Source: Mustelus asterias
Lineage: Eukaryota
Assembly (NCBI RefSeq): GCF_964213995.1
Contig: NC_135813.1
Coordinates: 61,256,001 to 61,320,000 of the forward strand
Reading direction: 5' to 3'
DNA: 64,000 bases
Shown here: piece after piece, positions 1-64,000 of the stretch
How the letters are laid out: the number at the start of each line of letters is the position of its first letter
How positions within the stretch are numbered: the first letter of the stretch is position 1
Program-made: the position numbers and the translations under genes
The notes under the pieces: model-generated
Database searches by the model: none
Told to the model about the DNA's origin: nothing
What the model saw: only the letters and a program-made list of their open reading frames with translations

Positions 1-171
1 TCCTTGAACTCAATCAGCGTCGCCATGGTAAGTTGGGTGACGAAATTTACATTCAACAATTTCAGTATGTTATAAATTAGTCTGGTGTTAAGGAAATGTG
101 GAATATTAACTTCAACAAATGTCAAGCGAACAAATTCCAAGCATCCAATCAACGGTCGTGAGGTGTTAGAC

Positions 172-179
172 ATTTGCAT
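172..179 (+). promoter_or_regulatory. Ig light-chain promoter octamer (ATTTGCAT), gene 1; CCAAT at 145-149
   Basis: Exact octamer about 125 bp upstream of the leader ATG; conserved in the paralogous copy at 57119-57126. Confidence 0.85.
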
Positions 180-303
180 AACTCATCGATGCGGACGTGA
201 TATCCGGCGGTGTAAATGTTCTTAAAGAGAGGTTTAGAACCTGCCGAATTATTAGATTCAAGTGGAGAAATATTTTGTTCTGACCGTGATCAGAATCTAC
301 AAA

Positions 304-352
304 ATGGGCGAGTGGCTTCTTGTTCTCGGCGCTATGGCGCTTTGTTTGCAAT
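304..352 (+). CDS. IGL: Ig light chain gene 1, leader exon (MGEWLLVLGAMALCLQ, plus split Cys codon)
   Basis: ATG at 304, hydrophobic signal peptide, phase-1 donor T|GTAAGT at 353; joins in frame to the acceptor at 488. Confidence 0.9.
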
Positions 353-487
353 GTAAGTACGAGCTTGGATGATTTTACAATCTTTCTCTTCCCCTGGTCG
401 GGTGCAATGTTTGATTTGGTCGAAGCAGGACTGCTAAACTGTTTACGGAAGAGTCGCTAAACAATCACTTTTTCCAAAAAAAATTAG

Positions 488-838
488 GTACCAACGCTGC
501 TTATGTGCTAACTCAGTCAGCGTCCGTCTCAACTTCACTGGGGAAAACTGCCAAAATCACTTGTACCGTGTCCGGAGGCAGCATCAGCAGCTACCACAAC
601 AGCTGGTACTGGCAGAAAGCTGACAGTTCCCCTGTCTTCGTTTGGAGGGACTATGATTCTTCCAGAGGTTCGGGGATTCCTGAGCGATTCACTGGATCGA
701 GGGACACATCGAGAAACGTTATGCAGTTAACCATCTCCAATGTAAAGATCGAGGATGTCGCTGATTATTATTGTGGGGCCTGGGATTACACTGTTGGTGG
801 ATTCATTTTCGGGAATGGAACTAAACTCTATGTGGGCG
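488..838 (+). CDS. IGL: Ig lambda-type (type II) light chain gene 1, germline-joined V-J exon
   Basis: ttAG acceptor at 486-487; TNA-AYVLTQ...ITC...SWYWQK...DYYCGAWDYTVGGFIFGNGTKLYVG; the J motif FGxG is contiguous with V with no RSS; donor G|GTAAGT at 839. Confidence 0.95.
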
Positions 839-2567
839 GTAAGTACAATTTTCGCCATGTACATCTAAGATTGTTAAACTTCAAATTCTGAATTTATCTA
901 GCAGCGCAGAAATTCTTTGGAACAAACATTGATAATTCATGCATGATGTCTTAGAAATAAGTCTGTTTCCAGTTTGTTGCTCCAGAAGATAGATGTCCTA
1001 ACATCTTCGGATTTTTTATTTGGAGCGGCATTATAATTTAGCTTGCCGAAATTTAATTTTAATGCATCCATAATACGTGTTAATCTGCATGGGAAGCTAT
1101 TGAGAAACATACAGATGCTTGTTATTTACTGTATATTACCTTGCAATGAAAGTACCCGGTGTGAGGTTTTAAAATGCATATTAAGCGACATCATTACGTG
1201 AAATATTTTATCATTCTCCCACGCGATGGTATTAAGTAGTCGCAATCAGGGAGTTGGAGCCTTTGCATTTTCTGGGAAGATTCAGTGATCTTTGTACTCT
1301 GCAGAAATGGTTCCGTTGTTGCGACATTTTCAATATTGTGTTTCATATCAGTCATTTATTTGTAATTTCACCAGTAAATAATAAATAACAACAATACACC
1401 TTGATTAGATCAGGAATTTTAATATCAATTGCACATTTTAAGAATCCGATGTTTTTTTGGAGATAGGGTATTGAGATATCAGTGATAAAATGGAAATAGT
1501 TGGTTGTCTTCTTATGAGTCTTTACGGATGAGGACGCTAATCTCTGTTTAGTATGGTAAGTAAAATAAAAAATAATGGCTAGAGAGAGATTAATTGAATT
1601 CCATCAAATTGAACTTCCTTGGTAATCTCTGAGAGCTTGATTGATCGTCATCAAGAAATCAAGGCAACTTACTTCCGACAATTGGGGATATGTTTTTCGC
1701 TATTTTCAAAGCAGGAGATGCTCTGCAATTAATGGCACGGCACTCTTCCCCCATCTTTCTCAGCTCATGATATAGCATTGTATAAACATCAGACGTTGAT
1801 CCCACGCAGAGCTTACAAGCGCTGAGGGAATGGTACCTTCGAATCTGATTCATTTTATATGAATGTTACTGCGGGATCAGTAAATAAAAATAAATCCCAG
1901 ATTCAAGCGAAAGTTTACAATCTCTTTGCGCTATTCCAGGAGCAGCAAAACGACACAATTCGAAATTTCTGCCCCATCCTCGAATGATTGTCTGAAAAGA
2001 AGCATATTATTATTTCAAGCTTCTTGCCTTATTTACTATCACCGTGCTTCAAAGTACTTTGTGTGCGGTCCGATATTGTGCGCTAAGGTGCCACTCAGTA
2101 TTCCTTTATAGTAATATTAGCAAGTAGAAATATTTCAGATTTCTGTAGCAAATGATTCGCCGTGTGCTTGGGAACCTAAAATCTGAAATATCTGGAAGCA
2201 TTTAAATCAAACATTGTCTGGAGTTTAACTTTGCCCGGTGTAGTAGTAGTTCTAGGGTTTAATCATAACCAATTGAAAAACAAACCAGACACTAGGCTGG
2301 TGCTCTGAAAGATGGAACAGACTGGGACACTTTTCTCCGGAAGAGAGTGTTGGAGGGGGGTTGTGGGCACCATTTAATACAGCGCTACGAAATTGATAGT
2401 TTCCTAGCATAGATCTTGACAAGGTATTTTCACTTTCGTGTTTCTCCAAATACATGGCGTATAACTATTACATCGTCACTAATAAAATGAGTGAAAAATC
2501 CGAGAGATAACGCTGTACGCAGCGGCCTGTAGTTTACCGCCGCATGCACTGGGCAAGGAGAACAATG

Positions 2568-2702
2568 ATGTGGAGATGCCGGCGTTGGATAGGGGTAAAC
2601 ACAGTAAGAAGTCTCACAACACCAGGTTAAAATCCAACAGGTTTATTTGGTAGCAAAAGCCACTAGCTTTCGGAGCGCTCGCTGCCCCTTCGTCAGGTGA
2701 GT
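2568..2702 (-). mobile_element. Penelope-like element terminal (pLTR) fragment in the J-C intron of gene 1
   Basis: Same family as 35672-35899 and 39866-40627; 14-bp TSD CAAGGAGAACAATG at 2554-2567 and 2703-2716; empty site in the paralog near 59510-59525. Confidence 0.8.
2661..2699 (-). ncRNA. Minimal type I hammerhead ribozyme motif
   Basis: Minus strand reads CAC-CUGACGA-A-GGGGC(AGCGAGC)GCUCC-GAAA-GCU-A-GUG: conserved core, stem I CAC/GUG, stem II and a palindromic AGCU stem III. Confidence 0.75.
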
Positions 2703-2762
2703 CAAGGAGAACAATGCCAGTGTTTTTAGGGAGGAGTTAAATAAGTGTATTTATTCATTTTT

Positions 2763-2918
2763 TAAAGTTTATTTATTAGTGTCACATGTAGGCTAACAAT
2801 AGCACTGCAATGAAGTTACTGGGAAAATCCCCTCGTTGCCACACTCCGGCGCCTGTTCGGATACACTGATGGAGAATTTAGCATGGCCAATGCTCCTAAC
2901 CAGCACGTCTTTCGGACG
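2763..2918 (-). mobile_element. SINE 3' fragment (V-SINE-like)
   Basis: Resembles a shark SINE body and tail (aaagtttatttattagtgtcac...cagcacgtctttcggac); shared with the paralog. Confidence 0.5.
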
Positions 2919-3479
2919 GCACCAGGGAGAAATGGAAAGAAGGATCTGCGATAAGATTAGATGCAGTAGGCTGAGAGGAGACTCCGGTGGAGCATAAATA
3001 TCGGCATAGACCAGTTGGAGAAATTGGCCTGATTCTCCGCTGAACCTTGCATATAATAATCCAACTGAGGTTGTCGGCAGTGAACATTGTTGAATTTACA
3101 TAACAATCTTCGCCACTCATTTGGGGTGCCGGCACGGTGGTACAGCTGTGGTACAGCTGTTCACTCTGCTGCCTCACAGAGCCGTAGGATTCGATTCTGT
3201 CCTTAGAAAAGGTGCTCTCTCGGATGGTAGGTGCACTGTACTGCTGCTGCGTTTCTATGGGAAGAAATCGGGATCTTTAGGGTTTAATCAAAATATGAAT
3301 GAATATTATTCGCAATGTACGGTGCTCTCTCATACTATGTAATAAATCTAAGTACGCTGTGATTAGCTAAGGCTCTCATGGTACAACATATAAATTACAT
3401 AGTTAGAAAATATCTTTTCATTTTGCCTGCATCTAAATCGTCGTAGATGTTCATACGTTGTTCCTACTTTTCTTTACAG

Positions 3480-3802
3480 AGCCTAAGGCCCCCACTGTCA
3501 CCGTCCTACCGCCTTCATCTGATCAAATCAAAGAAAAGGACAAGGCCACCCTGGTGTGTTTTCTTAATGGCTTTAATCCGGGAATTGTGGCGGTTGAATG
3601 GACTGTAGATGGCAGCGTCAGAGGGAATGGTGTTGTTACCAGTCGTGTACTGCAGGAGGCGGACAACACGTTCAGTGTGAGCAGTTATCTGACTCTGTCT
3701 TCCTCAGAGTGGAACTCACACGAGCTTTACTCCTGTGTGGTTAAACACGAGGCCCTAGCAAACCCGCTTAAAACAACTATAGAGAGGTCTAGCTGTATCT
3801 GA
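3480..3802 (+). CDS. IGL: Ig light chain gene 1, constant exon
   Basis: Polypyrimidine tract and acAG acceptor at 3478-3479; (E)PKAPTVTVLPPS...LVC...W...YSCVVKHE...RSSCI*; C1-set Ig domain with penultimate interchain Cys. Confidence 0.95.
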
Positions 3803-3992
3803 TGCAAGAATATTGAGTATTCTTCAATTGTAACCTTACTGAACGTCAGCAGAGCAAAACTGGAACTTAAAGGTGAATTTTTATTTTAAATGCTGTATTT
3901 CAAATAATAACATCAACCCAATTAGTTTATGCCATACCATTGTGAGGATGTGCTGACTCTGCAGTCATCTCACCTTTGTGCCACTGCATTGT

Positions 3993-3998
3993 AATAAA
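3993..3998 (+). terminator. polyadenylation signal, gene 1
   Basis: AATAAA about 190 bp after the stop, followed by GT/T-rich sequence; conserved at 60981-60986. Confidence 0.7.
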
Positions 3999-5539
3999 AT
4001 TATTCTTTCAGTGTGTCAGTTTAGAGTATCGTTTTCTTACTTCAATTTTCTTCGAATTTCTGGCCATTTTAAATTTCCTAATCGCGAGGCCGTATTCTTT
4101 ATAATATTTTGGGCATTTATAGAAAACACTTGTTCGAAATAACGCTTTTACAAAATTAATGGTTGGTCCCTTGGTACTGATATAACCTATCAAATGCTAC
4201 ATTGGCTTTAATACCTTGCATAATGATTGAAATACCTTCTGTCTGTGATGGAGTTAATCATTCGTCCTTGTTCTGCGTGACCTCAGTGTGGAACCAAACA
4301 AAGTCGCAGGACAAGCATTGGAAAATCTATATGGTAATCAGAATCCAACAGAATCAGATGGGAAGCTGAGCTTAAAAATAAATCAAACATCAGCATGTTT
4401 CAGCAAAAAGTGTACATGTGTCTTAGAATCGATCAAGTACATTGAATGAACAGTTTTGTCAAGCCGTGGATATTTGATCAGCGATAGTTACTTTTAAGAA
4501 AATGTCGAATCTTTTGTTTAAGTAGGAGAATATTGGCACAAATGCATCGCCAGCCGTGTCGCTGAGCGTCTGGCAGCCGACGTATTGAGGGACAACAGCA
4601 ACACTCTGCCTCAGCTGCTGCATAAAGAACTTTGTCACCTGACAGCATTCTAAAAGCTAAAGTAAAGTAAAAACAAGGCGGCAAGGTTTACTTGCTACAG
4701 CTGAGCTAGTTGCAGATTGGAAAGAGACACAAGGAGTGAAGGGGCAGCACAGTAAAGTCTATGTGTTACACGGCAGGAAGCAACAACTAAACTGAGGTGG
4801 TGCCGAAGCATGCTAGCAACTTTAAGTGTGTTGAGCAGGCAAAGGAAGCTGAGTACCGGGGCCAATGTGAGCTATGAGCTATTAGCCAAAGGCTGTGACA
4901 CAGCTGATTCGACTGGTCAAATCGACTGTAACAAAATATTGGGAGACGTAGGCTGATACGCAGTCAGACGTTCACTGCTGCAGACTTAGGTAAAGACTGT
5001 CACTCATGGGTGCTAAGACTGATTACATTCTGGGGTACATGAACCAGGACCCGTGAGCTTGCAAACAGTATAGCAGGACAGGACAAACGCAGAAACAGCA
5101 TGCGTTACATCTAAAAGAGGATTCACGACAGTAAAAAGAAAATGGGTTAAGTAGACAATCGCAGAGACAGAAGGTTGAGGCAAGCTTGTTTCACTGCACT
5201 GTTTTATTGTGAATTTGTCAGCTAAACTGCAGTCTGCAGAACCTTGCACAGGCTAGCTCCACCTCTTTAGAGGGTCACCGTTGAAAGCGTAAAATCTTTG
5301 TTGGCCTTATGTCAGTTAACGTTAAGAACGGAACATAAATGTTATCGTTGAATACATAACGTTTCCTCAATTGATAAACTTAAAGGAGGGAGCGAAACAA
5401 AGTCGTCTGTCCTGTGCTCCCCTAAGAATCTTTCCCTCTTCTCCCATCCCTACACCTCGTTTTCTTGAGCACATTCAAAACTCTGCCGATTCCCGGCTCG
5501 CAGCACTTGCAGCACACCCGCCAAAGGAACATAGGGCAG

Positions 5540-6905
5540 GAGGAAACCGGGAAATGAAGGCCAGTAAGCCTAACATATGCCGCTGGGAAAATGCTAACAT
5601 ATATTGTTTAGTGAATACTGGGAGGAAGCTTTGAAAATAACAATATAGTCAAAAAGAGTCAACAAAGTTTATTAAAAGTAGATCGTGGCTCACAAATTCA
5701 TTATCGTTCTTTGAAGGCTTTACAGGCAGAAGAAATAAACGAAACCCAGTAGATGTAGTCTATTTTGATTTCCAAAATCATTCAATAAGGCAAGTACAAG
5801 TACAGGTTTATTACAGAACATGCTAGCGTTGGATGCACTAAATGAGCACAGATAGACGATGTGCCAACCAACATTTAATATAGAGTCTGGAAAATGAGCC
5901 ATTCCTTGGTTAGCAAACTAATTAGTGGAGGGCCGTAGGTTATGGAGCGTCAACGTTTTACAATCTATATGAAGGGCGGATGAAAAGACCATGTGTATAT
6001 AACAAAGTTGCTGACCATACAAAGGTAATCAAGAAAGCAAATTTTGAGCAGGCTAAAAAGTGTCCGAAAGGGGATATAGATGGGATAAGCGGATGGGTAA
6101 AATTTACCAATGGAGTATAATGTGCGAAAATGTGAGGTTCTCAATTTGGCGGGAGCAATAGAAAAACTGGGCATTATTTAGATGGAGAGAGACTGCCGAA
6201 TTCTACAGCACAGAGATTTGGGTGTCCTCCTTCGTGAAGCACAAAAGGTTAGCGTGCAGGTACAGCAACTAATTAGGAGGAAAAATAAAGCATCGGAATT
6301 TAATGGAATGGTGAACTGTAAAAATAAGAAAGGTTTAGTATTGCTGATGATATTGATGAGACCGTAATTAGACAATTTCGCCGTTTGGCCTCTTTATTTG
6401 AGGAGTAATATTGGTGCATTAGTGAAAGTTCAGGGAAGGCCAGCAGTTGATTTCCGGGAAGATGTCATTGCCTGAGGACGAAAGGTTAAGCAACTTAGGC
6501 CTGTCATCACTGTTTTTTTAGAAGAGTGAAAGGTGATCTTATTAAAAATCTAGGTTTCTGAGGAATCTTAACAGGGAGCATGTTTCTCGTCGTTGGAGAG
6601 TTTAGAACTGCCGGCACTATCTCAGATTTAGGCGTCTCCCATTTAAGACACGGACGATGGAGAATTTATTGTCTTAGATCATGGTCATCCTATAGAATTC
6701 CATGGGAAATAGGAGTCTGGATCACTGAATGCATTCAAGGCAGAGTTAGGAGGGTTTTTGATCGACAAGGGTGTCAATTGTTAAGGGAGGCAGACAGGAA
6801 AGTAGATTTTAGGCAACAATCAAATAAACCATGATCTTGTTGAATGAGGGAGCAGGCTTGAGAGCCAGATTGTTTACCTTGCTGCCCTTTCGCACGTTCT
6901 TGTGA
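5540..6905 (+). mobile_element. Old degenerate CR1 LINE 3' part
   Basis: Decayed RT motifs (YFDFQ.., RDLGVL, LMRP) and a CR1-type 3' UTR; paralogous copies at about 37020-37860 and 62560-63925. Confidence 0.65.
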
Positions 6906-8599
6906 TAGTAGGAGATTTTGTTCCTCGTCAATTAGCTCATGGGCTGCTGTGAATGTTAATAGCCTTGCCCATTAACCTTACTAATCCTGCCTCAGAACAA
7001 TTCACCAACCTCCTTAAAAAATAAATAAACCGACCTATTTTGAATGAGGTTTTGGGTGAAGTCTATTCTGGATTCTCACTTCACTTTGTGCCACGAAGTG
7101 CACTGAGCACCCCTGAGTGGCAAATATGTAATTGTAACATAAAAGCCCATTTCTCCTGAACCAATTCCGTCACAGTAACCACCTTAATTAGATCATATGC
7201 TCACGGAATACAAGTCTATGCAGCCAGTTCTTGTAACACTTTAGGCATGGTATCATTATGGGGAATTTTCTCTGCCCCACCTAACTTCGACATGCATTTC
7301 CTGAGATGTGCTGCCCAGAAAAGAATAGATGATTCCATATGTGGTCAAACCAGATATTTGTATAGCTTTATAATGGTTACCAGGGGACAGTTGGCTAAAT
7401 GGTCAACACTGTGAGCTTGATTTCAGTTTTGACTGGACGCCTGCCCACCCACCCCATCATTGAGAGTGGGAGGCAGTGGCGACAGAACCAAGAATGACGC
7501 ATCAGGAAACAATGCTTTTGGGCAGCGAATGCGACAACTATCCATGCACATCACAGCCATTTTGAGATAAAGGCCAAATTTTTACCCGTTGCAATTCCTT
7601 TGTTTCCTGGATTTAACTGGCGGCGGAAGAGGCCATTTCCAGAACGCCAGCCCGGCAGATTTCGCTGCGCGGGCAGGTTTGGTGCGGGGCAATCTCTCCT
7701 GAATGAGACTCAAGGTCCATCTGATATGGAAATATGGAGGTTTATGTGGGCAAGTATCAAGCCGTCCATTTTAGTCTTGAGACTGACAGCTCAAATATTT
7801 ACTTAATTCTAGAATCTATGGATGAACAAAGGGATTTAGGTGGCTGTATACAAAGGCCACTCAAAATGATGGAACAGTTGCAAAAGGAAAAGTCAGACAG
7901 AAGGTAGCACTTTACCACAGACGCATTAGAATTAAAATGTGAGGGTACGATGCAGGGTTTTTTGGATAACGGGGTTGCCTGCCCCGACAACTAGATAGGT
8001 TAGCAGTCCCAACAGCAAGATTCATCCCCTGAAGAAGGGATCTCACAGTAGCTTTCGCAGTGAAAACCGTCGGGCTACCCACCTTGCCTTCGCCTTCCCC
8101 TGGTGCAGGTGAAATACGGGAGACGGAATGAATTTCTTCCGTGAGCATCAATTAACATCTTAAGGGCTTTAAACGGCCGAAGGGTGGGCGGGCTGCCTGA
8201 CACACTCCTTGTTCAGTATAATATGGGTGTCCGATCCGGAGTGCGCAGGAAGGCATTGTGGTCTTATGGTCAAATAGGGTGCAACGTGAGTCATTAAACA
8301 CGAGACAGAGGCTGTGATGCAGCTGAGTAAATAATCTCGGCTCGTAGCAACGAATGTGACAAAATATCGGTAGATGAGAGCTACCTTAAACCCCCACAAG
8401 ATTTTTAACCCGAACCCCACTGTGCCAGACCTGAGTGAAGACTTCCTGAGCTGCAAATAAGCTGGCATGACCGGTGGACAAACACAGAACGAATATTTCT
8501 TACATTTAAGTAAATATTCAAACCAGTAGGAAACTTGATTAAGTAGTCACCCTCAGAGTTCGAAGGTTGAGACACTCTATGCCAGTAACTTTCCTTGTT

Positions 8600-11500
8600 G
8601 AACAAAGAACAAAGAACAAAGAACAGTACAGCACAGGAAACAGGCCCTTCGGCCCTCCAAGCCTGTGCCGCTCCTTGGTCCAACTAGACCAATCGTTTGT
8701 ATCCCTCCATTCCCAGGCTGCTCATGTGACTATCCAGGTAAGTCTTAAACGATGTCAGCGTGCCAGCCTCCACCACCCTACTTGGCAGCGCATTCCAGGC
8801 CGCCACCACCCTCTGTGTAAAAAACGTCCCTCTGATGTCTGAGTTATACTTCGCCCCTCTCAGCTTGAGCCCGTGACCCCTCGTGATCGTCACCTCCGAC
8901 CTGGGACAAAGCTTCCCACTGTTCACCCTATCTATACCCTTCATAATCTTGTACACCTCTATTAGATCTCCCCTCATTCTCCGTCTTTCCAAGGAGAACA
9001 ACCCCAGTCTACCCAATCTCTCCTCATAGCTAAGACCCTCCATACCAGGCAACATCCTGGTAAACCTTCTCTGCACTCTCTCCAATGCCTCCACGTCCTT
9101 CTGGTAGTGCGGCGACCAGAACTGGACGCAGTACTCCAAATGTGGCCTAACCAGCGTTCTATACAGCTGCATCATCAGACTCCAGCTTTTATACTCTATA
9201 CCCCGTCCTATAAAGGCAAGCATACCATATGCCTTCTTCACCACCTTCTCCACCTGTGTTGCCACCTTCAAGGATTTGTGGACTTGCACACCTAGGTCCC
9301 TCTGTGTTTCTATACTCCTGATGACTCTGCCATTTATTGTATAACTCCTCCCTACATTATTTCTTCCAAAATGCATCACTTCGCATTTATCCGGATTAAA
9401 TTCCATCTGCCACCTCTCCGCCCAATTTTCCAGCCTATCTATATCCTGCTGTATTGCCCGACAATGCTCTTCGCTATCCGCAATTCCAGCCATCTTCGTG
9501 TCATCCGCAAACTTGCTGATTACACCAGTTACACCTTCTTCCAAATCATTTATATATATCACAAATAGCAGAGGTCCCAGTACAGAGCCCTGCGGAACAC
9601 CACTGGTCACAGACCTCCAGCCGGAAAAAGACCCTTCGACCACTACCCTCTGTCTCCTGTGGCCAAGCCAGTTCTCCACCCATCGAGCCACTTCTCCTTG
9701 TATCCCATGAGCCTTAACCTTCTTAACCAACCTGCCATGTGGGACTTTGTCAAATGCCTTACTGAAATCCATATAGACGACATCCACGGCCCTTCCTTCA
9801 TCAACCGTTTTTGTCACTTCCTCAAAAAACTCCACCAAATTTGTAAGGCACGACCTCCCTCTTACAAAACCATGTTGTCTGTCACTAATGAGATTGTTCT
9901 GTTCTAAATGCACATACATCCTGTCTCTAAGAATCCTCTCCAACAACTTCCCTACCACGGACGTCAAGCTCACCGGCCTATAATTTCCTGGGTTATCCCT
10001 GCTACCCTTCTTAAACAACGGGACCACATTCGCTATCCTCCAATCCTCAGGGACCTCACCCGTGTCCAAAGAAGCGACAAAGATTTCCGTCAGAGGCCCA
10101 GCAATTTCACCTCTCGTCTCCCTGAGCAGTCGAGGATAGATGCCATCAGGCCCTGGGGCTTTGTCAGTTTTAATGTTCCCTAAAAAACCTAACACTTCCT
10201 CTCTTGTAATGGAGATTTTCTCTAACGGGTCAACACCTCCCTCCGAGACACTCCCGGTTAACACGCCCCTCTCCTTCGTGAATACCGATGCAAAGTAATC
10301 ATTTAGGATCTCCCCTATTCCCTTGGGTTCTAAGCATAATTCCCCTCCTTTGTCCCTGAGAGGTCCTATTTTCTCCCTGACAACTCTTTTGTTCCTAACG
10401 TATGAATAGAATGCCTTAGGATTCTCCTTAATCCTGCCTGCCAAGAACATCTCGTGACCTCTTTTTGCCCTTCTAACTCCCCGTTTGAGATCTGTCCTAC
10501 TCTCTCTGTATTCCTCCAGAGCTCCATCTGTTTTTAGTTGCCTGGACGTAACGTACGCCTCCCTTTTCATTTTAATCAGATCCTCAATTTCCCTGGTTAT
10601 CCACGGCTCTCGAATCCTACCTTTCCTATCTTTCCTTTTTACAGGCACATGCCTATCCTGCAGCCTTATCAATAGTTCCTTAAAAGACTCCCACATGCCA
10701 GACGCGGACTTACCCTCGAACATCCTCTCCCAATCAACATCCACCAATTCCTGCCTAATCCGGCTATAGTCAGCCTTCCCCCAATTTAGCACCCTGTCCG
10801 TAGGACAGCACTCATCCTTGTCCATTACTATCCTAAAGTTAACAGAGTTGTGGTCACTATTTGCCACATGTTCCCCTACCGAAACTTTGACGACCTGACC
10901 GGGCTCATTTCCCAGAACTAGGTCCAGTATAGCCCCCTCTCTAGTCGGGCTATCTACATACTGTTCCAAAGAACCTTCCAGTACGCATTTTACAAATTTC
11001 TCCCCGTCCGGTCCCCCAGCTCTAAGCACTTTCCAGTCTGTGCCAGGGAAATTAAAGTCCCCCACTACAACAACCCTATGTTTTCTGCACCTATCCAGAA
11101 TCTCCTGACATATCATTTCCTCCACTTCCCGTGGGCTGTTGGGTGGTCTGTAGTACACCCCCAGCATAGTGACTGCACCCTTCCTGTTTCTGAGTTCCAC
11201 CCACAGCGACTCAGTACATGACCCCTCTAAGTTGTCTACCCTCTGCACCGCGGTAATATGCTCCTTAACTAATATCGCTACTCCCCCACCTTTTTTAGCC
11301 CCTCCTCTGTCTCGCCTAAAACACTTATACCCCGGAATATTCAGCTGCCAGTCCTGTCCTTCTTTTAACCAAGTTTCCGTCACCGCAACCACATCCAAAT
11401 TCCGCACAAGCATTAAGGCCCTAAGTTCGTCTGTTTTACCCGTTACACTCCTCGCATTGAAGCAGATGCACTCCAGACCTCCAGGCCCAGTCAGGTCCTC

Positions 11501-11628
11501 CTCCTCCAGAGTGCTCCTCTTCTTAGCTAGCCTTGCCTCAGTATTTACTGACCTCCTGTTTTGTTCCCCACCCCCCTGCCACACTAGTTTAAATCCTGCC
11601 GAAACACTCTAGCAAAACTCCCAGCCAG
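8600..11628 (-). mobile_element. Young 5'-truncated CR1 LINE (last ORF1 codons, full ORF2, 3' UTR, (GTTCTTT)n tail)
   Basis: Uninterrupted ORF2; microsatellite tail at about 8600-8625; ORF1 C-terminus LAGSFARVFRQDLN* ends at 11584. Confidence 0.95.
8684..11584 (-). CDS. CR1 ORF2: APE endonuclease plus reverse transcriptase
   Basis: 966-codon ORF with FNARS, TETW, GDFN, SDHN (APE) and NYRPVSLTS, DFSKAFD, GVPQGSVLGP, FADD (RT). Confidence 0.93.
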   Translation of the reverse strand: MWQGGGEQNRRSVNTEARLAKKRSTLEEEDLTGPGGLECICFNARSVTGKTDELRALMLVRNLDVVAVTETWLKEGQDWQLNIPGYKCFRRDRGGAKKGGGVAILVKEHITAVQRVDNLEGSCTESLWVELRNRKGAVTMLGVYYRPPNSPREVEEMICQEILDRCRKHRVVVVGDFNFPGTDWKVLRAGGPDGEKFVKCVLEGSLEQYVDSPTREGAILDLVLGNEPGQVVKVSVGEHVANSDHNSVNFRIVMDKDECCPTDRVLNWGKADYSRIRQELVDVDWERMFEGKSASGMWESFKELLIRLQDRHVPVKRKDRKGRIREPWITREIEDLIKMKREAYVTSRQLKTDGALEEYRESRTDLKRGVRRAKRGHEMFLAGRIKENPKAFYSYVRNKRVVREKIGPLRDKGGELCLEPKGIGEILNDYFASVFTKERGVLTGSVSEGGVDPLEKISITREEVLGFLGNIKTDKAPGPDGIYPRLLRETRGEIAGPLTEIFVASLDTGEVPEDWRIANVVPLFKKGSRDNPGNYRPVSLTSVVGKLLERILRDRMYVHLEQNNLISDRQHGFVRGRSCLTNLVEFFEEVTKTVDEGRAVDVVYMDFSKAFDKVPHGRLVKKVKAHGIQGEVARWVENWLGHRRQRVVVEGSFSGWRSVTSGVPQGSVLGPLLFVIYINDLEEGVTGVISKFADDTKMAGIADSEEHCRAIQQDIDRLENWAERWQMEFNPDKCEVMHFGRNNVGRSYTINGRVIRSIETQRDLGVQVHKSLKVATQVEKVVKKAYGMLAFIGRGIEYKSWSLMMQLYRTLVRPHLEYCVQFWSPHYQKDVEALERVQRRFTRMLPGMEGLSYEERLGRLGLFSLERRRMRGDLIEVYKIMKGIDRVNSGKLCPRSEVTITRGHGLKLRGAKYNSDIRGTFFTQRVVAAWNALPSRVVEAGTLTSFKTYLDSHMSSLGMEGYKRLV

Positions 11629-11951
11629 TGTTTTATTTTAAATTCCTCAATGATACTGTAGTCTGTAGTTCTTTGTCAGCGGCGGCTTCGCCTCTTTCCG
11701 AAGCCGCTCTTAAAAGCGTAACCCCTTTGTAGAACTTATTTTAGTTCCATAAAGATTGGAGCATATATTTATAACCTGAAATTCTACTTTTCCTCCCATT
11801 ATTAAGGCCACTTGGCAACCTAATAGACTTAGTTATTCCAGATAACTGCCCTCCCAATCCGCCACGCTGCTTCCTGTTTGCAGTTCGCACCACATGCAGT
11901 CACATGCAGGTCAGACCAGGTAAGGATGGTCACCTATCAGATCTGGCTCTT

Positions 11952-12326
11952 GGGCGGCGATGGCGTAGTGTTATCGCCAGTCTAACAGGCTGGTAAACCC
12001 AGAGGAACGCTTTGGGAACCTGGTTTCGAATTCCAGCACGCAGCGATGAAAATTAAATGTAATACAAATCCGGAAAAATCAAATGATTGTCACGAAACTA
12101 TTGTAGATTATCATTACAGAACCATTTGGTTCACCCATGCTCTTTAGGGGACGAAACCTGCCATCCTTACCTGGTCTGGCCTGCATGTGACTCCAGAGCC
12201 ACAGCAATGCAGTTGACTTTTAAAATGCCCTCTGAAATGCATTCAAGTCAAGGGCAAATGGGGATGGGAAATGGGAAATGAATGCTGTCTCAGCCAGTGA
12301 CACCCACATCCCATGAATGAAAAAAA
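11952..12326 (+). mobile_element. tRNA-derived SINE (probable Meta-domain type)
   Basis: Box A/B-like head (TGGCGTAGTG; TTTCGAATTCC), central GGTTCAC..TTTAGGG..CCTTACCTGGTCTGGCCT..GTGACTCCAG domain, and a 3' end shared with the LINE at 14233-16850. Confidence 0.7.
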
Positions 12327-12789
12327 TAGGAAAATTTTGGATTCCTTAATTACGAAAGTAGTAGCAGGCAATTTCGGAAATCATAGTAGCATCAAGCAAA
12401 GTCACCATTATTTTATGAAAGGGAAATCATGTTTGATCAATTTACTGAATTAGCTGAGGAAGCAGATGGGGTAAAGAGGAACATTTTCTACAACCATCGA
12501 CATCATTAGACTTTTCATTCCAGATTTTTTATTAAATTCAAATTCCATCATTTGCAATGGTGGGATCGGAACGCTGGTGGCCGACGCATTAACCCAAGGA
12601 TCAGGAAACGGACCACTGCGCCACCGCCGGCGCCTCCCACGCATTTTTGGCCGATTTGTTCTGACTAGTGCTCATTTGAATTGCAGTCATCTTGGCATTA
12701 TTACAATTATTTTTTCTAGCTGTGCACGACCTTTCAGTGATTTCTGCACTCGGACCCTCATTTCTCCGCTTATCCACAGTTCGTAATTC

Positions 12790-13250
12790 GCACCTTCCAT
12801 GTTTTGATACATGCTGATAATGAATTCTTATGTCAAAGTGCATGACCTAAAACCTTTCCACATTGAACTGCATCATACTACATTTAACCCAATCAATAAT
12901 TCCATCTGTTCCCTTTTTCAATTTTCTCCTCATGTTTGTACTATGTATTGCGCCAATAAACGTAGTGTGGTCAGCAAATTTAAATGCGGAGTTCTCTCTA
13001 TTTCTTCATCCAAATCATTTTTTTCTGTATCACAGAAAGTTGCAGCGACCAGCGACACCTATTGGACATCAATCTTCTCATTCTGCCAATTTAAATACGG
13101 ACCCATCATCTCAAACCTCTGTCTCCTGTCTCCTAACGTTTCCGTATCGAACAAAATATGTTGCCTCCAATTACAATCGCTCTAATTTTTATCAACAGTC
13201 TCTTAAACCGAATCTGTTCAAATCACTTTTGTGTTCGCTGACCTGAAATG
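12790..13250 (-). mobile_element. Highly degenerate CR1-like RT fragment
   Basis: Remnants of the KFAD/GVLQ region on the minus strand. Confidence 0.4.
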
Positions 13251-14232
13251 ACCGTTCTTTCGCAAATAGTTTGAAGTTAAATTGCTCGTGCTCATGTTTA
13301 AACCCTTCAATAGTTTGTCCCTTCTTTAACCCTGTAATATCTTCAAGCCATACATCTTCTGGAAATGTTACGTTGCTCCAACTATTCGGTCGTATGCATC
13401 TCCCGCTTATTTTACCCCATCATATCCAGGCCTTAAACTGTGCAACCCCCTCTTCCCATACCAGCCGACCACAAAACATCTTCGTGATTCCACCTCTGAC
13501 TTCTTTTAATACTTTACTTGCAACTTAGATCTTTACACAGGTATTTTGTTAGATGTCTCAATTTCTCTTTCCTTGCTTCGGTGCAACATGGCTTACACTT
13601 GATGCTGCCAAGTGAATTAGTGTGGATGGAAGGGCTTGCGATAATCTCCCAATCTGCTCTGGATACAGGGCAAGTGCTGGAGAATGGAAATTTTTCAAGG
13701 TGACATTCGCGTTCAAGATACGCTCGACTAATGGATGTTATGTTCAGAATTGCAAAATGCTGGTCATTTAGGAGCGGCCAAATAAGTTGATTAATTAATC
13801 GAGAAATACGTGATAGGAACATGAAATGTGAGAATAACAATTGGGTTATTTGGTCTATATCTGCCTATTCTGTACAACCTTTTGATTTACGATGAGTTAT
13901 TGAAATGTGAGACGATACAAATAAGTGTAAATTATTCATAAATCCGGAAGAAAAGGAAGATCTTGATTCATTCCTTATATGTTGATAAAGGAGAAAGCCT
14001 GTTTCTTTCCAGCTGAAATAAACAAACAATGGAAATGCAACTTGAATGTATTCTAGACAGCAGTCCTAGGCTATTGAATCCTTCAGTGTAAAATGTAGCC
14101 ACGCCACTTTAAATCGCTCAGGACAACGCGGCACAAAGACAGCATTTTCATTATTATTCTCTCCCCGTTTACATTTAATTTGATGACGTCGATTAACTTT
14201 TTTTCTCGTTTAAACGTTTGGGTTGTTTTATT

Positions 14233-16850
14233 TACTCAACGGGATGTGTGCGTCGCTGGCTTGGCCAGCATTTATTGCCAATCCCTAGTTGCTCTTCAGA
14301 AGGTGGTGGTGACCTGCCTTCTTGAACTACGACCTACTCCTTGAGGTGTGGGTACACCCACAGTGCTGTTAGAGAGGGAATTCCAGTATTTTGACCCAGC
14401 GACAGTGAAGAAACAGTGATACATTTTCAAGTCAGGATGGTGAGTAACTTGGAGATGGTGGTGTTCCCAGGTATCTGCTGCTCTTGTCCTTCTTGATGCT
14501 ATTGGTCGTGCGTTTAGAAACTTCTGCCTAAGGAACCTTGGTGAGTTCCTGCACTGCATCTGGTAGATGGTGCACAGAGCGGCCACTGTTCCTCGATGAT
14601 GGAGGGATTCAGCGTTTGTGAAAGAGATAGCAATCAAGCGGGATGATTTGTTTTGGATGGTGTCGAGCTTCTTGAGTGTTATTGGAGTTGCACTCACCCA
14701 GGCAAGTGGAGAGTATCCCATTACACCCCACATTTATGCTTTGTATATGGTGGACAGAGTTTGGGGAGTCGCGAGGTGCGTTATTCGCCGCAGGATTAGT
14801 AGCCTTTATCTGCTTTGATCCCTCAGTATTTATATGGCTAGTCCACTTCTGTTTCTGGATATTAATAGTAGGGGATTCATCGATGATAATACCTTTGACT
14901 ATCAAGGGACGATGGCTAGATCTTCTTTTGTTGGAGATGATCATTGCCGGGCTCTTCTGTGGTGCGAATGATACTTGCTACTTGTCAGCTCAAGCCTGGA
15001 TATTGCACAGGCCTAGCTGAATTCGGACGTGGACTGCTTCAGTATCTGTGGAGCCACGAATGGTGTTGAACATTGTGCAGTTATCTGCAAAAATCCTCAT
15101 ACTGAACTTATGATGGAAGGAAAGTTATTGATGAAGAAGTTGAAGTTGGTTGGGCCTAGGACGCGAACCTGAGGAACTCCTGCAGTAATGGCCTGGAGCT
15201 GATAAGGATAACCTCGAAGCACCACAACCATCTTCCTTTGCGCCAGGGATGACCCCAACCAGTGGAGAGTTTGTCCCCTGATTCCTATTGATTCCAGTTT
15301 TGCAAGTGATCCTTAATGCCATATTCACCTTGATATTAAGGGCAGTCACTCTCATCTCATCTTTAGCATTCAGCTCTGTTGTCCATATCTGAACAAACAC
15401 TGTAATGGTGTCAGGAGGTGAATGCCCTGTAGGAAACCAAACTGAGGATCCGTGAGCAGGTTATTGCTGAGCAAGTGCGGCTTGATAACACTGTTGATGA
15501 CCCCTTCCTTTAGTTTGCTGATGAGCGAAAGTAGGCTGATGGAGCGGTTATTAGCTGTGTTGTATCTGTCCTGTTTCCAGTGTACAGAACCTATCTTGGC
15601 AATTTTTCACATTGCCAGGTAATTGCCAGTTTCGTAACTGTACTGGAGCAGCTTGGCTAGCGGTGCAGCAAATTTTGGAGCACGAGTTTTCAGGCCATTT
15701 GCCGGAATATTGTACAGCCTTTGTAGTAATAATGCTTTCAACAGTTTCTTGATGTCACGTGGAGTCAATCGAATTGGTTGAAGACTGATATCTGTGATGC
15801 TCGGGACGTCTGGAGGAGGCCGAGCTGGATCATCCACTCGGCACTTCTGGATGAAGACTGTTGCGAATGCTTCAGTCTTATATTTTGCACAGAAGTGCTG
15901 GGCTCCTCCATCGTTGAGGATGTGGATAACTGAAGAACCTCCTCCTCCAGTGAGTTGTTTACTTGTCCACTACCTTAACGGCTGGATGTCGCAGGACTGC
16001 AGACCTTAGATCTGATCCGCTGGTTGTGGAATTACTTAGATCTATTTATTAATTGCTGCTCATGCTGTTTGGCATACAAGTAGTCCCTTGTTGTAGCTTT
16101 ATCAGGTTGACACCTCATTTTCAGATATGCGTGGTGTTGCTCCTGGCATGCTCTCCTGCCATCTCCATTAAACCAGGGTTGGTCCGCTGGCTGGTGATAA
16201 TAGTAGAGAGGGGAAGGTGACAGGCCATGAGGTTGCAGATTGTAGTTGAGTACAATTCTGCTGCTGCTGATGGCCCACATCGCCTCATGAATGCCCAGTC
16301 TTGAATTGCTAGTCTGTCCAAAGTGTATCCCATTTAGCACGGTGGTAGTGTCACACACACGATGGAGGATTCCTCGATGTGAAGAGGGCACCTCGCCTCC
16401 ACAAGAACAATGCAATGGTCACTCCCCTAATTCTGTCATGGACAGATGTAGCTGCGGAAGGCAGGTTGCTGAGGATTATGTCAAGTATGTTTTTCCCTCT
16501 TGTTGATTCCCTCACCAGGAGGGAATGACACGTGATAACTAGCAAGCGGTTTCCTTGCCCATGTGTAATCAGGTGCCATGGCACTTCATGGAGTCCAGAG
16601 TCGATGTTGAGGGCTTCCTCCCGGCTTTATATAAATGTGCCACCACCTCTGATGGGTCTCTCCTGCCGGGGAGACAGGACGTACCAAGGAATGATGATGG
16701 TGGTGTCTGGGACATTATCTGTCAGTTATTATTCCCTGAGTATGACTCCGTCAGGCACTTGACTAGTGAGACTGCTCTCACTTTTGGCACAAGCCCCCAG
16801 AAGTTAATAAGGAGGGCTTTGCAGGTTCGACAGGGTTGAATTTGCAGTTG
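14233..16850 (-). mobile_element. Degenerate non-LTR retrotransposon (CR1/L2-group), likely SINE partner
   Basis: Fragmented ORF2 pieces (NILDIILSN, DQPWFN, PLAKLLQYSYETG, KLDTIQ, WNSL); its 3' terminus matches the SINE tails at 12250-12326 and 33775-33845. Confidence 0.75.
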
Positions 16851-17074
16851 TTGTTTCCAGTGTGTTCGATTTCATTCCTTTATGCTTTCTTCTTGGAAGT
16901 CGAATGCAACTCAATGGCTTGCTAGGCCATTTCAGAAGATATTTAAGAGTCATCCGCATTGCCGTGGGTCTGGATTAACACGTATTCCATACTAGGACGT
17001 CAGGTTTCCACCTCTGAAGAGCGTTAGTGAACTAGATGCATTTTTAAGCAGTCCACAATAGTTCCGTAGTCACA

Positions 17075-18005
17075 GAGTCCTCGAGTCATATAGCGCAGAA
17101 AAGACCCTTCGGTTCACCGAGTCTGCACCAACAATATCAACCACAAAAGTCGCACCAATCCCATTTTCCCACACTTGTCCCATATCCCTGAATATTATGA
17201 TATTTCAAGTGCTCATCCAAAGATGTTTGGAAGGTTGTAAGCTTTCTAGCCTCGACTATCTTCCCAGGCAGTCAATTTCAGATTCACACTGCCTCTGAGT
17301 GAAGACGCTTTTTTTCTCAAATGCCCTCTGCATCTCCTGCCCTTACCCGAAAACTATGCCCCTCGTGATTGACCCCTCAACCAAGGGGAACAACCCTCAT
17401 AATCTTATACCTCTCAACTATGCCCCCCTCCCCACCCCCGCCTTTACATTCCCTGCTCTAAAAAAGGCGATCCGAGCATATTTAGACTCTCCATTTGTTC
17501 AAATGTTCCATCGCAGCAACATTCTGGTTATCCTCTTCTGTACCCCCTCTAATTCTATCACATTCCTCATTTAGTGAGGTAACCAGAACTGCACTAATAT
17601 TTCAGCTGTGGCCCAACTAACGCTCTATACAATTCCAAGATTACCACCTTGCTCTTGTATTCTATGCTACGGCTGATGAAAGTAAGTGTCCCATATGCTT
17701 TCTTAACTATTCTATTCACGTGATCTGCCAATTTCGGGGAACTGTGAATAATTACCCCACGATCCCTATGATCCTTTGAGCTTCCCAATGTCCTGCCATT
17801 CGTTGAATACGCTCACATCTTGTTTCTTCTTCGAAAGTGCAACACTTCGCAGTTATCAGTGTTAGACACCATCAGCCACTGTTCTGTCCATCTGACCAAC
17901 CCAGCTATATCTTCCTGTGACCTACAACAAACTTCTTTACTATGAACCACCCTAACAATTTTGTTGTCGTCTGCAAACTTGCTTATCATTCCCCCCACAT
18001 TTTCA
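17075..18005 (-). mobile_element. CR1 LINE 3' fragment
   Basis: ORF pieces ISKFADD, CEVLHF, KKAYG, LYRALVGPQLKY. Confidence 0.8.
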
Positions 18006-18499
18006 TCTGGTGTGAGTGATAAATGCTGGCCGAGCATTTATTTTAAGACTCTGCCTGCTGTTTCTAGTCTCAGCTGTAAGGAGGAATACCATTCTATCAT
18101 CCATCCTTGAAGCAATTTGAACATTTTATGTGTTTCAATGCGATTCTCCCTTTCATTATTCTAAATTCTGGGGATACTGGCCCAGTCTATTCTATCTCTC
18201 CTCAGAGGACAATACTTCCAACCAGAAATAAGTCTGCTGAAACTTTAATTTTCTCCCAGTAAACCAGGCATCTATTCCCTTAGATGTACACACATTAGTG
18301 ATCTCATGACGACCCGATTACATTGTTCTCTATGTTATCATACCGGCAGATGGCAGCTTTGGAAACTGAAGAAATCTCAAACATGCCTTCCGGATTATTT
18401 CAGATGTGGACGGAGTAATTGTATTGTAATTGAAAACAACGCAGACACTTCACGTCTGCCGAATTTAAAGGCAGATCAATGCGGCTTATTGGCACGAAA

Positions 18500-19175
18500 C
18501 AGTATTTGATGTCCTGTTATTCAAATAGTTTCTCACTGCATGTAATTGTAAAAAGAATCTACAGCATGGAAACAGTCAATTCAGCTTCGATTTCGCTGTT
18601 CAATTAGATAACGTTTGATCTGTCGCTCTCTTTCATTTTTCAGCTTTGCCCTATATCTATTGATATTCTTACCTAATAAAGATCTATCGAGTTCAAGTCT
18701 TCAAAATGGAGACACGTCAGGTTTCACCTACTACTTGTCTGAGAGAGTGCTTCGTGATTTCACTTAATGACTTAACAGGAACTTTAAATTTCCACTCTTC
18801 TTCTGGGTTCAGTCACAAATAGAAATAGTTCCTCTGTATTATCATTTCGTTTCATTAAAAAATGATTACATCAATCATCCATCTTAAAGCTTTTTTAAAT
18901 CTGCCCTCACAATTAAACAATTGGAAGTAAGTGCATCACATTGATAAATCTTCACTGAACCACTTCAAAGCAAATATACCTTTCATGGGTTTTGTGCCGA
19001 AAACTGAATGCTAAACTCCAGAAGTGGTCTGGCTAAGATTCGGTGTAGCGGGAGCATTACTTCCTCGAATTTTATTTCCAATCCCCTTTTAATAAACACC
19101 AACATAATATTCAGCTTTTTCATTTCTCTTTGTACCGAAATTTCAGTGTTTTGTTGTAAATCAACAAACAAATCC
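18500..19175 (-). mobile_element. Degenerate CR1 3' fragment
   Basis: ORF piece MLVFIKRGLE...LARPLLEFSIQFS. Confidence 0.6.
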
Positions 19176-20294
19176 GCCATTTCATCCAAAGCCCCTGGTC
19201 CCGCAACGTTAACTCAAGATTGGTTTTTTTGGTGGTGTGGCGCGGGGTGGGGGCAGGGGGCGAGCGGTTCTCACAGGTTCAAAGTGTATAATTTCATATC
19301 TTCTAGTTGAACGCCGTTTGGCATAATTTGAAATTTTACTTGTCTATCTATGGGATTTCCATTGTGGAGCCTGGTGATCCATTGCAACTCTTCATATTGT
19401 GCCATCTGCAAAGTCCTTCATCCAAATCAATTTGCGCCGCTAGAACTGATCTCTTCAGAAATCCACTTGTCACACCCAGTTAATCGGAAGACGAACCCTT
19501 AACCGCTTCGTACGCGCTCCGACCTCCTAGCCAATTAACAAAACTTTCAACTAAAATACTTATATTTTTCATAGGTGGCTATCTTTCCTTTATGCGTCCC
19601 TGTTCTGGATTCAACGACAATGGAAGCGTCTTTCCACGTTCAAAGTTTCGCAATTTCCTATAATTTTATAGCCCTCTATGAAATTTCTTCAGTCATCGCT
19701 TTTTAAATGAAGACGCCATCCAACCTGTTAATTGTACCCTGAATGTGTATAACTGGATGATTCAGAAGCGATTTCATAAAGTGCTCTGAATTCTGGACAT
19801 AAACGTCACATAGAATTCAGCACCTTCCAGATATGGGACACAAATCCGCTAGGTCTATTTTTAAATTGATATTGTCAGATTTTTCACGAAATGTTAAATG
19901 AAAGCCATGCATTTTGTATATAATATCTATGTTCCGGATAAGGCCACTGAATGCACAAAAAGTGTCTCGAAAAGCATAAGAAATTGAACTTGACCATTCA
20001 GTCAAATTTTTTAAAATTGCTATGAATGTCTTGAGGAATAGTGTATAGAAAAGGAAACTGGAACCTGAGATAACGGAACAGGTATTTCATTACATTTTTA
20101 AGTTAAAATGAAACTTTGATATTTTCAGAGAGAACACTGAAATATACAGAAAGGAGGATGCAGCCGACACACTATACAACTATCGTGATATGAAATGTTC
20201 CACTTAAAGTCAAGCATCTAATACCTGATTCAGAAATTTAGTTTTATAGAAACTTATCTAATAGTATAACAGATAAATGTATCGAAGTCTGGAA

Positions 20295-20617
20295 TCAGAT
20301 ACAGCTGGATCACGCAATAGTTTTTGGAAGCGGGTTTACCTGAGTCTCGTGTTTGACCAGACAGGAGTAAAGCTCGTGTGAGTTCCACTCTGAAGCTGAC
20401 AGTGTCAAATAACTGCTCACACTGAACGTGCTGTCCGCCTCCTGCTGGATCCGACTCGTTTCAACGCCATTCCCTCTGACGCTGCCATCTACAATCCATT
20501 CATTCTCCACAGCTCCCGGGTTAAAACCGTTCACCAAACACGCCAGCGTCGCAGTGTTCGTCGTTGTGATTAGATCCGATGACGGCGGAAGGACAGAGAT
20601 AATGGGGCTCTGTGGAT
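20295..20617 (-). pseudogene. Orphan Ig light chain constant exon with a premature stop
   Basis: Intact acceptor; (x)PQSPIISVLPPSSDLITTTNTATLACLVNGFNPG...YSCLVKHETQVNPLPKTIA*SSCI*; 323 nt like the other C exons; TGA at 20310-20312; no V-J found upstream on the minus strand. Confidence 0.88.
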
Positions 20618-20979
20618 CTGTAAAGTAGAAAACAATGAAAGAATATCCAATATTAATCGGCTTAAAACTTATTCTTCAAATCTGAAACTTCCTCGTTACG
20701 ATGTAAAGCTGCGAGAATATTAATAGAATGGAACCTTATTAGTGTAAATTGAACAATGACTAACATCCACAGCTCGAGGGAGCAAGTAACCAGAGATGAT
20801 GTTTCTATTTCAGCTGCATGGAAGAGAGCAGATGAAAATTCTTGAAGCCAGAAAATATTAAACGTACAAATAACAGGGAAGTACAACATTGCTTCAAATG
20901 CCCTCATCTGGCGGAGACGTTCGCAGTGTCCCACAAAATGCAGATTTTTTAAAGCCAATGTTGATAGCAAAGATTTTTC

Positions 20980-21260
20980 ACTGTGTACCTTCCAATTCCG
21001 TCTAAAATGACAACGGCCAAAGATACAGGGGAACCACGTTTCCTTCCAAGTCACATATCATCCTGACTTGGAGCTATATCACTGTTCCATCACTGTCGTT
21101 GGGTCATATTCCTGGAGTTCTCTCCCTAAAAGCACTGTGGACGTACCTACATTTCAGGGACTGCAGCGGTTCAAGAAGGCAGCTCACCTTCTCAAGGGAA
21201 ATTCGGCATGGACCATAAATGTTGGCCTACCGAGCGACGTCCACATCTCTAGAATAAAAG
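20980..21260 (+). mobile_element. LINE 3' end fragment (same family as 14233-16850)
   Basis: Matches the 3' sequence gactgcagcggttcaagaaggcagctcacc...cttctcaaggg. Confidence 0.6.
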
Positions 21261-21633
21261 TACCTTAAACACACGGTGACAATCAATTTAACATTGATCT
21301 CCATTGTTCACATATCTTCTGTTTTGCATTTATTTTGGCGGTGCAGTAACTCTTATATTGGTGTTTGTAATTCAGTACATTTGCGGCTAGGGCCGCTCAG
21401 CCAGTTACTGGTTTGTGCAACATTTCCCTCCTATATGACGGTGAGGATACTGAGGAAAATCTCAGAGGAATTTTCTATCAAATTCGAAGTATGTTTTTTC
21501 GTGGCATCTGTGGTATCATGAAATTTACGTTTACACTAGAAAGGAACTAGTTTACAGCAATAGATTTCACCAGTACTGAATAATAGTATCCCAACAATAT
21601 CCACAATGTGCAAATAATAAATAGACATATCAT

Positions 21634-21835
21634 GGCCAATCGTATCCCTCAACCAATACTGCTATCGCAAATTTTTCATTATCACATTGGTGTTTGTGGA
21701 AACTGCCTGTGTTCATGCAGTCTGCCGTGATTCTTACATTACAATAGTGACTGCACTTCAAAAGTATTAATTGACTGGGAAGCGCTTGAGATTTCATGCT
21801 GGTGTGGGGTGCGCTTTATCAATGCAAGCTTGTTC
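21634..21835 (+). mobile_element. Deu-domain SINE fragment (SacSINE1/AmnSINE1-like)
   Basis: GGCCAAT..TATCCCTCAACCAA..CATTATCACATTG..TACATTACAA.AGTGACT.CACTTCAAAAGTA, resembling the Deu domain and its tail. Confidence 0.65.
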
Positions 21836-22843
21836 TTGCATTTGACTAAATATGTGTGTTCTCGTTATAGTGGCAATGAAATATAACCCGGTGTAACAAC
21901 ATCGAAGCAAGACTGCTAACATTTCTTGTATTTTTAAATAACCGCTCAAACCGCCAGATACCAGCTGCACACACTCAGTAAAATGTCTTCGACAATTTGT
22001 CGGAACAATAACAACCCTTTTTTTCCAATTTCAGAAACAAACGCTGAGCCGCTATAATTAGTTCTGGCAGTGAGATGCGGTGTCAGCCGTGGTCCACCAA
22101 TACGAGGTTTGTCCGTCTCGGACTAACGATCTACAACATCGCTTTGCTTCCCTTGCCTATTTGTAGACTGAAACTACGATAACTTAGACAAGTGCCCCCA
22201 GTTCCTAACGTGAAAATCCCGCTGCATAATGTGGAGTTTAGCTGAATATTCGGATAGTGTAATATCTGGAACCCCTTGGAATTATAGAGCAATGTCTAAA
22301 ATTATCAGGTTTCACTATTGTCCAAAAAAACAGAATACCAATTGCAGACGCAGGAGGACAGAATCCCTACAGTGCATAAGGAGTTCATTCGGCCCACCGA
22401 GCCTGCACCGATTCTGGTAAAGTGCATCCCACCCAGGCCCAATCACGCACACACCAATAACTACCACCCGCCCCCTCCCCCCCCCCCCCCCCAATTCGAA
22501 ATGCGGAAGGTAGTACTGAGCATTTTGCACTGGGCGGTTGTCACTGAGTTTGGAGACGAGTGACCGCGAGTTCCAGCAATTCGTCACACCATCCATGCAC
22601 AGTATCAATCGTAGGCTGGGGAATGAATCGTGGTAACGCTCCACGTTAAATGTAAACTGAATCGTGTGAAAAAATATAGTCTTTGAACAGGGCTGTGAGG
22701 AAAGGGAAAGAGGGTAGGCGTGGGGTAGGGAAGGGGTGGGGGTTGGGGGGGGGGGCTGGTGGGGGACAACCCCGTCTGAAAAAACCCGTGGAATTCAAAG
22801 GGCGATAGAATGTCAGAATGCAAACTCGCGCCCTTTGAAAGAC

Positions 22844-22904
22844 TGGCTAAGATCAAGTGTAGTATCTGTTCTTATCAGTTTCTTGGCTAAGATCAAGTGT
22901 AGTA
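22844..22904 (+). pseudogene. Tandem U2 snRNA 5' fragments (not a complete U2 gene)
   Basis: Exact match to TGGCTAAGATCAAGTGTAGTATCTGTTCTTATCAGTTT; no Sm site and no 3' stem-loops. Confidence 0.85.
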
Positions 22905-23201
22905 GGATTGGATGCTGCACTTGGTTGAGGTCATTAGGTTACGCTGAGGCTTCATATGTTTCATATGAAGCAATTTTTAAAAGCGGCATCCCGGCCTTTT
23001 GGCTAAGATGCAAATGAGCTCAAGTCTTGGAGGAGGTGTTGCTTTGCTCCTCCAATCAACTTGGCTCATGTAGATCAGGCCCAGGACAGGGTGATTTGGT
23101 CGCTCGCCCTGTCTTGTCAGCCTGGATCTGAAATGTCTCAACTTGTTGAGACTCTGAATTGGATTTGATTTGATTGAATTGGAAAAGCATATAAAAAAAA
23201 A
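22844..23201 (+). mobile_element. U2 snRNA-headed structured retroposon (SINEU-like) with A tail and TSD
   Basis: U2 nt 18-55 at 22844-22881, U2 nt 17-38 at 22883-22904, U2 nt 4-27 (22/24) at 22986-23009; several hairpins; A run at 23193-23201; AAAGACTG direct repeat at 22838-22845 and 23199-23206. Confidence 0.7.
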
Positions 23202-26040
23202 GACTGTCCAATTAGTCTATTCGTCGTATATTTGCTTTCGCTTTTCCAAAGGTTATCTACTTTCTTTTTAAGCATTGCCATGTTTAAGTTGGCCACGCTC
23301 TTATAGCTAAGATAACACATTCCTAACGGCCCCTTTGGTAATGTGAATATCATTTCTATCTCCTCGTTCTTCTAGAAATTATGTTCAATTTATTGTCTCT
23401 TGCTTTCGTCTTGCTGCGACAGACTGACTTCTAATTAAAAACAAGATCTGCAAAGCATTCCCTTGGTTTCTAGTGGAACTACATAATTTCATGTTCTGTT
23501 CTAATTAAAATATCAAAGTACTGGTGCAAATTTAATAAATTGCCTCTGCGCCCTCTCCAAGTCCTGGACTGTAACATATGGCGCAGGTTCATGGCTATCG
23601 CCGAAATATTATTCGGTACTGATTCAGAAGTTCTAAATCAATACATTGAAAGGCAATACTCCTGATGTACTCTAATTCAATCCACCACGCCAGTGATTGT
23701 AAAGTACATTTTTGTCATTTTTAAGTTACGCTGCACTCATGAAATTTGAGGATTTGAAGAGGCAAATGCCAGTGGTTGTGCTATAACCGGGAGATACTCG
23801 GGCAGGGTTATTTTCCAGTCAGCGATTTTCCACTGTAATAATCAAAGCAAATCAAAAACTTAATATTTGGGAATAATCCCAAGGATCTAACTTTCTGCAC
23901 CTGAAGAGAAGAGAATGCATTGCGATGAACTACAATTGGCTATGATTAGACAGGATAGAATTGAAGCAACCAAGGACAGACCCACCCAGCTGTATGATGG
24001 TACAAATGTGTTGGAGGAGGAGGATGTGGACAACCATTCCAAAGGCGACAGGTAAGTGAAGAAGGGTGTGATGAAATTGTTTACCTATGACATAATCACA
24101 TGGGAATACCTTCGAGAATTTGATAATGGATCTGAAAGAAATATTGATGTCAGCGGAAACAGTGAGGCTTTCAATGCCGATACTTTGTGGGACGAATGTT
24201 GAATGGGTCAAATGTAACATTGAGAAAGATGTGGAAAACTAAAAAGTGAACTTTCCCCGGGATATATTATTCCATGAATCGTTGTACGAAATTCCGTTCC
24301 CTGTCATTTCATGCAATTGCTTACAAATTGATAGCATACAATTTACACATGATTTTAGCACGTGTTCTTTGAAGAAATGAAGAATCTAAACTTTCGTCGC
24401 GCAGTTGAAGAGTGCAGCAAACAGCCAAACATAAATTCAGTCAGTGTGCCAAGGTAACTGCATAACCCGAGAACATACCATTTCCCTTCCAAATACATAG
24501 ACTCAGAAAGATATAGCACATAATAACCATTTTCCGCCCACCCTGCTTCTGCCGACAGCATGAAGGAGATATCGAATTAGAGCCACAAAGGCCAGCTTTA
24601 CTCCACGTAGCCCTACGTACTTCCCATCTTCAAATACTTGTCCAAATTGCCTTTGGAATGCTATTTTGAAACTTCTCACCATTTCAGGCATTGAGTTCCA
24701 CTTGGCAACCATTCGACTTGTAGTTATTTTCTCCTCTTATCGCCTCGAGTTCTTTTGCTGAATTACTCTGGTTACGTGCCGCTGACGCACGTTTCGTCTT
24801 ATTGCTCAAGTTCCTTCAAGAGCATTGCTGTCAAATCTGCACTTAACCACTCTCCTCTTGTCTCTCCAGATAACTGAGCTTTTTTCTCCCTGTTGCAAGG
24901 GCACAGGAGAGAGTTTGTGCCCATTGGTGCTTATCCTTTTTTCAGGCCTCTTATCCTGCCGTCTCTCCTCACCCCCTAACCCTCCTCCTTAACCGCACAT
25001 GGTATCCACAGTCTCCACTCTCAGCAACCGCATTGGCCTCTCACACCGTTGGACAGCCCCGGTTCCCTCTGCTCTCCGTATTCTTCCTCTTCCTTATCTC
25101 TTTTTCGTGCCCGCTCCTCTGCCCCTCGCAGGACCCGATGCGTTCTGACTCTGCTCGCCCCTGAATGTCCCAGCGTCAAGTCGAAGCGCGCTCCCTGTAA
25201 GTTTATAGCCATCACTGGGGCTGGCGCGCCAGCACATGTGCACGCGCATAACTGTTCAAAGGTGAGAGGGAATTTGGAACAGGAGGCGGGTATCACTAAA
25301 TGCTCATGTTTGCAGCGAGCCGTTTCTCTCCTCCTCCCCGTGGAGTCCCCGATGGGATGTGATCGGGATCTGTTGTTTGACGGGTGCGTGGCATTTGAGC
25401 AAGTCTCTGAATCTACCTGAACTCGAAACGGGTTTATTATTTCAAATATCTTTGGGATTCATCCAACAGTGTGCGAATGAAATCTTCCCCCACAGGCTGA
25501 AACCGATTCTGTGTTATCATTCTTTTTACAAGCATAATCTCACGTCTCTGATCTGATCCTCAAATCCTCATCCCCACGCCAGTTGCCACTATGTTTTGCA
25601 CCTTGTGCACCCACCCCTTCGCTCCCCCAAACCCACAAATTAGGGGCCTTCCCTATTGTCACCCCAGTAAATATCTTCACCGGCCTCTCCAAGCGTTTGC
25701 TTGACCAACTCGGCGTTGTCCAAAATTAAACAGAAAGCAGCAACTAAGTGTTATTGCCTAAAGGGCTATTTTCACTTGCTTGTTTTCGGACTCTTCATCT
25801 CGGTTACGCCATTACCTTTATTTCTCCCTTAGTTTTTTCTCATCTGAAATCGATCATTCATCGCTACTTCCTGTTTTCTGTCCCCTTAGCTATGTAGGCA
25901 AGCTGCAATCATTGACCCTGCAATGTACTAGGCTTCCATTGAGGTAACAAGTACATTAATTGTAATCCTATCAAACGACTTTTAAATCCAAATACACCAC
26001 ATCAAATGTACCACCCTCGTCTACTTCATCCTTTGTGTAA

Positions 26041-28420
26041 TAAGAACATAAGAACATAAGAAATAGGAGCAGGAGTAGGCCATCTTGCCCCTCGAGGCTG
26101 CCCCGCCATTCAACAAGATCTTGGCTGATCTGAAGTGAATCAGTTGCACTTACCCCCTGCTCCCCATAACCCTTAATTCCCCTACCGATCAGAAATCCAT
26201 CTATCCGTGACTTAAACATATTCAACGAGGTAGCCTCCACCACTTCAGTGGACAGAGAATTCCAGAGATTCACCACCCTCTGAGAGAAGAAGTTCCTCCT
26301 CAACTCTGTGCTACACTGACCCCCCTTTATTTTGAGGCTGTGCCCTCTAGTTCTGGTTTCCTTTCTAAGTGGAAAGAATCTCTCCACTTCTACCCTATCC
26401 AGCCCCTTCATTGTCTTATAAGCCTCTATAAGATTACCCCTCAGCCTTCTAAACTCCAACGAGTACAAACCTAATCTGCTCAATCTCTCTCATAATCTAC
26501 ACCCCTCATATCCAGTATCAACCTGGTAAACCTTCTCTGCACCCCCTCCAAGGCCAATATATCCTTCCGCAAATAAGGGAACCAAAACTGCACACAGTAT
26601 TCCAGCTGCGGCCTCACCAATGCCTTGTACAGATGCAGCAAGACTTCTCTGCTTTTATATTCCATCCCCCTCGCGATAAATGCCAACATCCCATTTGCCT
26701 TCTTGATCACCTCTTGTACTTGCAGACTGAGTTTTTGCGACTCATGCACAAGGAACCCAGGTCCCTTTGCAGAGTAGCATGTTGTAATTTTTTTCCATTT
26801 AAATAATAATCCAATTTGCTATTATTTCTTCCAAAGTGAATAACCTCGCATTTGCCAACGTTATACTCCACCTGCCAGATCCTCGCCCACGCACTCATCC
26901 TATTCAAATCTCTCTGCAGACCTTCCGCTTCCTCCACGCAATTCACTTTCCCACTTATCTTCGTGTCGTCAGCAAACTTTGTTACCCTACACTCAGTCCC
27001 CTCCTCCAGATCATCTATGTAAATAGTAAACAGTTGAGGCCCCAGGACCGATCCCTGTGGCATGTCACTAGTCACCATCTGCCAACCAGAAAAGCACCCA
27101 TTTATTCCAACTCTCCGCTTCCTGTTGGATAGCCAATCCCCAATCCACGCTAACACCCTCCCCCCAACTCTGTGTGCCCCAATCTTCTGCAGCAACCTTT
27201 TGTGAGGCACCTTATCGAATGCCTTTTGGAAATCCAAAAACACCACATCTACCGGTTCCCCTCTGTCAACCGCACTAGTCACATCTTCATAAAAATCCAG
27301 TAAGTTCGTCAAACACGACTTTCCTCTCATGAATCCATGCTGCGTCTGCTTGATGGAACCATTCTTATCCAGATGGCCTGCTATTTCTTCTTTAATGATG
27401 GATTCCAGCATTTTCCCAACTACAGACGTTAAGCAAACCGGCCTGTAGTGACCCGCCTTTTGTCTACTTCCTTTTTTAAACAGCGGCATAACAGTAGCCG
27501 TTTTCCAATCAGCTGGCACTACCCCAGAGTCCAGTGAATTTTGATAAATAACCACTAACACATCCGCTATTACCTCTGACATTTCTTTCAGTACCCTGGG
27601 ATGCATTCCAACCGGGCTCGGGAACTTGTCCATCTCAGTCCCGTTAGTCTACCAAGCACTGCCTCTCTAGTAACAATAATTGTATTGAGTGCCTCTCCTC
27701 CTACCAACACTCGATCGTTAATATTCGGTAAGCTATCTGTATCTTCCACCGTGAAGACCGACACAAAAAACCATTTCCTCGTTTTCCACTATTAAATCCC
27801 CCCTCTCGTCCTCCAAGGGTCCAACATTCACTCTAGCCACTCTATTCCTTTTTATATATCTGTAAAAACTTTTACTATTATTTTTTATGTTTAGAGCTAG
27901 TTTAGTTTCATAATCTATCTTTCCTTTATCGCTTCTGTAGTCACTTTTTGTTGTTTTTTAAAGCTTTCCCAATCTTCTAAGTCTCCACTATTTTTGGCCA
28001 CTCGATACGCATCGGTTTTTAATTTAATACTCTCCTTTATTTCCTTCGTTATCCACGGCTGGCTATCCCTTTTCTTACAGTCCTTCTTTATCACCGGAAT
28101 ATATATTTGCTGAGTACTGAAAAAGATCTCCTTAAAAATCCTCCATTGTTCCTCAGCTGTCCTACCTACAAGTCTGCTCTCCCAGTCCACCCAGCCAATT
28201 CAGCCCTCATCCTGTCGTACTCCCCTCTGTTCAAGCAGAGGACATTGGTTTGGGACCCTACTTTCTCCCCCTCCATCTGCACCAGAAATTCGACCATATT
28301 GTGATCACTCGACCCAAGAGGGTGCTTCACAAGAAGATCCTTAATTCTACTTGTCTCGTTACACATTACCACATGTAAGATAACTCGTTCTCTCGTTGGT
28401 TCTGCAACATACTGTTCAAT
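26041..28420 (-). mobile_element. CR1 LINE, 5'-truncated and frameshifted
   Basis: ORF2 fragments between 25971 and 28372 (SDHN, HYRPVCLTS, DFQKAFD, FADD); (taagaaca)n tail at 26041; inserted into an older CR1 remnant (25860-26040). Confidence 0.9.
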
Positions 28421-29579
28421 GAAACTTTCATTAAATAATCACTGGGAGCAAGATTTTCCTTCAACAATTCATTGCCGGCTTTCATTTCTTAATTCACATT
28501 TTGCCAAGTATCTGCATTTTCTGGCGGCTTGGTACGTCGGAAGTTTATTTCATCCAATGACGTGGCTGTCTGGCATATAAGTGGCAGAATTACTGAATTT
28601 CCTTTTTTGAACATGGATGCAATATTTGGGCAGTTCCCATTGACAATCCCATATCTAAGGTAGACTCGAAAACTGTTGCCAGGACCTCAATAATTTGAAC
28701 CCTTCCTCCTTGCAGCTAAATAGGATGCAAACCGTTTGAAACGGGCCAGATTTGTAGTTTGACCGCTACGATCATTTGTATGCAGCCTCTATATTATCCT
28801 GACTATTTCTGCATTTCATGCTTCTTTATTATGGCATTGAGCACACCTTCTTCCTTGCTGGGCGTCATAGCAATATAGGGGACGGTAAATTTGATTCTGA
28901 CTTTTCCCTTTTTTCTTCACTTTTGTATTATTCGCAATAAGGTGTACTTTTCGAAGGAGTGTTTTAAACTTTGGAGTGTTGCGACTTTAACTGATATACA
29001 TAAACAGGCTTCTTGGTAAGTTTAAATCAAAAGAAATTGACACATCACCCATATTGTGAAAGGAACGAATCATTTACTCCCTCAAAGGGCTAGACACATA
29101 TACATAAGAAAAGACGAAGGCTAGGGACATTACGTATCGAATAACAGGAAACAAATAACATATTTTTTGTCAGTCATTTAAGGTTATATCTTTGCAGATC
29201 TGAATGGTTTATTTCTCTTGACTCCCTGAAGATAGCTGGAGGTTGGCAGTTTCTTGGAGTTCATGAAAAGTTGCGGCTGACCTTATGTGGACAAGTAGAA
29301 TCTTGGAGGTGAGAATAAATTATCCTCTCCGCTCATTCCCTGAGTTGACTGTTTGATTGGACCGGGTTATTTTCGTCTTACTTGGGAGATAATCTTTCGT
29401 GGTCCTAAGCTGACGTGCTGGCCTTTCCTTGGAATAAGAAAGTTTGTTACCTCAAGCCAGTGTTTGTCATGTGACCAGAGAATTAATGCTCCCATTGTTC
29501 ACACAAATGATGCGATGGAATAGGGAATGAATCATGACCGTTGTGATAAAAATTGTTTCTTCATCCTCTCCCAGTTAGA

Positions 29580-30185
29580 TTTCAAGTTTGCAGGACTCGC
29601 CACACAAACCCAGAGGCTACAAGAGCAGGTCAGAGGCAAGGACTACTGCGGCGAATAACTGAACACCTGAATCCCCAAAGCCTGTCCACCATCGACAAGG
29701 CACAACTCAAGAGTGCGATGGAATACTCCCCATTTGCCTGGGTGAGTGCAGCTCAAACAACACACAAGAAGCTTCACACCACCCAGGACAAAGCAGCCCG
29801 CTTGACTGGCACCACATCCACAAACATCTACAAACATCGACTTCCCCCACCACTGACGCTCAGTAGCAGAATTGTATACTCTCTTCAAGATACACTGCAA
29901 CAATTCACCAATAATCTTTAGACAATACCTTCCAAACCATGAAAACATCCGTCCAGAAGGACAAGGGCAGCAAATACATGGTAATACCACCACCTGCATA
30001 TTCCTCTCCAACCCACTCACCATCCTGATTTGGAAAGATATCGCCGTTCCTTCGCAGGTGCTAGGTCAAGATCCCCCCATAACGGCATTGTGAATCAACC
30101 TACAGCACGTGGACTGCAGCTTTTCAAGAAGGTGCTCACCACCACCTTCTCAAGGGCAACGAGGGATGGGCAATAACTGCTGGCT
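29580..30185 (+). mobile_element. LINE 3' fragment (family of 14233-16850)
   Basis: ORF piece MEYSPFAWVSAAQTTHKKLHTTQDKAARL plus the family 3' UTR. Confidence 0.7.
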
Positions 30186-31193
30186 AGGACCAGATGGGTT
30201 TTTCCCGACAATCGACAATGGTTTCACTGTCATCAATAGATTCTTAACTCCAGATACTTTTTATTGAATTCAAATTCCACCACATTCCGTGGCGGGACTT
30301 GAACCCGTGTCCCCCAAACATTTGTCTGAACAGTATAGAACAGTGCTAAAAATAACAAATTAACAGGTTCGCATGATAAAAGGCCCTGATTAACACACAG
30401 CCTATAATAAGGAAGCAATTATAGATATGACAACGTCATATTAAACGTATTTCAAAAGGTTAGAACTTCCTTTGTAAGATAATCATGAACAACTTAAAGG
30501 AAAGATGACAATGGCCTATTATTATGTATTATACGTGATGTTAAGTAATGCATGCTTTAGACGATATATTTAGGATGAAGGCCAAACGTAAACAGGGAGT
30601 GTTAATTAATTGCAATGTAGAATGTGTCAACGTGTTAGGTGAAAAATTATACCTAACATGCATACAAATGTATTTTGAAAAGCACTGATATGTTTCACCG
30701 CAGTGTTTTCCAATCATTTACTTAAAATATATGTTTTTCACGTTCCTTTGTACACCAGCGAAATGTTCTCCAACATTGCCATCTATTGGTGCACTGGTAG
30801 ATGATACATGATATGACCATCTTCTTCCGGTTGATAGAAGAAAACCAAGTTATCTGCTGCTGAATGAAATTACCCATGCATAAACAACTGAGCTTGTGAA
30901 CGACTGGGCATTCAAGACAACAATCTATCTGATGAGTTGTTAAAGCATAATTGCACAATTTATATAATGCTTGTCAATGTAAAAATGTGCTACTTTAATG
31001 TACAGGCGCGTTATCATTGATTAATACATATATGCCAGATAAATCACTGCTTCCGGGATATATTCATTCAATGAAACATCGGGCACAGAAGTTAGACTAA
31101 CAGCCTTGACGTGATACCAAGATCATCAGAGAAGTATACTGGGAGTTTTTATCTGGGCTTCCACCAGTGCACCCAACGTGTGCGACGGTGCAG

Positions 31194-31397
31194 TGGGCAT
31201 GTATAGAATGGATGGGGAGCAGCTGTTCCAATTAGTTGAAGGGTCAGTCACGAGGAGACGTAGGTTCAAGGTGAGGGGCAGGAGGTTTAAGGGGATGTGA
31301 GGAAAACCTTCTTTACCCAGAGGGTGATGACGGTCTGGAATGCGCTGCCTGGGAGGATGGTAAAGGCTGGTTCCCTCACAACCTTTAAAGCTTCAAG
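31194..31397 (+). mobile_element. CR1 3' fragment
   Basis: Near-identical inverted partner at 32349-32530. Confidence 0.7.
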
Positions 31398-32234
31398 TCT
31401 ATGGGTCAACCCAAGTTCTTCGATGGAATATTGCAGCAGGGCAACCAACCAATCAGTTTCAGCCGGCTGTTAAAACGGCTCAGCAGTCGCTATTGTCCGT
31501 TTTATGCTATAATCCCAAGCCAATTTTACACTCGCATGGGTGTTTCCATCTGCCATCCTCCAAATTAACCACTGTGGAATGGGAGGAGCTCGAGGGATTT
31601 CGTCGTGCACACGAATTTTCTCGGTCTGATGATTGCAGAGGCGTTAGCTTGAATCCAGTGCAAGCAGCGTACGATGCAAAAGTGCATGGGAAATAGTGCA
31701 GTGTCTAACAAAAGCAGTTACAATTATATATCCAGCATGTATTGGAGGGTAACCAGTTAATGAGAAAGCAGTGCTTGATTTTCGAACGACTTCCTGGCAG
31801 GTCATATTGTTGCTCTTTTCTAACCATACATACAAAGAATTACGACGACGGGTGTTGTATCTGCAACAAATAGCGAGACCGGACAGCAGATGTGTACATT
31901 CAGGAACAAGAAAAACACAGAATTTCAAACTGGGGCCCTCCCAAAACTACCTGAGGAAAAGAGAGTCAAGGTGGCAGAGAATCAAGGTGTATTCGCCCGA
32001 AAAACTATGAAGATCAACAATTCCAGTCAGCCTGATAGGGATGCCAGTTACCAGCTGACTGAATATGGTACTGCCGCTGCGTACCTTCATTGTCCGACAG
32101 CAGAAAGCAAGGATCAGTGGGACATCTGCTATTGGATATATATGGAATCCATACTTAAGGACGTAGCCGCATAAAGTGTAGAAAATTTGAATAATATCAA
32201 GTGGAGTTACCAGTCCTTTATGAAAGGGAAATCG

Positions 32235-32635
32235 AATCACAGAATCATACATTGCAGAAGAGGCCATTCGGCCCATCGAGTCTACACCAGCACGCGGGAA
32301 ACACCTTATCTTCCACCTAATCCCATTTACCAGCACTTGAACCATCACCTTGAATGTTTAAAGCTTGTGAGGCAACTAACCTTTACCACCCTTCCAGGCA
32401 GCGAATTCCAGACTGTCACCATCTTCTGGGTACTCCCCCTAAACCTCCTGCCCCTCACCTTGAACCTATGTCTCCTCGACCCTTCAACTAATTGGAACAG
32501 CTGTTCCCCATCCATTCTATACATGCCCATCATAATCCTGTACCCTTTGGTCAATTCGCCCCTCAGTCTTCTTTGCCCCAACGAAAACGATCCAAGCCTA
32601 ACCAACCTCTCTTTATAACTTAAATGTTCCATGCC
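32235..32635 (-). mobile_element. CR1 3' fragment
   Basis: ORF piece LSYKERLVRLGSFSLGQRRLRGEL and a CR1 tail. Confidence 0.75.
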
Positions 32636-32819
32636 ACTCAGGACAATCACGCCAAAATCCGTTTGTTCCACAGAACTTCCTAGTGCCATGGTCAAATGGT
32701 CCCAATATGGTTCCCTTTGGAAACCCAATTGTGACATGAAGAGCTAAAATCTGCATTGGGGAGCGTTTAGATCAAACAATGTCTGAAGGGTGATTTTGCC
32801 CGGGGTAATAGTAGTTCCA

Positions 32820-33161
32820 GGGCGGCACGGTAGCACAGTGGTTAGCACTGCTGCTTCACAGCTCCAAGGTCCCGGGTTCGATTCCCGGCTCGGGTCACTG
32901 TCTGTGTGGAGTTTGCACATTCTCCTCGTGTCTGCGTGGGTTTCCTCCGGGTGCTCCGGTTTCCTCCCACAGTCCAAAGATGTGCAGGTTAGGTTGATTG
33001 GCCAGGTTATAAATTGCCCCTTAGAGTCCTGGGATGCGTAGGTTAGAGGGATTAGCGGGTAAATATGCGGGGGTAGGGCCTGGGTGGGATTGTGGTCGGT
33101 GCAGACTCGATGGGCCGAATGGCCTCCTTCTGCACTGTAGGGTTTCTATGATTCTATGATT
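32820..33161 (+). mobile_element. HE1-type V-SINE, full length
   Basis: tRNA-like boxes A/B, V domain (GTGGAGTTTGCACATTCTC..GGGTTTCCTCCGGGTGCTCCGGTTTCCTCCCAC), CR1-type tail (TTCTATGA)n, AGTAGTTC direct repeat on both sides. Confidence 0.85.
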
Positions 33162-33486
33162 CAGTAGTTCAAGCATTCAAATGATAACATACTGGAAAAC
33201 AAACCAGGCGCTAGGTTGGTGCTCTGCAAGAAGGAACAGACTGGGAAACTTTTCTCTGGAAAACAAAGAACTGTCGGTGGGTAATGGTGAGGCGGGGTAC
33301 GGGTGATGACCTAATATAGAGCTCCTAAACTAAAAACGAGTTTGATGGTATAGATTTCGATAAGATATTTTCATTTTCGTCTTTCTCCAAATACAGATTG
33401 TACAACTATTACATAGCCACGAATGAAGGCAGTAAAATATCCGAGAGGTTACTCTTGAAGCAGAGATGTGTAATTTGCCACTGCAT

Positions 33487-33845
33487 GGGCGATGGCTTAG
33501 TGGTATTATTGCTGGACTATTGATCCAGAAACTCAACTAATGATCTGAGGACCCGGTTCGAATCCCGCCATGGCAGCTGGTGGCGTTCGAATGCAATAAA
33601 AAAATAATCTGGAATTAAGAATCTCCTGATGGCCATCAAACCATTGTGGATTGTCGGAAAATCCATCAGGTTCACTAATGTCCTTTGGGAAAGGAAATCT
33701 GCCGTCCTTACCTGGTCTGGCCTACATGTGACTCCAGAGCCACAGCAATGTGGTTGGCTCTCAACTGCCCTTCGAGGACAACTAGGGATGGGCAATAAAT
33801 GCTGGCCAGCTAGGGACGCCCATGTCCCATGAATGAACAGAAAAA
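33487..33845 (+). mobile_element. tRNA-derived SINE (probable Meta-domain type), full length
   Basis: TGGCTTAGTGG box A, GGTTCGAATCC box B; same central domain and tail as 11952-12326. Confidence 0.78.
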
Positions 33846-34675
33846 GTGCTGTGGGTGAGGAGAACCAGAGGAAAATTTAATAAATGCAAGCGGGGGAAAC
33901 AGAAAAAAAAGGATTTGCAGATATAAGGAGATGTTGTAGGGTGAGAGGAGATTAGGTGGAGCAGCAAATCGGCAGAGTCCAATTGGAGGATGTTATGGCG
34001 ACCGCGAAGGCCGGAGGTCATCAATAGATCTCACCGTGGGCTTCGTGGAGTACGAACTGCCTTATTGAGGGAGCGGAAGCTTGCGCAATACGTACCAGGC
34101 AGCGGTGGGTTTTAAAGTGGTATCTTTACCCCGGACCGGTGCTTTTGGTCTCGGCGGAAACGACTTTATTGTAAGCCGCGGGAGCTGCCCTTTCCTTTAG
34201 TACACATTAAAGGGTGTTGATGACGGGAAACTGGCTTGTGCCTGAATTACGACACTGGGGATCCCCCTTTTTTCTGCTGAACTTTGTATGTCATAATCCA
34301 AAAAAAGTCTGTGGCCACTAGCGTTGTTAAATTCTCCCCACAATCTTCAAAACTGAGTTGCACTGGACGTGAAACGAAAACTGAAATGGAGCAAAATCTG
34401 ATCTTTGGTTTCAATCTAAATAAGAACATATAATCTGTCAGTTTCCCTTTTTCGAAATGCACGTACTCTCGGATTTTGCTCAATTCGTTTAATAGGTTTC
34501 TAGATCTACGGACTATGTGCGGTTAGTTAAGGCACTTTAAGAAGTTCTCATTGGACAACATTTTAATAGCGCAGTAAGATTTAAAAACTCGTCTAAAACG
34601 TAAATCTGTGAATTTCGGCTGTTTGCATGAAGTACGGAGTAGATCTTCTTACGCTATTTCTCCTTTTCTTTCCAG

Positions 34676-34998
34676 CGCCTCGGGCCCCCTCTGTCTCCGT
34701 CCTGCCGCCTTCATCGGATCAAGTCAAAGAAAATGACAAGGCCACCCTGGTCTGTTTTATTAACAGCTTCAACCTGGGAGTTGTGGAGGTTGAATGGTTT
34801 GTAGATGGCAGTGTCAGAGGGAATGGTGTTGAGACCAGTCGTGTACTGCAGGAGACGAACAGCACGTTCAGTGTGAGCAGTTATCTGACTCTGTCAGTCT
34901 CAGAATGGAACTCACATGAGCTTTACTCCTGTGTCGTTAAGCACCAGACCCTGGCAAACCCGTTTACAACAAACATACAGAGGTTTCGCTGTATCTGA
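34676..34998 (+). pseudogene. Orphan Ig light chain constant exon (open frame, probably non-functional)
   Basis: ccAG acceptor at 34674-34675; 323-nt C1 domain ending RFRCI*; FNP changed to FNL; polyA-equivalent site reads GATACA (35194-35199); J-C intron homology extends back only to about 32.7 kb and no V-J is seen. Confidence 0.8.
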
Positions 34999-35671
34999 TG
35001 CAAAAGCCCTGCATAACATTCTATAGTAAACATCAGGAAAGCAAAATTAAAACTTCGGGCTGTATTTTTATTTTCAACGCTCCATTTGAAATTATAAGAA
35101 AAATGCCCAGTTAGTTTGTTTGATACAATTTTGTGCAACGTAAACATTTGCTGATTCTGCAGTCATCTCACTTTCTTTGTGCCATTTCAGTGTGATACAA
35201 TTAGTCATCGATGGTATTGTTTTCTTGCTTCAGTGTCTTCGAATTTCGGACCATTTTAAGCATCCTAATCAAGCGAGGCTGTATTCTTTATAATCTTTTG
35301 AAAATTTACACAAAACTGTCTAGCATATGGTCGAAATAATGATTTTACAAAGTTAGTGACTGAGTAATGATATATCTTAGTAAATGCTACACTGGCTAAA
35401 ATGCCTTGTATGATAATTGAAATGCCCTCTGTCTGTGATTAAGGTGATCGTTTGTCCTTGTTCTGAGTGACCTCAAAGTGAAACCAAATAACGTCACAAC
35501 TTCCTCGTTGGAAAATATAAATGGTAGTCAGGCACCCAGTAGAATCAGAACGTAAGCTGAGATAATACAGGAAGAAATAATCATCGAATGTTTTCGCACA
35601 AGTAACACACATGTCTTAGAATCGGATAAGTATTTTAACACAACGGTTTTATAAAGCTGTAGCAGGATTCT

Positions 35672-35899
35672 AGTAAGAGTTTTAACAACACCAGGTTAAA
35701 GTCCAACAGGTTTATTTGGTAGCAAATACCATTAGCTTTCGGAGCGCTGCTCCTTCGTCAGACATGTCCACTCCATCTGACGAAGGAGCAGCGCTCCGAA
35801 AGCTAATGGTATTTGCTACCAAATAAACCTGTTGGACTTTAACCTGGTGTTGTTAAAACTCTTACTGTGTTCACCCCAGTCCAACGCCGGCATCTCCAC
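35672..35899 (+). mobile_element. Penelope-like element: inverted pLTR pair
   Basis: Perfect 91-bp inverted arms at 35672-35762 and 35776-35866, then the family terminus; 12-bp TSD AGCAGGATTCTA at 35661-35672 and 35900-35911. Confidence 0.8.
35773..35809 (+). ncRNA. Minimal type I hammerhead ribozyme motif
   Basis: CCAU-CUGACGA-A-GGAGC(AGC)GCUCC-GAAA-GCU-A-AUGG; inverted copy with a weakened stem I at 35729-35762. Confidence 0.78.
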
Positions 35900-38800
35900 A
35901 GCAGGATTCTAAGCAGTGGAACTATGATTCCGGAGTTGGTCACCCCTGAACCGATCAGGAGCTGTACAAGAGAGAATTTGGCAGCAGAAATTAAAGTTAC
36001 TTTCAAGAAATTGGTGAACATTTGCGTAATTTGGAGAATATGTGCACACAAAGATCGCCAGCCATGTCGTTGAGCGTTTGCAAGCAGGGGTATTAGTCGT
36101 GAACAGTAACAATCTGTGCGAACTGTTTCAGCTGCTGCAGAAAGCGCTCTGTCACCTGACAGAATTCTAAAAATAACAGTAAATTAATATCAAAGTGGCA
36201 AGTTTTGTTTGCTACTACTGGAAGCAATAACACAATTGAGGTCGTGCCGAAGCATACCACCAACTTAAAGGGTGTCGTGCAGGAAGAAGAGGTGTAATAT
36301 GGGCCAACGTGAGTCATTAACTATTAGACAGAAACTGTGATACAGCTGAGTAAATGAAATGCAGGGTAGCCACATCGAGTTCAGCAAAATATCGGCAGAC
36401 GAAAAAGCAATTTAAAAATCGCAGGGCTGGTACGCAGATGTTCACTGCTCTGGGGTTGGGTAAAGACTCTTACTAATGGGTACTAACATCTATTAGATTC
36501 TAGGGCAGATGCCCAGAGCTGGCGAACAGGGTGGCAGGACATAGGATAAACACAAAAAGAGCATGTGTTAAACCTAAATGAAGATTCACATCAGTAAAAG
36601 GAAAATGGGTTAGTTAGGCAATTTCACGTGCCTGAAAGCTGAGGCAAGCTGCACCAGGAACTTTTCTTATTTCACTGGACTGATTTACTTAAAATTTGGC
36701 CGCGAAACTGCAGTCTGCAAAACCTTGCACCGGCTGGCTGCACCTCTTTGCAGCGCCCCTGATGGAAGCGCAATGATTTTGTAGTCTTTATATTAGTTAA
36801 CTTTAAGAATGGTGCATACATGTTAGCGGTGAATACAAACGTTTCCTCTATTAAAAAATTCCAAGGATAGGCAACGTAACAAAGTCATCTATCCAATATT
36901 CTCGTCATAGGCATTCCCTCGTCTGCCATCCATGCACCCTCGTAATCTCGAGCACATCAAAAACTCTTCGCTATTCCCAGCTCGCACCACTTCCAGGAAA
37001 CCCGTCCGAGGAACATAGGGCAGGAGGAAGCGGGAAAGTGTAGGCCCATAAATCATTGGAAAAATGCTGAAATATACTATTCAGTACATGCTGGGGGGCG
37101 CGGGGGGGGGGGGGGGGGCGAGATTGAAAAACTAACAATAGAGTCAAGTGAAGTCAAGAAGGTTTTCATGAAATGTAAATCATATCTGGCAAATTTATTA
37201 TCGTTTTTGAGGACCAAACGGACAAGGCGAACAAAGCAAAGAAAAAGTAAACATAGCGTATTTGGATTTCCAAATGGCATTCGAGAAGGTGCCATATAAA
37301 AGTGTATTACACAACATATCGGCGTTGGGTATGCGAAGTGAGCGGAGATAGATATTGGCCAACTAACATGAAATACAGAGTCAGGATAAATGGGTCATCG
37401 CTCGGTTGGCAAGTTTACTGGCGGAGAGCCGCATGTTACCGATGCTGGTAAAGGCAGGTTGAGAGAAGGATGAAGACTCTTCAAGGGGATATAAATGGGA
37501 TAAGTGGACGAGCAAAGACATTGACAAGTGGGGTATAATGTCAGAAAATGTGTGGTTGCCCACTTTGACTGGAACAATAGAAAACGGAACCTTACCTAAA
37601 AGGAGAAATTTTCAGAATTTTGCAGTACCGGGATTCGGGTGTCCTCTTTCTTGAATTACCAAAATGTAGCATGCAGATACAGAAAGTAATCAGTGAGATA
37701 AATGAAACATTAGAATATAATGGAATGGGTTGCATATAAAGGTAAGGAGGTTTTTGGCATTGGTGTTGATAATTATATTGATGTGACCGCACCGAGACTA
37801 TTTTGCACGGATTTGGACTCTTTATTTGAGGAGCGATATTGCTGCATTAGAAACTGTAATATCCTAACTATGCAAGGGGTTGTGGGTTTTAACGAAAAGT
37901 CAACAATGTTGTTTTCACATGTTAATTCAAACTAACACAGAAAGTGATGTTCCCTTCACAGGGTACAAACCGAAAGTGAACCAGCAACCTCTGAAGCACT
38001 CTCATGACATCAGCATTAAATCATGTGATCAGCTCTTAAAGCAAACTGCAACCCTTTGGAATATATAGCACCGCTCTCCCATTACTTTTGTGGTCATGAT
38101 AAGAAATTACTACGATGTTATACATAGGGTCAATAATTCTCTGGACATAGTAATATGCACCATTAATCTTTCTACACAGTCAATGAGAAAATCGATCAGA
38201 GTACATCGATTCCTCTTTGATTGTATACAAGGTTCTGCACTTGAGCAGTCCTGGAACCGAGAAGTGTGATTGGGAACTTCAGTAGACACTTATTTTCTTG
38301 GAACTAATTCTGAAACATTCTCAACATGTAGTAGAAACACAATCATCAGGCAACTCAGATACAATTAATCATTTCGTAGTAGTATTCACAACCTGGGGAT
38401 TAAAGAAGTTTGGACTTCTGGAGGCGATTCTGAGAAATCATTTCGAGATGACAACAATTGGTCAGCATGGTAACACCAAAACAGTTCATCTTTGATTTGA
38501 GCAGTTTATAAATTTGGACCTGTTTTTGCTAAAGCTAATGCTGGTACCCATTTCTCACTCGTGGCACAATTACACGCTAACACACGATCTCCTTGTTGAA
38601 ATGAATATTCTTTTGCCTTCATTTCTAGTCCAGCAACTTAAGATTGTTGCTGATGCATTACTCTCTCTGACGTTTCTGAAGGTAATAACAAACGAAACGT
38701 AGTTCTCAACTTTCTCATCAAGAGCAGTAATGCAGATGAACTTTGGCTAGTCACAGGAGTAGTGTTTCTATAACGTCAAACAAACTGTTCACATGATGTG

Positions 38801-39865
38801 ATAATGAATCTTGCTCTTTTGCAGTTTTCAAGAACGGTTGTACAGATCTTACAACTAGTGCATTGGTTGATGGAGGATAAGGCTGTGCGAAGCCACCCGG
38901 TGGGCAGAGCCAGGGTATCAGGTTGGCACTGTCAGCCTGGCACTGCCAAGGGGCACCTCCCATGTGCTCGGCCTCGGGGGTCGGGAGCTTAATGGCTTCC
39001 GGTTCTACCGGCGAGGCGATCACCACTGGTCCCATTCGTGCAGACAATCTGTGATCCTCACCGGAGAGAAACTCTCCCGGCATGCCCAGAAAGGCAAGTG
39101 AGCCAGAACGATTGTGCCCTGGTCTCGTCAATTCCATTAAAATGAGCATTTAAATATATGCAAATAATTTATTTACCCTCTTGCCAGAAATGGGCGGGAG
39201 GCGGAATGCGCCGCACACCCAGTGTAAGATTGCGACAGGCCAAATATTCGACGCAAATTTGATTTCTCCGTTCTCGTGCGATTTTACCGGCCTACCCCGC
39301 CCAACGATGGGCAGAGCAAAGTGGTAAGATCACCCCCATCTGGTTTCATATCAGAATGTGGATGATGTGTTCCAGCTATTGTTCCTTCCAATACCATATC
39401 CATCACCTTCCCCGTCACGGGATAATTTCTGGTATGTCTCTGAACTTGGGAACTGTCACAGGCAAATAATCTACCAGCAAAAATGGAATAATATCAGCAA
39501 AGCTAGTTGGTGGCATCTGCTCAATAGGTAAAGGATAGCCTGAAAAGGCGTTAGCATCAGCATAACACTGAATGACTATAATGCATATCGTAAGTGTGCA
39601 GATAGGATCAGTGACCACCTTTGCAATCGCTTCACTTGAATTCCCTTCATTGAGCCAAGTGTCCCTTCGAGTATACTCTTGTATTTATCCAGCAGGTGCT
39701 TGAGGACTGTTTTGACAGCCACCAACGTGTTGACAGCACTTCAACCAAGCTTTATCTGCTTCAACCATGATTCCCCCAAATATAGCTGAAACATTACCAC
39801 GGACCACATCAAGAGGCAACTCCGCTGTTTGTCCACTCAACTCTATGTTAACCATGATGTATCTT

Positions 39866-40627
39866 TAAACACAGTAAGAAGTTTAACAACACCAGGTTAA
39901 AGTCCAACAGGTTTATTTGGTAGCAAAAGCCACACAAGCTTTCGAGGCTCTGAGCCCCTTCTTCAGGTGAGTGGGAATTCTGTTCACAAACAGAACTTAT
40001 AAAGACACAGACTCAATTTACATGAATAATGGTTGGAATGCGAATACTTACAACTAATCCAGTCTTTAAGAAACAAAACAATGGGAGTGGAGAGAGCATC
40101 AAGACAGGCTAAAAAGATGTGTATTGTCTCCAGACAAGACAGCCAGTGAAACTCTGCAGGTCCACGCAACTGTGGGAGTTACAAATAGTGTGACATAAAC
40201 CCAGCAGAAACTGATAGCCAAGTTCCGCACACACAAGGACGGCCTCAACCGGGATATTGGGTTTATGTCACACTATTTGTAACTCCCACAGTTGCGTGGA
40301 CCTGCAGAGTTTCACTGGCTGTCTTGTCTGGAGACAATACACATCTTTTTAGCCTGTCTTGATGCTCTCTCCACTCCCATTGTTTTGTTTCTTAAAGACT
40401 GGATTAGTTGTAAGTATTCGCATTCCAACCATTATTCATGTAAATTGAGTCTGTGTCTTTATAAGTTCTGTTTGTGAACAGAATTCCCACTCACCTGAAG
40501 AAGGGGCTCAGAGCCTCGAAAGCTTGTGTGGCTTTTGCTACCAAATAAACCTGTTGGACTTTAACCTGGTGTTGTTAAACTTCTTACTGTGTTTACCCCA
40601 GTCCAACGCCGGCATCTCCACATCATG
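39866..40627 (+). mobile_element. Penelope-like element 3' end with an inverted pLTR
   Basis: 338-bp inverted arms at 39866-40203 and 40258-40595; GIY-YIG-type C-terminus QKLIAKFRTHKDGLNRDIGFMSHYL* at 40205-40282; TCTTTAAACA direct repeat at 39862-39871 and 40628-40637. Confidence 0.85.
40492..40528 (+). ncRNA. Minimal type I hammerhead ribozyme motif (mirror copy at 39933-39969, minus strand)
   Basis: CAC-CUGAAGA-A-GGGGC(UCAGA)GCCUC-GAAA-GCU-U-GUG. Confidence 0.75.
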
Positions 40628-41119
40628 TCTTTAAACAGCATAGTCTCTTCCATTTATGTCCTTAGAATCAAGACTACCATCTGCATCAATTCAGCATTAA
40701 GCATCTCTCACAAAATTTGTGTCAAAGGGAAATGGGGTAACTCTGCGCTCTTTGGAGACATGGCCTAGCACAAGCGATGATTGTTCTGGTGGTGGGATGT
40801 TAATCATCTCACTTCTAGGACGTCACTGCAGGGTTTCCTCGGGGAGTATCCTTGGCCTAAATATCTCCAACTGCTTTATCAATGATATTCGTTCCATCAC
40901 AAAGTTGGAAGTTCTGGAATGCAGATAGATGGGAATGCAGTCAATTATTGTTGTTAACTGTACGTTTTCTTTGTATTGTGACCTTTCTTGTGAGCTTTTA
41001 CATGTTAATAAACATTATTTTATTTGAATGGTTACAACGAGCTGTGATTTTTTTCGTCATTGGTTTGCATATCTTTCTTCACCTTATACCAAATTGAATA
41101 AATACACTCTTCAGAACCT

Positions 41120-41645
41120 GCGTTCCAAATTATCCTTTCACATGTTTGGGAGATCCCTGCGTCTAACATCAGCGGGGTTCTTAACACAGTCAAAGCCTTC
41201 CTGACACTTCCTGACACTCAATAAGCTTAATACCATCCAGGCCAAAGCAGGCCTATTGCGTGGTGCTCCATCCAGAAACACACACTCCCTCCACCACCTA
41301 TGCAGTGTGGTAGTAATATGTGCCATCTGCGACATGCGATGCACAAACTCACTAAAGGTCCCTCGACAGACCTTTCCAAACATGACTGCCATGACGTGGA
41401 AAGACCACGGCAGCAGACACAAGGGAATACCACCAGCTGCAAGTCCCCCTTCAAACAAGTCACCATCCTGAATTGGAAATATGTCGACATTCCTACATTG
41501 TCACTGAATCAAAAACCTTGAACGCCCTCCTGAACCACATTGTGGGTGTACATACAGCTCACCACCAGCTTCTCAAGGGCAGTTAGGCACGGGAAATAAC
41601 TGATGACACAGTCAGCGACAATCATGTCTCATGCATGAATAAAAC
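41120..41645 (+). mobile_element. LINE 3' fragment (family of 14233-16850)
   Basis: KLNTIQAKA..HSLHHLCSV remnants and the family 3' UTR. Confidence 0.6.
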
Positions 41646-43083
41646 CAACGAATGAAAAGCAAAAGATGCTGAAATGTTCTCAGTAAGGTAATTGATGTCA
41701 TAATGGCGAGGGTAATTGGATGCGGTTGATAACGTCCACAGGGACGTTTATAAAGTGGTTGGTAACAAACGAGGTAATAGACTTCTGAGGAAAATCAAGA
41801 GGATCAATTGGCTGTGTGAATATAAAATTGGGTAGGGTTGGGTGAGTAGTGAGGAAAGTTTTTTTTTTAGACTGAGGGAAATTGTTCATTGGTGCCGCCA
41901 GGACTCCGTTATGATCAATGCATTTCTTCATAGTTATTAACGACGTGGGCTGTGCACACAGAATAAAATGTCAAAGTATTTCGAAGGCAGGAAATTCAGA
42001 AACGTAGTAAGCAATTAGAAGCATTGCAACGGACATCAGGTGGAAGTAGACATTGTTCAACTTTTCACTTCCTTGTCTCTGTGTCAAATACTTGATCACA
42101 TTTCCAAGCCCTCCACTTCTGGATGTTTCAGCTGGGCAGAAGCATTGGGCTTTGCTTTACGGATGCAAGGATATGACCTTTCCGGTTGCGGGGTTGCCTG
42201 CCCCGATGCGTGAAAAGCTGGTGCGGAACGCATCCCCGCCCATAATGTTGGCAATACAGTCATTTAAAATTTCGTAGGGCTAAAACGAGCTAACGGAAAT
42301 ACTCCCACAACCCATTTTGGTGGGGGGTGGGGTGGAGGTGGGGGGGGGGGGGGGGCGGGTGGCGGGGAAGACGCATCTTAGAACGCTGCTGGCCAATTGG
42401 TTGCCTAGTGACTCTATAGTCCCAACAGCGTCAGTTTTGCAAGGTGAACAATGCTTGGACAAAACCTAGTTCCAAAAGAAGAAATCTAATGGAGTCCTCA
42501 CAAAGGTATGTATTTAGGTTATGCGAAGCTCCAGCGATGCGGTTGATGGAGGTATTGACCTTCTTACGCTCCGGCATCAACTTACGTTGTCAAGTCCAGT
42601 GATTCGGGTTCAGGGACGTTATCACCTTGGGTGGAGGGTGTCTTCAATATGTCCAGGGGACTACAAAAGGAAGAACCATTCGCGTGCTGGATACCAGCCC
42701 GCACAGTTAAAGCTGCTGGGTTACCCATTTGGGGTGGGTCAGTTCCTAGCACGGGTATAATAATGGCGGGGGCAGGATGAGGCGCTTGAATGGCTCTTGG
42801 TTGGCTACTCAAAAGCTTTAATAGGTCTAAAGGCAGAGGCGCTGCTCAGCGCCGCCACCTACGCTCGTAAAATGGGAAGGAGGTCAACGGCGGACAAGGA
42901 GGCAGCAGGAAGACCATGGGCTGAATGCTCCCACTTTCCCACTGTCAGCCCCGCCACGGGGGGAGGGGGGGGAGACGGGGGACAGACGGGGGACATGGGT
43001 GGGGGGACGTAAAATCTCGTCGCATATATAGGGCTCAAACACGACAGTAAATGTGAGACTCACGTGAGAATAAATTGGATTTA

Positions 43084-44360
43084 CATAGAAACATAGGAAA
43101 TAGGTAGAGGAGGAGGTCATTTGGCACTTCGAGCCTGCTCCGCCATTCATTGTGATCCTCGCTAACCGTTCAACTCAATAGCCTAGTCTTGCTTTCTCCC
43201 CATAACCGTTGATCCCATTTGCCCCAAGTGCTATATCCAGCCGCCTGTTGAATACATTCAATGTTTTGGCGTCAACTACTTCCTGTGGTAATGAATTCCA
43301 CAGCCTCGCCACACTTTGGGTGAAGAAATGTCTCCTTACCTCCGTCCCAAATGGTCTACCCCGAATCCTCAGACAGTGACCCTGGTTCTGGACTCCCCCA
43401 CCAACGGAAACATCCTCCCTGCATCTACCCTGTCTAGTCCTTTTAGAATTTTGTAAATCTCTATGAGCTCCCCCCTCGTTCGTCTGAACTCCAGCGAAAC
43501 CAATCATAACCTAATCAATCTCTCCTCATATATCAATCCCGCCATCCCCGGAATCAGCCAGGTAAACCTTCGCTGCACTCCCTCGAGAGCAAGAACACCC
43601 TTCCTCAGAAAAGGAGACCAGAACTGCACATAATATTCGAGGTGTGGCCTCACCAAGGCCCTGTATAATTGCAAGAACACATCCCTGCTCCTGTGCTCGA
43701 AACATCTCGCAATGAAGGCCAACATAGTATTTGCCTTCTTTACTGCCTGCTGCATCTGCATGCCTACCTTCAGCGACTGGTACACAAGGGCACACAGGAC
43801 CCGCTGCGCAACCCCCTCTCCCAACTTACTACCATTCAGGTATTACTTTGCCTTCTTGTTTTTGCTTCCAAAGTCAATAATCTTATCCAAATTATACTGC
43901 ATCTGTCGTTGATTTGCCCACTCACTCAACCTGTCCAGATCATTCTAAAGGATCTCTGCATCCTCGTCACATTTCACCCTTCCACCCAACTTGGTATCAT
44001 CTGCAAACTTTGAGATGTTACATTTTGTTCCCTCATCCAAATCATTTATGCATATTGTGAATAGCTGGGGTACCAGCACCGATCGCTGTGGCACCCCATT
44101 AGTTACTGCCTACCGATTTGAAAAAGCCCATTAATTCCTACACTTTCTTTCCTCTCTGCCAACCAGTTTTCTATCCATCTCAATACACTTCCCCCAGTCC
44201 CATGTGCTTTAATCTTGCACGATAGTCTCTTACGTGGGACTTTATCAAACACTTTCTGAAAGTCCAAATATACCACATCAACTGGCTCCCCCTTGTCAAC
44301 TCTATGAGTTACATCTTCAAAGAATTCCATCAGATTTGTCAAGAATGATTTCCCCTTCAT
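43084..44360 (-). mobile_element. Older CR1 LINE, 3' part (host of the nested insertion)
   Basis: RT C-terminal fragments; the sequence resumes at 47671 (..HGFM|KGKS..). Confidence 0.88.
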
Positions 44361-44442
44361 AGAACATAGAACATAGAACAGTACAGCACAGAACAGGCCC
44401 TTCGGCCCACGATGTTGTGCCGACCTTTATCTGAAACCAAGA

Positions 44443-47346
44443 TCAAGCTATCCCACTCCCTATCATCCTGGTGTGCTCCATGTGCCTATCCAATAACCGC
44501 TTAAATGTTTCTAAAGTGTCTGACTCCACTATCACTGCAGGCAGTCCATTCCACACCCCAACCACTCTCTGCGTAAAGAACCTACCTCTGATATCCTTCC
44601 TGTATCTCCCACCACGAACCCTATAGTTATGCCCCCTTGTAATAGCTCCATCCACCCGAGGAAATAGTCTTTGAACGTTCACTCTATCTATCCCCTTCAT
44701 CATTTTATACACCTCTATTAAGTCTCCCCTCAGCCTCCTCCGCTCCAGAGAGAACAGCCCTAGCTCCCTCAACCTTTCCTCATATGACCTACCCTCCAAA
44801 CCAGGCAGCATCCTGGTAAATCTCCTCTGCACTCTTTCCAGCGCTTCCACATCCTTCTTATAGTGAGGTGACCAGAACTGCACACAATATTCCAAATGTG
44901 GTCTCACCAAGGTCCTGTACAGTTGCAGCATAACCCCACGGCTCTTAAACTCCAACCCCCTGTTAATAAAAGCTAACACACTATAGGCCTTCTTCACAGC
45001 TCTATCCACTTGACTGGCAACCTTTAGAGATCTGTGGATATGGACCCCAAGATCTCTCTGTTCCTCCACAGTCTTCAGAACCCTACCTTTGACCCTGTAA
45101 TCCACATTTAAATTAGTCCTACCAAAATGAATCACCTCACATTTATCAGGGTTAAACTCCGTTTGCCATTTTTCAGCCCAGCTTTGCATCCTATCTATGT
45201 CTCTTTGCAGCCTACAACAGCCCTCCACCTCATCCACTACTCCACCAATCTTGGTGTCATCAGCAAATTTACTGATCCACCCTTCAGCCCCCTCCTCTAA
45301 GTCATTAATAAAAATCACAAAGAGCAGAGGACCAAGCACTGATCCCTGCGGCACACCGCTAGCAACCTGCCTCCAATCCGAAAATTTTCCATCGACCACC
45401 ACCCTCTGTCTTCAGTCAGACAGCCAGTTACCCATCCAATCGGCCAACTTTCCCTCTATCCCACACCTCCTCACTTTCATCATAAGCCGACCATGGGGGA
45501 CCTTATCAAACGCCTTACTAAAATCCATGTATATGACATCAACTGCCCTACCTTCATCAACACACTTAGTTACCTCCTCAAAAAATTCTATCAAATTTGT
45601 GAGGCACGACTTGCCCTTCACGAATCCGTGCTGACTATCTCGGATTAATCCGCATCTTTCTAAATGGTCGTAAATCCCATCCCTAAGGACCCTTTCCATC
45701 AATTTACCAACCACCGAAGTAAGACTAACCGGTCTATAATTACCAGGGTCATTTCTATTCCCTTTCTTAAACAGAGGAACAACATTCGCCATTCTCCAGT
45801 CCTCTGGCACCATCCCCGTGGACAGCGAGGACCCAAAGATCAACGCCAAAGGCTCTGCAATCTCATCCCTTGCCTCCCACAGAATCCTAGGATATATTTC
45901 ATCAGGCCCAGGGGACTTATCGACCTTCAGTTTATTCAAAACTGCCAAGACATCCTCCCTCCGAACATCTATTTCCTCCAGCCTATTAGCCTGTAACACC
46001 TTCTCTTCCTCAAAAACATGGCCCCTCTCCTTGGTGAACACTGAAGAAAAGTATTCATTCATCACCTCGCCTATCTCTACTGACTCCATACACAAGTTCC
46101 CACTACTGTCTTTGACCGGCCCTAACCTCACCCTGGTCATTCTTTTATTCCTCACATAAGAGTAAAAAGCCTTGGGGTTTTCCTTGATCCGACCCGCCAA
46201 GGACTTCTCATGTCCCCTCCTAGCTCTCCTAAGCCCCTTTTTCAGCTCATTCCTTGCTAACTTGTAACCCTCAATCGAGCCATCTGAACCTTGTTTCCTC
46301 ATCCCTACATAAGCTTCCCTCTTCCTTTTCACAAGACATTCCACCTCTTTTGTGAACCATGGTTCCCTCACTCGGCCATTTCCTCCCTGCCTGACAGGAA
46401 CATACCTATCAAGGACATCCAGTATTTGTTCCTTGAAAAAGCTCCACTTTTCATTAGTTCCTTTCTCTGACAGTTTCTGTTCCCAACTTATGCCCCCTAA
46501 TTCTTGCCTAATCGCATCATAATTACCCCTCCCCCAATTGTAAACCTTGCCCTGCCGTACGGCCCTATCCCTCTCCATTGCAATAACAAAAGACACCGAA
46601 TTGTGGTCACTATCTCCAAATTGCTCTCCCACAACCAAATCTAACACTTGGCCCGGTTCATTTCCCAGTACCAAATCCAATGTGGCCTCACCTCTAGTCG
46701 GCCCATCCACATATTGTGTCAGGAAACCCTCCCGCACACACTGCACAAAAACTGCCCCATCCAAACTATTTGACCTACAAAGGTTCCAATCAATATTTGG
46801 AAAGTTAACGTCCCCCATGACAACTACCCTGTGACCCCTACACATATCCATAATCTGCTTAGCAATTTCTTCCTCCACATCTCTATTACTATTTGGGGGC
46901 CTATAGTAAACTCCTAGCAACGTGACCGCTCCTTTCCTATTTCTAACTTCAGCCCATATTACCTCAGTGTGCAGATCCCCCACGAAGTGCCTTTCCGCAG
47001 CCGTTAAACTATCCTTGATTAACAATGCCACTCCTCCACCTCTTTTACCAGCTTCCCTACACTTAGTGAAACATCTATACCCCGGAACGTCCAACAACCA
47101 TTCCTGTCCTTGTTCTACCCACGTCTCCGTAATGGCCACAACATCGTAGTCCCAAGTACCAATCCACGCCCCAAGTTCATCTACCTTGTTCCGGATGCTC
47201 CTTGCATTGAAGTAGACACACTTCAACCCACCTTCCTGTCTACCAGTACCCACCCTTGACCCTGACACCTTCCCCAATACCTCACCACCCTCACTGACTT
47301 CTGGACTACAACTCCCTTTCCCACTCCCCTGACAAATTAGTTTAAA
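44443..47346 (-). pseudogene. CR1 ORF2 (APE plus RT) with a single premature stop
   Basis: ORFs 45412..47457 and 44443..45402 are in the same frame, separated by LSD*RQR. Confidence 0.88.
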
Positions 47347-47667
47347 CCCCCCTGAAGAGCCGTAACAAATTTCCCTCCGAGGATATTGGTGCCCCTCTGG
47401 TTCAGGTGCACCCCGTCCTGTTTGTACAGGTCCCACCTTCCCCAGAACGTGTTCCAATTATCCACGTATCTGAAACCCTCCCTCCTACACCATCCCTGCA
47501 ACCACATATTTAACTGCACTCTCTCCCTGTTCCTCAACTCGCTATCACGTGGTACCGGCAACGTACCAGAGATGACCACATGTTTCGTCTTGGCTCTCAG
47601 CTTCCAGCCCAGCTCCAGAAATTCCTGCTTTAAATCCCCGTCCCTTCTCTTACCTATGTCATTGGTA
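47337..47667 (-). CDS. CR1 ORF1 C-terminal fragment (SGNH esterase-like)
   Basis: TNDIG...VVISGTLP...LYKQDGVHLN..GT motifs typical of the CR1 ORF1 esterase domain. Confidence 0.75.
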
Positions 47668-47670
47668 GAG

Positions 47671-48222
47671 CATGAATCCATGCTGACTCTGTCTGATCCT
47701 GCCACTGCTTTCTCCATGCTCCGATATAAAATCCTTGATAACGGATTGGAGAACTTTCCCCACTGCTGATGTTAGGCTTACTGGCCTATATTTCCCTGTT
47801 TTCCCTGTACCTCCCTTTTTGAATAATAGAATGACATCAGCTACCCTCCAATCTGCCGGGACTGTTCCAGAGTCTATAGCATCCTGGAAGATGACCAGCA
47901 ATGAATTCGTTATTTCTCGAGCCACTTCCTTAACTACTCTGGGATGTAGATTATCAGGCCTTGGGGATCTATCCACCTTCAATCCCATCAATTTTCCCAG
48001 CACCATTTCTCTAATAATACTGATCTCCCTCAGTTGTTCCCTCTCACTACATCTTGCATTCTCTAACATATCTGATATCTGATTTGTGTCCTTTTTTGTG
48101 AAGACAGAACCAAAGCATGTATTCAAATGCTCAGCCATTTCCTTGTCCCTATTCTACATTGCCCCGTTTCTGTCTGTAGGGGACCTACATTTGTCTTCAG
48201 CAACCTCTTTCTCTTCACGTAG
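47671..48222 (-). mobile_element. Older CR1 LINE, 5' part
   Basis: ORF piece LHPRVVKE...KYRPVSLTS...QSQHGFM. Confidence 0.85.
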
Positions 48223-48269
48223 TTACCTCAGAATGTTACCATTTCGAGTTAATTACTGGAAAATAACAT

Positions 48270-49020
48270 TTGTGATGAGGTGCAAAAGCAACAGTTTGTT
48301 CTTCCCCAAAATTGGAGGAAATTCGTGCTCATCCAGGAGCCCAATGAGATGACTATGAGGTAGGGCTGCGTGGTTTCAGAGTGCAAACAGAATATCATGT
48401 GCTGTCAGATGATATCGCCAATGGGAAGAGCAGTTAGATCGGAAACAGGAGGGGCCAAGGATAAATGGTTTGAGTGCTGGAATGGGATCAGGAAGAGATT
48501 GCAGGTAACTGTATGGTTATTACTTGATAAAGAAGAATGGAAGCAAGTGGAAACAGATCCAACCAACGAACCGACAGTGGAGAGTCATTGCATCATGTGA
48601 TGAACCGTTCCAAAGGCTGAAACAAGATCGAAAAGAATGAGCTGATTGTTTTGAACAGTAGCTGTTGCATACAACGTGACTATGATACGAGTTATCCCAT
48701 AATCCCAGTGGCAGTAGCAGAAACGTGATTGGAGGAATTCAAACGGAGAACGACTGTTCAGAAAGTAATGAATTTGGGGGATAACAATACATTCAAGGCG
48801 TTTGGCGTGGAAAATGCATTTGAAGATGGTGCAGTGATTTTGCAGGACAGCGGGACAAGGTTTTCGGACCGGATTAATGATGACTGGAGAGCGAGTGCCT
48901 GAGGAAAGAGAGCAGGGAATGCTATCGGCGAAGATGGAAGCAGGCAGGGATGTTGGATGGTCAGGGGTTGAGTGGGAAAACAGCCAAGGGAGTGGAGGAT
49001 TTAATGGACAAGTTTAAACC
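48270..49020 (-). mobile_element. Degenerate L2-like LINE fragment
   Basis: Remnant LGPLLF..LPIGDII RT motif on the minus strand. Confidence 0.45.
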
Positions 49021-50849
49021 TTTGAGTGAATGAGAGGATACGGTATACGGTATTTCAGACCTCAGCTGTGGTTAAGTTTTCTGATGTCCGTTCTGACTTG
49101 CTTCTCTCTGATTCAAGATTATTCCCTCTTTTTCTGGATTCTGTCGTGACTGGAAATACTTTGTTTGGTCTGATCCTATCACATCCCTTCATCATTTCGA
49201 ATACTTTGATTAGATGTCTTCTCTCGCTTTAAAATGCAAAGAAATACAGGCCACGTTAAAGCACCTTGTCTTGATAGTCCAACCCTTAAAGCAATCAGAG
49301 GATAAATCGGGCTTCAATGTTTGCTGAAGTCTCCCGGGAGATTCTCCTGCAGATGGCAAGGAAATAGAGAGAGGCGCTAACCCCAGCGGAAGGGAGAAGG
49401 AGGAGGTGAGGTCACCTTATGAAGAAGACAAGCAAATCAGCAATCTCGCGGTAGTCACATAAATATGGCTACAGTGCCATATGCATTGCAATAACTCGGT
49501 GCAATCAGAAAAGATGAGTGACATTCTTAACAGTAATTTCACAGCTCCACATGTACTGAACAGTGCCTAAAAGATGTAAGACGAGCTGGTCAGCCCATGT
49601 AGCGACACGATCAGTGAGCAGTGTCGACAGTAAAATGCAGTGGAGCCCCACATTAGAAGAAGCTCATGGTCAGTCAGGGTAGATAGCTGTAAACCCCAGA
49701 CTGAATGGCAGCTCGGAGAACATCTCCTGGTAAGGTGCGACTCAATATGGAAAGTGGCAGAAACAGAAAAGCGCAAACAGCCTTTCAAAATTATTGACCC
49801 TGTTTATGCATTTGATAACAGGAGAAACATGATTATAAGACCAGGTGGTGGGGAGGATTTGGGGGTGGTGTGCTATTCAGAAGTAAAGTGGCTCGTAACA
49901 TAGAGAAGGCATAGATGTGGGATGGTTTCCACCAGGGCAGCCTAGCGCTGAGGGTGAGGAGGTTGTCGACTCATTGAAGGGGATTGAAACAGGAATCCTG
50001 GCGCCCAGCTGCCTTCTCAGTGTCGGATCCTTGCGACCTCACTGGCTCCGCCTGCAGTGGTTCAGGAAAAGTGACGTTCTCACTAGTTAGTGACCTCAAA
50101 GTTTTTCCACTTCTGAACCCCACCACGGTGTATGTCTCTGCACTGGTGAAGTAACCGCTGAAAGTGTTGATTTGTCTGAGACTTAACTGGAGCTATTATC
50201 CGGGCTTTTGTGTTCCGCCCAGCCGGAAAATGCTGCTCCCTTGCAGTGTCTGCCAGAGAAGATAAATATTTTGAGTCTGTGGAAGTGACATAGGATATAA
50301 GCGAAAAAGCTCGCGTGAGTTTGGTGAGGTGGCGATCAGATTTTGAGTCCTCACTTATTTTCCTCAAGCCCAGTTCCGCCTCGGCGTAGGAGAAGCCCTG
50401 TCCTTCCCCAGCAAACAATGCGGCTCTCCCCTCAAACTTCGTTAGAGGATTCAATTCGGCCATCTCTCCGCCCGACTTTGCTCTCTCTCCAGACAGTTCT
50501 GAGCGTTGTTTTCCTGCAAGGGAACAGATGGGGAGCGTGCAAGCAGGCCGCGTGGTAGGCGTACGCGCGTGAGTGGGTTAGCAGAGATTGACCAGAACAG
50601 TGACTGACGCTGGCTGAGTGGAGGAGGTCATTCATTCTCTATCTACACTTGCACTTCCGACCCCCTGTGCAAAGTGTTGGCACTAATGAGAGCTGCCACC
50701 GCAGTTCATGCCATGTTGGTGAACTTGCTCGAGGGCCACCTCCCTGTCTTTGCTTTCGGACTTTCGCCTGCACCCCTTCAGTATTTTGCCCTGCTCCGGG
50801 TCTGAAAACTTTGGTGCCGCCTTCTTCGCAGCCGTCCTCTGCTTTGGAC

Positions 50850-51592
50850 TTTGATTTTAATTTGATTTATTATTGTCACATGTATTAACATACAGTGAAA
50901 AGTATTGTTTCTTGCGCGCTATACAGGCAAAACAGCGTTCATAGAGAAGGAAACGAGAGAGTACAAAATGTAGTGTTACAGTCATAGCTAGGGTGTAGAG
51001 AAAGATCAACTTAATGCAAGGTAAGTCCATTCAGAAGTCTGACAGCAGCAGGGAAGAAGCTGTTCTTGAGTCAGTTTGTAGGTGACCTCAGACTTTTGTA
51101 TCATTTTCCTGAAGGAAGAAGGTGGAAGAGAGAATGTCCGGGGTGTCTGCGGTCCTTAATTATGCCGGCTGATTTGTCGAGGCAGCAGGAAGTGTAGACA
51201 GAGTCAATGGATGGGAGGCTGGTTTGTATGATGGATTGGGCTACATTCACGATCTTTTGTAGTTCCTTGCGATCTTGGACAGAGCAGAAGCCATACCAAA
51301 CTGTGATACAACCAGAAAGAATGATTTCTATGGTGCATCTGTAAACGTTGGTGAGAGTCGTAGCTGACATGCAAAATTTCCTTCGTCTTCTGAGAAAATA
51401 GAGGCGTTGGTGGGCTTTCTCAATTGTAGTGTCAGCATGGGGGGACCAGGACAGGCTGTTGGTGATCTGGACACCTAAAAACCTAAAGCTCTCGACCCTT
51501 TCTACTTCGTCCCCATCGATGTAGACAGGGGCATGTTCTCCTTTACGCTTCCTGAAGTCAATGGCAATCTCCTTCGTTTTGTTGACATTGAG
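50850..51592 (-). mobile_element. Rex1/Babar-type LINE 3' fragment
   Basis: YRCTIE.ILSGCITVWYG...HPGHSLFHLLPSG C-terminal domain, 3' UTR and a short-repeat tail. Confidence 0.8.
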
Positions 51593-51963
51593 AACAGGTT
51601 CTAGGCAGTCGTTAAAGTGGAGCTTCCCAGTAATTCAAGCAGTCAGCCTGAGGACAGCCCGGCGAGTATAGAGTCCATCCGTGCAGCGATTAATTCCTGT
51701 TCTGAGGCTGAAGGTACGGCAGGAAGACAGATACCGCCACTGGTGGGCAACAGCCCAGTTTTCCCGCCGGACTGGACACTTGGCCAAAATTTTGAAAATA
51801 CCGCCCGGCGTCTGGAGTATTGTGTACAGTTTTGGTCTGCGCATGTGAGAAACCGTATGATAGTGTCAGAAGCAGCTCAGCGAATGTTCATTCGACAGAT
51901 GAAAGGGTAATCTGATTTGGAAAGGTTTTACAGTTAGGGCCTGGATCTATTAGTGTTTAGAGG

Positions 51964-52172
51964 AATCATAGAATCCCTACAATGCAGAAGAATTCCATTC
52001 AGCCCATCGAATCTGCACCGACCACAATCCCACCCAGGCCCTATTCCCGTAACCCCACATATTTACCCTGCTAATGCCCTGATACTAGGGGCAATTGGCC
52101 AATTAACCTAACCCGCACATCTTTGGACTGTGGGAGGAAACCGGAGCACCCGGTGGAAACCCACGCAGACAC
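51964..52172 (-). mobile_element. HE1-type V-SINE 3' half, inserted in an old CR1 fragment (about 51810-52550)
   Basis: Reverse complement of the body and tail of the 32820 SINE. Confidence 0.75.
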
Positions 52173-53799
52173 GATGACAGGGAGTCAAATTGAAACATAT
52201 AAGGCCCCGAGGGGAGTTGACAGGAGGCTGTTGAGATCTGTTTCCCCTTGTGGGAGAGACTGGAACTAGGAGACATAGCTTTGAAACAAGAGATCTTCTA
52301 TATAAGTGGGTAAGGAAAAATTCTTTCGCTCAGAGGGTCGTTTGTCTTTCGAATTCTTTGCCCAAAAAACAAGGTCATTGAATATTTTTAAGACAGACTG
52401 ATTCTTGGCTGCCAAGTTTATTTAAGGGTATCGGGGGGTAGACGGGAAAGTGGATTTAAGACCACAATCAAATGAACCATGATCTTACAGAATAGCAGAT
52501 CAGGATTGGGGGGCTAAATGGTCGAATGCTGTTGCTGGCCGTATGTTCTTGTCAGTTTCCTTTGCTTCTAATTTGATCTTATCAAGGATTTGAACCATCA
52601 GATAATTTACTCTGGTGTTGGCAGCATCACCTTTTAAGATATCACATTCAAGGCAGAGGTAGCAAGACCTCTACAGACACTGGGGGAACAATCTGCTATT
52701 CTTTGCATACATAAACCTAAGTCAATCAGATTTTCTGTTATTCTATATTTTCATCAATAAAGCGGAGGAACTCATTAAATAAGGTAATTAGAAATACCGT
52801 AGGACAATATTCTAAAAACGGCTTTCATTTTTAATCCATATTTTCCGAGTGTCAATTAATTTTGTCCGGAATCGTTTTGTCTATAACGTTCGTGAGGATA
52901 TGATTTTATACAACTCCTATTTAAAAAGTAGGTTTCGACATGAAATATACTCGCTATTGTCAATTGGGAAAAATATTACCAGACGAGCGGTCTGGGTAGA
53001 ACAGGGCTGTGTTTGATATATAGGTTGGCGGCGTGGTATGTTTTAAATGCATTTAATGGTGGCTATAATGGAAGGGTTTGCTTGGACGTAATCTACAAGA
53101 ACGTTGGAAGCTCCTACGTGAAATAATAAAGAAAAACTTAGTGGAGAAGCTATTCCTGATGTACTTCTGTTCTGACTGCATTCTGTGTAAAGCCGTCCAG
53201 TGGGCGGTTTAAAGAAACGGTGTTCAAACATTGCAATCCAAAGCTAAGAAACTGGAAAAGATAGTTGAATACACTTTAGGACGTATCAAAGGGTTTATGG
53301 AACCATTTATAGTCTTACAGTTAATTTGGATTCTTAGTGTTGTTACTACTTTGAGACATTTTAACCATTCTTCATGAAATAAAATTTCCCGGTCCTGTGT
53401 ACACGAAGTGCAATATTGCCACCTTCTGGCTCGTAAGCATATGGCACACAGGGATGGCGCAGTCGCATTCGAATTGACGGATTTCATGCAAGCCTCCCAT
53501 CGGAGGCTGGAATTCTATTGCAATTATTCATCAGGTACATAAATATTTGTGAATGTTGGTGCAGGTATACATTTAATATACCCGGTGAGGAACAAACGCA
53601 TACATGGTCAATGCATTTTCTTGATGTAATAAATAATGTTCTGCATGCATTTGTTGTTCAGAATGTCATCAGTAATTGAAAACATGTCAGATATTGAATT
53701 GGCTCATAATTCCCAGGCTATATTTAATAAAGGATACGACATCCGAAGTGGAAAATATGTCCGACTGAATGCCTGTCTACATGGACTACATGTTGTCTA

Positions 53800-54722
53800 C
53801 ATGTTGTCTACATGGACTTCAGTAAGGCCTTTGACAAAGTCCCTCATGGCAGACTGGTGCAGAATGTGAAGTCGCATGGGATCAGAGGTGAGCTGGCAAG
53901 GTGGATACAAAACTGGCTCAGTCAAAGAAGGCAGAGGGTAGAAGTGGAAGGGTGCGTTTCTGAATGGAGGGCTGTGATCAGTGGTGTTCCTCAGGGATCA
54001 GTGCTGGGAACTTGGCTGTTTGTAATATATATAAATGATTTGGAGAAAAATGTAACTGGATTGATTAGTAAGTTTGTGGACGACGCAAAGATTGGTGGAT
54101 TTGTGGATAGCGATGAGGACCAACAGAGGATACAGCAGGATATGGATAGGTTGGAGACTTGGGCGGAGAGATGGCAGATGGAGTTTAATCCGGACAAATG
54201 TGAGGTAATGCATTTTGGAAGGTTTAATACAGATAGGAAATATACAGTAAATGGCAGAACCCTTAGGAGTATTGATAGGCAAAGGGATCTGGGTGTACAG
54301 GTACACAGGTCACTGAAAGTGGCAATGCAGGTGGAGAAGGTAGTCAAGAAGGCATACGGCATGCTTGCCTTCATCGGCCGGGGTGTTGAGTTTAAAAATT
54401 GGCAAGTCATGTTGCAGCTTTATAGAACCTTAGTTAGGCCGCACTTGGAATATAATGTTCAATTCTGGTCGCCACACTACCAGAAGGGTGTGGAGGCTTT
54501 GGAGAGGGTACAGAAAAGATTTACCACAATGTTGCCTGGTATGGAGGGCATTAGCTATGAGGAGAGGTTGGAGGAACTTGGTTTGCTCTCACTGGAGCGA
54601 CGGAGGTTGAGAGGAGACCTGATAGAAGTCTACAAGATTATGAAAGGCATGGACAGAGTGGATACCCAGAAGCTTTTTCCCAAGGTGGACGAGTCAATTA
54701 CTAGGGGGCATAGGTTTAAGGT
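53800..54722 (+). mobile_element. CR1 LINE RT fragment, truncated at both ends
   Basis: MDFSKAFD...GVPQGSVLG...FVDD...TRGHRFKV then abrupt loss of homology; (TGTCTACATG)-like stutter at the 5' junction. Confidence 0.9.
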
Positions 54723-55019
54723 GTTCACAAATCGTTTTGGTCTTTTCAGCGGGATGATCCAATTTAAGATCCACAGTTTCCATGAGGGATTTGGTCGGAA
54801 CATGCACGGGAGCTAACGTTGTGCAATGTGTGAAGATCGAAGAAATTCGTTGTTCATGGTTGCACGCGTGGTCTCAAGTTCGAACCATCGCATACATATT
54901 GGAGTTGTTCTTGCCGTGACCCTAATGCAGAATGTGTTCACGGTGCTGCAGTGTAGCTTTACCTAGAACAACCAAAACTATATACTCCATTGCCATAGTG
55001 AAAAACAGTCAAGATAATA

Positions 55020-56335
55020 TAATGGGACCTTCCCCGAATCTGGGGAATTTTTGGAAAATAAAACCGAATCTATCAACTAACTGAACAGCCATTCATTTCA
55101 TGATCCTTGGATGAGGTCCATCCGGATCCGATTTTTGTCAGCCTGCCGCTCCAAAGTTTTACTGAGTACTACCTCTCTGCTAACTGTAATTTCGTCAGTT
55201 CCTTCCTCCCTTCCACTTCCTGATTGTTAGTTGCTTCTGGGATGTTATGTGTATCTTCAATAATGAAGAATGATGAAATATACCTGTTCAATACATCTGC
55301 CATCTCTTTGATTTCCCTTACAAATTCTCCGGACTCACTTTCGAAATGACCAGCACTCACTTTGGTAACTTTTCTTTTTTGAAAAAAAATATTCATAAGA
55401 AATCTACCTATCTGTTTTTTATATTTCTGGTAGACTCTAATTTTTCCCTCCTTATTAATTTTTAGTCATCCTTTGTTATTCCTTATATTTTGTTCAATCT
55501 TCTGAGGTTCCACCAGTCTTTGCGTAGTTATGTGATTTTTCTTTAAGTTTCTTACTACATTTAACCTTTCTGTTTAACCATGGACGGTGTGTCAGTCCAT
55601 TGAACTTTTTCTTACTCGTTGGAAGGTATCTATTTTGTGCATTCAACATTTTTCCCTGAAATACATCCCACTGCCTTTCAACTGATCGATCCCTTAACCT
55701 AATTTACCAACTGACCCTAACCAACCCAGCTGTCGTACGTTCATATGTGCCCTTACTTAACATATATTAGTCCCATTGCTCTCTCTCTCAAACTGAACGT
55801 AAAATTCAATCATATTAATGTCGTTGATGCCCAGGGGTGCATTCCCTGTGAGATCAACAATTACTCCCATCCCGTTACTCAATACAAGATCTCGTGTCGC
55901 CTGTCCTCTGGTTGCTCGGAAAACTAAAATAAAAGCCTGAAAACATGCAATGAACATTTAAGCTAAAGTTACGTCTAACTTTTCCAATCTATATGTCAAT
56001 GTCACTCAATGTTTAAATTAAAATATCATATGGTTATTGCCCTGCCTTTCTGACAAGCTCCAAATATTTCGTCCATTATTCTCCACCCCACCATGTGCTT
56101 ACCGTTCGGGTGCCTACACAGGAATAGCAAAAGTGACTCCTTGCATTTACCCTTACCCATCTCCACCCAAACGGTTCCCACATCCTGGTATTCTGAACTT
56201 CGATCACCCCTCTCTATTGTGCTGACACCGTCATTAACGAACAGAGATACACCACCTTTTCCTTATCTTGACTGTCCTGAATATCCGGCACCTTTCAATA
56301 TTGAGCTTAGAATCCAGGTCCTCCTGCAGCCATGT
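55020..56335 (-). mobile_element. Degenerate CR1 ORF2 endonuclease/linker fragment
   Basis: ORF pieces ATRDLVLSN..APLGINDINMIEF, EMADVLNRY.SSFF. Confidence 0.6.
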
Positions 56336-57118
56336 CGCCATTTTGTGTCCGCGCTGAACTAAAGCTGGCGACTCACAATCTTCAGGCTCTGCTGCGCAAT
56401 GACACAAGTCAATGATCAATACGCATCTGCAGTATGTATCATCTCTCTGCCTCGGAGAATGATTTGTCGCAAGCGTAGGTGGCGAATTCAAGTGATTCCA
56501 AGGTCTCTATAACATAAATGCATTATCCCCTCAATATTGCAATGAAACTAATGTAATTTGCTCCCAATGAAATCCACTTTCCATTGAAACAGAAATTAAG
56601 AAGCTGCACTTCTTTAAAGCTAGTCGGTAGGATTTGTTGACGTGTTCCCCGTTGGATTTTACATATGCATTGCGTCCCCGGGCGATAATTCTTAAACTGA
56701 ATAGAAATCGAAATCACTGAGGCTTGAATCAGGAGAGGCGCGTCATGCAATGGTCTGCCAGCAGCCGACTCTGCACTATAGTTGGACCTTTCTTTCAGTT
56801 GAAGAATGCTTAATTATTTAAAGTCGCATTTGGTTAAATGGCAATGTGTGGTTGAATCTTGTAGGTTTGAACGAATTTCAATTGATCGCCAATGTCGCAG
56901 AATTTAAACAGTCAGATGTATCTTTTTAAAATCAATCAATGTAATTTCCCATGAACTCAATCAGCGTCGCCACAGTAAATTGGGTGACGAAATTTACATT
57001 CAACAATTTCGGTATGTTATAAATTAGTCGGGTGTTAAGGAAATATGGAATATTAACTTCAACAAACGTCAAGCGGACTAATTCCAAGCATCCAATCAAC
57101 AGTCGTGAGGTGTTAGAC

Positions 57119-57126
57119 ATTTGCAT
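57119..57126 (+). promoter_or_regulatory. Ig promoter octamer, gene 2
   Basis: ATTTGCAT about 125 bp upstream of the leader ATG. Confidence 0.85.
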
Positions 57127-57250
57127 AACTCGTCCATGCGGTTGTGATATCCGGTGGTGTAAATGTTCTTAAAGAGAGGTTTAGACGCTGCCGAATTATT
57201 AGATTCAAGTAGGGAAATATTTTGTTCTGCTCTTGATCAGGATCTACAAA

Positions 57251-57299
57251 ATGAGCGAGTGGCTTCTTGTTTTCGGCGTTATGGCGCTTTGTTTGCAAT
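57251..57299 (+). CDS. IGL: Ig light chain gene 2, leader exon (MSEWLLVFGVMALCLQ)
   Basis: ATG at 57251; donor T|GTAAGT at 57300. Confidence 0.9.
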
Positions 57300-57449
57300 G
57301 TAAGTACGAGTCTGGATTTTTTTAAAAATCTTTCTCTTCCCCTGATCAAATCAAATCAATCCCAAATGAAATATTTGATTTGGTCGAAGCAGGACTGCTG
57401 AACTGTTTACGGAAGAGTCGCTGAGCAATAACATTTTAATTTTTTTTAG

Positions 57450-57800
57450 GTACCAACGCTGCTTCTGTGCTAACTCAGTCAGCGTCCGTCTCAACTTCAC
57501 TGGGAAGAACCGTCAAAATCACTTGCACCATGTCCGGCGGCAGCATCAGCAGCTACCACACCAGCTGGTACTGGCAGAAAGCTGACAGTTCCCCTGTTTT
57601 CGTTTGGAGGGACTATGATTCTTCTCGAGGTTCGGGGATTCCTGAGCGATTCACTGGATCGAGGGACACATCGAGAAACGTTATGCAGTTAACCATCTCC
57701 AATGTAAAGACCGAGGATGTCGCTGATTATTATTGTGGCGCCTGGGATTACACTGTTGGTGGATTCGTTTTCGGGAAAGGAACTAAACTCTATGTGGGCG
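57450..57800 (+). CDS. IGL: Ig lambda-type (type II) light chain gene 2, germline-joined V-J exon
   Basis: Acceptor at 57448-57449; open V with CGAWDYTVGGFVFGKGTKLYVG; donor at 57801. Confidence 0.95.
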
Positions 57801-59608
57801 GTAAGTAGAATTTTCGCCATGTAAATCTCAGATTGTTAAACTTCAAATTCTGAATTTATCTAGCAGCGCAGAAATTCTTTGGAACAAACATTGATAATTC
57901 ATGCATGATGTCTTAGAAATAAGTCTGTTTCCAGTTTGTTGCTCCAGAAAATAGATGTCCTAACATCTTCGGATTTTTTATTTGGAGCGGCATTGTAATT
58001 GAGCTTGCCGAAATTTAATTTTAATGCATCCATAATACGTGTTAATCTGCATGGGAAGCTATTGAGAAACATACAGATGCTCGTTATTTACTTTACATCA
58101 CTTTGCAATGAAAATACCCGGTGTGATGTTTTGAAATGCATATTAAGCGACATCATTACGTGAAATATTTTACAATTCCCCCATGCGATGGTATTAGGTA
58201 GTCGCATTCAGGGAGTTGGAGCCTTTGCATTTTCTGGGAAGATTCAGTGATCTCTATACTCAGCAGAAATGGTTCCGTTGTTGCGACATTTTCAACATTG
58301 TGTTTCATATCAGTCATTTATTTATAATTTCACCTGTAAATAATAAATAACAACAATACATCCCGATTAGATCAGGAATTTTAATATCAATTGCACATTT
58401 TAAGAATCCGACGTTCTTTTTGGAGATGACGTATTGAGATATCAGTGATAAAATGGAAATAGTGGTTTGTTTTCTTATGAGAGTCTTTACGGATGAGGGC
58501 AGTAATCTCTGTTTAGTATGATAAGTAAAATAAAAAATAGTGGCTAGAGAGAGTTTAATTGAATTCCATCAAGTTGAACTTCCTTGGTAATCTCTGAGAG
58601 CTTGATTGATCGTCATCAAGAAATCAAGGCAATTTACTTCCGACAATTGGGCATATGTTTTTCGCTATTTTCTTTCCGAAGATTATAGGAGGGAGCAAAA
58701 CAGGAGATGTTCTGCAATTAATGGCATGGTACACTTTCCCCATCTTTCTCAGCGTATGCTATAGTATTGTATGAGCATTAGACGTTGATCCCACAAGCGC
58801 TGAGAGAATAGTACTTTCGAATCTGATTCATTTTATATGAATGTTACTGCGGGATCAGTAAATAAAAGTAAATCCCAGATTCAAGCGAATGTTTACAATC
58901 TCTTTGCGCTATTCCAGGAGCAGCAAAACGTCACAATTCGAAATTTATTCCCCATCCTCGTCCGAATGATTGCCTGAAAAGAAGCATGTTATTATTTCGA
59001 GCTTCTTGCTTTATTTACTATCACCGTGCTTCAAAGTACTTTGTGTGCGATCTGATATTGTGCTCTAAGGTGCCACTCAGTATTCCTTTATAGTAATATT
59101 AGCAAGTAGAAATATTTCAAATTTCTGTAGCAAATGATTCACCGTGTGCTTGGGAACCTAAAATCTGAAATATCTGGAAGCATTTAAATCAAACATTGTC
59201 TGGAGATTAACTTTGCCCGGGGTAGTAGTAGTTCCAGCATTTAATCATAATCAATTGAAAAACAAATCAGGCACTTGGCTGGTGCTCTGAAAGATGGAAC
59301 AGACTGGGACACTTTTCTCTGGAAGAGACTGTTGGAGGGGGGTTGTGGGCACCATTTAATACAGCGCTACAAAATTGATGGATTCCTAGCATAGGTCTTG
59401 ACAAGGTATTTTCACTTTCGTGTTTCCCCAAATACATAGCGTATAGTCACTAATAAAATGAGTGAAAAATCCGAGAGATAACGCTTGTAATTTACCGCCA
59501 CATCCACTGGGCACTGAGAACAATGCCAGTGTTTTTAGGGAGGAGATAAACAAATGTATTTATTCATTTTTTAAAGTTTATGTATGAGTGTCACATGTAG
59601 GCTAACAA

Positions 59609-59793
59609 GCGGGTACAATTTTATCTTTTAAAAAGCATTTAGATAGTTACATGGGTACGATGGGTATAGAGGGACATGGGCCAAATGCGGGCAATTGGGA
59701 TTAGTTTAGGGGCTTAAAAAAAAGGGGCGGCATGGACAAGTTGGGCCGAAGGGCCTCTTTCCATGCTGTAAACCTCTATGACTCTATGACTTT
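59609..59793 (+). mobile_element. CR1 3'-terminal fragment specific to the gene 2 J-C intron
   Basis: CR1 3' UTR with a (CTCTATGA)n tail; absent at the paralogous site near 2799. Confidence 0.8.
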
Positions 59794-60468
59794 AATAGCA
59801 CCGCAATGAAGTTACTGAGAAAATCCCCTTGTTGCCACACTCCGGCGCCTGTTCGGGTACACTGATGGAGCATTTAGCATGGCCAACGCACCTTACCAGC
59901 ACGTCTTTCGGACGGCACCAGGGAGAAATGGAAAGAAGGATCTGGGATAAGATTAGATGCAGTAGGCTGAGAGGAGACTCCGGTGGAGCATAAATATCGG
60001 CATAGACCAGTTGGAGAAATTGGCCAGATTCTCCGTTGAATCTTGCATATAATAATCCAACTGAGGTTGTCGCCACTGAACGTTGTTGAATTTACATAGC
60101 AATCTTCGCCACTCATTTGGTGGTGCCGGTACGGTGGTATAGCTGTGGTGCAGCTGTTCACTCTGCTGCCTCACAGAGCCGCAGGATTCGATTCTGTCCT
60201 TAGAAAAGGTGCTGTCTTGGACGGTCGGCTGCTGTGTTTTTACGCGAAGAAATCGAGATATTTAGGGTTTAATCAAAATGTGGATGAATATTATTTGCAA
60301 TGTACAGTGCCCTCTGATACTATGTAATAAATCTATGTACTCTGTGATTAGCCAAGGCTCTCATGCTCCAACATATAAATTACATAGTTAAATGAAAAAT
60401 ATCTTTTCATTTTGACTGCATCTAATTCGTCGTAGATGTTCATACGTTGTTCCTACTTTTCTTCACAG

Positions 60469-60791
60469 AGCTTAAGGCCCCCACTGTCTCCGTCCTTCCG
60501 CCTTCATCGGATCAAATCAAAGAAAAGGACAAGGCCACCCTGGTGTGTTTTCTTAATGGCTTTAATCCGGGAATTGTGGAGGTTGAATGGGCTATAGATG
60601 GCAGTGTCAGAGGGAATGGTGTTGAGACCAGTCGTGTACTGCAGGAGGCGGGCAACACGTTCAGTGTGAGCAGTTTTCTGACTCTGTCAGCCTCAGAGTG
60701 GCACTCACACAATCTTTACTCCTGTGTAGTTAAACACGAGGCCCTAGCAAACCCGCTTAAAATAACTATAGAGAGGTCTAGCTGTATCTGA
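60469..60791 (+). CDS. IGL: Ig light chain gene 2, constant exon
   Basis: acAG acceptor at 60467-60468; intact C1 domain ending RSSCI*. Confidence 0.95.
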
Positions 60792-60980
60792 TGCAAGAAT
60801 ATTGAGTATTCTTCAATTGTAACCTTACTGAACGTCAGCAGAGCAAAACTGGAACTTAAAGGTGAATTTTTATTTTAAATGCTGTATTTGAAGTAATAAA
60901 AAAACCAAATTAGTTTATGCCATACCATTGTGAGGATATGCTGATTCTACAGTCATCTCAACTTTCTGTCACTGCAGTGT

Positions 60981-60986
60981 AATAAA
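60981..60986 (+). terminator. polyadenylation signal, gene 2
   Basis: AATAAA at the paralogous position; a second AATAAA at 60895-60900. Confidence 0.7.
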
Positions 60987-63900
60987 ATTATTCTTTCAGT
61001 GTGTCAGTTTATAGTGTCGTTTTCTTACTTCAATTTTCTTCGAATTTCTGGCCATTTTAAATTTCCTAATCGCGAGGCCGTATTCCTTATAATCTTTTGG
61101 ACATTTATAAAAAACACTTGTTCGAAATAACGCTTTTACAAAATTAATGGTTGGTCACTTGGTACTGCTATAACCTATCAAATACTACATTGGCTTAAAT
61201 AGCTTGCACAATGATTGAAATATCTTCTGTCTGTGATGGAGTTAATCATTCGTTCTTGTTCTGCGTGACCTCAGTGTGGAACCAAATAAAGTCGCAGGAC
61301 AAGCATTGGAAAATATATATGGTAATCAGAATCCATCAGAATCAGGTGGGAAGCTGAGCTTAAAAATACATCAAACATCAGCATGTTTCAGCAAAAAGTG
61401 TACATGTGTCTTAGAATCGATCAAGTACATTGAATGAACAGTTTTGTCAAGCCGTGGATATTTGATCAGCGATAGTTACTTTTAAGAAAATGTCGAATCT
61501 TTTGTTTAATTAGGAGAATATTCGCACAAATACATCGCCAGCCGTGTCGCTGAGCGTCTGGCAGCCGAAGTATTGAGGGTCAACAACAACACTCTGCCTC
61601 AGCTGCTGCAAAAAGAGCTTTGTCACTTGACAGAATTCTAAAAGCTAAAGTAAAGTAAGAACAAGACGGCAATGTTTACTTGCTACAGCTGAGCGAGTTG
61701 CAGATTGGAAAGAGAAACAAGGAGAGAGGGGCAGCACAGTGAAGTCTATGTGTTACACGGCAGGAAGTAATAACACAACTGAGGTAGTGCCGAAGCATGC
61801 TAGTAACTTTAAGTGTGTTGAGCAGGCAGAGGAAGCTGATTACCAGGGGCCAACGTGAGGCATTCGCTATTAGCCAGAGGCTGTGACACAGCTGATTCGA
61901 CTGGTCATATCGACTGTAACAAAATATTGGCAGAGGAAGCAAAACTGACGCGGCTGATACGCAGTCAGACAGACGTTCACTGCTGCAGACTTGGGTAAAG
62001 ACTGTTGCTCATGGGTACTAACATTGATTACATTCTGGGATACATGAGCCAGGACCCGTGAGCTTGTAAACAGTGTAGCAGGACAGGACAAACACAGAAA
62101 GAGCATGCGTTACATCTAATAGAGGATTCACGACAGTGAAAAGAAAATGGGTTAAGTAGACAATCGCAGAGACTGAATGTTGAGGCAAACTGGTTTCACT
62201 GCACGATTTTATTGTGAATTTGTCAGCTAAACTGCAGTCTGCAGAATCTTGCACAGGCTGGCTCGACCTCTTTAGAGGGTCACCGTTGAAAGCGTAGGAC
62301 CTTTGTTGGCCTTATGTCAGTTAACGTTAAGAACGGAACATCAACGGTATCGTTGAATACATAACGTTTGCTCAATTGATAAACTTAAAGGAGAGGCAGC
62401 GAAACAAAGTCGTCTGTCCAGTGCTCTCCTCAGAGTCTTTCCCTCTTCTCCCATCCATACAGCCTCGTTTTCATGAGCACATTCAAAACTCTGCCGATTC
62501 CCGCTTCGCAGCACTTGCAGCACACCCGTCAGAGGAACGTAGGGCAGGAGGAACCGGGAAAATGTAGCCCAGTAAGCCTAACATATGCCTCTGGGATAAT
62601 GCTAACATATATTTTTTAGTGAATACTGGGAGGAGGCTTTGAAAATACCAATATAATCAAAAAGAGTTAACGTAGTTTTACAAGAAGTAGATCGTGGCTG
62701 ACAAATCCATTATCGTTCTTTGAAGGCTTTACAGGCAGAAGGGTTAAAGGAAATCCAGTAATGTAGACTATTTTGATTTCCAAAAGCATTCAATAAGGTG
62801 CCATGTACAAGTTTATTACAGAACATGTTAGCGTTAGATGCGCTAAATGAACACAGATAGACGATGTGCCAACTAACATCTAATATAGAGCCTGGAAAAT
62901 GAGCCATTCCTCGTTTAGCAAAATAATTAGTGGAGGGCCGTAGGTTATGTAGCGTCAACTTTTTACAATCTATATGAAGGATGGATGAAAAGATCATGTG
63001 TATATAACAAAGTTGCTGACCATACAAAGGTAATCAAGAAAGCAACTTTCGAGCAGGCTAAAAAGTGGCTGAAAGGGAATGTAGATGGGATAAGCGGATG
63101 GGTAAAATTTACCAATGGAGTATAATGTGCAAAAATGTGAGTTTCCCAATTTGGCGGGAGCAATAGAAAAACTGGGCATTATTTAGATGGAGAGAGACTA
63201 CCGAATTCTACAGCACAGAGATTTGGGTGTCCTCCTTCGTGAAGCACAAAAGGTTAGCGTGCAGGTACAGCAAGTAATTAGAAAGAAAAATATGGCATCG
63301 GAATTTAATGGAATGGTGAACTATAAAAATAAGAGAGGTTTGGTATTGCTGATGATATTGATGAGACCGTAATTAGACTATTTCGCCGTTTGGCCTCTTT
63401 ACTTGAGGAGTAATATTGGTGCATTAGTGAAAGTTCAGGGAAGGCCAGCAGTTGATTCCCGGGATGATTTCGTTGCCTTAGGACGAAAGGTTAAGCAAGT
63501 TAGGCCTGTCATCACTGTTTTTTAGAAGAGTGAAAGGTGATCTCATTAAAAAATCGAGGTTTCTGAGGAATCTTAACAGGTTAAATACTGGGAGCATGTT
63601 TCTTGTCGTTGGAGAGTTTAGAACTACCGGCACTATCTAAAATTCAAGCGTCTCCCATTTAAGATACGGACGAGGGAGAATTTATTGCCTTAGATCATGG
63701 TCATCCTTTAGAATTCCATAGGAAATAGGAGTCTGGATCACTGAATGCATTCAATCCAGAGATAGAAGGGCTTCTGATCGACAAGGGAGTCAATAGTTAA
63801 GGGAGGCAGGCAGGAAAGTAGATTTTAGGCAAGAATCAAATCAGCCATGATCTTGTTGAATGATGGAGCATGCTCGAGAACCAGATTGTTTACTTTGCTG

Positions 63901-64000
63901 CTCTTTCGCACGTTCCTGTGATAGTAGGAGACTTTGTTCCTCGTCAATTAGCTCATGGGCTGCTCTGAATGTTAATAGCCTTGCCCCATTAAGCTTACTA

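Follow-up and report, generated by a model that had tools for sequence, protein, structure and literature searches.

How does a CR1 retrotransposon translate its second open reading frame (ORF2) when that frame has no ATG before its first endonuclease motif and lies at −1 relative to the first (ORF1)? The question is raised by one copy in the window analysed here, meaning the whole stretch of 64,000 nucleotides from Mustelus asterias (contig NC_135813.1, positions 61,256,001 to 61,320,000). The initiation of LINE ORF2 is treated as an open question by Luke (2013, PMC3894237), and frameshifting is not among the options in the available part of that paper. The features of the focal copy, in window coordinates, are these.

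8600..11628, minus strand: 5'-truncated copy of a CR1-clade LINE, about 3.03 kb, with an unbroken ORF2 frame (5' end from the fall in depth and loose contig ends; 3' tail; ORF)
11584..11628, minus strand: ORF1 remnant, the last 14 codons LAGSFARVFRQDLN plus the stop TAG, C-terminal tail of an SGNH/GDSL esterase (homology)
11590..11596, minus strand: G_GAT_TTA, overlapping the heptamer on its upstream side; a variant at 11594 gives G_GGT_TTA
11587..11593, minus strand: putative slippery heptamer T_TTA_AAC in ORF1 phase, directly 5' of the ORF1 stop (sequence; no variant of at least 5% in run X1)
11566..11580, minus strand: G-tract GGCAGGGGGGTGGGG after a 6-nt spacer, candidate stimulator, coding Q-G-G-G in the −1 frame (fixed offset, G4Hunter)
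11477..11593, minus strand: ATG-free −1-frame linker of 39 codons, from heptamer to endonuclease (sequence)
10850..11461, minus strand: APE-type endonuclease (PF03372, E = 1.4e-16)
11458-11456, minus strand: motif-I Asn codon (alignment of endonucleases)
11413-11411, minus strand: first in-frame ATG of ORF2, codon 66 (sequence)
9347..10006, minus strand: reverse transcriptase domain (PF00078, E = 1.5e-36)
8600..8623, minus strand: 3' tail, (TTCTTTG)3 with no poly(A) (sequence)

The frame of ORF2 is open for 974 codons (11608..8684, minus strand) and holds both the endonuclease and the reverse transcriptase domains. The Pfam families found in the ORF2 search were PF03372, PF14529 and PF00078 only, giving an APE endonuclease followed by a reverse transcriptase and no RNase H. 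The motif-I asparagine (FNARS) is invariant across 10/10 aligned endonucleases, and it may correspond to the essential Asn14 of L1. Matches to solved structures were weak and confined to the L1 endonuclease (E = 0.005, residues 60-184), with motif I outside the matched region. A short tandem-repeat 3' end without poly(A) is a feature of the CR1 clade, and both copies described below conform to it, with (TTCTTTG)3 at 8623-8600 and (TTCTATG)3 at 44378-44358. In a quick endonuclease tree built without named CR1 references both copies group with a Hypanus protein, and their nearest named proteins are from stingray and shark. The sequence AACA stands on both sides of the focal copy (11629-11632 and 8596-8599), a possible 4-bp target-site duplication that is too short for certainty.

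At the junction the minus strand reads CAG GAT TTA AAC TAG, with the stop TAG at 11586-11584. The initial annotation had held that the heptamer is phased X XXY YYZ in ORF1, that the −1 frame continues into ORF2, that the first ATG of ORF2 comes after FNARS, and that a G-rich tract begins about 6 nt downstream. Each of these holds. T_TTA_AAC occupies 11593-11587, the −1 frame reads F-K-L-V-W across it and straight into the 974-codon frame, the first ATG is codon 66 at 11413, and GGCAGGGGGGTGGGG lies at 11580-11566 after a spacer of 6 nt. The sequence TTTAAAC is present 20 times on the two strands of the window, so one heptamer alone is not beyond chance. Moreover the focal copy keeps just 14 codons of ORF1, and the case for frameshifting therefore rests on its relatives.

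The ORF1 frame of those 14 codons is likewise established by relatives only, namely from loose contig ends, the second copy and a set of esterase homologues. Aligned with residues 255-268 of protein P0061 the tail shows 64% identity with E = 1.6, which alone is not significant. Loose ends of X1 contigs at 11625 and 11628 extend the tail in frame into the esterase His motif (letters read by eye), and contig depth of only 32 beyond 11640 marks the 5' truncation at 11628. The window contains one other copy in which the ORF2 match extends to the junction.

44358..47666, minus strand: second CR1 copy, of another subfamily, with one in-frame stop in ORF2 near 45412; 67% nucleotide identity to the focal copy
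47337..47349, minus strand: its junction, G_GGT_TTA overlapping T_TTA_AAC (47346-47340), then TAA (sequence)

This second copy retains 109 codons of a GDSL/SGNH esterase ORF1 (PF13472); an esterase-type ORF1 upstream of ORF2 is identified by the profile here, and in the focal copy by the 14-codon tail and the loose ends. Its ORF1 ends GGT TTA AAC TAA, with the same heptamer in the same phase as in the focal copy, and 12/13 of its esterase ORF1 homologues have GLN at the C-terminus. There is no ATG for 165 codons after the junction, the first coming 166 codons on. The phase of the heptamer is identical in both window copies that retain the junction, and it is the same in relatives. The second copy is adjoined at its 5' end by a decayed ORF2 fragment of another CR1 (47671-48210, minus strand), and a further CR1 fragment (44360-43202) begins at its 3' tail; together the two fragments indicate nested insertions. 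Elsewhere in the window, near-identical plus-strand segments at 673-765 and 57635-57727 (GIPERFTGSRD...) resemble immunoglobulin variable-gene framework sequence.

Variation around the focal junction was compared in four sequencing runs, of which only X1 was informative (X23 and X24 gave 0 reads and X7 3 contigs). In X1, 2142 contigs matched at 80% or more; such contigs lose rare variants, and their depth is not copy number. No variant of at least 5% was found in X1 at 11506-11593. Positions 11594 and 11598 vary, the 11594 variant making up 18% of depth, and the G_GGT_TTA that it creates overlapping the heptamer is possibly a tandem shift site like that of the second copy. Depth is about 4e5 over 11566-11595 compared with 4e4 at 11536-11550. 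Loose ends cluster at 11560 and 11567, and other contigs share 11567-11610 and diverge just beyond the G-tract. The step in depth and the clusters of loose ends together imply that other subfamilies share the heptamer, the stop and the G-tract, and then diverge.

We sought relatives by alignment of the endonuclease without the junction sequence, so that the search was independent of the heptamer. This gave 89 CR1-like loci, 9 from genome contigs and the best 80 of 310 confirmed in metagenome contigs, for which the CR1 label rests on endonuclease similarity and ORF1 type. All 89 look like eukaryotic LINE DNA. Eukaryotic LINE sequence inside prokaryote genome records, annotated as bacterial protein (L001-L009, P0001 and P0058), is likely contamination. 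A scan of viral contigs and plasmids for relatives gave no match. The esterase profile matches 13 of the 89 loci, and in the quick tree 12 esterase loci (L002, L003, L010, L016, L022, L030, L035, L051, L055, L063, L066 and L089) do not belong to the vertebrate-like group. The non-esterase loci L018 and L004 nest among them in that tree, a placement that hints at swapping of ORF1.

For 12 esterase loci and the second copy the ORF1 stop was taken from the profile-matched segment without use of the heptamer. In all 13 of these heptamer-blind junctions a phased heptamer, either U_UUA_AAC or U_UUU_UUA, precedes the ORF1 stop by 0-24 nt. The same is true of the amniote-like locus L011 and the focal copy, neither of which is an independent test; L011 has a one-base break in ORF1 and its stop was placed via the heptamer, and homology served to place the focal copy. 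The survey of heptamer phase that the initial annotation had proposed as a check gives a heptamer in ORF1 phase at 15/15 junctions (U_UUA_AAC in 10 and U_UUU_UUA in 5), compared with 1/15 and 0/15 in the other two phases, though counts over related loci are not counts of independent events. Inside the ORFs of esterase elements the background of phased heptamers is 65 of 12,186 codons.

ORF2 is in −1 relative to ORF1 in 14/15 elements, the exception being L051, which has a later indel. In 14 elements the stretch from the heptamer to the first ATG, or to the endonuclease, has no stop in 602 codons of the −1 frame, as against 32/547 in the 0 frame and 130/602 in the +1 frame.

Could the heptamer be a by-product of an ORF1 protein that must end Leu-Asn, with codons inherited by chance through shared ancestry? 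The GLN endings of the homologues agree with such a constraint, and the elements are related. Yet 5/15 end Phe-Leu-x instead, and these again form a slippery heptamer. Endonuclease identity among the elements is 30-85% and identity at four-fold sites 9-55%, close to saturation. Given the amino acids and the codon use of each element, the exact heptamer codons at such saturated sites would arise by chance with a probability of about 0.03 in each element; these chances were not multiplied into a P value because the elements are related. The explanation is largely refuted and keeps a negligible probability.

The central proposal of the initial annotation, that an ORF1-ORF2 fusion is made by −1 frameshifting, gains strong support from this comparison through the phase, the switching between heptamer types, the fixed synonymous letters and the open −1 frame. 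We estimate a probability of about 80% that in esterase-type CR1 the heptamer is a programmed −1 ribosomal frameshift site yielding such a fusion.

A different reading is termination followed by reinitiation, in which the ribosome would restart in the −1 frame at the GTG overlapping the stop (TAGTG), at a nearby AUG or independently of AUG, with assistance from the G-tract or a hairpin. The focal copy does have a GTG overlapping the ORF1 stop, and there is a precedent in SART1, where a stop-start overlap acts with downstream structure (PMC3894237, in the part available). Initiation of L1 ORF2 independent of AUG, as described in a passage of PMC5009743, would also account for the missing ATG. 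An in-frame ATG before the motif-I Asn is absent from 7/15 esterase elements and present in 8/15 (including L055, where Met is three codons ahead of the Asn), in 3 of these at most 10 codons from the stop. Ordinary reinitiation is possible in these eight because of the early in-frame ATG. However, the overlapping TAGTG start that the initial annotation had named as the rival is not conserved; an ATG overlaps the ORF1 stop in 0/15 and a near-cognate in 3/15, a different codon each time. Reinitiation also leaves unexplained the fixed synonymous letters 5' of the stop and the switch between two heptamer types, and in L010, L016 and L022 it does not explain a frame open for 40-83 codons upstream of the ATG. 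On balance we regard reinitiation as improbable.

The second class comprises 61 loci from the 89-locus set (9 plus the best 80 of 310) whose upstream ORF is not of esterase type and spans at least 100 codons. Several have PHD fingers in ORF1. ORF2 is −1 relative to ORF1 in 49 of the 61, 0 in 6 and +1 in 6. A phased G_GAA_AAC occurs in 32/48 of the −1 overlaps where 0.47 would be expected from ORF1 interiors, with the qualification that the heptamer list was picked after the enrichment had been seen and that the search was confined to the open overlap. Another 6/48 have a phased G_GGA_AAC, and L034 has U_UUA_AAC at the matching site. Non-canonical G_GGG_GAA or G_GGG_GAC is found there in 6/48 (L004, L018, L020, L024, L048 and L084), and L027, a close relative of these six, has G_GGA_AAC. 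Most second-class loci form one clade in the quick endonuclease tree. The first letter of the heptamer site is G in 41/42 aligned loci although the preceding residue varies widely, which again argues against constraint by the protein.

In 42 loci of this class (including L013, L014, L017, L026, L039 and L056) the heptamer sits 60-141 nt upstream of the ORF1 stop, and in 22/48 the stop falls on the start of the endonuclease or within it, where restarting translation past the stop would be difficult. Motif I has no ATG before it in 37/48. No conserved fold was found downstream in this class, the consensus energy being 0.0 and z falling below −2 in only 2/33 loci. GTG GTA is present at +13 in 28/33 non-redundant loci. 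Most of the 42 loci have an unfolded GTGGTAGG at +13 to +20, with a spacing like that of protein-bound linear stimulators.

In L005:353, L006:1230, L012:708, L019:386, L032:983 and L058:793, two of them nearly identical, ORF1 and ORF2 are in frame across one TGA, which is followed by C in 5/6. Stop-codon readthrough at TGA in one sub-lineage is a weak lead from these sequences. Locus L040 (1867-1884) has a 19-nt −1 overlap with A_AAA_AAG just 5' of the ORF1 stop, and neighbouring members of its lineage use the in-frame TGA.

The motif might also have no part in decoding and be a binding signal in DNA or RNA, or the frame might change at the level of RNA, through splicing or slippage of the polymerase. 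There are six T in U_UUU_UUA, and in some copies the TAG is a potential splice acceptor. Yet there is no pyrimidine tract, and the stop at the junction alternates between TAG, TAA and TGA. T3A3 runs are too short for known polymerase slippage. The runs cited for slippage in the relevant passage of PMC5009743 are of 9. The strict codon phase of the heptamer points to the ribosome, and we give this group of explanations only the slightest probability.

We have also analyzed the sequence 3' of the heptamer. A hairpin of −10 kcal/mol or stronger with a spacer of 5-12 nt follows it in 9/12 of the non-vertebrate-like esterase loci, compared with 1/96 control sites. In the same 12 loci folding stability peaks exactly 3' of the heptamer, the mean z being −2.25 at offset 0 and −2.2 at offset 10, against values from −0.88 to +0.38 for the 27 other offsets. 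The stems are out of register in a MAFFT alignment of 11 hairpin regions. Downstream hairpins are compatible with reinitiation too. No strong hairpin was found 3' of the heptamer in the focal copy, the second copy or L011 (best −3.7, −3.7 and none), and a local hairpin in the focal copy is ruled out by z of 0.14 and 1.05. A search of the junction against Rfam gave no element, and one chance microRNA match with E = 0.95.

What the focal copy, the second copy, L011 and L051 have in common is AGGGG from +10. The G4Hunter score of the focal G-tract is 1.57, which exceeds every 30-nt window of its own ORF2, and ViennaRNA predicts a two-tier quadruplex in the focal copy and L011 and none in the second copy. 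The tract also encodes glycines in the −1 frame, though the codon after Gln or Lys is GGG in 4/4, where the share of GGG among Gly codons is 17-32%. A two-tier G-quadruplex or a linear protein-binding stimulator is a candidate role for the tract. A long-range partner for the G-tract or GTGGTAGG was rejected, the best duplexes being at unrelated positions and some beyond the element. Linear stimulators described in part of PMC5009743 lie 12-15 nt downstream and are linked to trans-acting factors; quadruplex stimulation was known there only from synthetic constructs, with natural examples anticipated and none known in 2016.

The vertebrate-type copies raise the possibility that both routes operate, such that a low level of −1 shifting gives the fusion, perhaps weakly where there is no hairpin, and free ORF2 protein made by reinitiation or later cleavage is the working enzyme. 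Both window copies and L011 are without a hairpin, and L011 has an ATG 4 codons beyond the heptamer. The two window copies have no ATG before motif I, yet their heptamer and G-tract are spaced as in L011. We consider this combination very unlikely. A 2A (StopGo) sequence was discounted on inspection by eye, DxExNPGP being absent; the focal linker has EEEDLTGPGG and the other 14 linkers are without the motif.

Under the preferred reading, frameshifting at the heptamer, most ribosomes would terminate at the TAG and release the ORF1 protein. A minority would slip back one base on U_UUA_AAC by tandem −1 slippage and continue in the −1 frame, so that ORF1 ...Q-D-L-N is followed by L-V-W-Q-G-G-G-E... 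The product would be ORF1, the 39-codon linker, endonuclease and reverse transcriptase in one chain, like retroviral Gag-Pol. Such a route would hold the amount of ORF2 protein low and couple that protein to ORF1 multimers. The phase, the open −1 frame, conservation at the nucleotide level, the type switching and the hairpins of relatives are present in the sequences compared. From these we infer the shifting itself, its rate, the fusion as the working form, and the G-tract or the adjacent stop as stimulator in vertebrate-type copies.

The proposed sites are familiar from other systems. In the portion of PMC5009743 (Atkins 2016) consulted, U_UUA_AAC and G_GGA_AAC are among the most shift-prone sites and G_GA is known as a variant of the first triplet, HIV uses U_UUU_UUA and coronaviruses use U_UUA_AAC; G_GAA_AAC itself and the term CR1 were not found in that portion. 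CR1 shares with coronavirus and retroviral frameshifting the heptamers, their phase, a short −1 overlap, and a structural gene followed by a polymerase, with a hairpin in CR1 relatives. Unlike them, CR1 is a non-LTR retrotransposon with no pseudoknot shown and an unfolded G-tract in vertebrate-type copies, and its frameshift is a predicted one. Passages of PMC11835228, PMC4255032 and PMC5408684 deal with retroviruses, LTR elements or mutations by decay. For retroelements that lack LTRs, frameshifting has already been published; in Penelope-like elements (PMC8557442, in part) ORF1 is separable by a frameshift with a pseudoknot, and Drosophila HeT-A has a gag frameshift (PMC5009743, same portion). 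The former have no APE endonuclease, HeT-A has no reverse transcriptase, and both belong to other clades.

Among LINEs, SART1 (UAAUG) and L1 (PMC3894237 and PMC3708506, in the passages available) resemble CR1 in having a bicistronic RNA and rare expression of ORF2, and in SART1 a structure past the ORF1 stop matters. For human L1 ORF2, AUG-independent initiation is proposed (PMC5009743, same portion). These elements make a separate ORF2 protein, whereas CR1 has no conserved start at the stop but a slippery site. The closest description is CR1 subgroup 7 with Type IV esterase ORF1 (Metcalfe & Casane 2014, PMC4120745, in part), which has the same SGNH/GDSL ORF1, APE and reverse transcriptase ORF2, tandem-repeat tail and 5' truncation. 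The part of that paper available contains no frameshift, overlap or fusion, nor do the available parts of PMC3708506 and PMC3905857 contain a frameshift. It gives the CR1 esterase ORF1 as exclusive to vertebrate groups, whereas 12 of our esterase loci are outside the vertebrate-like group of the quick tree; esterases are reported in cnidarians and sponges for other clades in a passage of PMC3905857.

Our literature search for CR1 with ribosomal frameshifting, which covered papers other than the original chicken, turtle and mosquito CR1-clade descriptions, found no report. It is a distinct, though less likely, possibility that CR1-clade descriptions of the 1990s already propose a frameshift. 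What we describe is a known mechanism, −1 frameshifting, in a clade for which that search found no description.

A broader proposal can be put forward tentatively. Gag-Pol-like recoding may be ancestral and clade-wide in CR1 LINEs, with U_UUA_AAC, U_UUU_UUA and G_GRA_AAC replacing one another as the slippery site beneath two ORF1 types that are not related. UGA-C readthrough would have been adopted by one sub-lineage, and in vertebrates the hairpin would have been replaced by the +10 G-tract, acting as a natural G-quadruplex or a protein-bound linear stimulator.

CR1 is a dominant repeat of birds, reptiles and cartilaginous fishes. Reinitiation is the usual answer for LINE ORF2; frameshifting in CR1, if true, would instead give a fusion like retroviral Gag-Pol. 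It would move the start given for ORF2 in repeat libraries and explain why many CR1 ORF2s are without a usable ATG, and synthetic CR1 constructs would have to retain an intact junction. The family would then hold many natural frameshift cassettes, with three candidate types of stimulator, the hairpin, the G-tract and the linear GTGGTAGG.

Follow-up and report, generated by a model that had tools for sequence, protein, structure and literature searches.

A young U2-headed retroposon family in the shark Mustelus asterias, probably copied by a Keno-type LINE and transcribed from U2 genes

The genome of Mustelus asterias harbors a young, multi-copy, non-autonomous family of A-tailed retroposons headed by pieces of U2 snRNA. 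Sequence comparison makes it reasonably probable that this SINE is copied by a Keno-type Tx1 LINE and that its source copies, having inserted into U2 genes, are transcribed from the promoters of those genes. Borrowing of both the LINE enzymes and the U2 promoter is likely because some copies occupy, within U2 genes, precisely the site that the LINE uses.

The founding copy lies in a window of 64,000 nt, the whole stretch of DNA analyzed (GCF_964213995.1, NC_135813.1:61,256,001-61,320,000); coordinates below are window positions, and all features are on the + strand. Compared with the genome's own U2 gene (L062), the outer U2 piece (22844-22881) is identical to nt 18-55 at 38 of 38 positions (E 1e-18), and an inner head (22883-22904) repeats nt 17-38 without mismatch (22/22), stopping at the cut site published for Keno in the available parts of two papers (PMC4640811, PMC6136364). 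The outer piece probably combines the 5' portion of a host U2 gene with a target duplication of nt 39-55, inherited from a source copy; the same duplication brackets a SINE within the U2 array of C24. The variable loop of the head hairpin (22905-22912), with 35 junction variants among fetched copies, joins the inner head to an arm antisense to U2 nt 9-38 (22913-22942), recognized by complementarity and fold prediction. There follow a predicted 10-bp hairpin (22949-22971) and, between two hairpins, a T5-A4 tract (22972-22983) that is not a consensus Sm site, resembles the 3' end of the family and possibly closes a left monomer. An older internal U2 piece (22986-23016) is probably the head of the right monomer; it matches nt 4-33 with 27 identities in 31 columns, is exact over nt 10-27 and keeps a fold like stem-loop I. 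Fold and copy comparison delimit two long imperfect hairpins, the first with a loop that differs among subfamilies (23014-23069) and the second with pair-keeping changes among them (23073-23128). A predicted 7-bp hairpin (23135-23152), a 3' tail conserved among copies (23153-23192) and an A tail of nine bases (23193-23201) complete the element. The repeat AAAGACTG stands on both sides (22838-22845 and 23199-23206) as a target-site duplication; it is weak, its eight bases overlapping both the A tail and the U2-matching piece, the last two of the 5' copy also fitting U2 nt 18-19, and it falls under the cut-off of the detector used for the family-wide count.

A sequence-only reading had named most of these parts: the nt 18-55 start, the nt 17-38 repeat, an internal piece at nt 4-27, the closing A run, direct repeats of moderate weight, a missing Sm site and a body other than U2. 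All of these are borne out, the internal piece extending to nt 33. Rfam scores U2 in the window copy below threshold (34.4 bits against 46) and finds no match at gathering score across the entire 64-kb window, so the body is not U2. A motif scan finds no Sm-site consensus in the element, whereas U2 itself has one. Elsewhere in the window, an Ig V-set frame (415-891) continues directly into a J-like motif, in keeping with a shark genome: cartilaginous fish typically have light chains that are already joined in the germline.

The body is far from single-copy. A 21-base word from the SINE tail occurs exactly 4,313 times in the genome (control 0), a count that sets the copy number at 4,300 at least, and every one of the 30 position-ordered tail loci carries a SINE body, either complete or truncated at its 5' end. 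Dispersed copies have diverse flanks and, as a true family would, share a 3' end, A tails, variable heads and target duplications, with duplication cores of 9-24 bases at 55 of 140 copies versus 4 of 689 pairs of shuffled flanks. The unit is about 330 bases long, A-tailed and of one structure common to copies, 110 of which were aligned near full length. Mean identity is 98% among 27 window-like copies, and many successive subfamilies are 78-100% identical. The U2 head is present in 118 of 145 fetched copies and begins at nt 1 in 26 of those 118; no U1 heads were seen. The family unit carries a single head (nt 1-38/39), so the repeated head first described stands for the window copy and a few dozen others and not as a family trait. 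Both double and triple heads occur, indicating recurrent 5' addition of U2 pieces. Tandem arrays give the by-eye impression that the newest copy lies 5'; a nearest-neighbour test returned 12 of 20 pairs. Such arrays possibly arise by head-to-head annealing, but one LINE adjoins a headless SINE (L235).

The classical SINE hallmark, an internal pol III promoter from tRNA, 7SL or 5S, is lacking: ARAGORN detects no tRNA anywhere in the window, a motif scan finds no box B in the element, and T4 and T5 runs lie inside it. Rfam returns nothing except U2 for the window copy and a long-loop copy, and the left arm is explained as antisense U2 rather than as a derivative of U1 or another RNA. Processed U2 pseudogenes, colinear and independent, do not account for a non-U2 body common to thousands of copies, and the view of a non-autonomous retroelement built from spliceosomal RNA parts, akin to SINEU, is supported by the family, its head and its A tails. 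A LINE derivative of the SIDE or Bov-A type is rejected since the SINE resembles neither untranslated end of the LINE apart from the U2 head and the terminal motif, as is a sum of independent U2-LINE chimeras, since the LINE lacks the shared body and resembles the SINE only up to 8-base words. An HDV-like ribozyme in the long-loop variant was set aside, the helices being a simple hairpin by eye.

The likely driver of SINE copying is a 5.3-kb LINE in the same genome with intact reading frames. It has the two-ORF layout of Tx1 elements: ORF1 encodes ZCCHC3-type RNA-binding domains and a zinc knuckle, and ORF2 (1,135 aa) encodes an APE endonuclease, RT and zf-RVT domains. Its head is U2 nt 1-33/35, and in the arrays of C24 and C21 its 3' flank is U2 sequence starting at nt 38/39; a 3' end before nt 39 is the Keno site as given in the available text (PMC4640811, PMC6136364). 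The exact LINE tail word occurs 320 times, and specificity for U2 genes is not strict, with 0 of 30 position-ordered LINE ends at nt 39. The highest-identity segment matches of the protein are Heterodontus models (82% and 72%) and Scyliorhinus (69%); the best of 94 homologues, amphibian ones included, reach 45-46%, and none is labelled Keno, by database labels rather than a tree. Six of the 30 position-ordered LINE ends adjoin a SINE (0.015 expected). SINE and LINE share the U2 site, the loose target and this adjacency, and each combines a U2 head with an antisense arm. Their 3' tails have nothing in common beyond the A run and a short terminal motif, AAAGTAT followed by a T run in most SINE copies, with a like ending in the LINE.

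SINE tails stand directly before U2 nt 39 six times (control 0; expected 0.003-0.06). Since these are only 6 of 4,313 tails, nearly all insertions lie elsewhere, and at positions -6 to -1 of 36 SINE sites the most frequent bases read as U2 nt 33-38, with G-pyrimidine preceding A at 17 of the 36 against a background of 14%. The antisense arm, read on the opposite strand, resembles the U2 target, and both SINE and LINE have inserted there on the opposite strand (L038, L183, L092, L095). Resident copies keep the upstream context of their genes. At C24:43060550, 400 bases of canonical U2 upstream sequence (95.8%) lead into nt 1-38 and then the SINE; at L199, L203, L204 and L157 the SINE follows the upstream spacer of a variant gene and is followed by U2 nt 39 onward. 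The variant upstream flank joined to a head gives 16 matches, seven of them dispersed SINEs (six independent) that carry 7-93 flank letters with no U2 downstream, and the canonical flank CCGGC precedes two further heads. In those copies, the RNA or template began before U2 +1, which fits read-through of tandem U2 arrays and argues against initiation at +1. The resident copy nearest to the window copy is L203 (93.5% identical); no copy of the window subfamily was found inside U2 genes in the fetched part of the arrays. Resident copies behind upstream regions, flank letters and the ends of outer heads together make it likely that source copies are transcribed from U2 genes.

A fuller account treats U2 genes as a nursery for a promoterless SINE. 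The LINE endonuclease would nick U2 at nt 38/39 but would act much more frequently at loosely similar sites, cutting just after GTAGYA. Where a SINE landed in a U2 gene, nt 1-38 of the gene would become its head and the U2 promoter would read the copy; the A-tailed RNA would then be reverse-transcribed at new sites. Where the insertion had left a duplication of nt 39 to about 58, daughters would bear a double head, the window copy included, and the antisense arm would fold back onto the head and prevent the RNA from acting like U2. This whole, with delivery at nt 38/39, a pol II promoter and fresh head supplied by the gene, an arm that disarms the branch-point sequence and daughters scattered by the loose GTAGYA taste, is somewhat favored.

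The strongest rival retains the family and a Keno-type driver and derives the heads from template jumping, with either free U2 snRNA or U2 read-through RNA as the new template, and with dispersed sources read from neighbouring promoters, as proposed for crocodilian SINEU; copies in U2 genes would then merely reflect where the driver prefers to insert. Almost every outer-head junction is unique, and several have short shared letters; junctions of this kind were read as template switching for crocodilian SINEU-2 in the available part of PMC4494074, R2 jumps to snRNA are reported in that of PMC3414825, and resident copies are few. Yet outer pieces end at nt 33-58 (49 and 38 matches, partly overlapping) with 0 matches reaching nt 65, and duplications in place in U2 genes end at nt 52, 53, 55 and 58, so the outer-head ends fit a gene start plus target duplication; the available part of PMC5322556 gives no U2 truncation positions. 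The same double structure also occurs in place within U2 genes, bracketed by the duplication, and upstream-flank letters could not come from mature snRNA. Two LINE copies, L145 and L146, are 5'-truncated and preceded by a U2 piece; because their 3' ends run into SINE body, they are better read as having inserted into the head of a SINE than as jumps. Template jumping is unlikely on this evidence, though it deserves weight.

A different A-tail-recognising L1 or Tx1 family might instead move the SINE, leaving the Keno-type association to shared insertion hot spots. The want of a long common tail allows this, the LINE end beside the headless, truncated SINE at L235 points to hot spots, and the zf-RVT search for LINEs scored 150 of 1,389 candidates. 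It is quite improbable nonetheless in view of insertions at the exact Keno site with nt 39-55 duplications, a loose target that spells U2 nt 33-38, the opposite-strand insertions of both elements at the arm, and the heads and arms they have in common.

Against a perfect complement of U2 nt 9-38, the antisense arm is identical at 16 of 30 positions, with eight changes that keep G-U pairing and six others. The sequences of the GUAGUA branch-point segment and of the segment that pairs with U6 are preserved, as first noted; the arm is predicted to mask both, and their exposure as in U2 is therefore unlikely. Although the strong fold (z -11.9 and -7.9), stems conserved across copies with variable loops, and a U-rich tract between hairpins would suit a functional, highly expressed U2-derived host small RNA gene with the copies as its pseudogenes, this is very improbable given many successive subfamilies (implying many changing sources), no fitting Rfam family and no conserved single locus seen.

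The family is young, its driver has open reading frames and copies lie behind U2 upstream regions, making the transcription question directly testable. Contig counts in four of 20 sequencing runs are 643 (X5, organism B), 122 (X17, organism J, RNA only guessed), 1 (X12, organism F) and 0 (X8, organism C); contigs carry no start site, strand or level, and small shares are not used as evidence. A genomic parasite may here carry the branch-point recognition sequence yet likely keep it hidden. With its thousands of recent insertions, the family also offers candidate phylogenetic markers for sharks.

Several known systems offer comparison. HE1 is another chondrichthyan SINE, with a tRNA-related head and LINE-shared tail. 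CmiSINE and SacSINE1 are likewise short non-autonomous retroposons of cartilaginous fish, described in the available text with tRNA-related heads and LINE-shared tails (PMC5499810), neither of which the U2-headed SINE has. Utopia shares the U2 nt 38/39 site and leaves 20-base duplications in reptiles but has, in the part available, a restriction-like endonuclease (PMC4640811) in contrast to the APE domain of the shark partner LINE. R2 SIDEs are, in the available account, non-autonomous passengers: they insert into a multicopy RNA gene where their driver does and rely on transcription of that gene. They are internally deleted R2 or R1 elements with a ribozyme, confined to 28S genes (PMC3414825). 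The shark SINE, with no LINE body, takes a host RNA 5' end as its head and has spread genome-wide. As a passenger of a U2-targeting LINE, it would be the counterpart, in an snRNA gene read by pol II, of the R2 passengers that occupy rRNA genes. Keno itself, so far as the available texts describe it, resembles the partner LINE in its APE endonuclease and 3' target of U2 nt 39 onward (PMC4494074, PMC4640811, PMC6136364), and the SINE uses the same site; the shark LINE differs in its loose specificity. No non-autonomous Keno passenger was found in the literature searched.

The closest likeness is to SINEU (SINEU-1/-2/-3), reported in the available part of PMC4494074 from crocodilians only. The literature, rather than Repbase or Dfam, is the basis on which newness is judged, and the searches of it turned up no such SINE outside crocodilians. 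Transcription of SINEU is posed there as an open question (PMC4494074), and in 2018 the mechanism was still given as not shown, in the portion available (PMC5786205); U2 genes as nursery would, if true, answer it and supply a general route to snRNA-headed SINEs. By the available description (PMC4494074), both families have U2-derived heads, recurrent 5' snRNA additions, an internal older U2 piece, poly(A) tails, lengths below 500 bases, tandem arrangements in which copies have a duplication in common, internal T runs, no pol III promoter, no LINE-shared tail and a driver from the Keno-related Tx1 group that is itself sometimes U2-headed. The comparison is by description rather than sequence, and an independent origin of the bodies is expected. 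The shark family belongs to another vertebrate class, has U2 heads without U1, carries an arm antisense to its head that the available text does not describe for SINEU (PMC4494074), targets the U2 gene and loose look-alikes where SINEU targets a Mariner element (Mariner-N4_AMi), and differs further in its U2-resident copies and U2-flank letters.

The element at 22838-23206 carries its U2 pieces where the sequence-only reading had placed them. Aligned with the genome's own U2 gene, 22844-22881 is an outer piece (U2 nt 18-55), 22883-22904 an inner piece (nt 17-38) and 22986-23016 a degenerate internal piece (nt 4-33); the element further comprises a body that is not U2, a run of nine A and a direct repeat of 8 bases. 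That the body is not U2 is likewise upheld, with Rfam giving only a weak local U2 match and no match to any family at the gathering score in the whole 64-kb window. Elsewhere in the window, an immunoglobulin light-chain V frame at 415-891 (+) runs directly into a J-like motif (V-set E 6e-15) and resembles a germline-joined VJ gene; together with the hits of the partner LINE's protein, it fits a chondrichthyan host. Several frames encoding reverse transcriptase of a different LINE type, which we take to be CR1-like, lie at 8684-11608, 44443-47457, 26707-27648 and 53731-54816, one of 974 aa.

The multi-copy SINE family proposed from this one copy is real and young. Its 21-base tail word is found 4,313 times, against 0 for the reversed control, which sets a lower bound on copy number, and the first 30 tail-word loci by position are all SINE bodies, whole or 5'-truncated. 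The element as query gives 44 matches at 88-100% identity with 40 of 2,242 candidates scored. A U2 head is present in 118 of 145 distinct copies, a set partly biased to the window's subfamily and to double heads, and 26 begin at nt 1. Target duplications (core 9-24 bases), also anticipated, flank 55 of 140 copies, as opposed to 4 of 689 shuffled pairs; among copies taken from position-ordered loci, 15 of 30 have them. Many subfamilies can be told apart among 110 near-full copies, whose identity averages 90.7% and is nowhere below 77.8%; for 27 copies resembling the one in the window the mean is 98.1%. Because contigs under two other organism codes (X5 and X17) span the whole body in many variants, the family probably extends beyond the M. 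asterias genome. At L012, L023, L036, L115, L184 and L210, copies lie within or beside one abundant short repeat.

A search for zf-RVT domains, with 150 of 1,389 candidates scored, recovers a Keno-type LINE of about 5.3 kb. Its ORF2, open over 1,135 aa in one copy, encodes endonuclease, reverse transcriptase and zf-RVT domains, and ORF1 ZCCHC3-type RNA-binding domains and a zinc knuckle. At L142:7128-8186 (-), the two RNA-binding domains of ZCCHC3 are both recognised in ORF1 (E 2e-27, 4e-11), which suggests that the lineage's ORF1 may be akin to this host protein. Full-length copies are headed by U2 nt 1-33/35, and in the U2 arrays of contigs C24 and C21 their 3' flank is U2 from nt 38/39, the Keno target as published (PMC4640811, PMC6136364). 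Target specificity is loose, since none of the first 30 ends by position, among 320 tail-word occurrences, lies at U2 nt 39. At L225 (C1:85.71 Mb) the sequence behind a LINE 3' end resembles, by eye, the variant U2 spacer in reverse, a hint that U2 loci may attract insertions even away from the exact target. On C24 (44.81-44.94 Mb; L141, L161, L162), an 8,035-base unit, made up of an intact U2 gene and a Keno-type LINE that sits inside a 5'-truncated U2 copy, is amplified about 16 times in tandem.

Four observations tie the SINE to this LINE. SINE tails lie directly 5' of U2 nt 39 in six cases, against 0.003-0.06 expected for 100-2,000 assumed targets; the most frequent bases just before 36 SINE insertion points read as U2 nt 33-38, the final A partly favoured by boundary setting; 6 of 30 LINE ends adjoin a SINE (0.015 expected); and arrays alternate SINE and LINE around one repeated duplication. 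SINEs likewise lie close to one another, with under 600 bases in 11 of 99 gaps (0.08 expected). Against the tie, sequence comparison finds only a short motif common to the two tails; crocodilian SINEUs are likewise reported to lack a shared LINE tail (PMC4494074). Among the LINEs reached by the zf-RVT search, the Keno-type element is very probably the driver.

The SINE folds strongly (z -11.9 for a typical copy, -7.9 for the window copy). Following the head loop, 30 bases (22913-22942 in the window) form a degraded reverse complement of U2 nt 9-38, with 16 positions identical to the perfect complement, 8 changed but keeping G-U pairs, and 6 others. None of 2,000 shuffles matches this pairing, and structure prediction pairs U2 nt 28-38 in 90 of 98 copies. 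A similar but shorter arm is present in the LINE, equalled by 3 of 2,000 shuffles. Pairing is kept by 19 of 31 common variants vs 38 of 132 rare ones, and stem columns hold few common variants (35, to 134 rare) compared with unpaired columns (65 to 53). This pattern supports a conserved fold but falls short of proof, because the structure comes from the same alignment and the copies share descent. The arm's opposite strand resembles the U2 target, and reverse SINE and LINE insertions found there lend support to target recognition through the DNA on the 5' side of the cut.

With T runs inside it and with neither a tRNA-derived part nor a box B, the SINE is unlikely to be transcribed by pol III. 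Most simply, SINE copies inside U2 genes would act as sources. One gene, at the end of the canonical U2 array, still has its 400 upstream bases (95.8%) and nt 1-38; next come an internally deleted SINE, a degenerate duplication of nt 39-55, a truncated LINE, a further instance of the duplication, another SINE and finally U2 from nt 39 to the gene end. SINEs sit likewise inside a variant U2 gene (175 bits, 448-base units) on C21, C14, C8 and C1; the C8 and C14 blocks are putative genes, and the C1 block itself looks retroposed. The variant type (C21:28.05-28.08 Mb; L165, L166, L205-L209) is about 90% identical to the main type with a different spacer, and its C21 units are heavily struck by both elements. 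In the canonical array at C24:43.02-43.05 Mb, U2 nt 19-37 is repeated back to back in seven places, which may be marks left where the Keno site was hit or repaired.

At 16 places a head is preceded by the seven final upstream letters of the variant gene: five C21 array positions, three SINEs in full gene context, one dispersed LINE (92 flank letters) and seven dispersed SINEs, of which two are duplicates. These seven SINEs carry 7-93 flank letters and are not followed by U2, and in some of them clear duplications enclose the entire unit. Canonical flank precedes two further heads. Such letters need a U2 gene or its read-through RNA, because the mature snRNA lacks them. No youngest-subfamily copy is found among the resident copies recovered. 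That U2-gene copies are the sources is, on sequence evidence, a reasonably likely reading, and the whole model, joining them to a Keno-type driver, is a shade less so.

The rival is that heads are gained by template jumping, the account favoured for SINEU-2 of crocodilians (PMC4494074). It accounts for unique outer-head junctions and, by jumps onto read-through U2 RNA, for the upstream flank letters, but does not predict the outer-piece stop at nt 58. Double-head searches give 49 and 38 partly overlapping matches, and LINE copies on C24 account for 17 of the 49. Outer pieces terminate at nt 33-58 and none extends to nt 65, in a search blind to ends at nt 61-64 before a full inner head; duplications in place in U2 genes end at nt 52, 53, 55 and 58. 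The window's outer piece stops at nt 55, and a 55-to-6 junction occurs in three other copies, including L188 (98% identical to the window copy); we infer that the window junction may be of the L188 type minus a short deletion.

The literature searched, which excludes most subscription papers, Repbase Reports and Dfam, yields neither an snRNA-headed SINE outside crocodilians nor a Keno passenger, and the family may already have an entry in those collections. The SINEU-like nature first proposed stands: the shark SINE works like crocodilian SINEU and has the structure that defines it, a likeness of structure and way of working. The shark family makes the question of how SINEU is transcribed testable and extends the SINEU type to a second vertebrate class.

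Follow-up and report, generated by a model that had tools for sequence, protein, structure and literature searches.

A slippery heptamer at the ORF1/ORF2 junction of vertebrate CR1 elements and its likely use in -1 frameshifting

How ribosomes reach the second open reading frame of LINE elements is described as an open question in the reviews consulted, where the documented routes are of the reinitiation type (PMC3894237, PMC5009743). The question is raised again by a window of 64,000 nucleotides from the shark Mustelus asterias (the whole stretch of DNA analyzed here), in which ORF2 of a CR1 copy overlaps the end of ORF1 in the -1 frame; CR1 is the dominant repeat group in most vertebrates according to PMC13343379. 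A preliminary description of this DNA had proposed that the overlap is a recoding signal, followed by an RNA G-quadruplex and shared with a second CR1 family in the window.

The element in question, here called the focal copy, is a CR1 LINE by its domains and its ends. What is left of ORF1 carries an esterase domain (PF13472, E 1.6e-8), is 99% identical to a full-length protein (P0001) and has its nearest named relatives in the sharks Mustelus and Stegostoma, while ORF2 carries PF03372, PF14529 and PF00078, the APE endonuclease and reverse transcriptase (RT) of CR1-clade LINEs. Since ORF2 also contains an in-frame stop (45412-45414), this copy is dead. The 3' microsatellite and the 5' truncation, which falls within ORF1, are those of the CR1 clade, and by eye the junction matches rows labeled LINE/CR1 in the PMC13343379 supplement. 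The family has very many copies in those sequencing runs that match it best (4776 contigs matched from run X1), and past 47667 its contigs continue with sequence that differs from the window. The copy was inserted into the ORF2 of an older CR1, the halves of which flank it (window 43400-44357 and 47671-48200, minus strand) and the frame of which reads H-G-F-M/K-G-K-S across the insertion; no clear target-site duplication was seen around the insertion, and the 5' joint has three unmatched bases. The second family is represented by a truncated element at 11.6 kb, which retains about 45 nt of sequence ahead of the heptamer and has a stop-free ORF2 of 974 codons. The window also holds a direct duplication of about 7 kb (2-6983 and 56949-64000, 91-92% identical) and near-perfect palindromic, MITE-like elements (39866-40595 and 35672-35866, about 95% self-complementary) that have ends in common with 2565-2702. 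Among the database proteins, shark-type CR1 ORF1 and ORF2 proteins (P0008, P0173) are filed under bacterial NCBI names (Pseudomonas, Carnobacterium), which is probably host-DNA contamination.

Table 1. Window coordinates of the CR1 elements and of the features at their ORF1/ORF2 junctions
Feature	Position	Strand	Description
Focal copy	44358..47667	minus	Shark-type CR1 LINE copy, 5'-truncated, decayed
ORF1 end	47337..47666	minus	Last 109 codons and stop, finishing G-L-N; SGNH/GDSL esterase
Slippery heptamer	47346..47340	minus	T TTA AAC (X XXY YYZ) in ORF1 phase, ORF1 stop directly after
Overlapping slippery-type heptamer	47343..47349	minus	G GGT TTA, one codon upstream; not conserved (GAT or GCT elsewhere)
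ORF1 stop	47339..47337	minus	TAA
Stop overlapping -1-frame ATT	47335..47339	minus	Candidate stop-start site
-1-frame linker	47215..47336	minus	Variable, stop-free, ATG-free
G-cluster	47320..47329	minus	GGGG-AGT-GGG, 11 nt past the heptamer; candidate 3' stimulator
Third GGG of proposed quadruplex	47314..47316	minus	Minority variant; AGG in most family copies
ORF2	44443..47346	minus	APE endonuclease and RT, -1 frame
3' tail	44358..44380	minus	Microsatellite of TGTTCTA repeats, without poly(A)
11.6-kb element	8684-11608	minus	Second CR1 family
Junction of 11.6-kb element	11567..11593	minus	T TTA AAC TAG, 10-nt spacer, GGGGGG-T-GGGG

The reading of the junction in the preliminary description was borne out for the most part. 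ORF1 of the focal copy does end in GGT TTA AAC TAA (in fuller context CAG GGG GGT TTA AAC TAA), with a heptamer of the X XXY YYZ type in the phase of the upstream frame, and the -1 frame does continue as F-K-L-I-C-Q-G-S-G and on to the endonuclease and RT. The first ATG is found deep in the endonuclease, as claimed, at 46851 (..AKQIMD). This is codon 166 past the heptamer and 121 codons beyond the YFNARS endonuclease motif at codon 45, and the whole endonuclease is therefore unattainable from an AUG start. The -1 frame is likewise open and lacks an AUG ahead of the first domain in the 11.6-kb element, where the first Met is codon 61, after CFNARS, and in the metagenome locus L015, where it is codon 68. 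A TTG at 47457 does open the ORF track, but it is merely the first codon after the upstream -1-frame stop, and the -1 frame upstream of the heptamer is open for 37 codons in the focal copy and for only 1-5 in the 11.6-kb element, L006, L008, L010 and L030. The -1 phase is retained over linkers of very different lengths, the endonuclease motif falling at codon 45 in the focal copy, 38 in L010, 62 in L015 and 89 in L006. Among the 40 listed of 140 variant rows of the focal family, none creates an ATG in the linker (the linker rows were checked by hand) and none falls in 47337-47350.

The heptamer and its phase are, as described, common to both elements of the window, the 11.6-kb element reading G GAT TTA AAC TAG TG. 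The GTG that overlaps the stop there is absent from the focal copy, although the position holds ATT, another near-cognate start. F-K-L is also read across the junction in P0014 and P0061, database proteins derived from frameshifted copies, which adds further families with the same frame relation. The junction 12-mer alone is not rare, as 36 of 100 shuffles of the window match it at one mismatch, and its evidential weight hence lies in its position and conservation and not in its presence.

Conservation was examined in metagenomes with an alignment of the ORF1 esterase, using motifs far from the junction so that the junction itself played no part in the search. The scan gave at least 80 loci, most of them bacterial, of a termite-gut type or ending before the junction. 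Among the matches listed, seven amniote-type CR1 loci reach the junction, a further one (L004) ends inside it, and none provides shark junction DNA. Six of the seven (L006, L008, L010, L014, L015 and L030) read GCT TTA AAC and the seventh (L009) is decayed. With both window elements counted alongside these listed matches, 8 of 9 vertebrate-type junctions preserve the heptamer intact, and the TTTAAA columns are invariant in all eight aligned junctions of this set. The ORF1 3' ends of the focal copy and the six amniote-type loci share only 47-82% DNA identity. Given the peptide and the codon usage of the elements themselves, in which TTA makes up 4-16% of Leu codons, the probability of the heptamer is 0.016 for the focal copy, 0.035 for the 11.6-kb element and 0.004 for the amniote lineage, values that hold per lineage and cannot be freely multiplied because the lineages are related. 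These comparisons indicate that T TTA AAC is constrained at the DNA level.

Published consensus sequences extend the range of the junction. The PMC13343379 supplement was queried, over the initial 400 nt of its consensuses and with junctions classified by eye, for the heptamer plus the first bases of the stop. There were 23 matches, 17 of which are ORF1/ORF2 junctions (chimaera, sharks, rays, bowfin, halosaur, coelacanth, frog and crocodilians). Across these consensuses the first T of the heptamer falls in the wobble position of codons for Ala, Gly, Asp, Tyr, Cys or Leu. Free variation of the Leu-Asn codons, which would speak against the signal proposed in the preliminary description, was not found: eleven synonymous variants, with AAT, with a different Leu codon or with a changed wobble base ahead of Leu, had 57 matches within the same 400 nt, none of them at a junction, versus the 17 junctions with T TTA AAC TA. 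The heptamer is thus under synonymous-site constraint, as far as these eleven variants in related lineages go and with two of the seven matches to a stop starting with TG inspected, and this outcome favors a nucleotide signal. The claim of a conserved recoding signal has gained in that more families carry it than the two in the window, but calling these two independent support was too strong, since the two ORF2s have 72% DNA identity and a common ancestry. From the sequences compared, the junction is conserved across jawed vertebrates, in elements of sharks, bony fish, amphibians, reptiles and birds.

The ends of the ORF1 proteins carry a trace of the same pattern. After clustering at 50% identity, 80 of 150 representative ORF1 proteins end 22-40 residues past the DGxH motif, and 51 of these finish with a dipeptide compatible with a slippery heptamer (LN in 42, GN in 9). 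The background for such dipeptides is 4.9% at internal positions and 0 of 41 in bacterial SGNH genes, which were taken from a genome-contig scan that also returned a 506-nt fragment. Named members ending in LN include turtles, the Komodo dragon and a snake. In the ORF1 tree, the GN ends cluster inside a branch whose other deep members finish in LN, and ends in F-F-R or F-F-H are nested within the GN-ending cluster; both kinds of end may represent swaps to other slippery heptamers. Unnamed ORF1 clusters ending in Q-G-N or F-F-R/H are P0062, P0070, P0074, P0077, P0079, P0087, P0089, P0111 and P0129; P0071, P0092 and P0124.

We consider it likely that the junction serves to produce a Gag-Pol-like fusion of ORF1 and ORF2 through -1 programmed frameshifting. 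In active members of the family, ribosomes on the esterase ORF1 would reach U_UUA_AAC just before the stop, where the majority would terminate and release ORF1p. A minority would slip back by one base, with tRNA-Leu moving from UUA to UUU and tRNA-Asn from AAC to AAA, and traverse the linker into the endonuclease and RT, giving an ORF1p-ORF2p fusion at a set ratio with the predicted junction ..G-L-N followed by L-I-C-Q. The G-run past the heptamer may act as a protein-binding site, and slow termination at the adjoining stop possibly aids the shift. The sequences themselves show the heptamer in its phase, the lack of an AUG and the conservation in DNA; from these we infer the slippage, the fusion protein and the role of the G-run. 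U_UUA_AAC ranks among the shiftiest heptamers on mammalian ribosomes in PMC5009743. A protein search found no long natural ORF1-ORF2 fusion proteins, which is weak evidence, and a search with the ORF2 N terminus gave three proteins, none of which recognizably extends to the heptamer.

The main rival is coupled termination and reinitiation at the ORF1 stop, in which translation would resume in the -1 frame, either on the codon that overlaps the stop or on an AUG in the linker, and ORF2p would be a separate protein. It is a real rival because in-frame AUGs are present in some families: 3 of the 17 consensuses, all from sharks, have TAATG, the layout of SART1; there are AUGs in the linkers of L006 (codons 5, 17 and 59) and L010 (codons 23 and 25); and the long linker of a database protein (P0174) opens with Met. 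Upstream in-frame AUGs, which the preliminary description had named as counting against the signal, are accordingly present in some families and absent from the focal one. In addition, the overlapping codon is GTG or ATT in the 11.6-kb element, the focal copy and the chimaera and stingray consensuses, and reinitiation is documented for SART1 and L1 (PMC3894237, PMC2881922, PMC1965478). However, the focal copy has TAATT in place of the SART1-type UAAUG overlap, and in the amniote and bony-fish families the overlapping codon is GGT, GAT, AAG, CAG, AGC, GCT, GAA or GGG. A restart would also leave the fixed wobble T, the TTA codon and the LN/GN ends unexplained, and UGGGA, the calicivirus reinitiation motif, is not found upstream in 3 of 8 loci and otherwise lies at scattered distances. 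As the amniote and bony-fish codon is no start while the heptamer is kept, frameshifting accounts for nearly all of the data and reinitiation for a part; we regard reinitiation as an unlikely explanation for the junction, although both processes could operate in some families.

A bare slippery heptamer shifts poorly, and the frameshift reading therefore depends on a candidate stimulator on the 3' side. The G-richness noted there in the preliminary description is retained, and in a fixed position: the G-run begins exactly 11 nt past the heptamer in all seven intact loci that are long enough (the window elements and the metagenome matches listed). The GGGG is invariant in all eight aligned rows while the 10 spacer bases vary, and the codon ahead of the run ends in G whether its residue is Gln, Lys or Ser. 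Of the 17 consensuses, many of which visibly miss bases, 5 have the exact +11 offset and 13 have at least four consecutive Gs within +4 to +14. The structured stimulator usually expected 5-9 nt downstream was not found: folding gave no stable downstream hairpin in four downstream windows (z -0.60 to +0.90), Rfam had no match at the junction, and no pairing partner of the G-run lies at a conserved position across the loci, pseudoknots being covered indirectly in these analyses. The 3' stimulator is probably the G-run 11 nt downstream rather than a hairpin or pseudoknot. Transcriptional slippage was also considered and rejected by inference, as conservation does not extend to the G6 run preceding the heptamer.

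That the G-run would act as an RNA G-quadruplex, as first proposed, we find improbable. The 25 nt past the heptamer are among the highest by G4Hunter-type scores in each element, with ORF2 blocks scoring as high numbering 6 of 227 in the focal copy, 0 of 226 in the 11.6-kb element, 0 of 253 in L006 and 0 of 112 in L010, and ViennaRNA predicts a two-tier fold in three of eight loci (the 11.6-kb element, L006 and L008). Synthetic quadruplexes are moreover known to stimulate frameshifting (PMC5009743). In the focal copy, however, there are only three tracts, ViennaRNA gives no fold with G-quadruplexes enabled, and the +11 cluster holds no set of four G3 or G2 tracts joined by loops of up to 7 nt. 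The third tract is itself GG in most family copies, since position 47316 is A and not G in 76% (X1), 88% (X3), 100% (X8) and 100% (X13) of depth-weighted contigs. Four G3 tracts with short loops occur in 0 of 9 loci, and two-tier motifs are common in ordinary ORF2 sequence (13-19 of 49-55 blocks of 60 nt). An intermolecular or non-canonical quadruplex at the G-run is possible.

Least probable of all is that the motif is kept for another reason, as C-terminal residues of ORF1p and N-terminal residues of ORF2p, a TATA-like promoter or a splice signal, with ORF2 made from another transcript or start: L-N is fixed 26 residues from DGxH in the vertebrate clade and kept in 30 of 33 rows, and TTTAAA plus the G-box resembles, by our inference, promoter words, but a need of the protein does not fix synonymous positions, LN lies 26-39 residues from DGxH in other clades, a shorter transcript would still have no AUG ahead of the focal endonuclease, the possible acceptor AG is missing from the crocodilian junctions, and no joint with splice-type ends was found in the run contigs (weak evidence, as it concerns contigs only).

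Other lineages with an esterase ORF1 may have arrived at frameshifting or readthrough by different means. In the termite-gut loci, ORF1 and the endonuclease lie in one frame with a single TGA between them. Of the 11 loci scored among the matches listed, 10 have C directly after this TGA, and six have CTA. A UGA followed by C is a readthrough-type context, and this TGA is a candidate for stop-codon readthrough. The family comprises L018, L021, L022, L029, L032, L035, L044, L051, L053, L054, L061 and L075, and by eye also L040, L046, L068 and L073, with TGA mostly followed by CTA or CCA. Another locus (L011:1810-1850) carries A AAA AAC, read in the phase of ORF1, 33 nt ahead of the stop, and its -1-frame endonuclease is free of Met; no strong hairpin forms downstream (-6.2 kcal/mol). 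Together, the heptamer of L011 and the UGA-C of the termite-gut loci suggest fusion by recoding as the common outcome. Fish-like esterase ORF1s with a TGA stop were seen in L003:1163-1282 and L007:1820-2100, the endonuclease of L007 continuing in the same frame. Scans of viral contigs found no CR1 relatives and only two unrelated SGNH genes, and a plasmid tblastn found no CR1 relatives.

The focal copy resembles the canonical vertebrate CR1 with an esterase ORF1 in its ORF1, its APE and RT ORF2 and its microsatellite 3' end, and the identical junction sits in published consensus sequences (PMC13343379). These elements are classified as type IVB and CR1 subgroup 7 (PMC4120745; also PMC13343379), and the esterase structure has been described (PMC3905857). 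The word "frameshift" has no occurrence in the main texts and supplements searched of these three papers, which leave the route to ORF2 undiscussed, nor in the passages searched of PMC2734521. In literature searches outside Repbase and the subscription papers of 1997-2003, we found no report of frameshifting into CR1 ORF2; the overlap may be mentioned in the Repbase notes or in Haas 1997, Kajikawa 1997 or Kapitonov and Jurka 2003. The non-LTR cases in PMC5009743 are HeT-A, TART and L1 only, with no match to CR1 in 300,000 of its 449,034 characters.

Among bicistronic LINEs, the UAAUG coupling of SART1 and the AUG-independent ORF2 of L1 likewise involve a -1-frame ORF2 at the ORF1 stop (PMC3894237, PMC2881922), but the focal family has TAATT, and SART1 and L1 need no slippery heptamer. 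Non-LTR groups 1-3 of Paramecium are also sequence-based proposals of recoding for a LINE ORF2, although in another clade, by +1 frameshift or readthrough, and in a ciliate host (PMC5405496). The arterivirus nsp2 frameshift is trans-activated by nsp1beta and PCBP on CCCANCUCC, which lies 11 nt 3' to the shift site (PMC5009743). The CR1 motif, too, is unstructured and of low complexity and begins 11 nt past the shift site, but it is G-rich rather than C-rich and follows another heptamer, and the likeness is one of position only; we treat the +11 offset as a lead toward a trans-acting stimulator and not as evidence. It is conceivable, though doubtful, that esterase-ORF1 LINEs in general make a recoded RT-ORF1p fusion, be it by U_UUA_AAC, by other heptamers (A_AAA_AAC as seen in L011, and presumably G_GGA_AAC where proteins end in Q-G-N) or by the termite-gut UGA, with the vertebrate shift working through a protein bound to the G-run and not through RNA structure. 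If so, vertebrate CR1 would be the host-transposon counterpart of the arterivirus trans-activated frameshift.

A close parallel is the -1 frameshifting of coronavirus ORF1a/1b and of gag-pol in retroviruses and LTR elements, with the same heptamer (U_UUA_AAC in coronaviruses) in the phase of the upstream frame and a polymerase frame at -1 that has no usable AUG (PMC5009743). In contrast to these systems, CR1 has no pseudoknot or hairpin 5-9 nt downstream, and the host is a non-LTR element. If frameshifting is indeed how ORF2 is translated, CR1 would gain a retrovirus-like expression strategy in which the RT and the ORF1p particle are linked in a fixed proportion, the assumed start position of CR1 ORF2 would need correcting, and the junction would provide a compact cassette whose stimulator is unusual in being unstructured. 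In heptamer and in frame, the CR1 junction resembles the coronavirus and retrovirus -1 frameshift, minus the usual structured stimulator.
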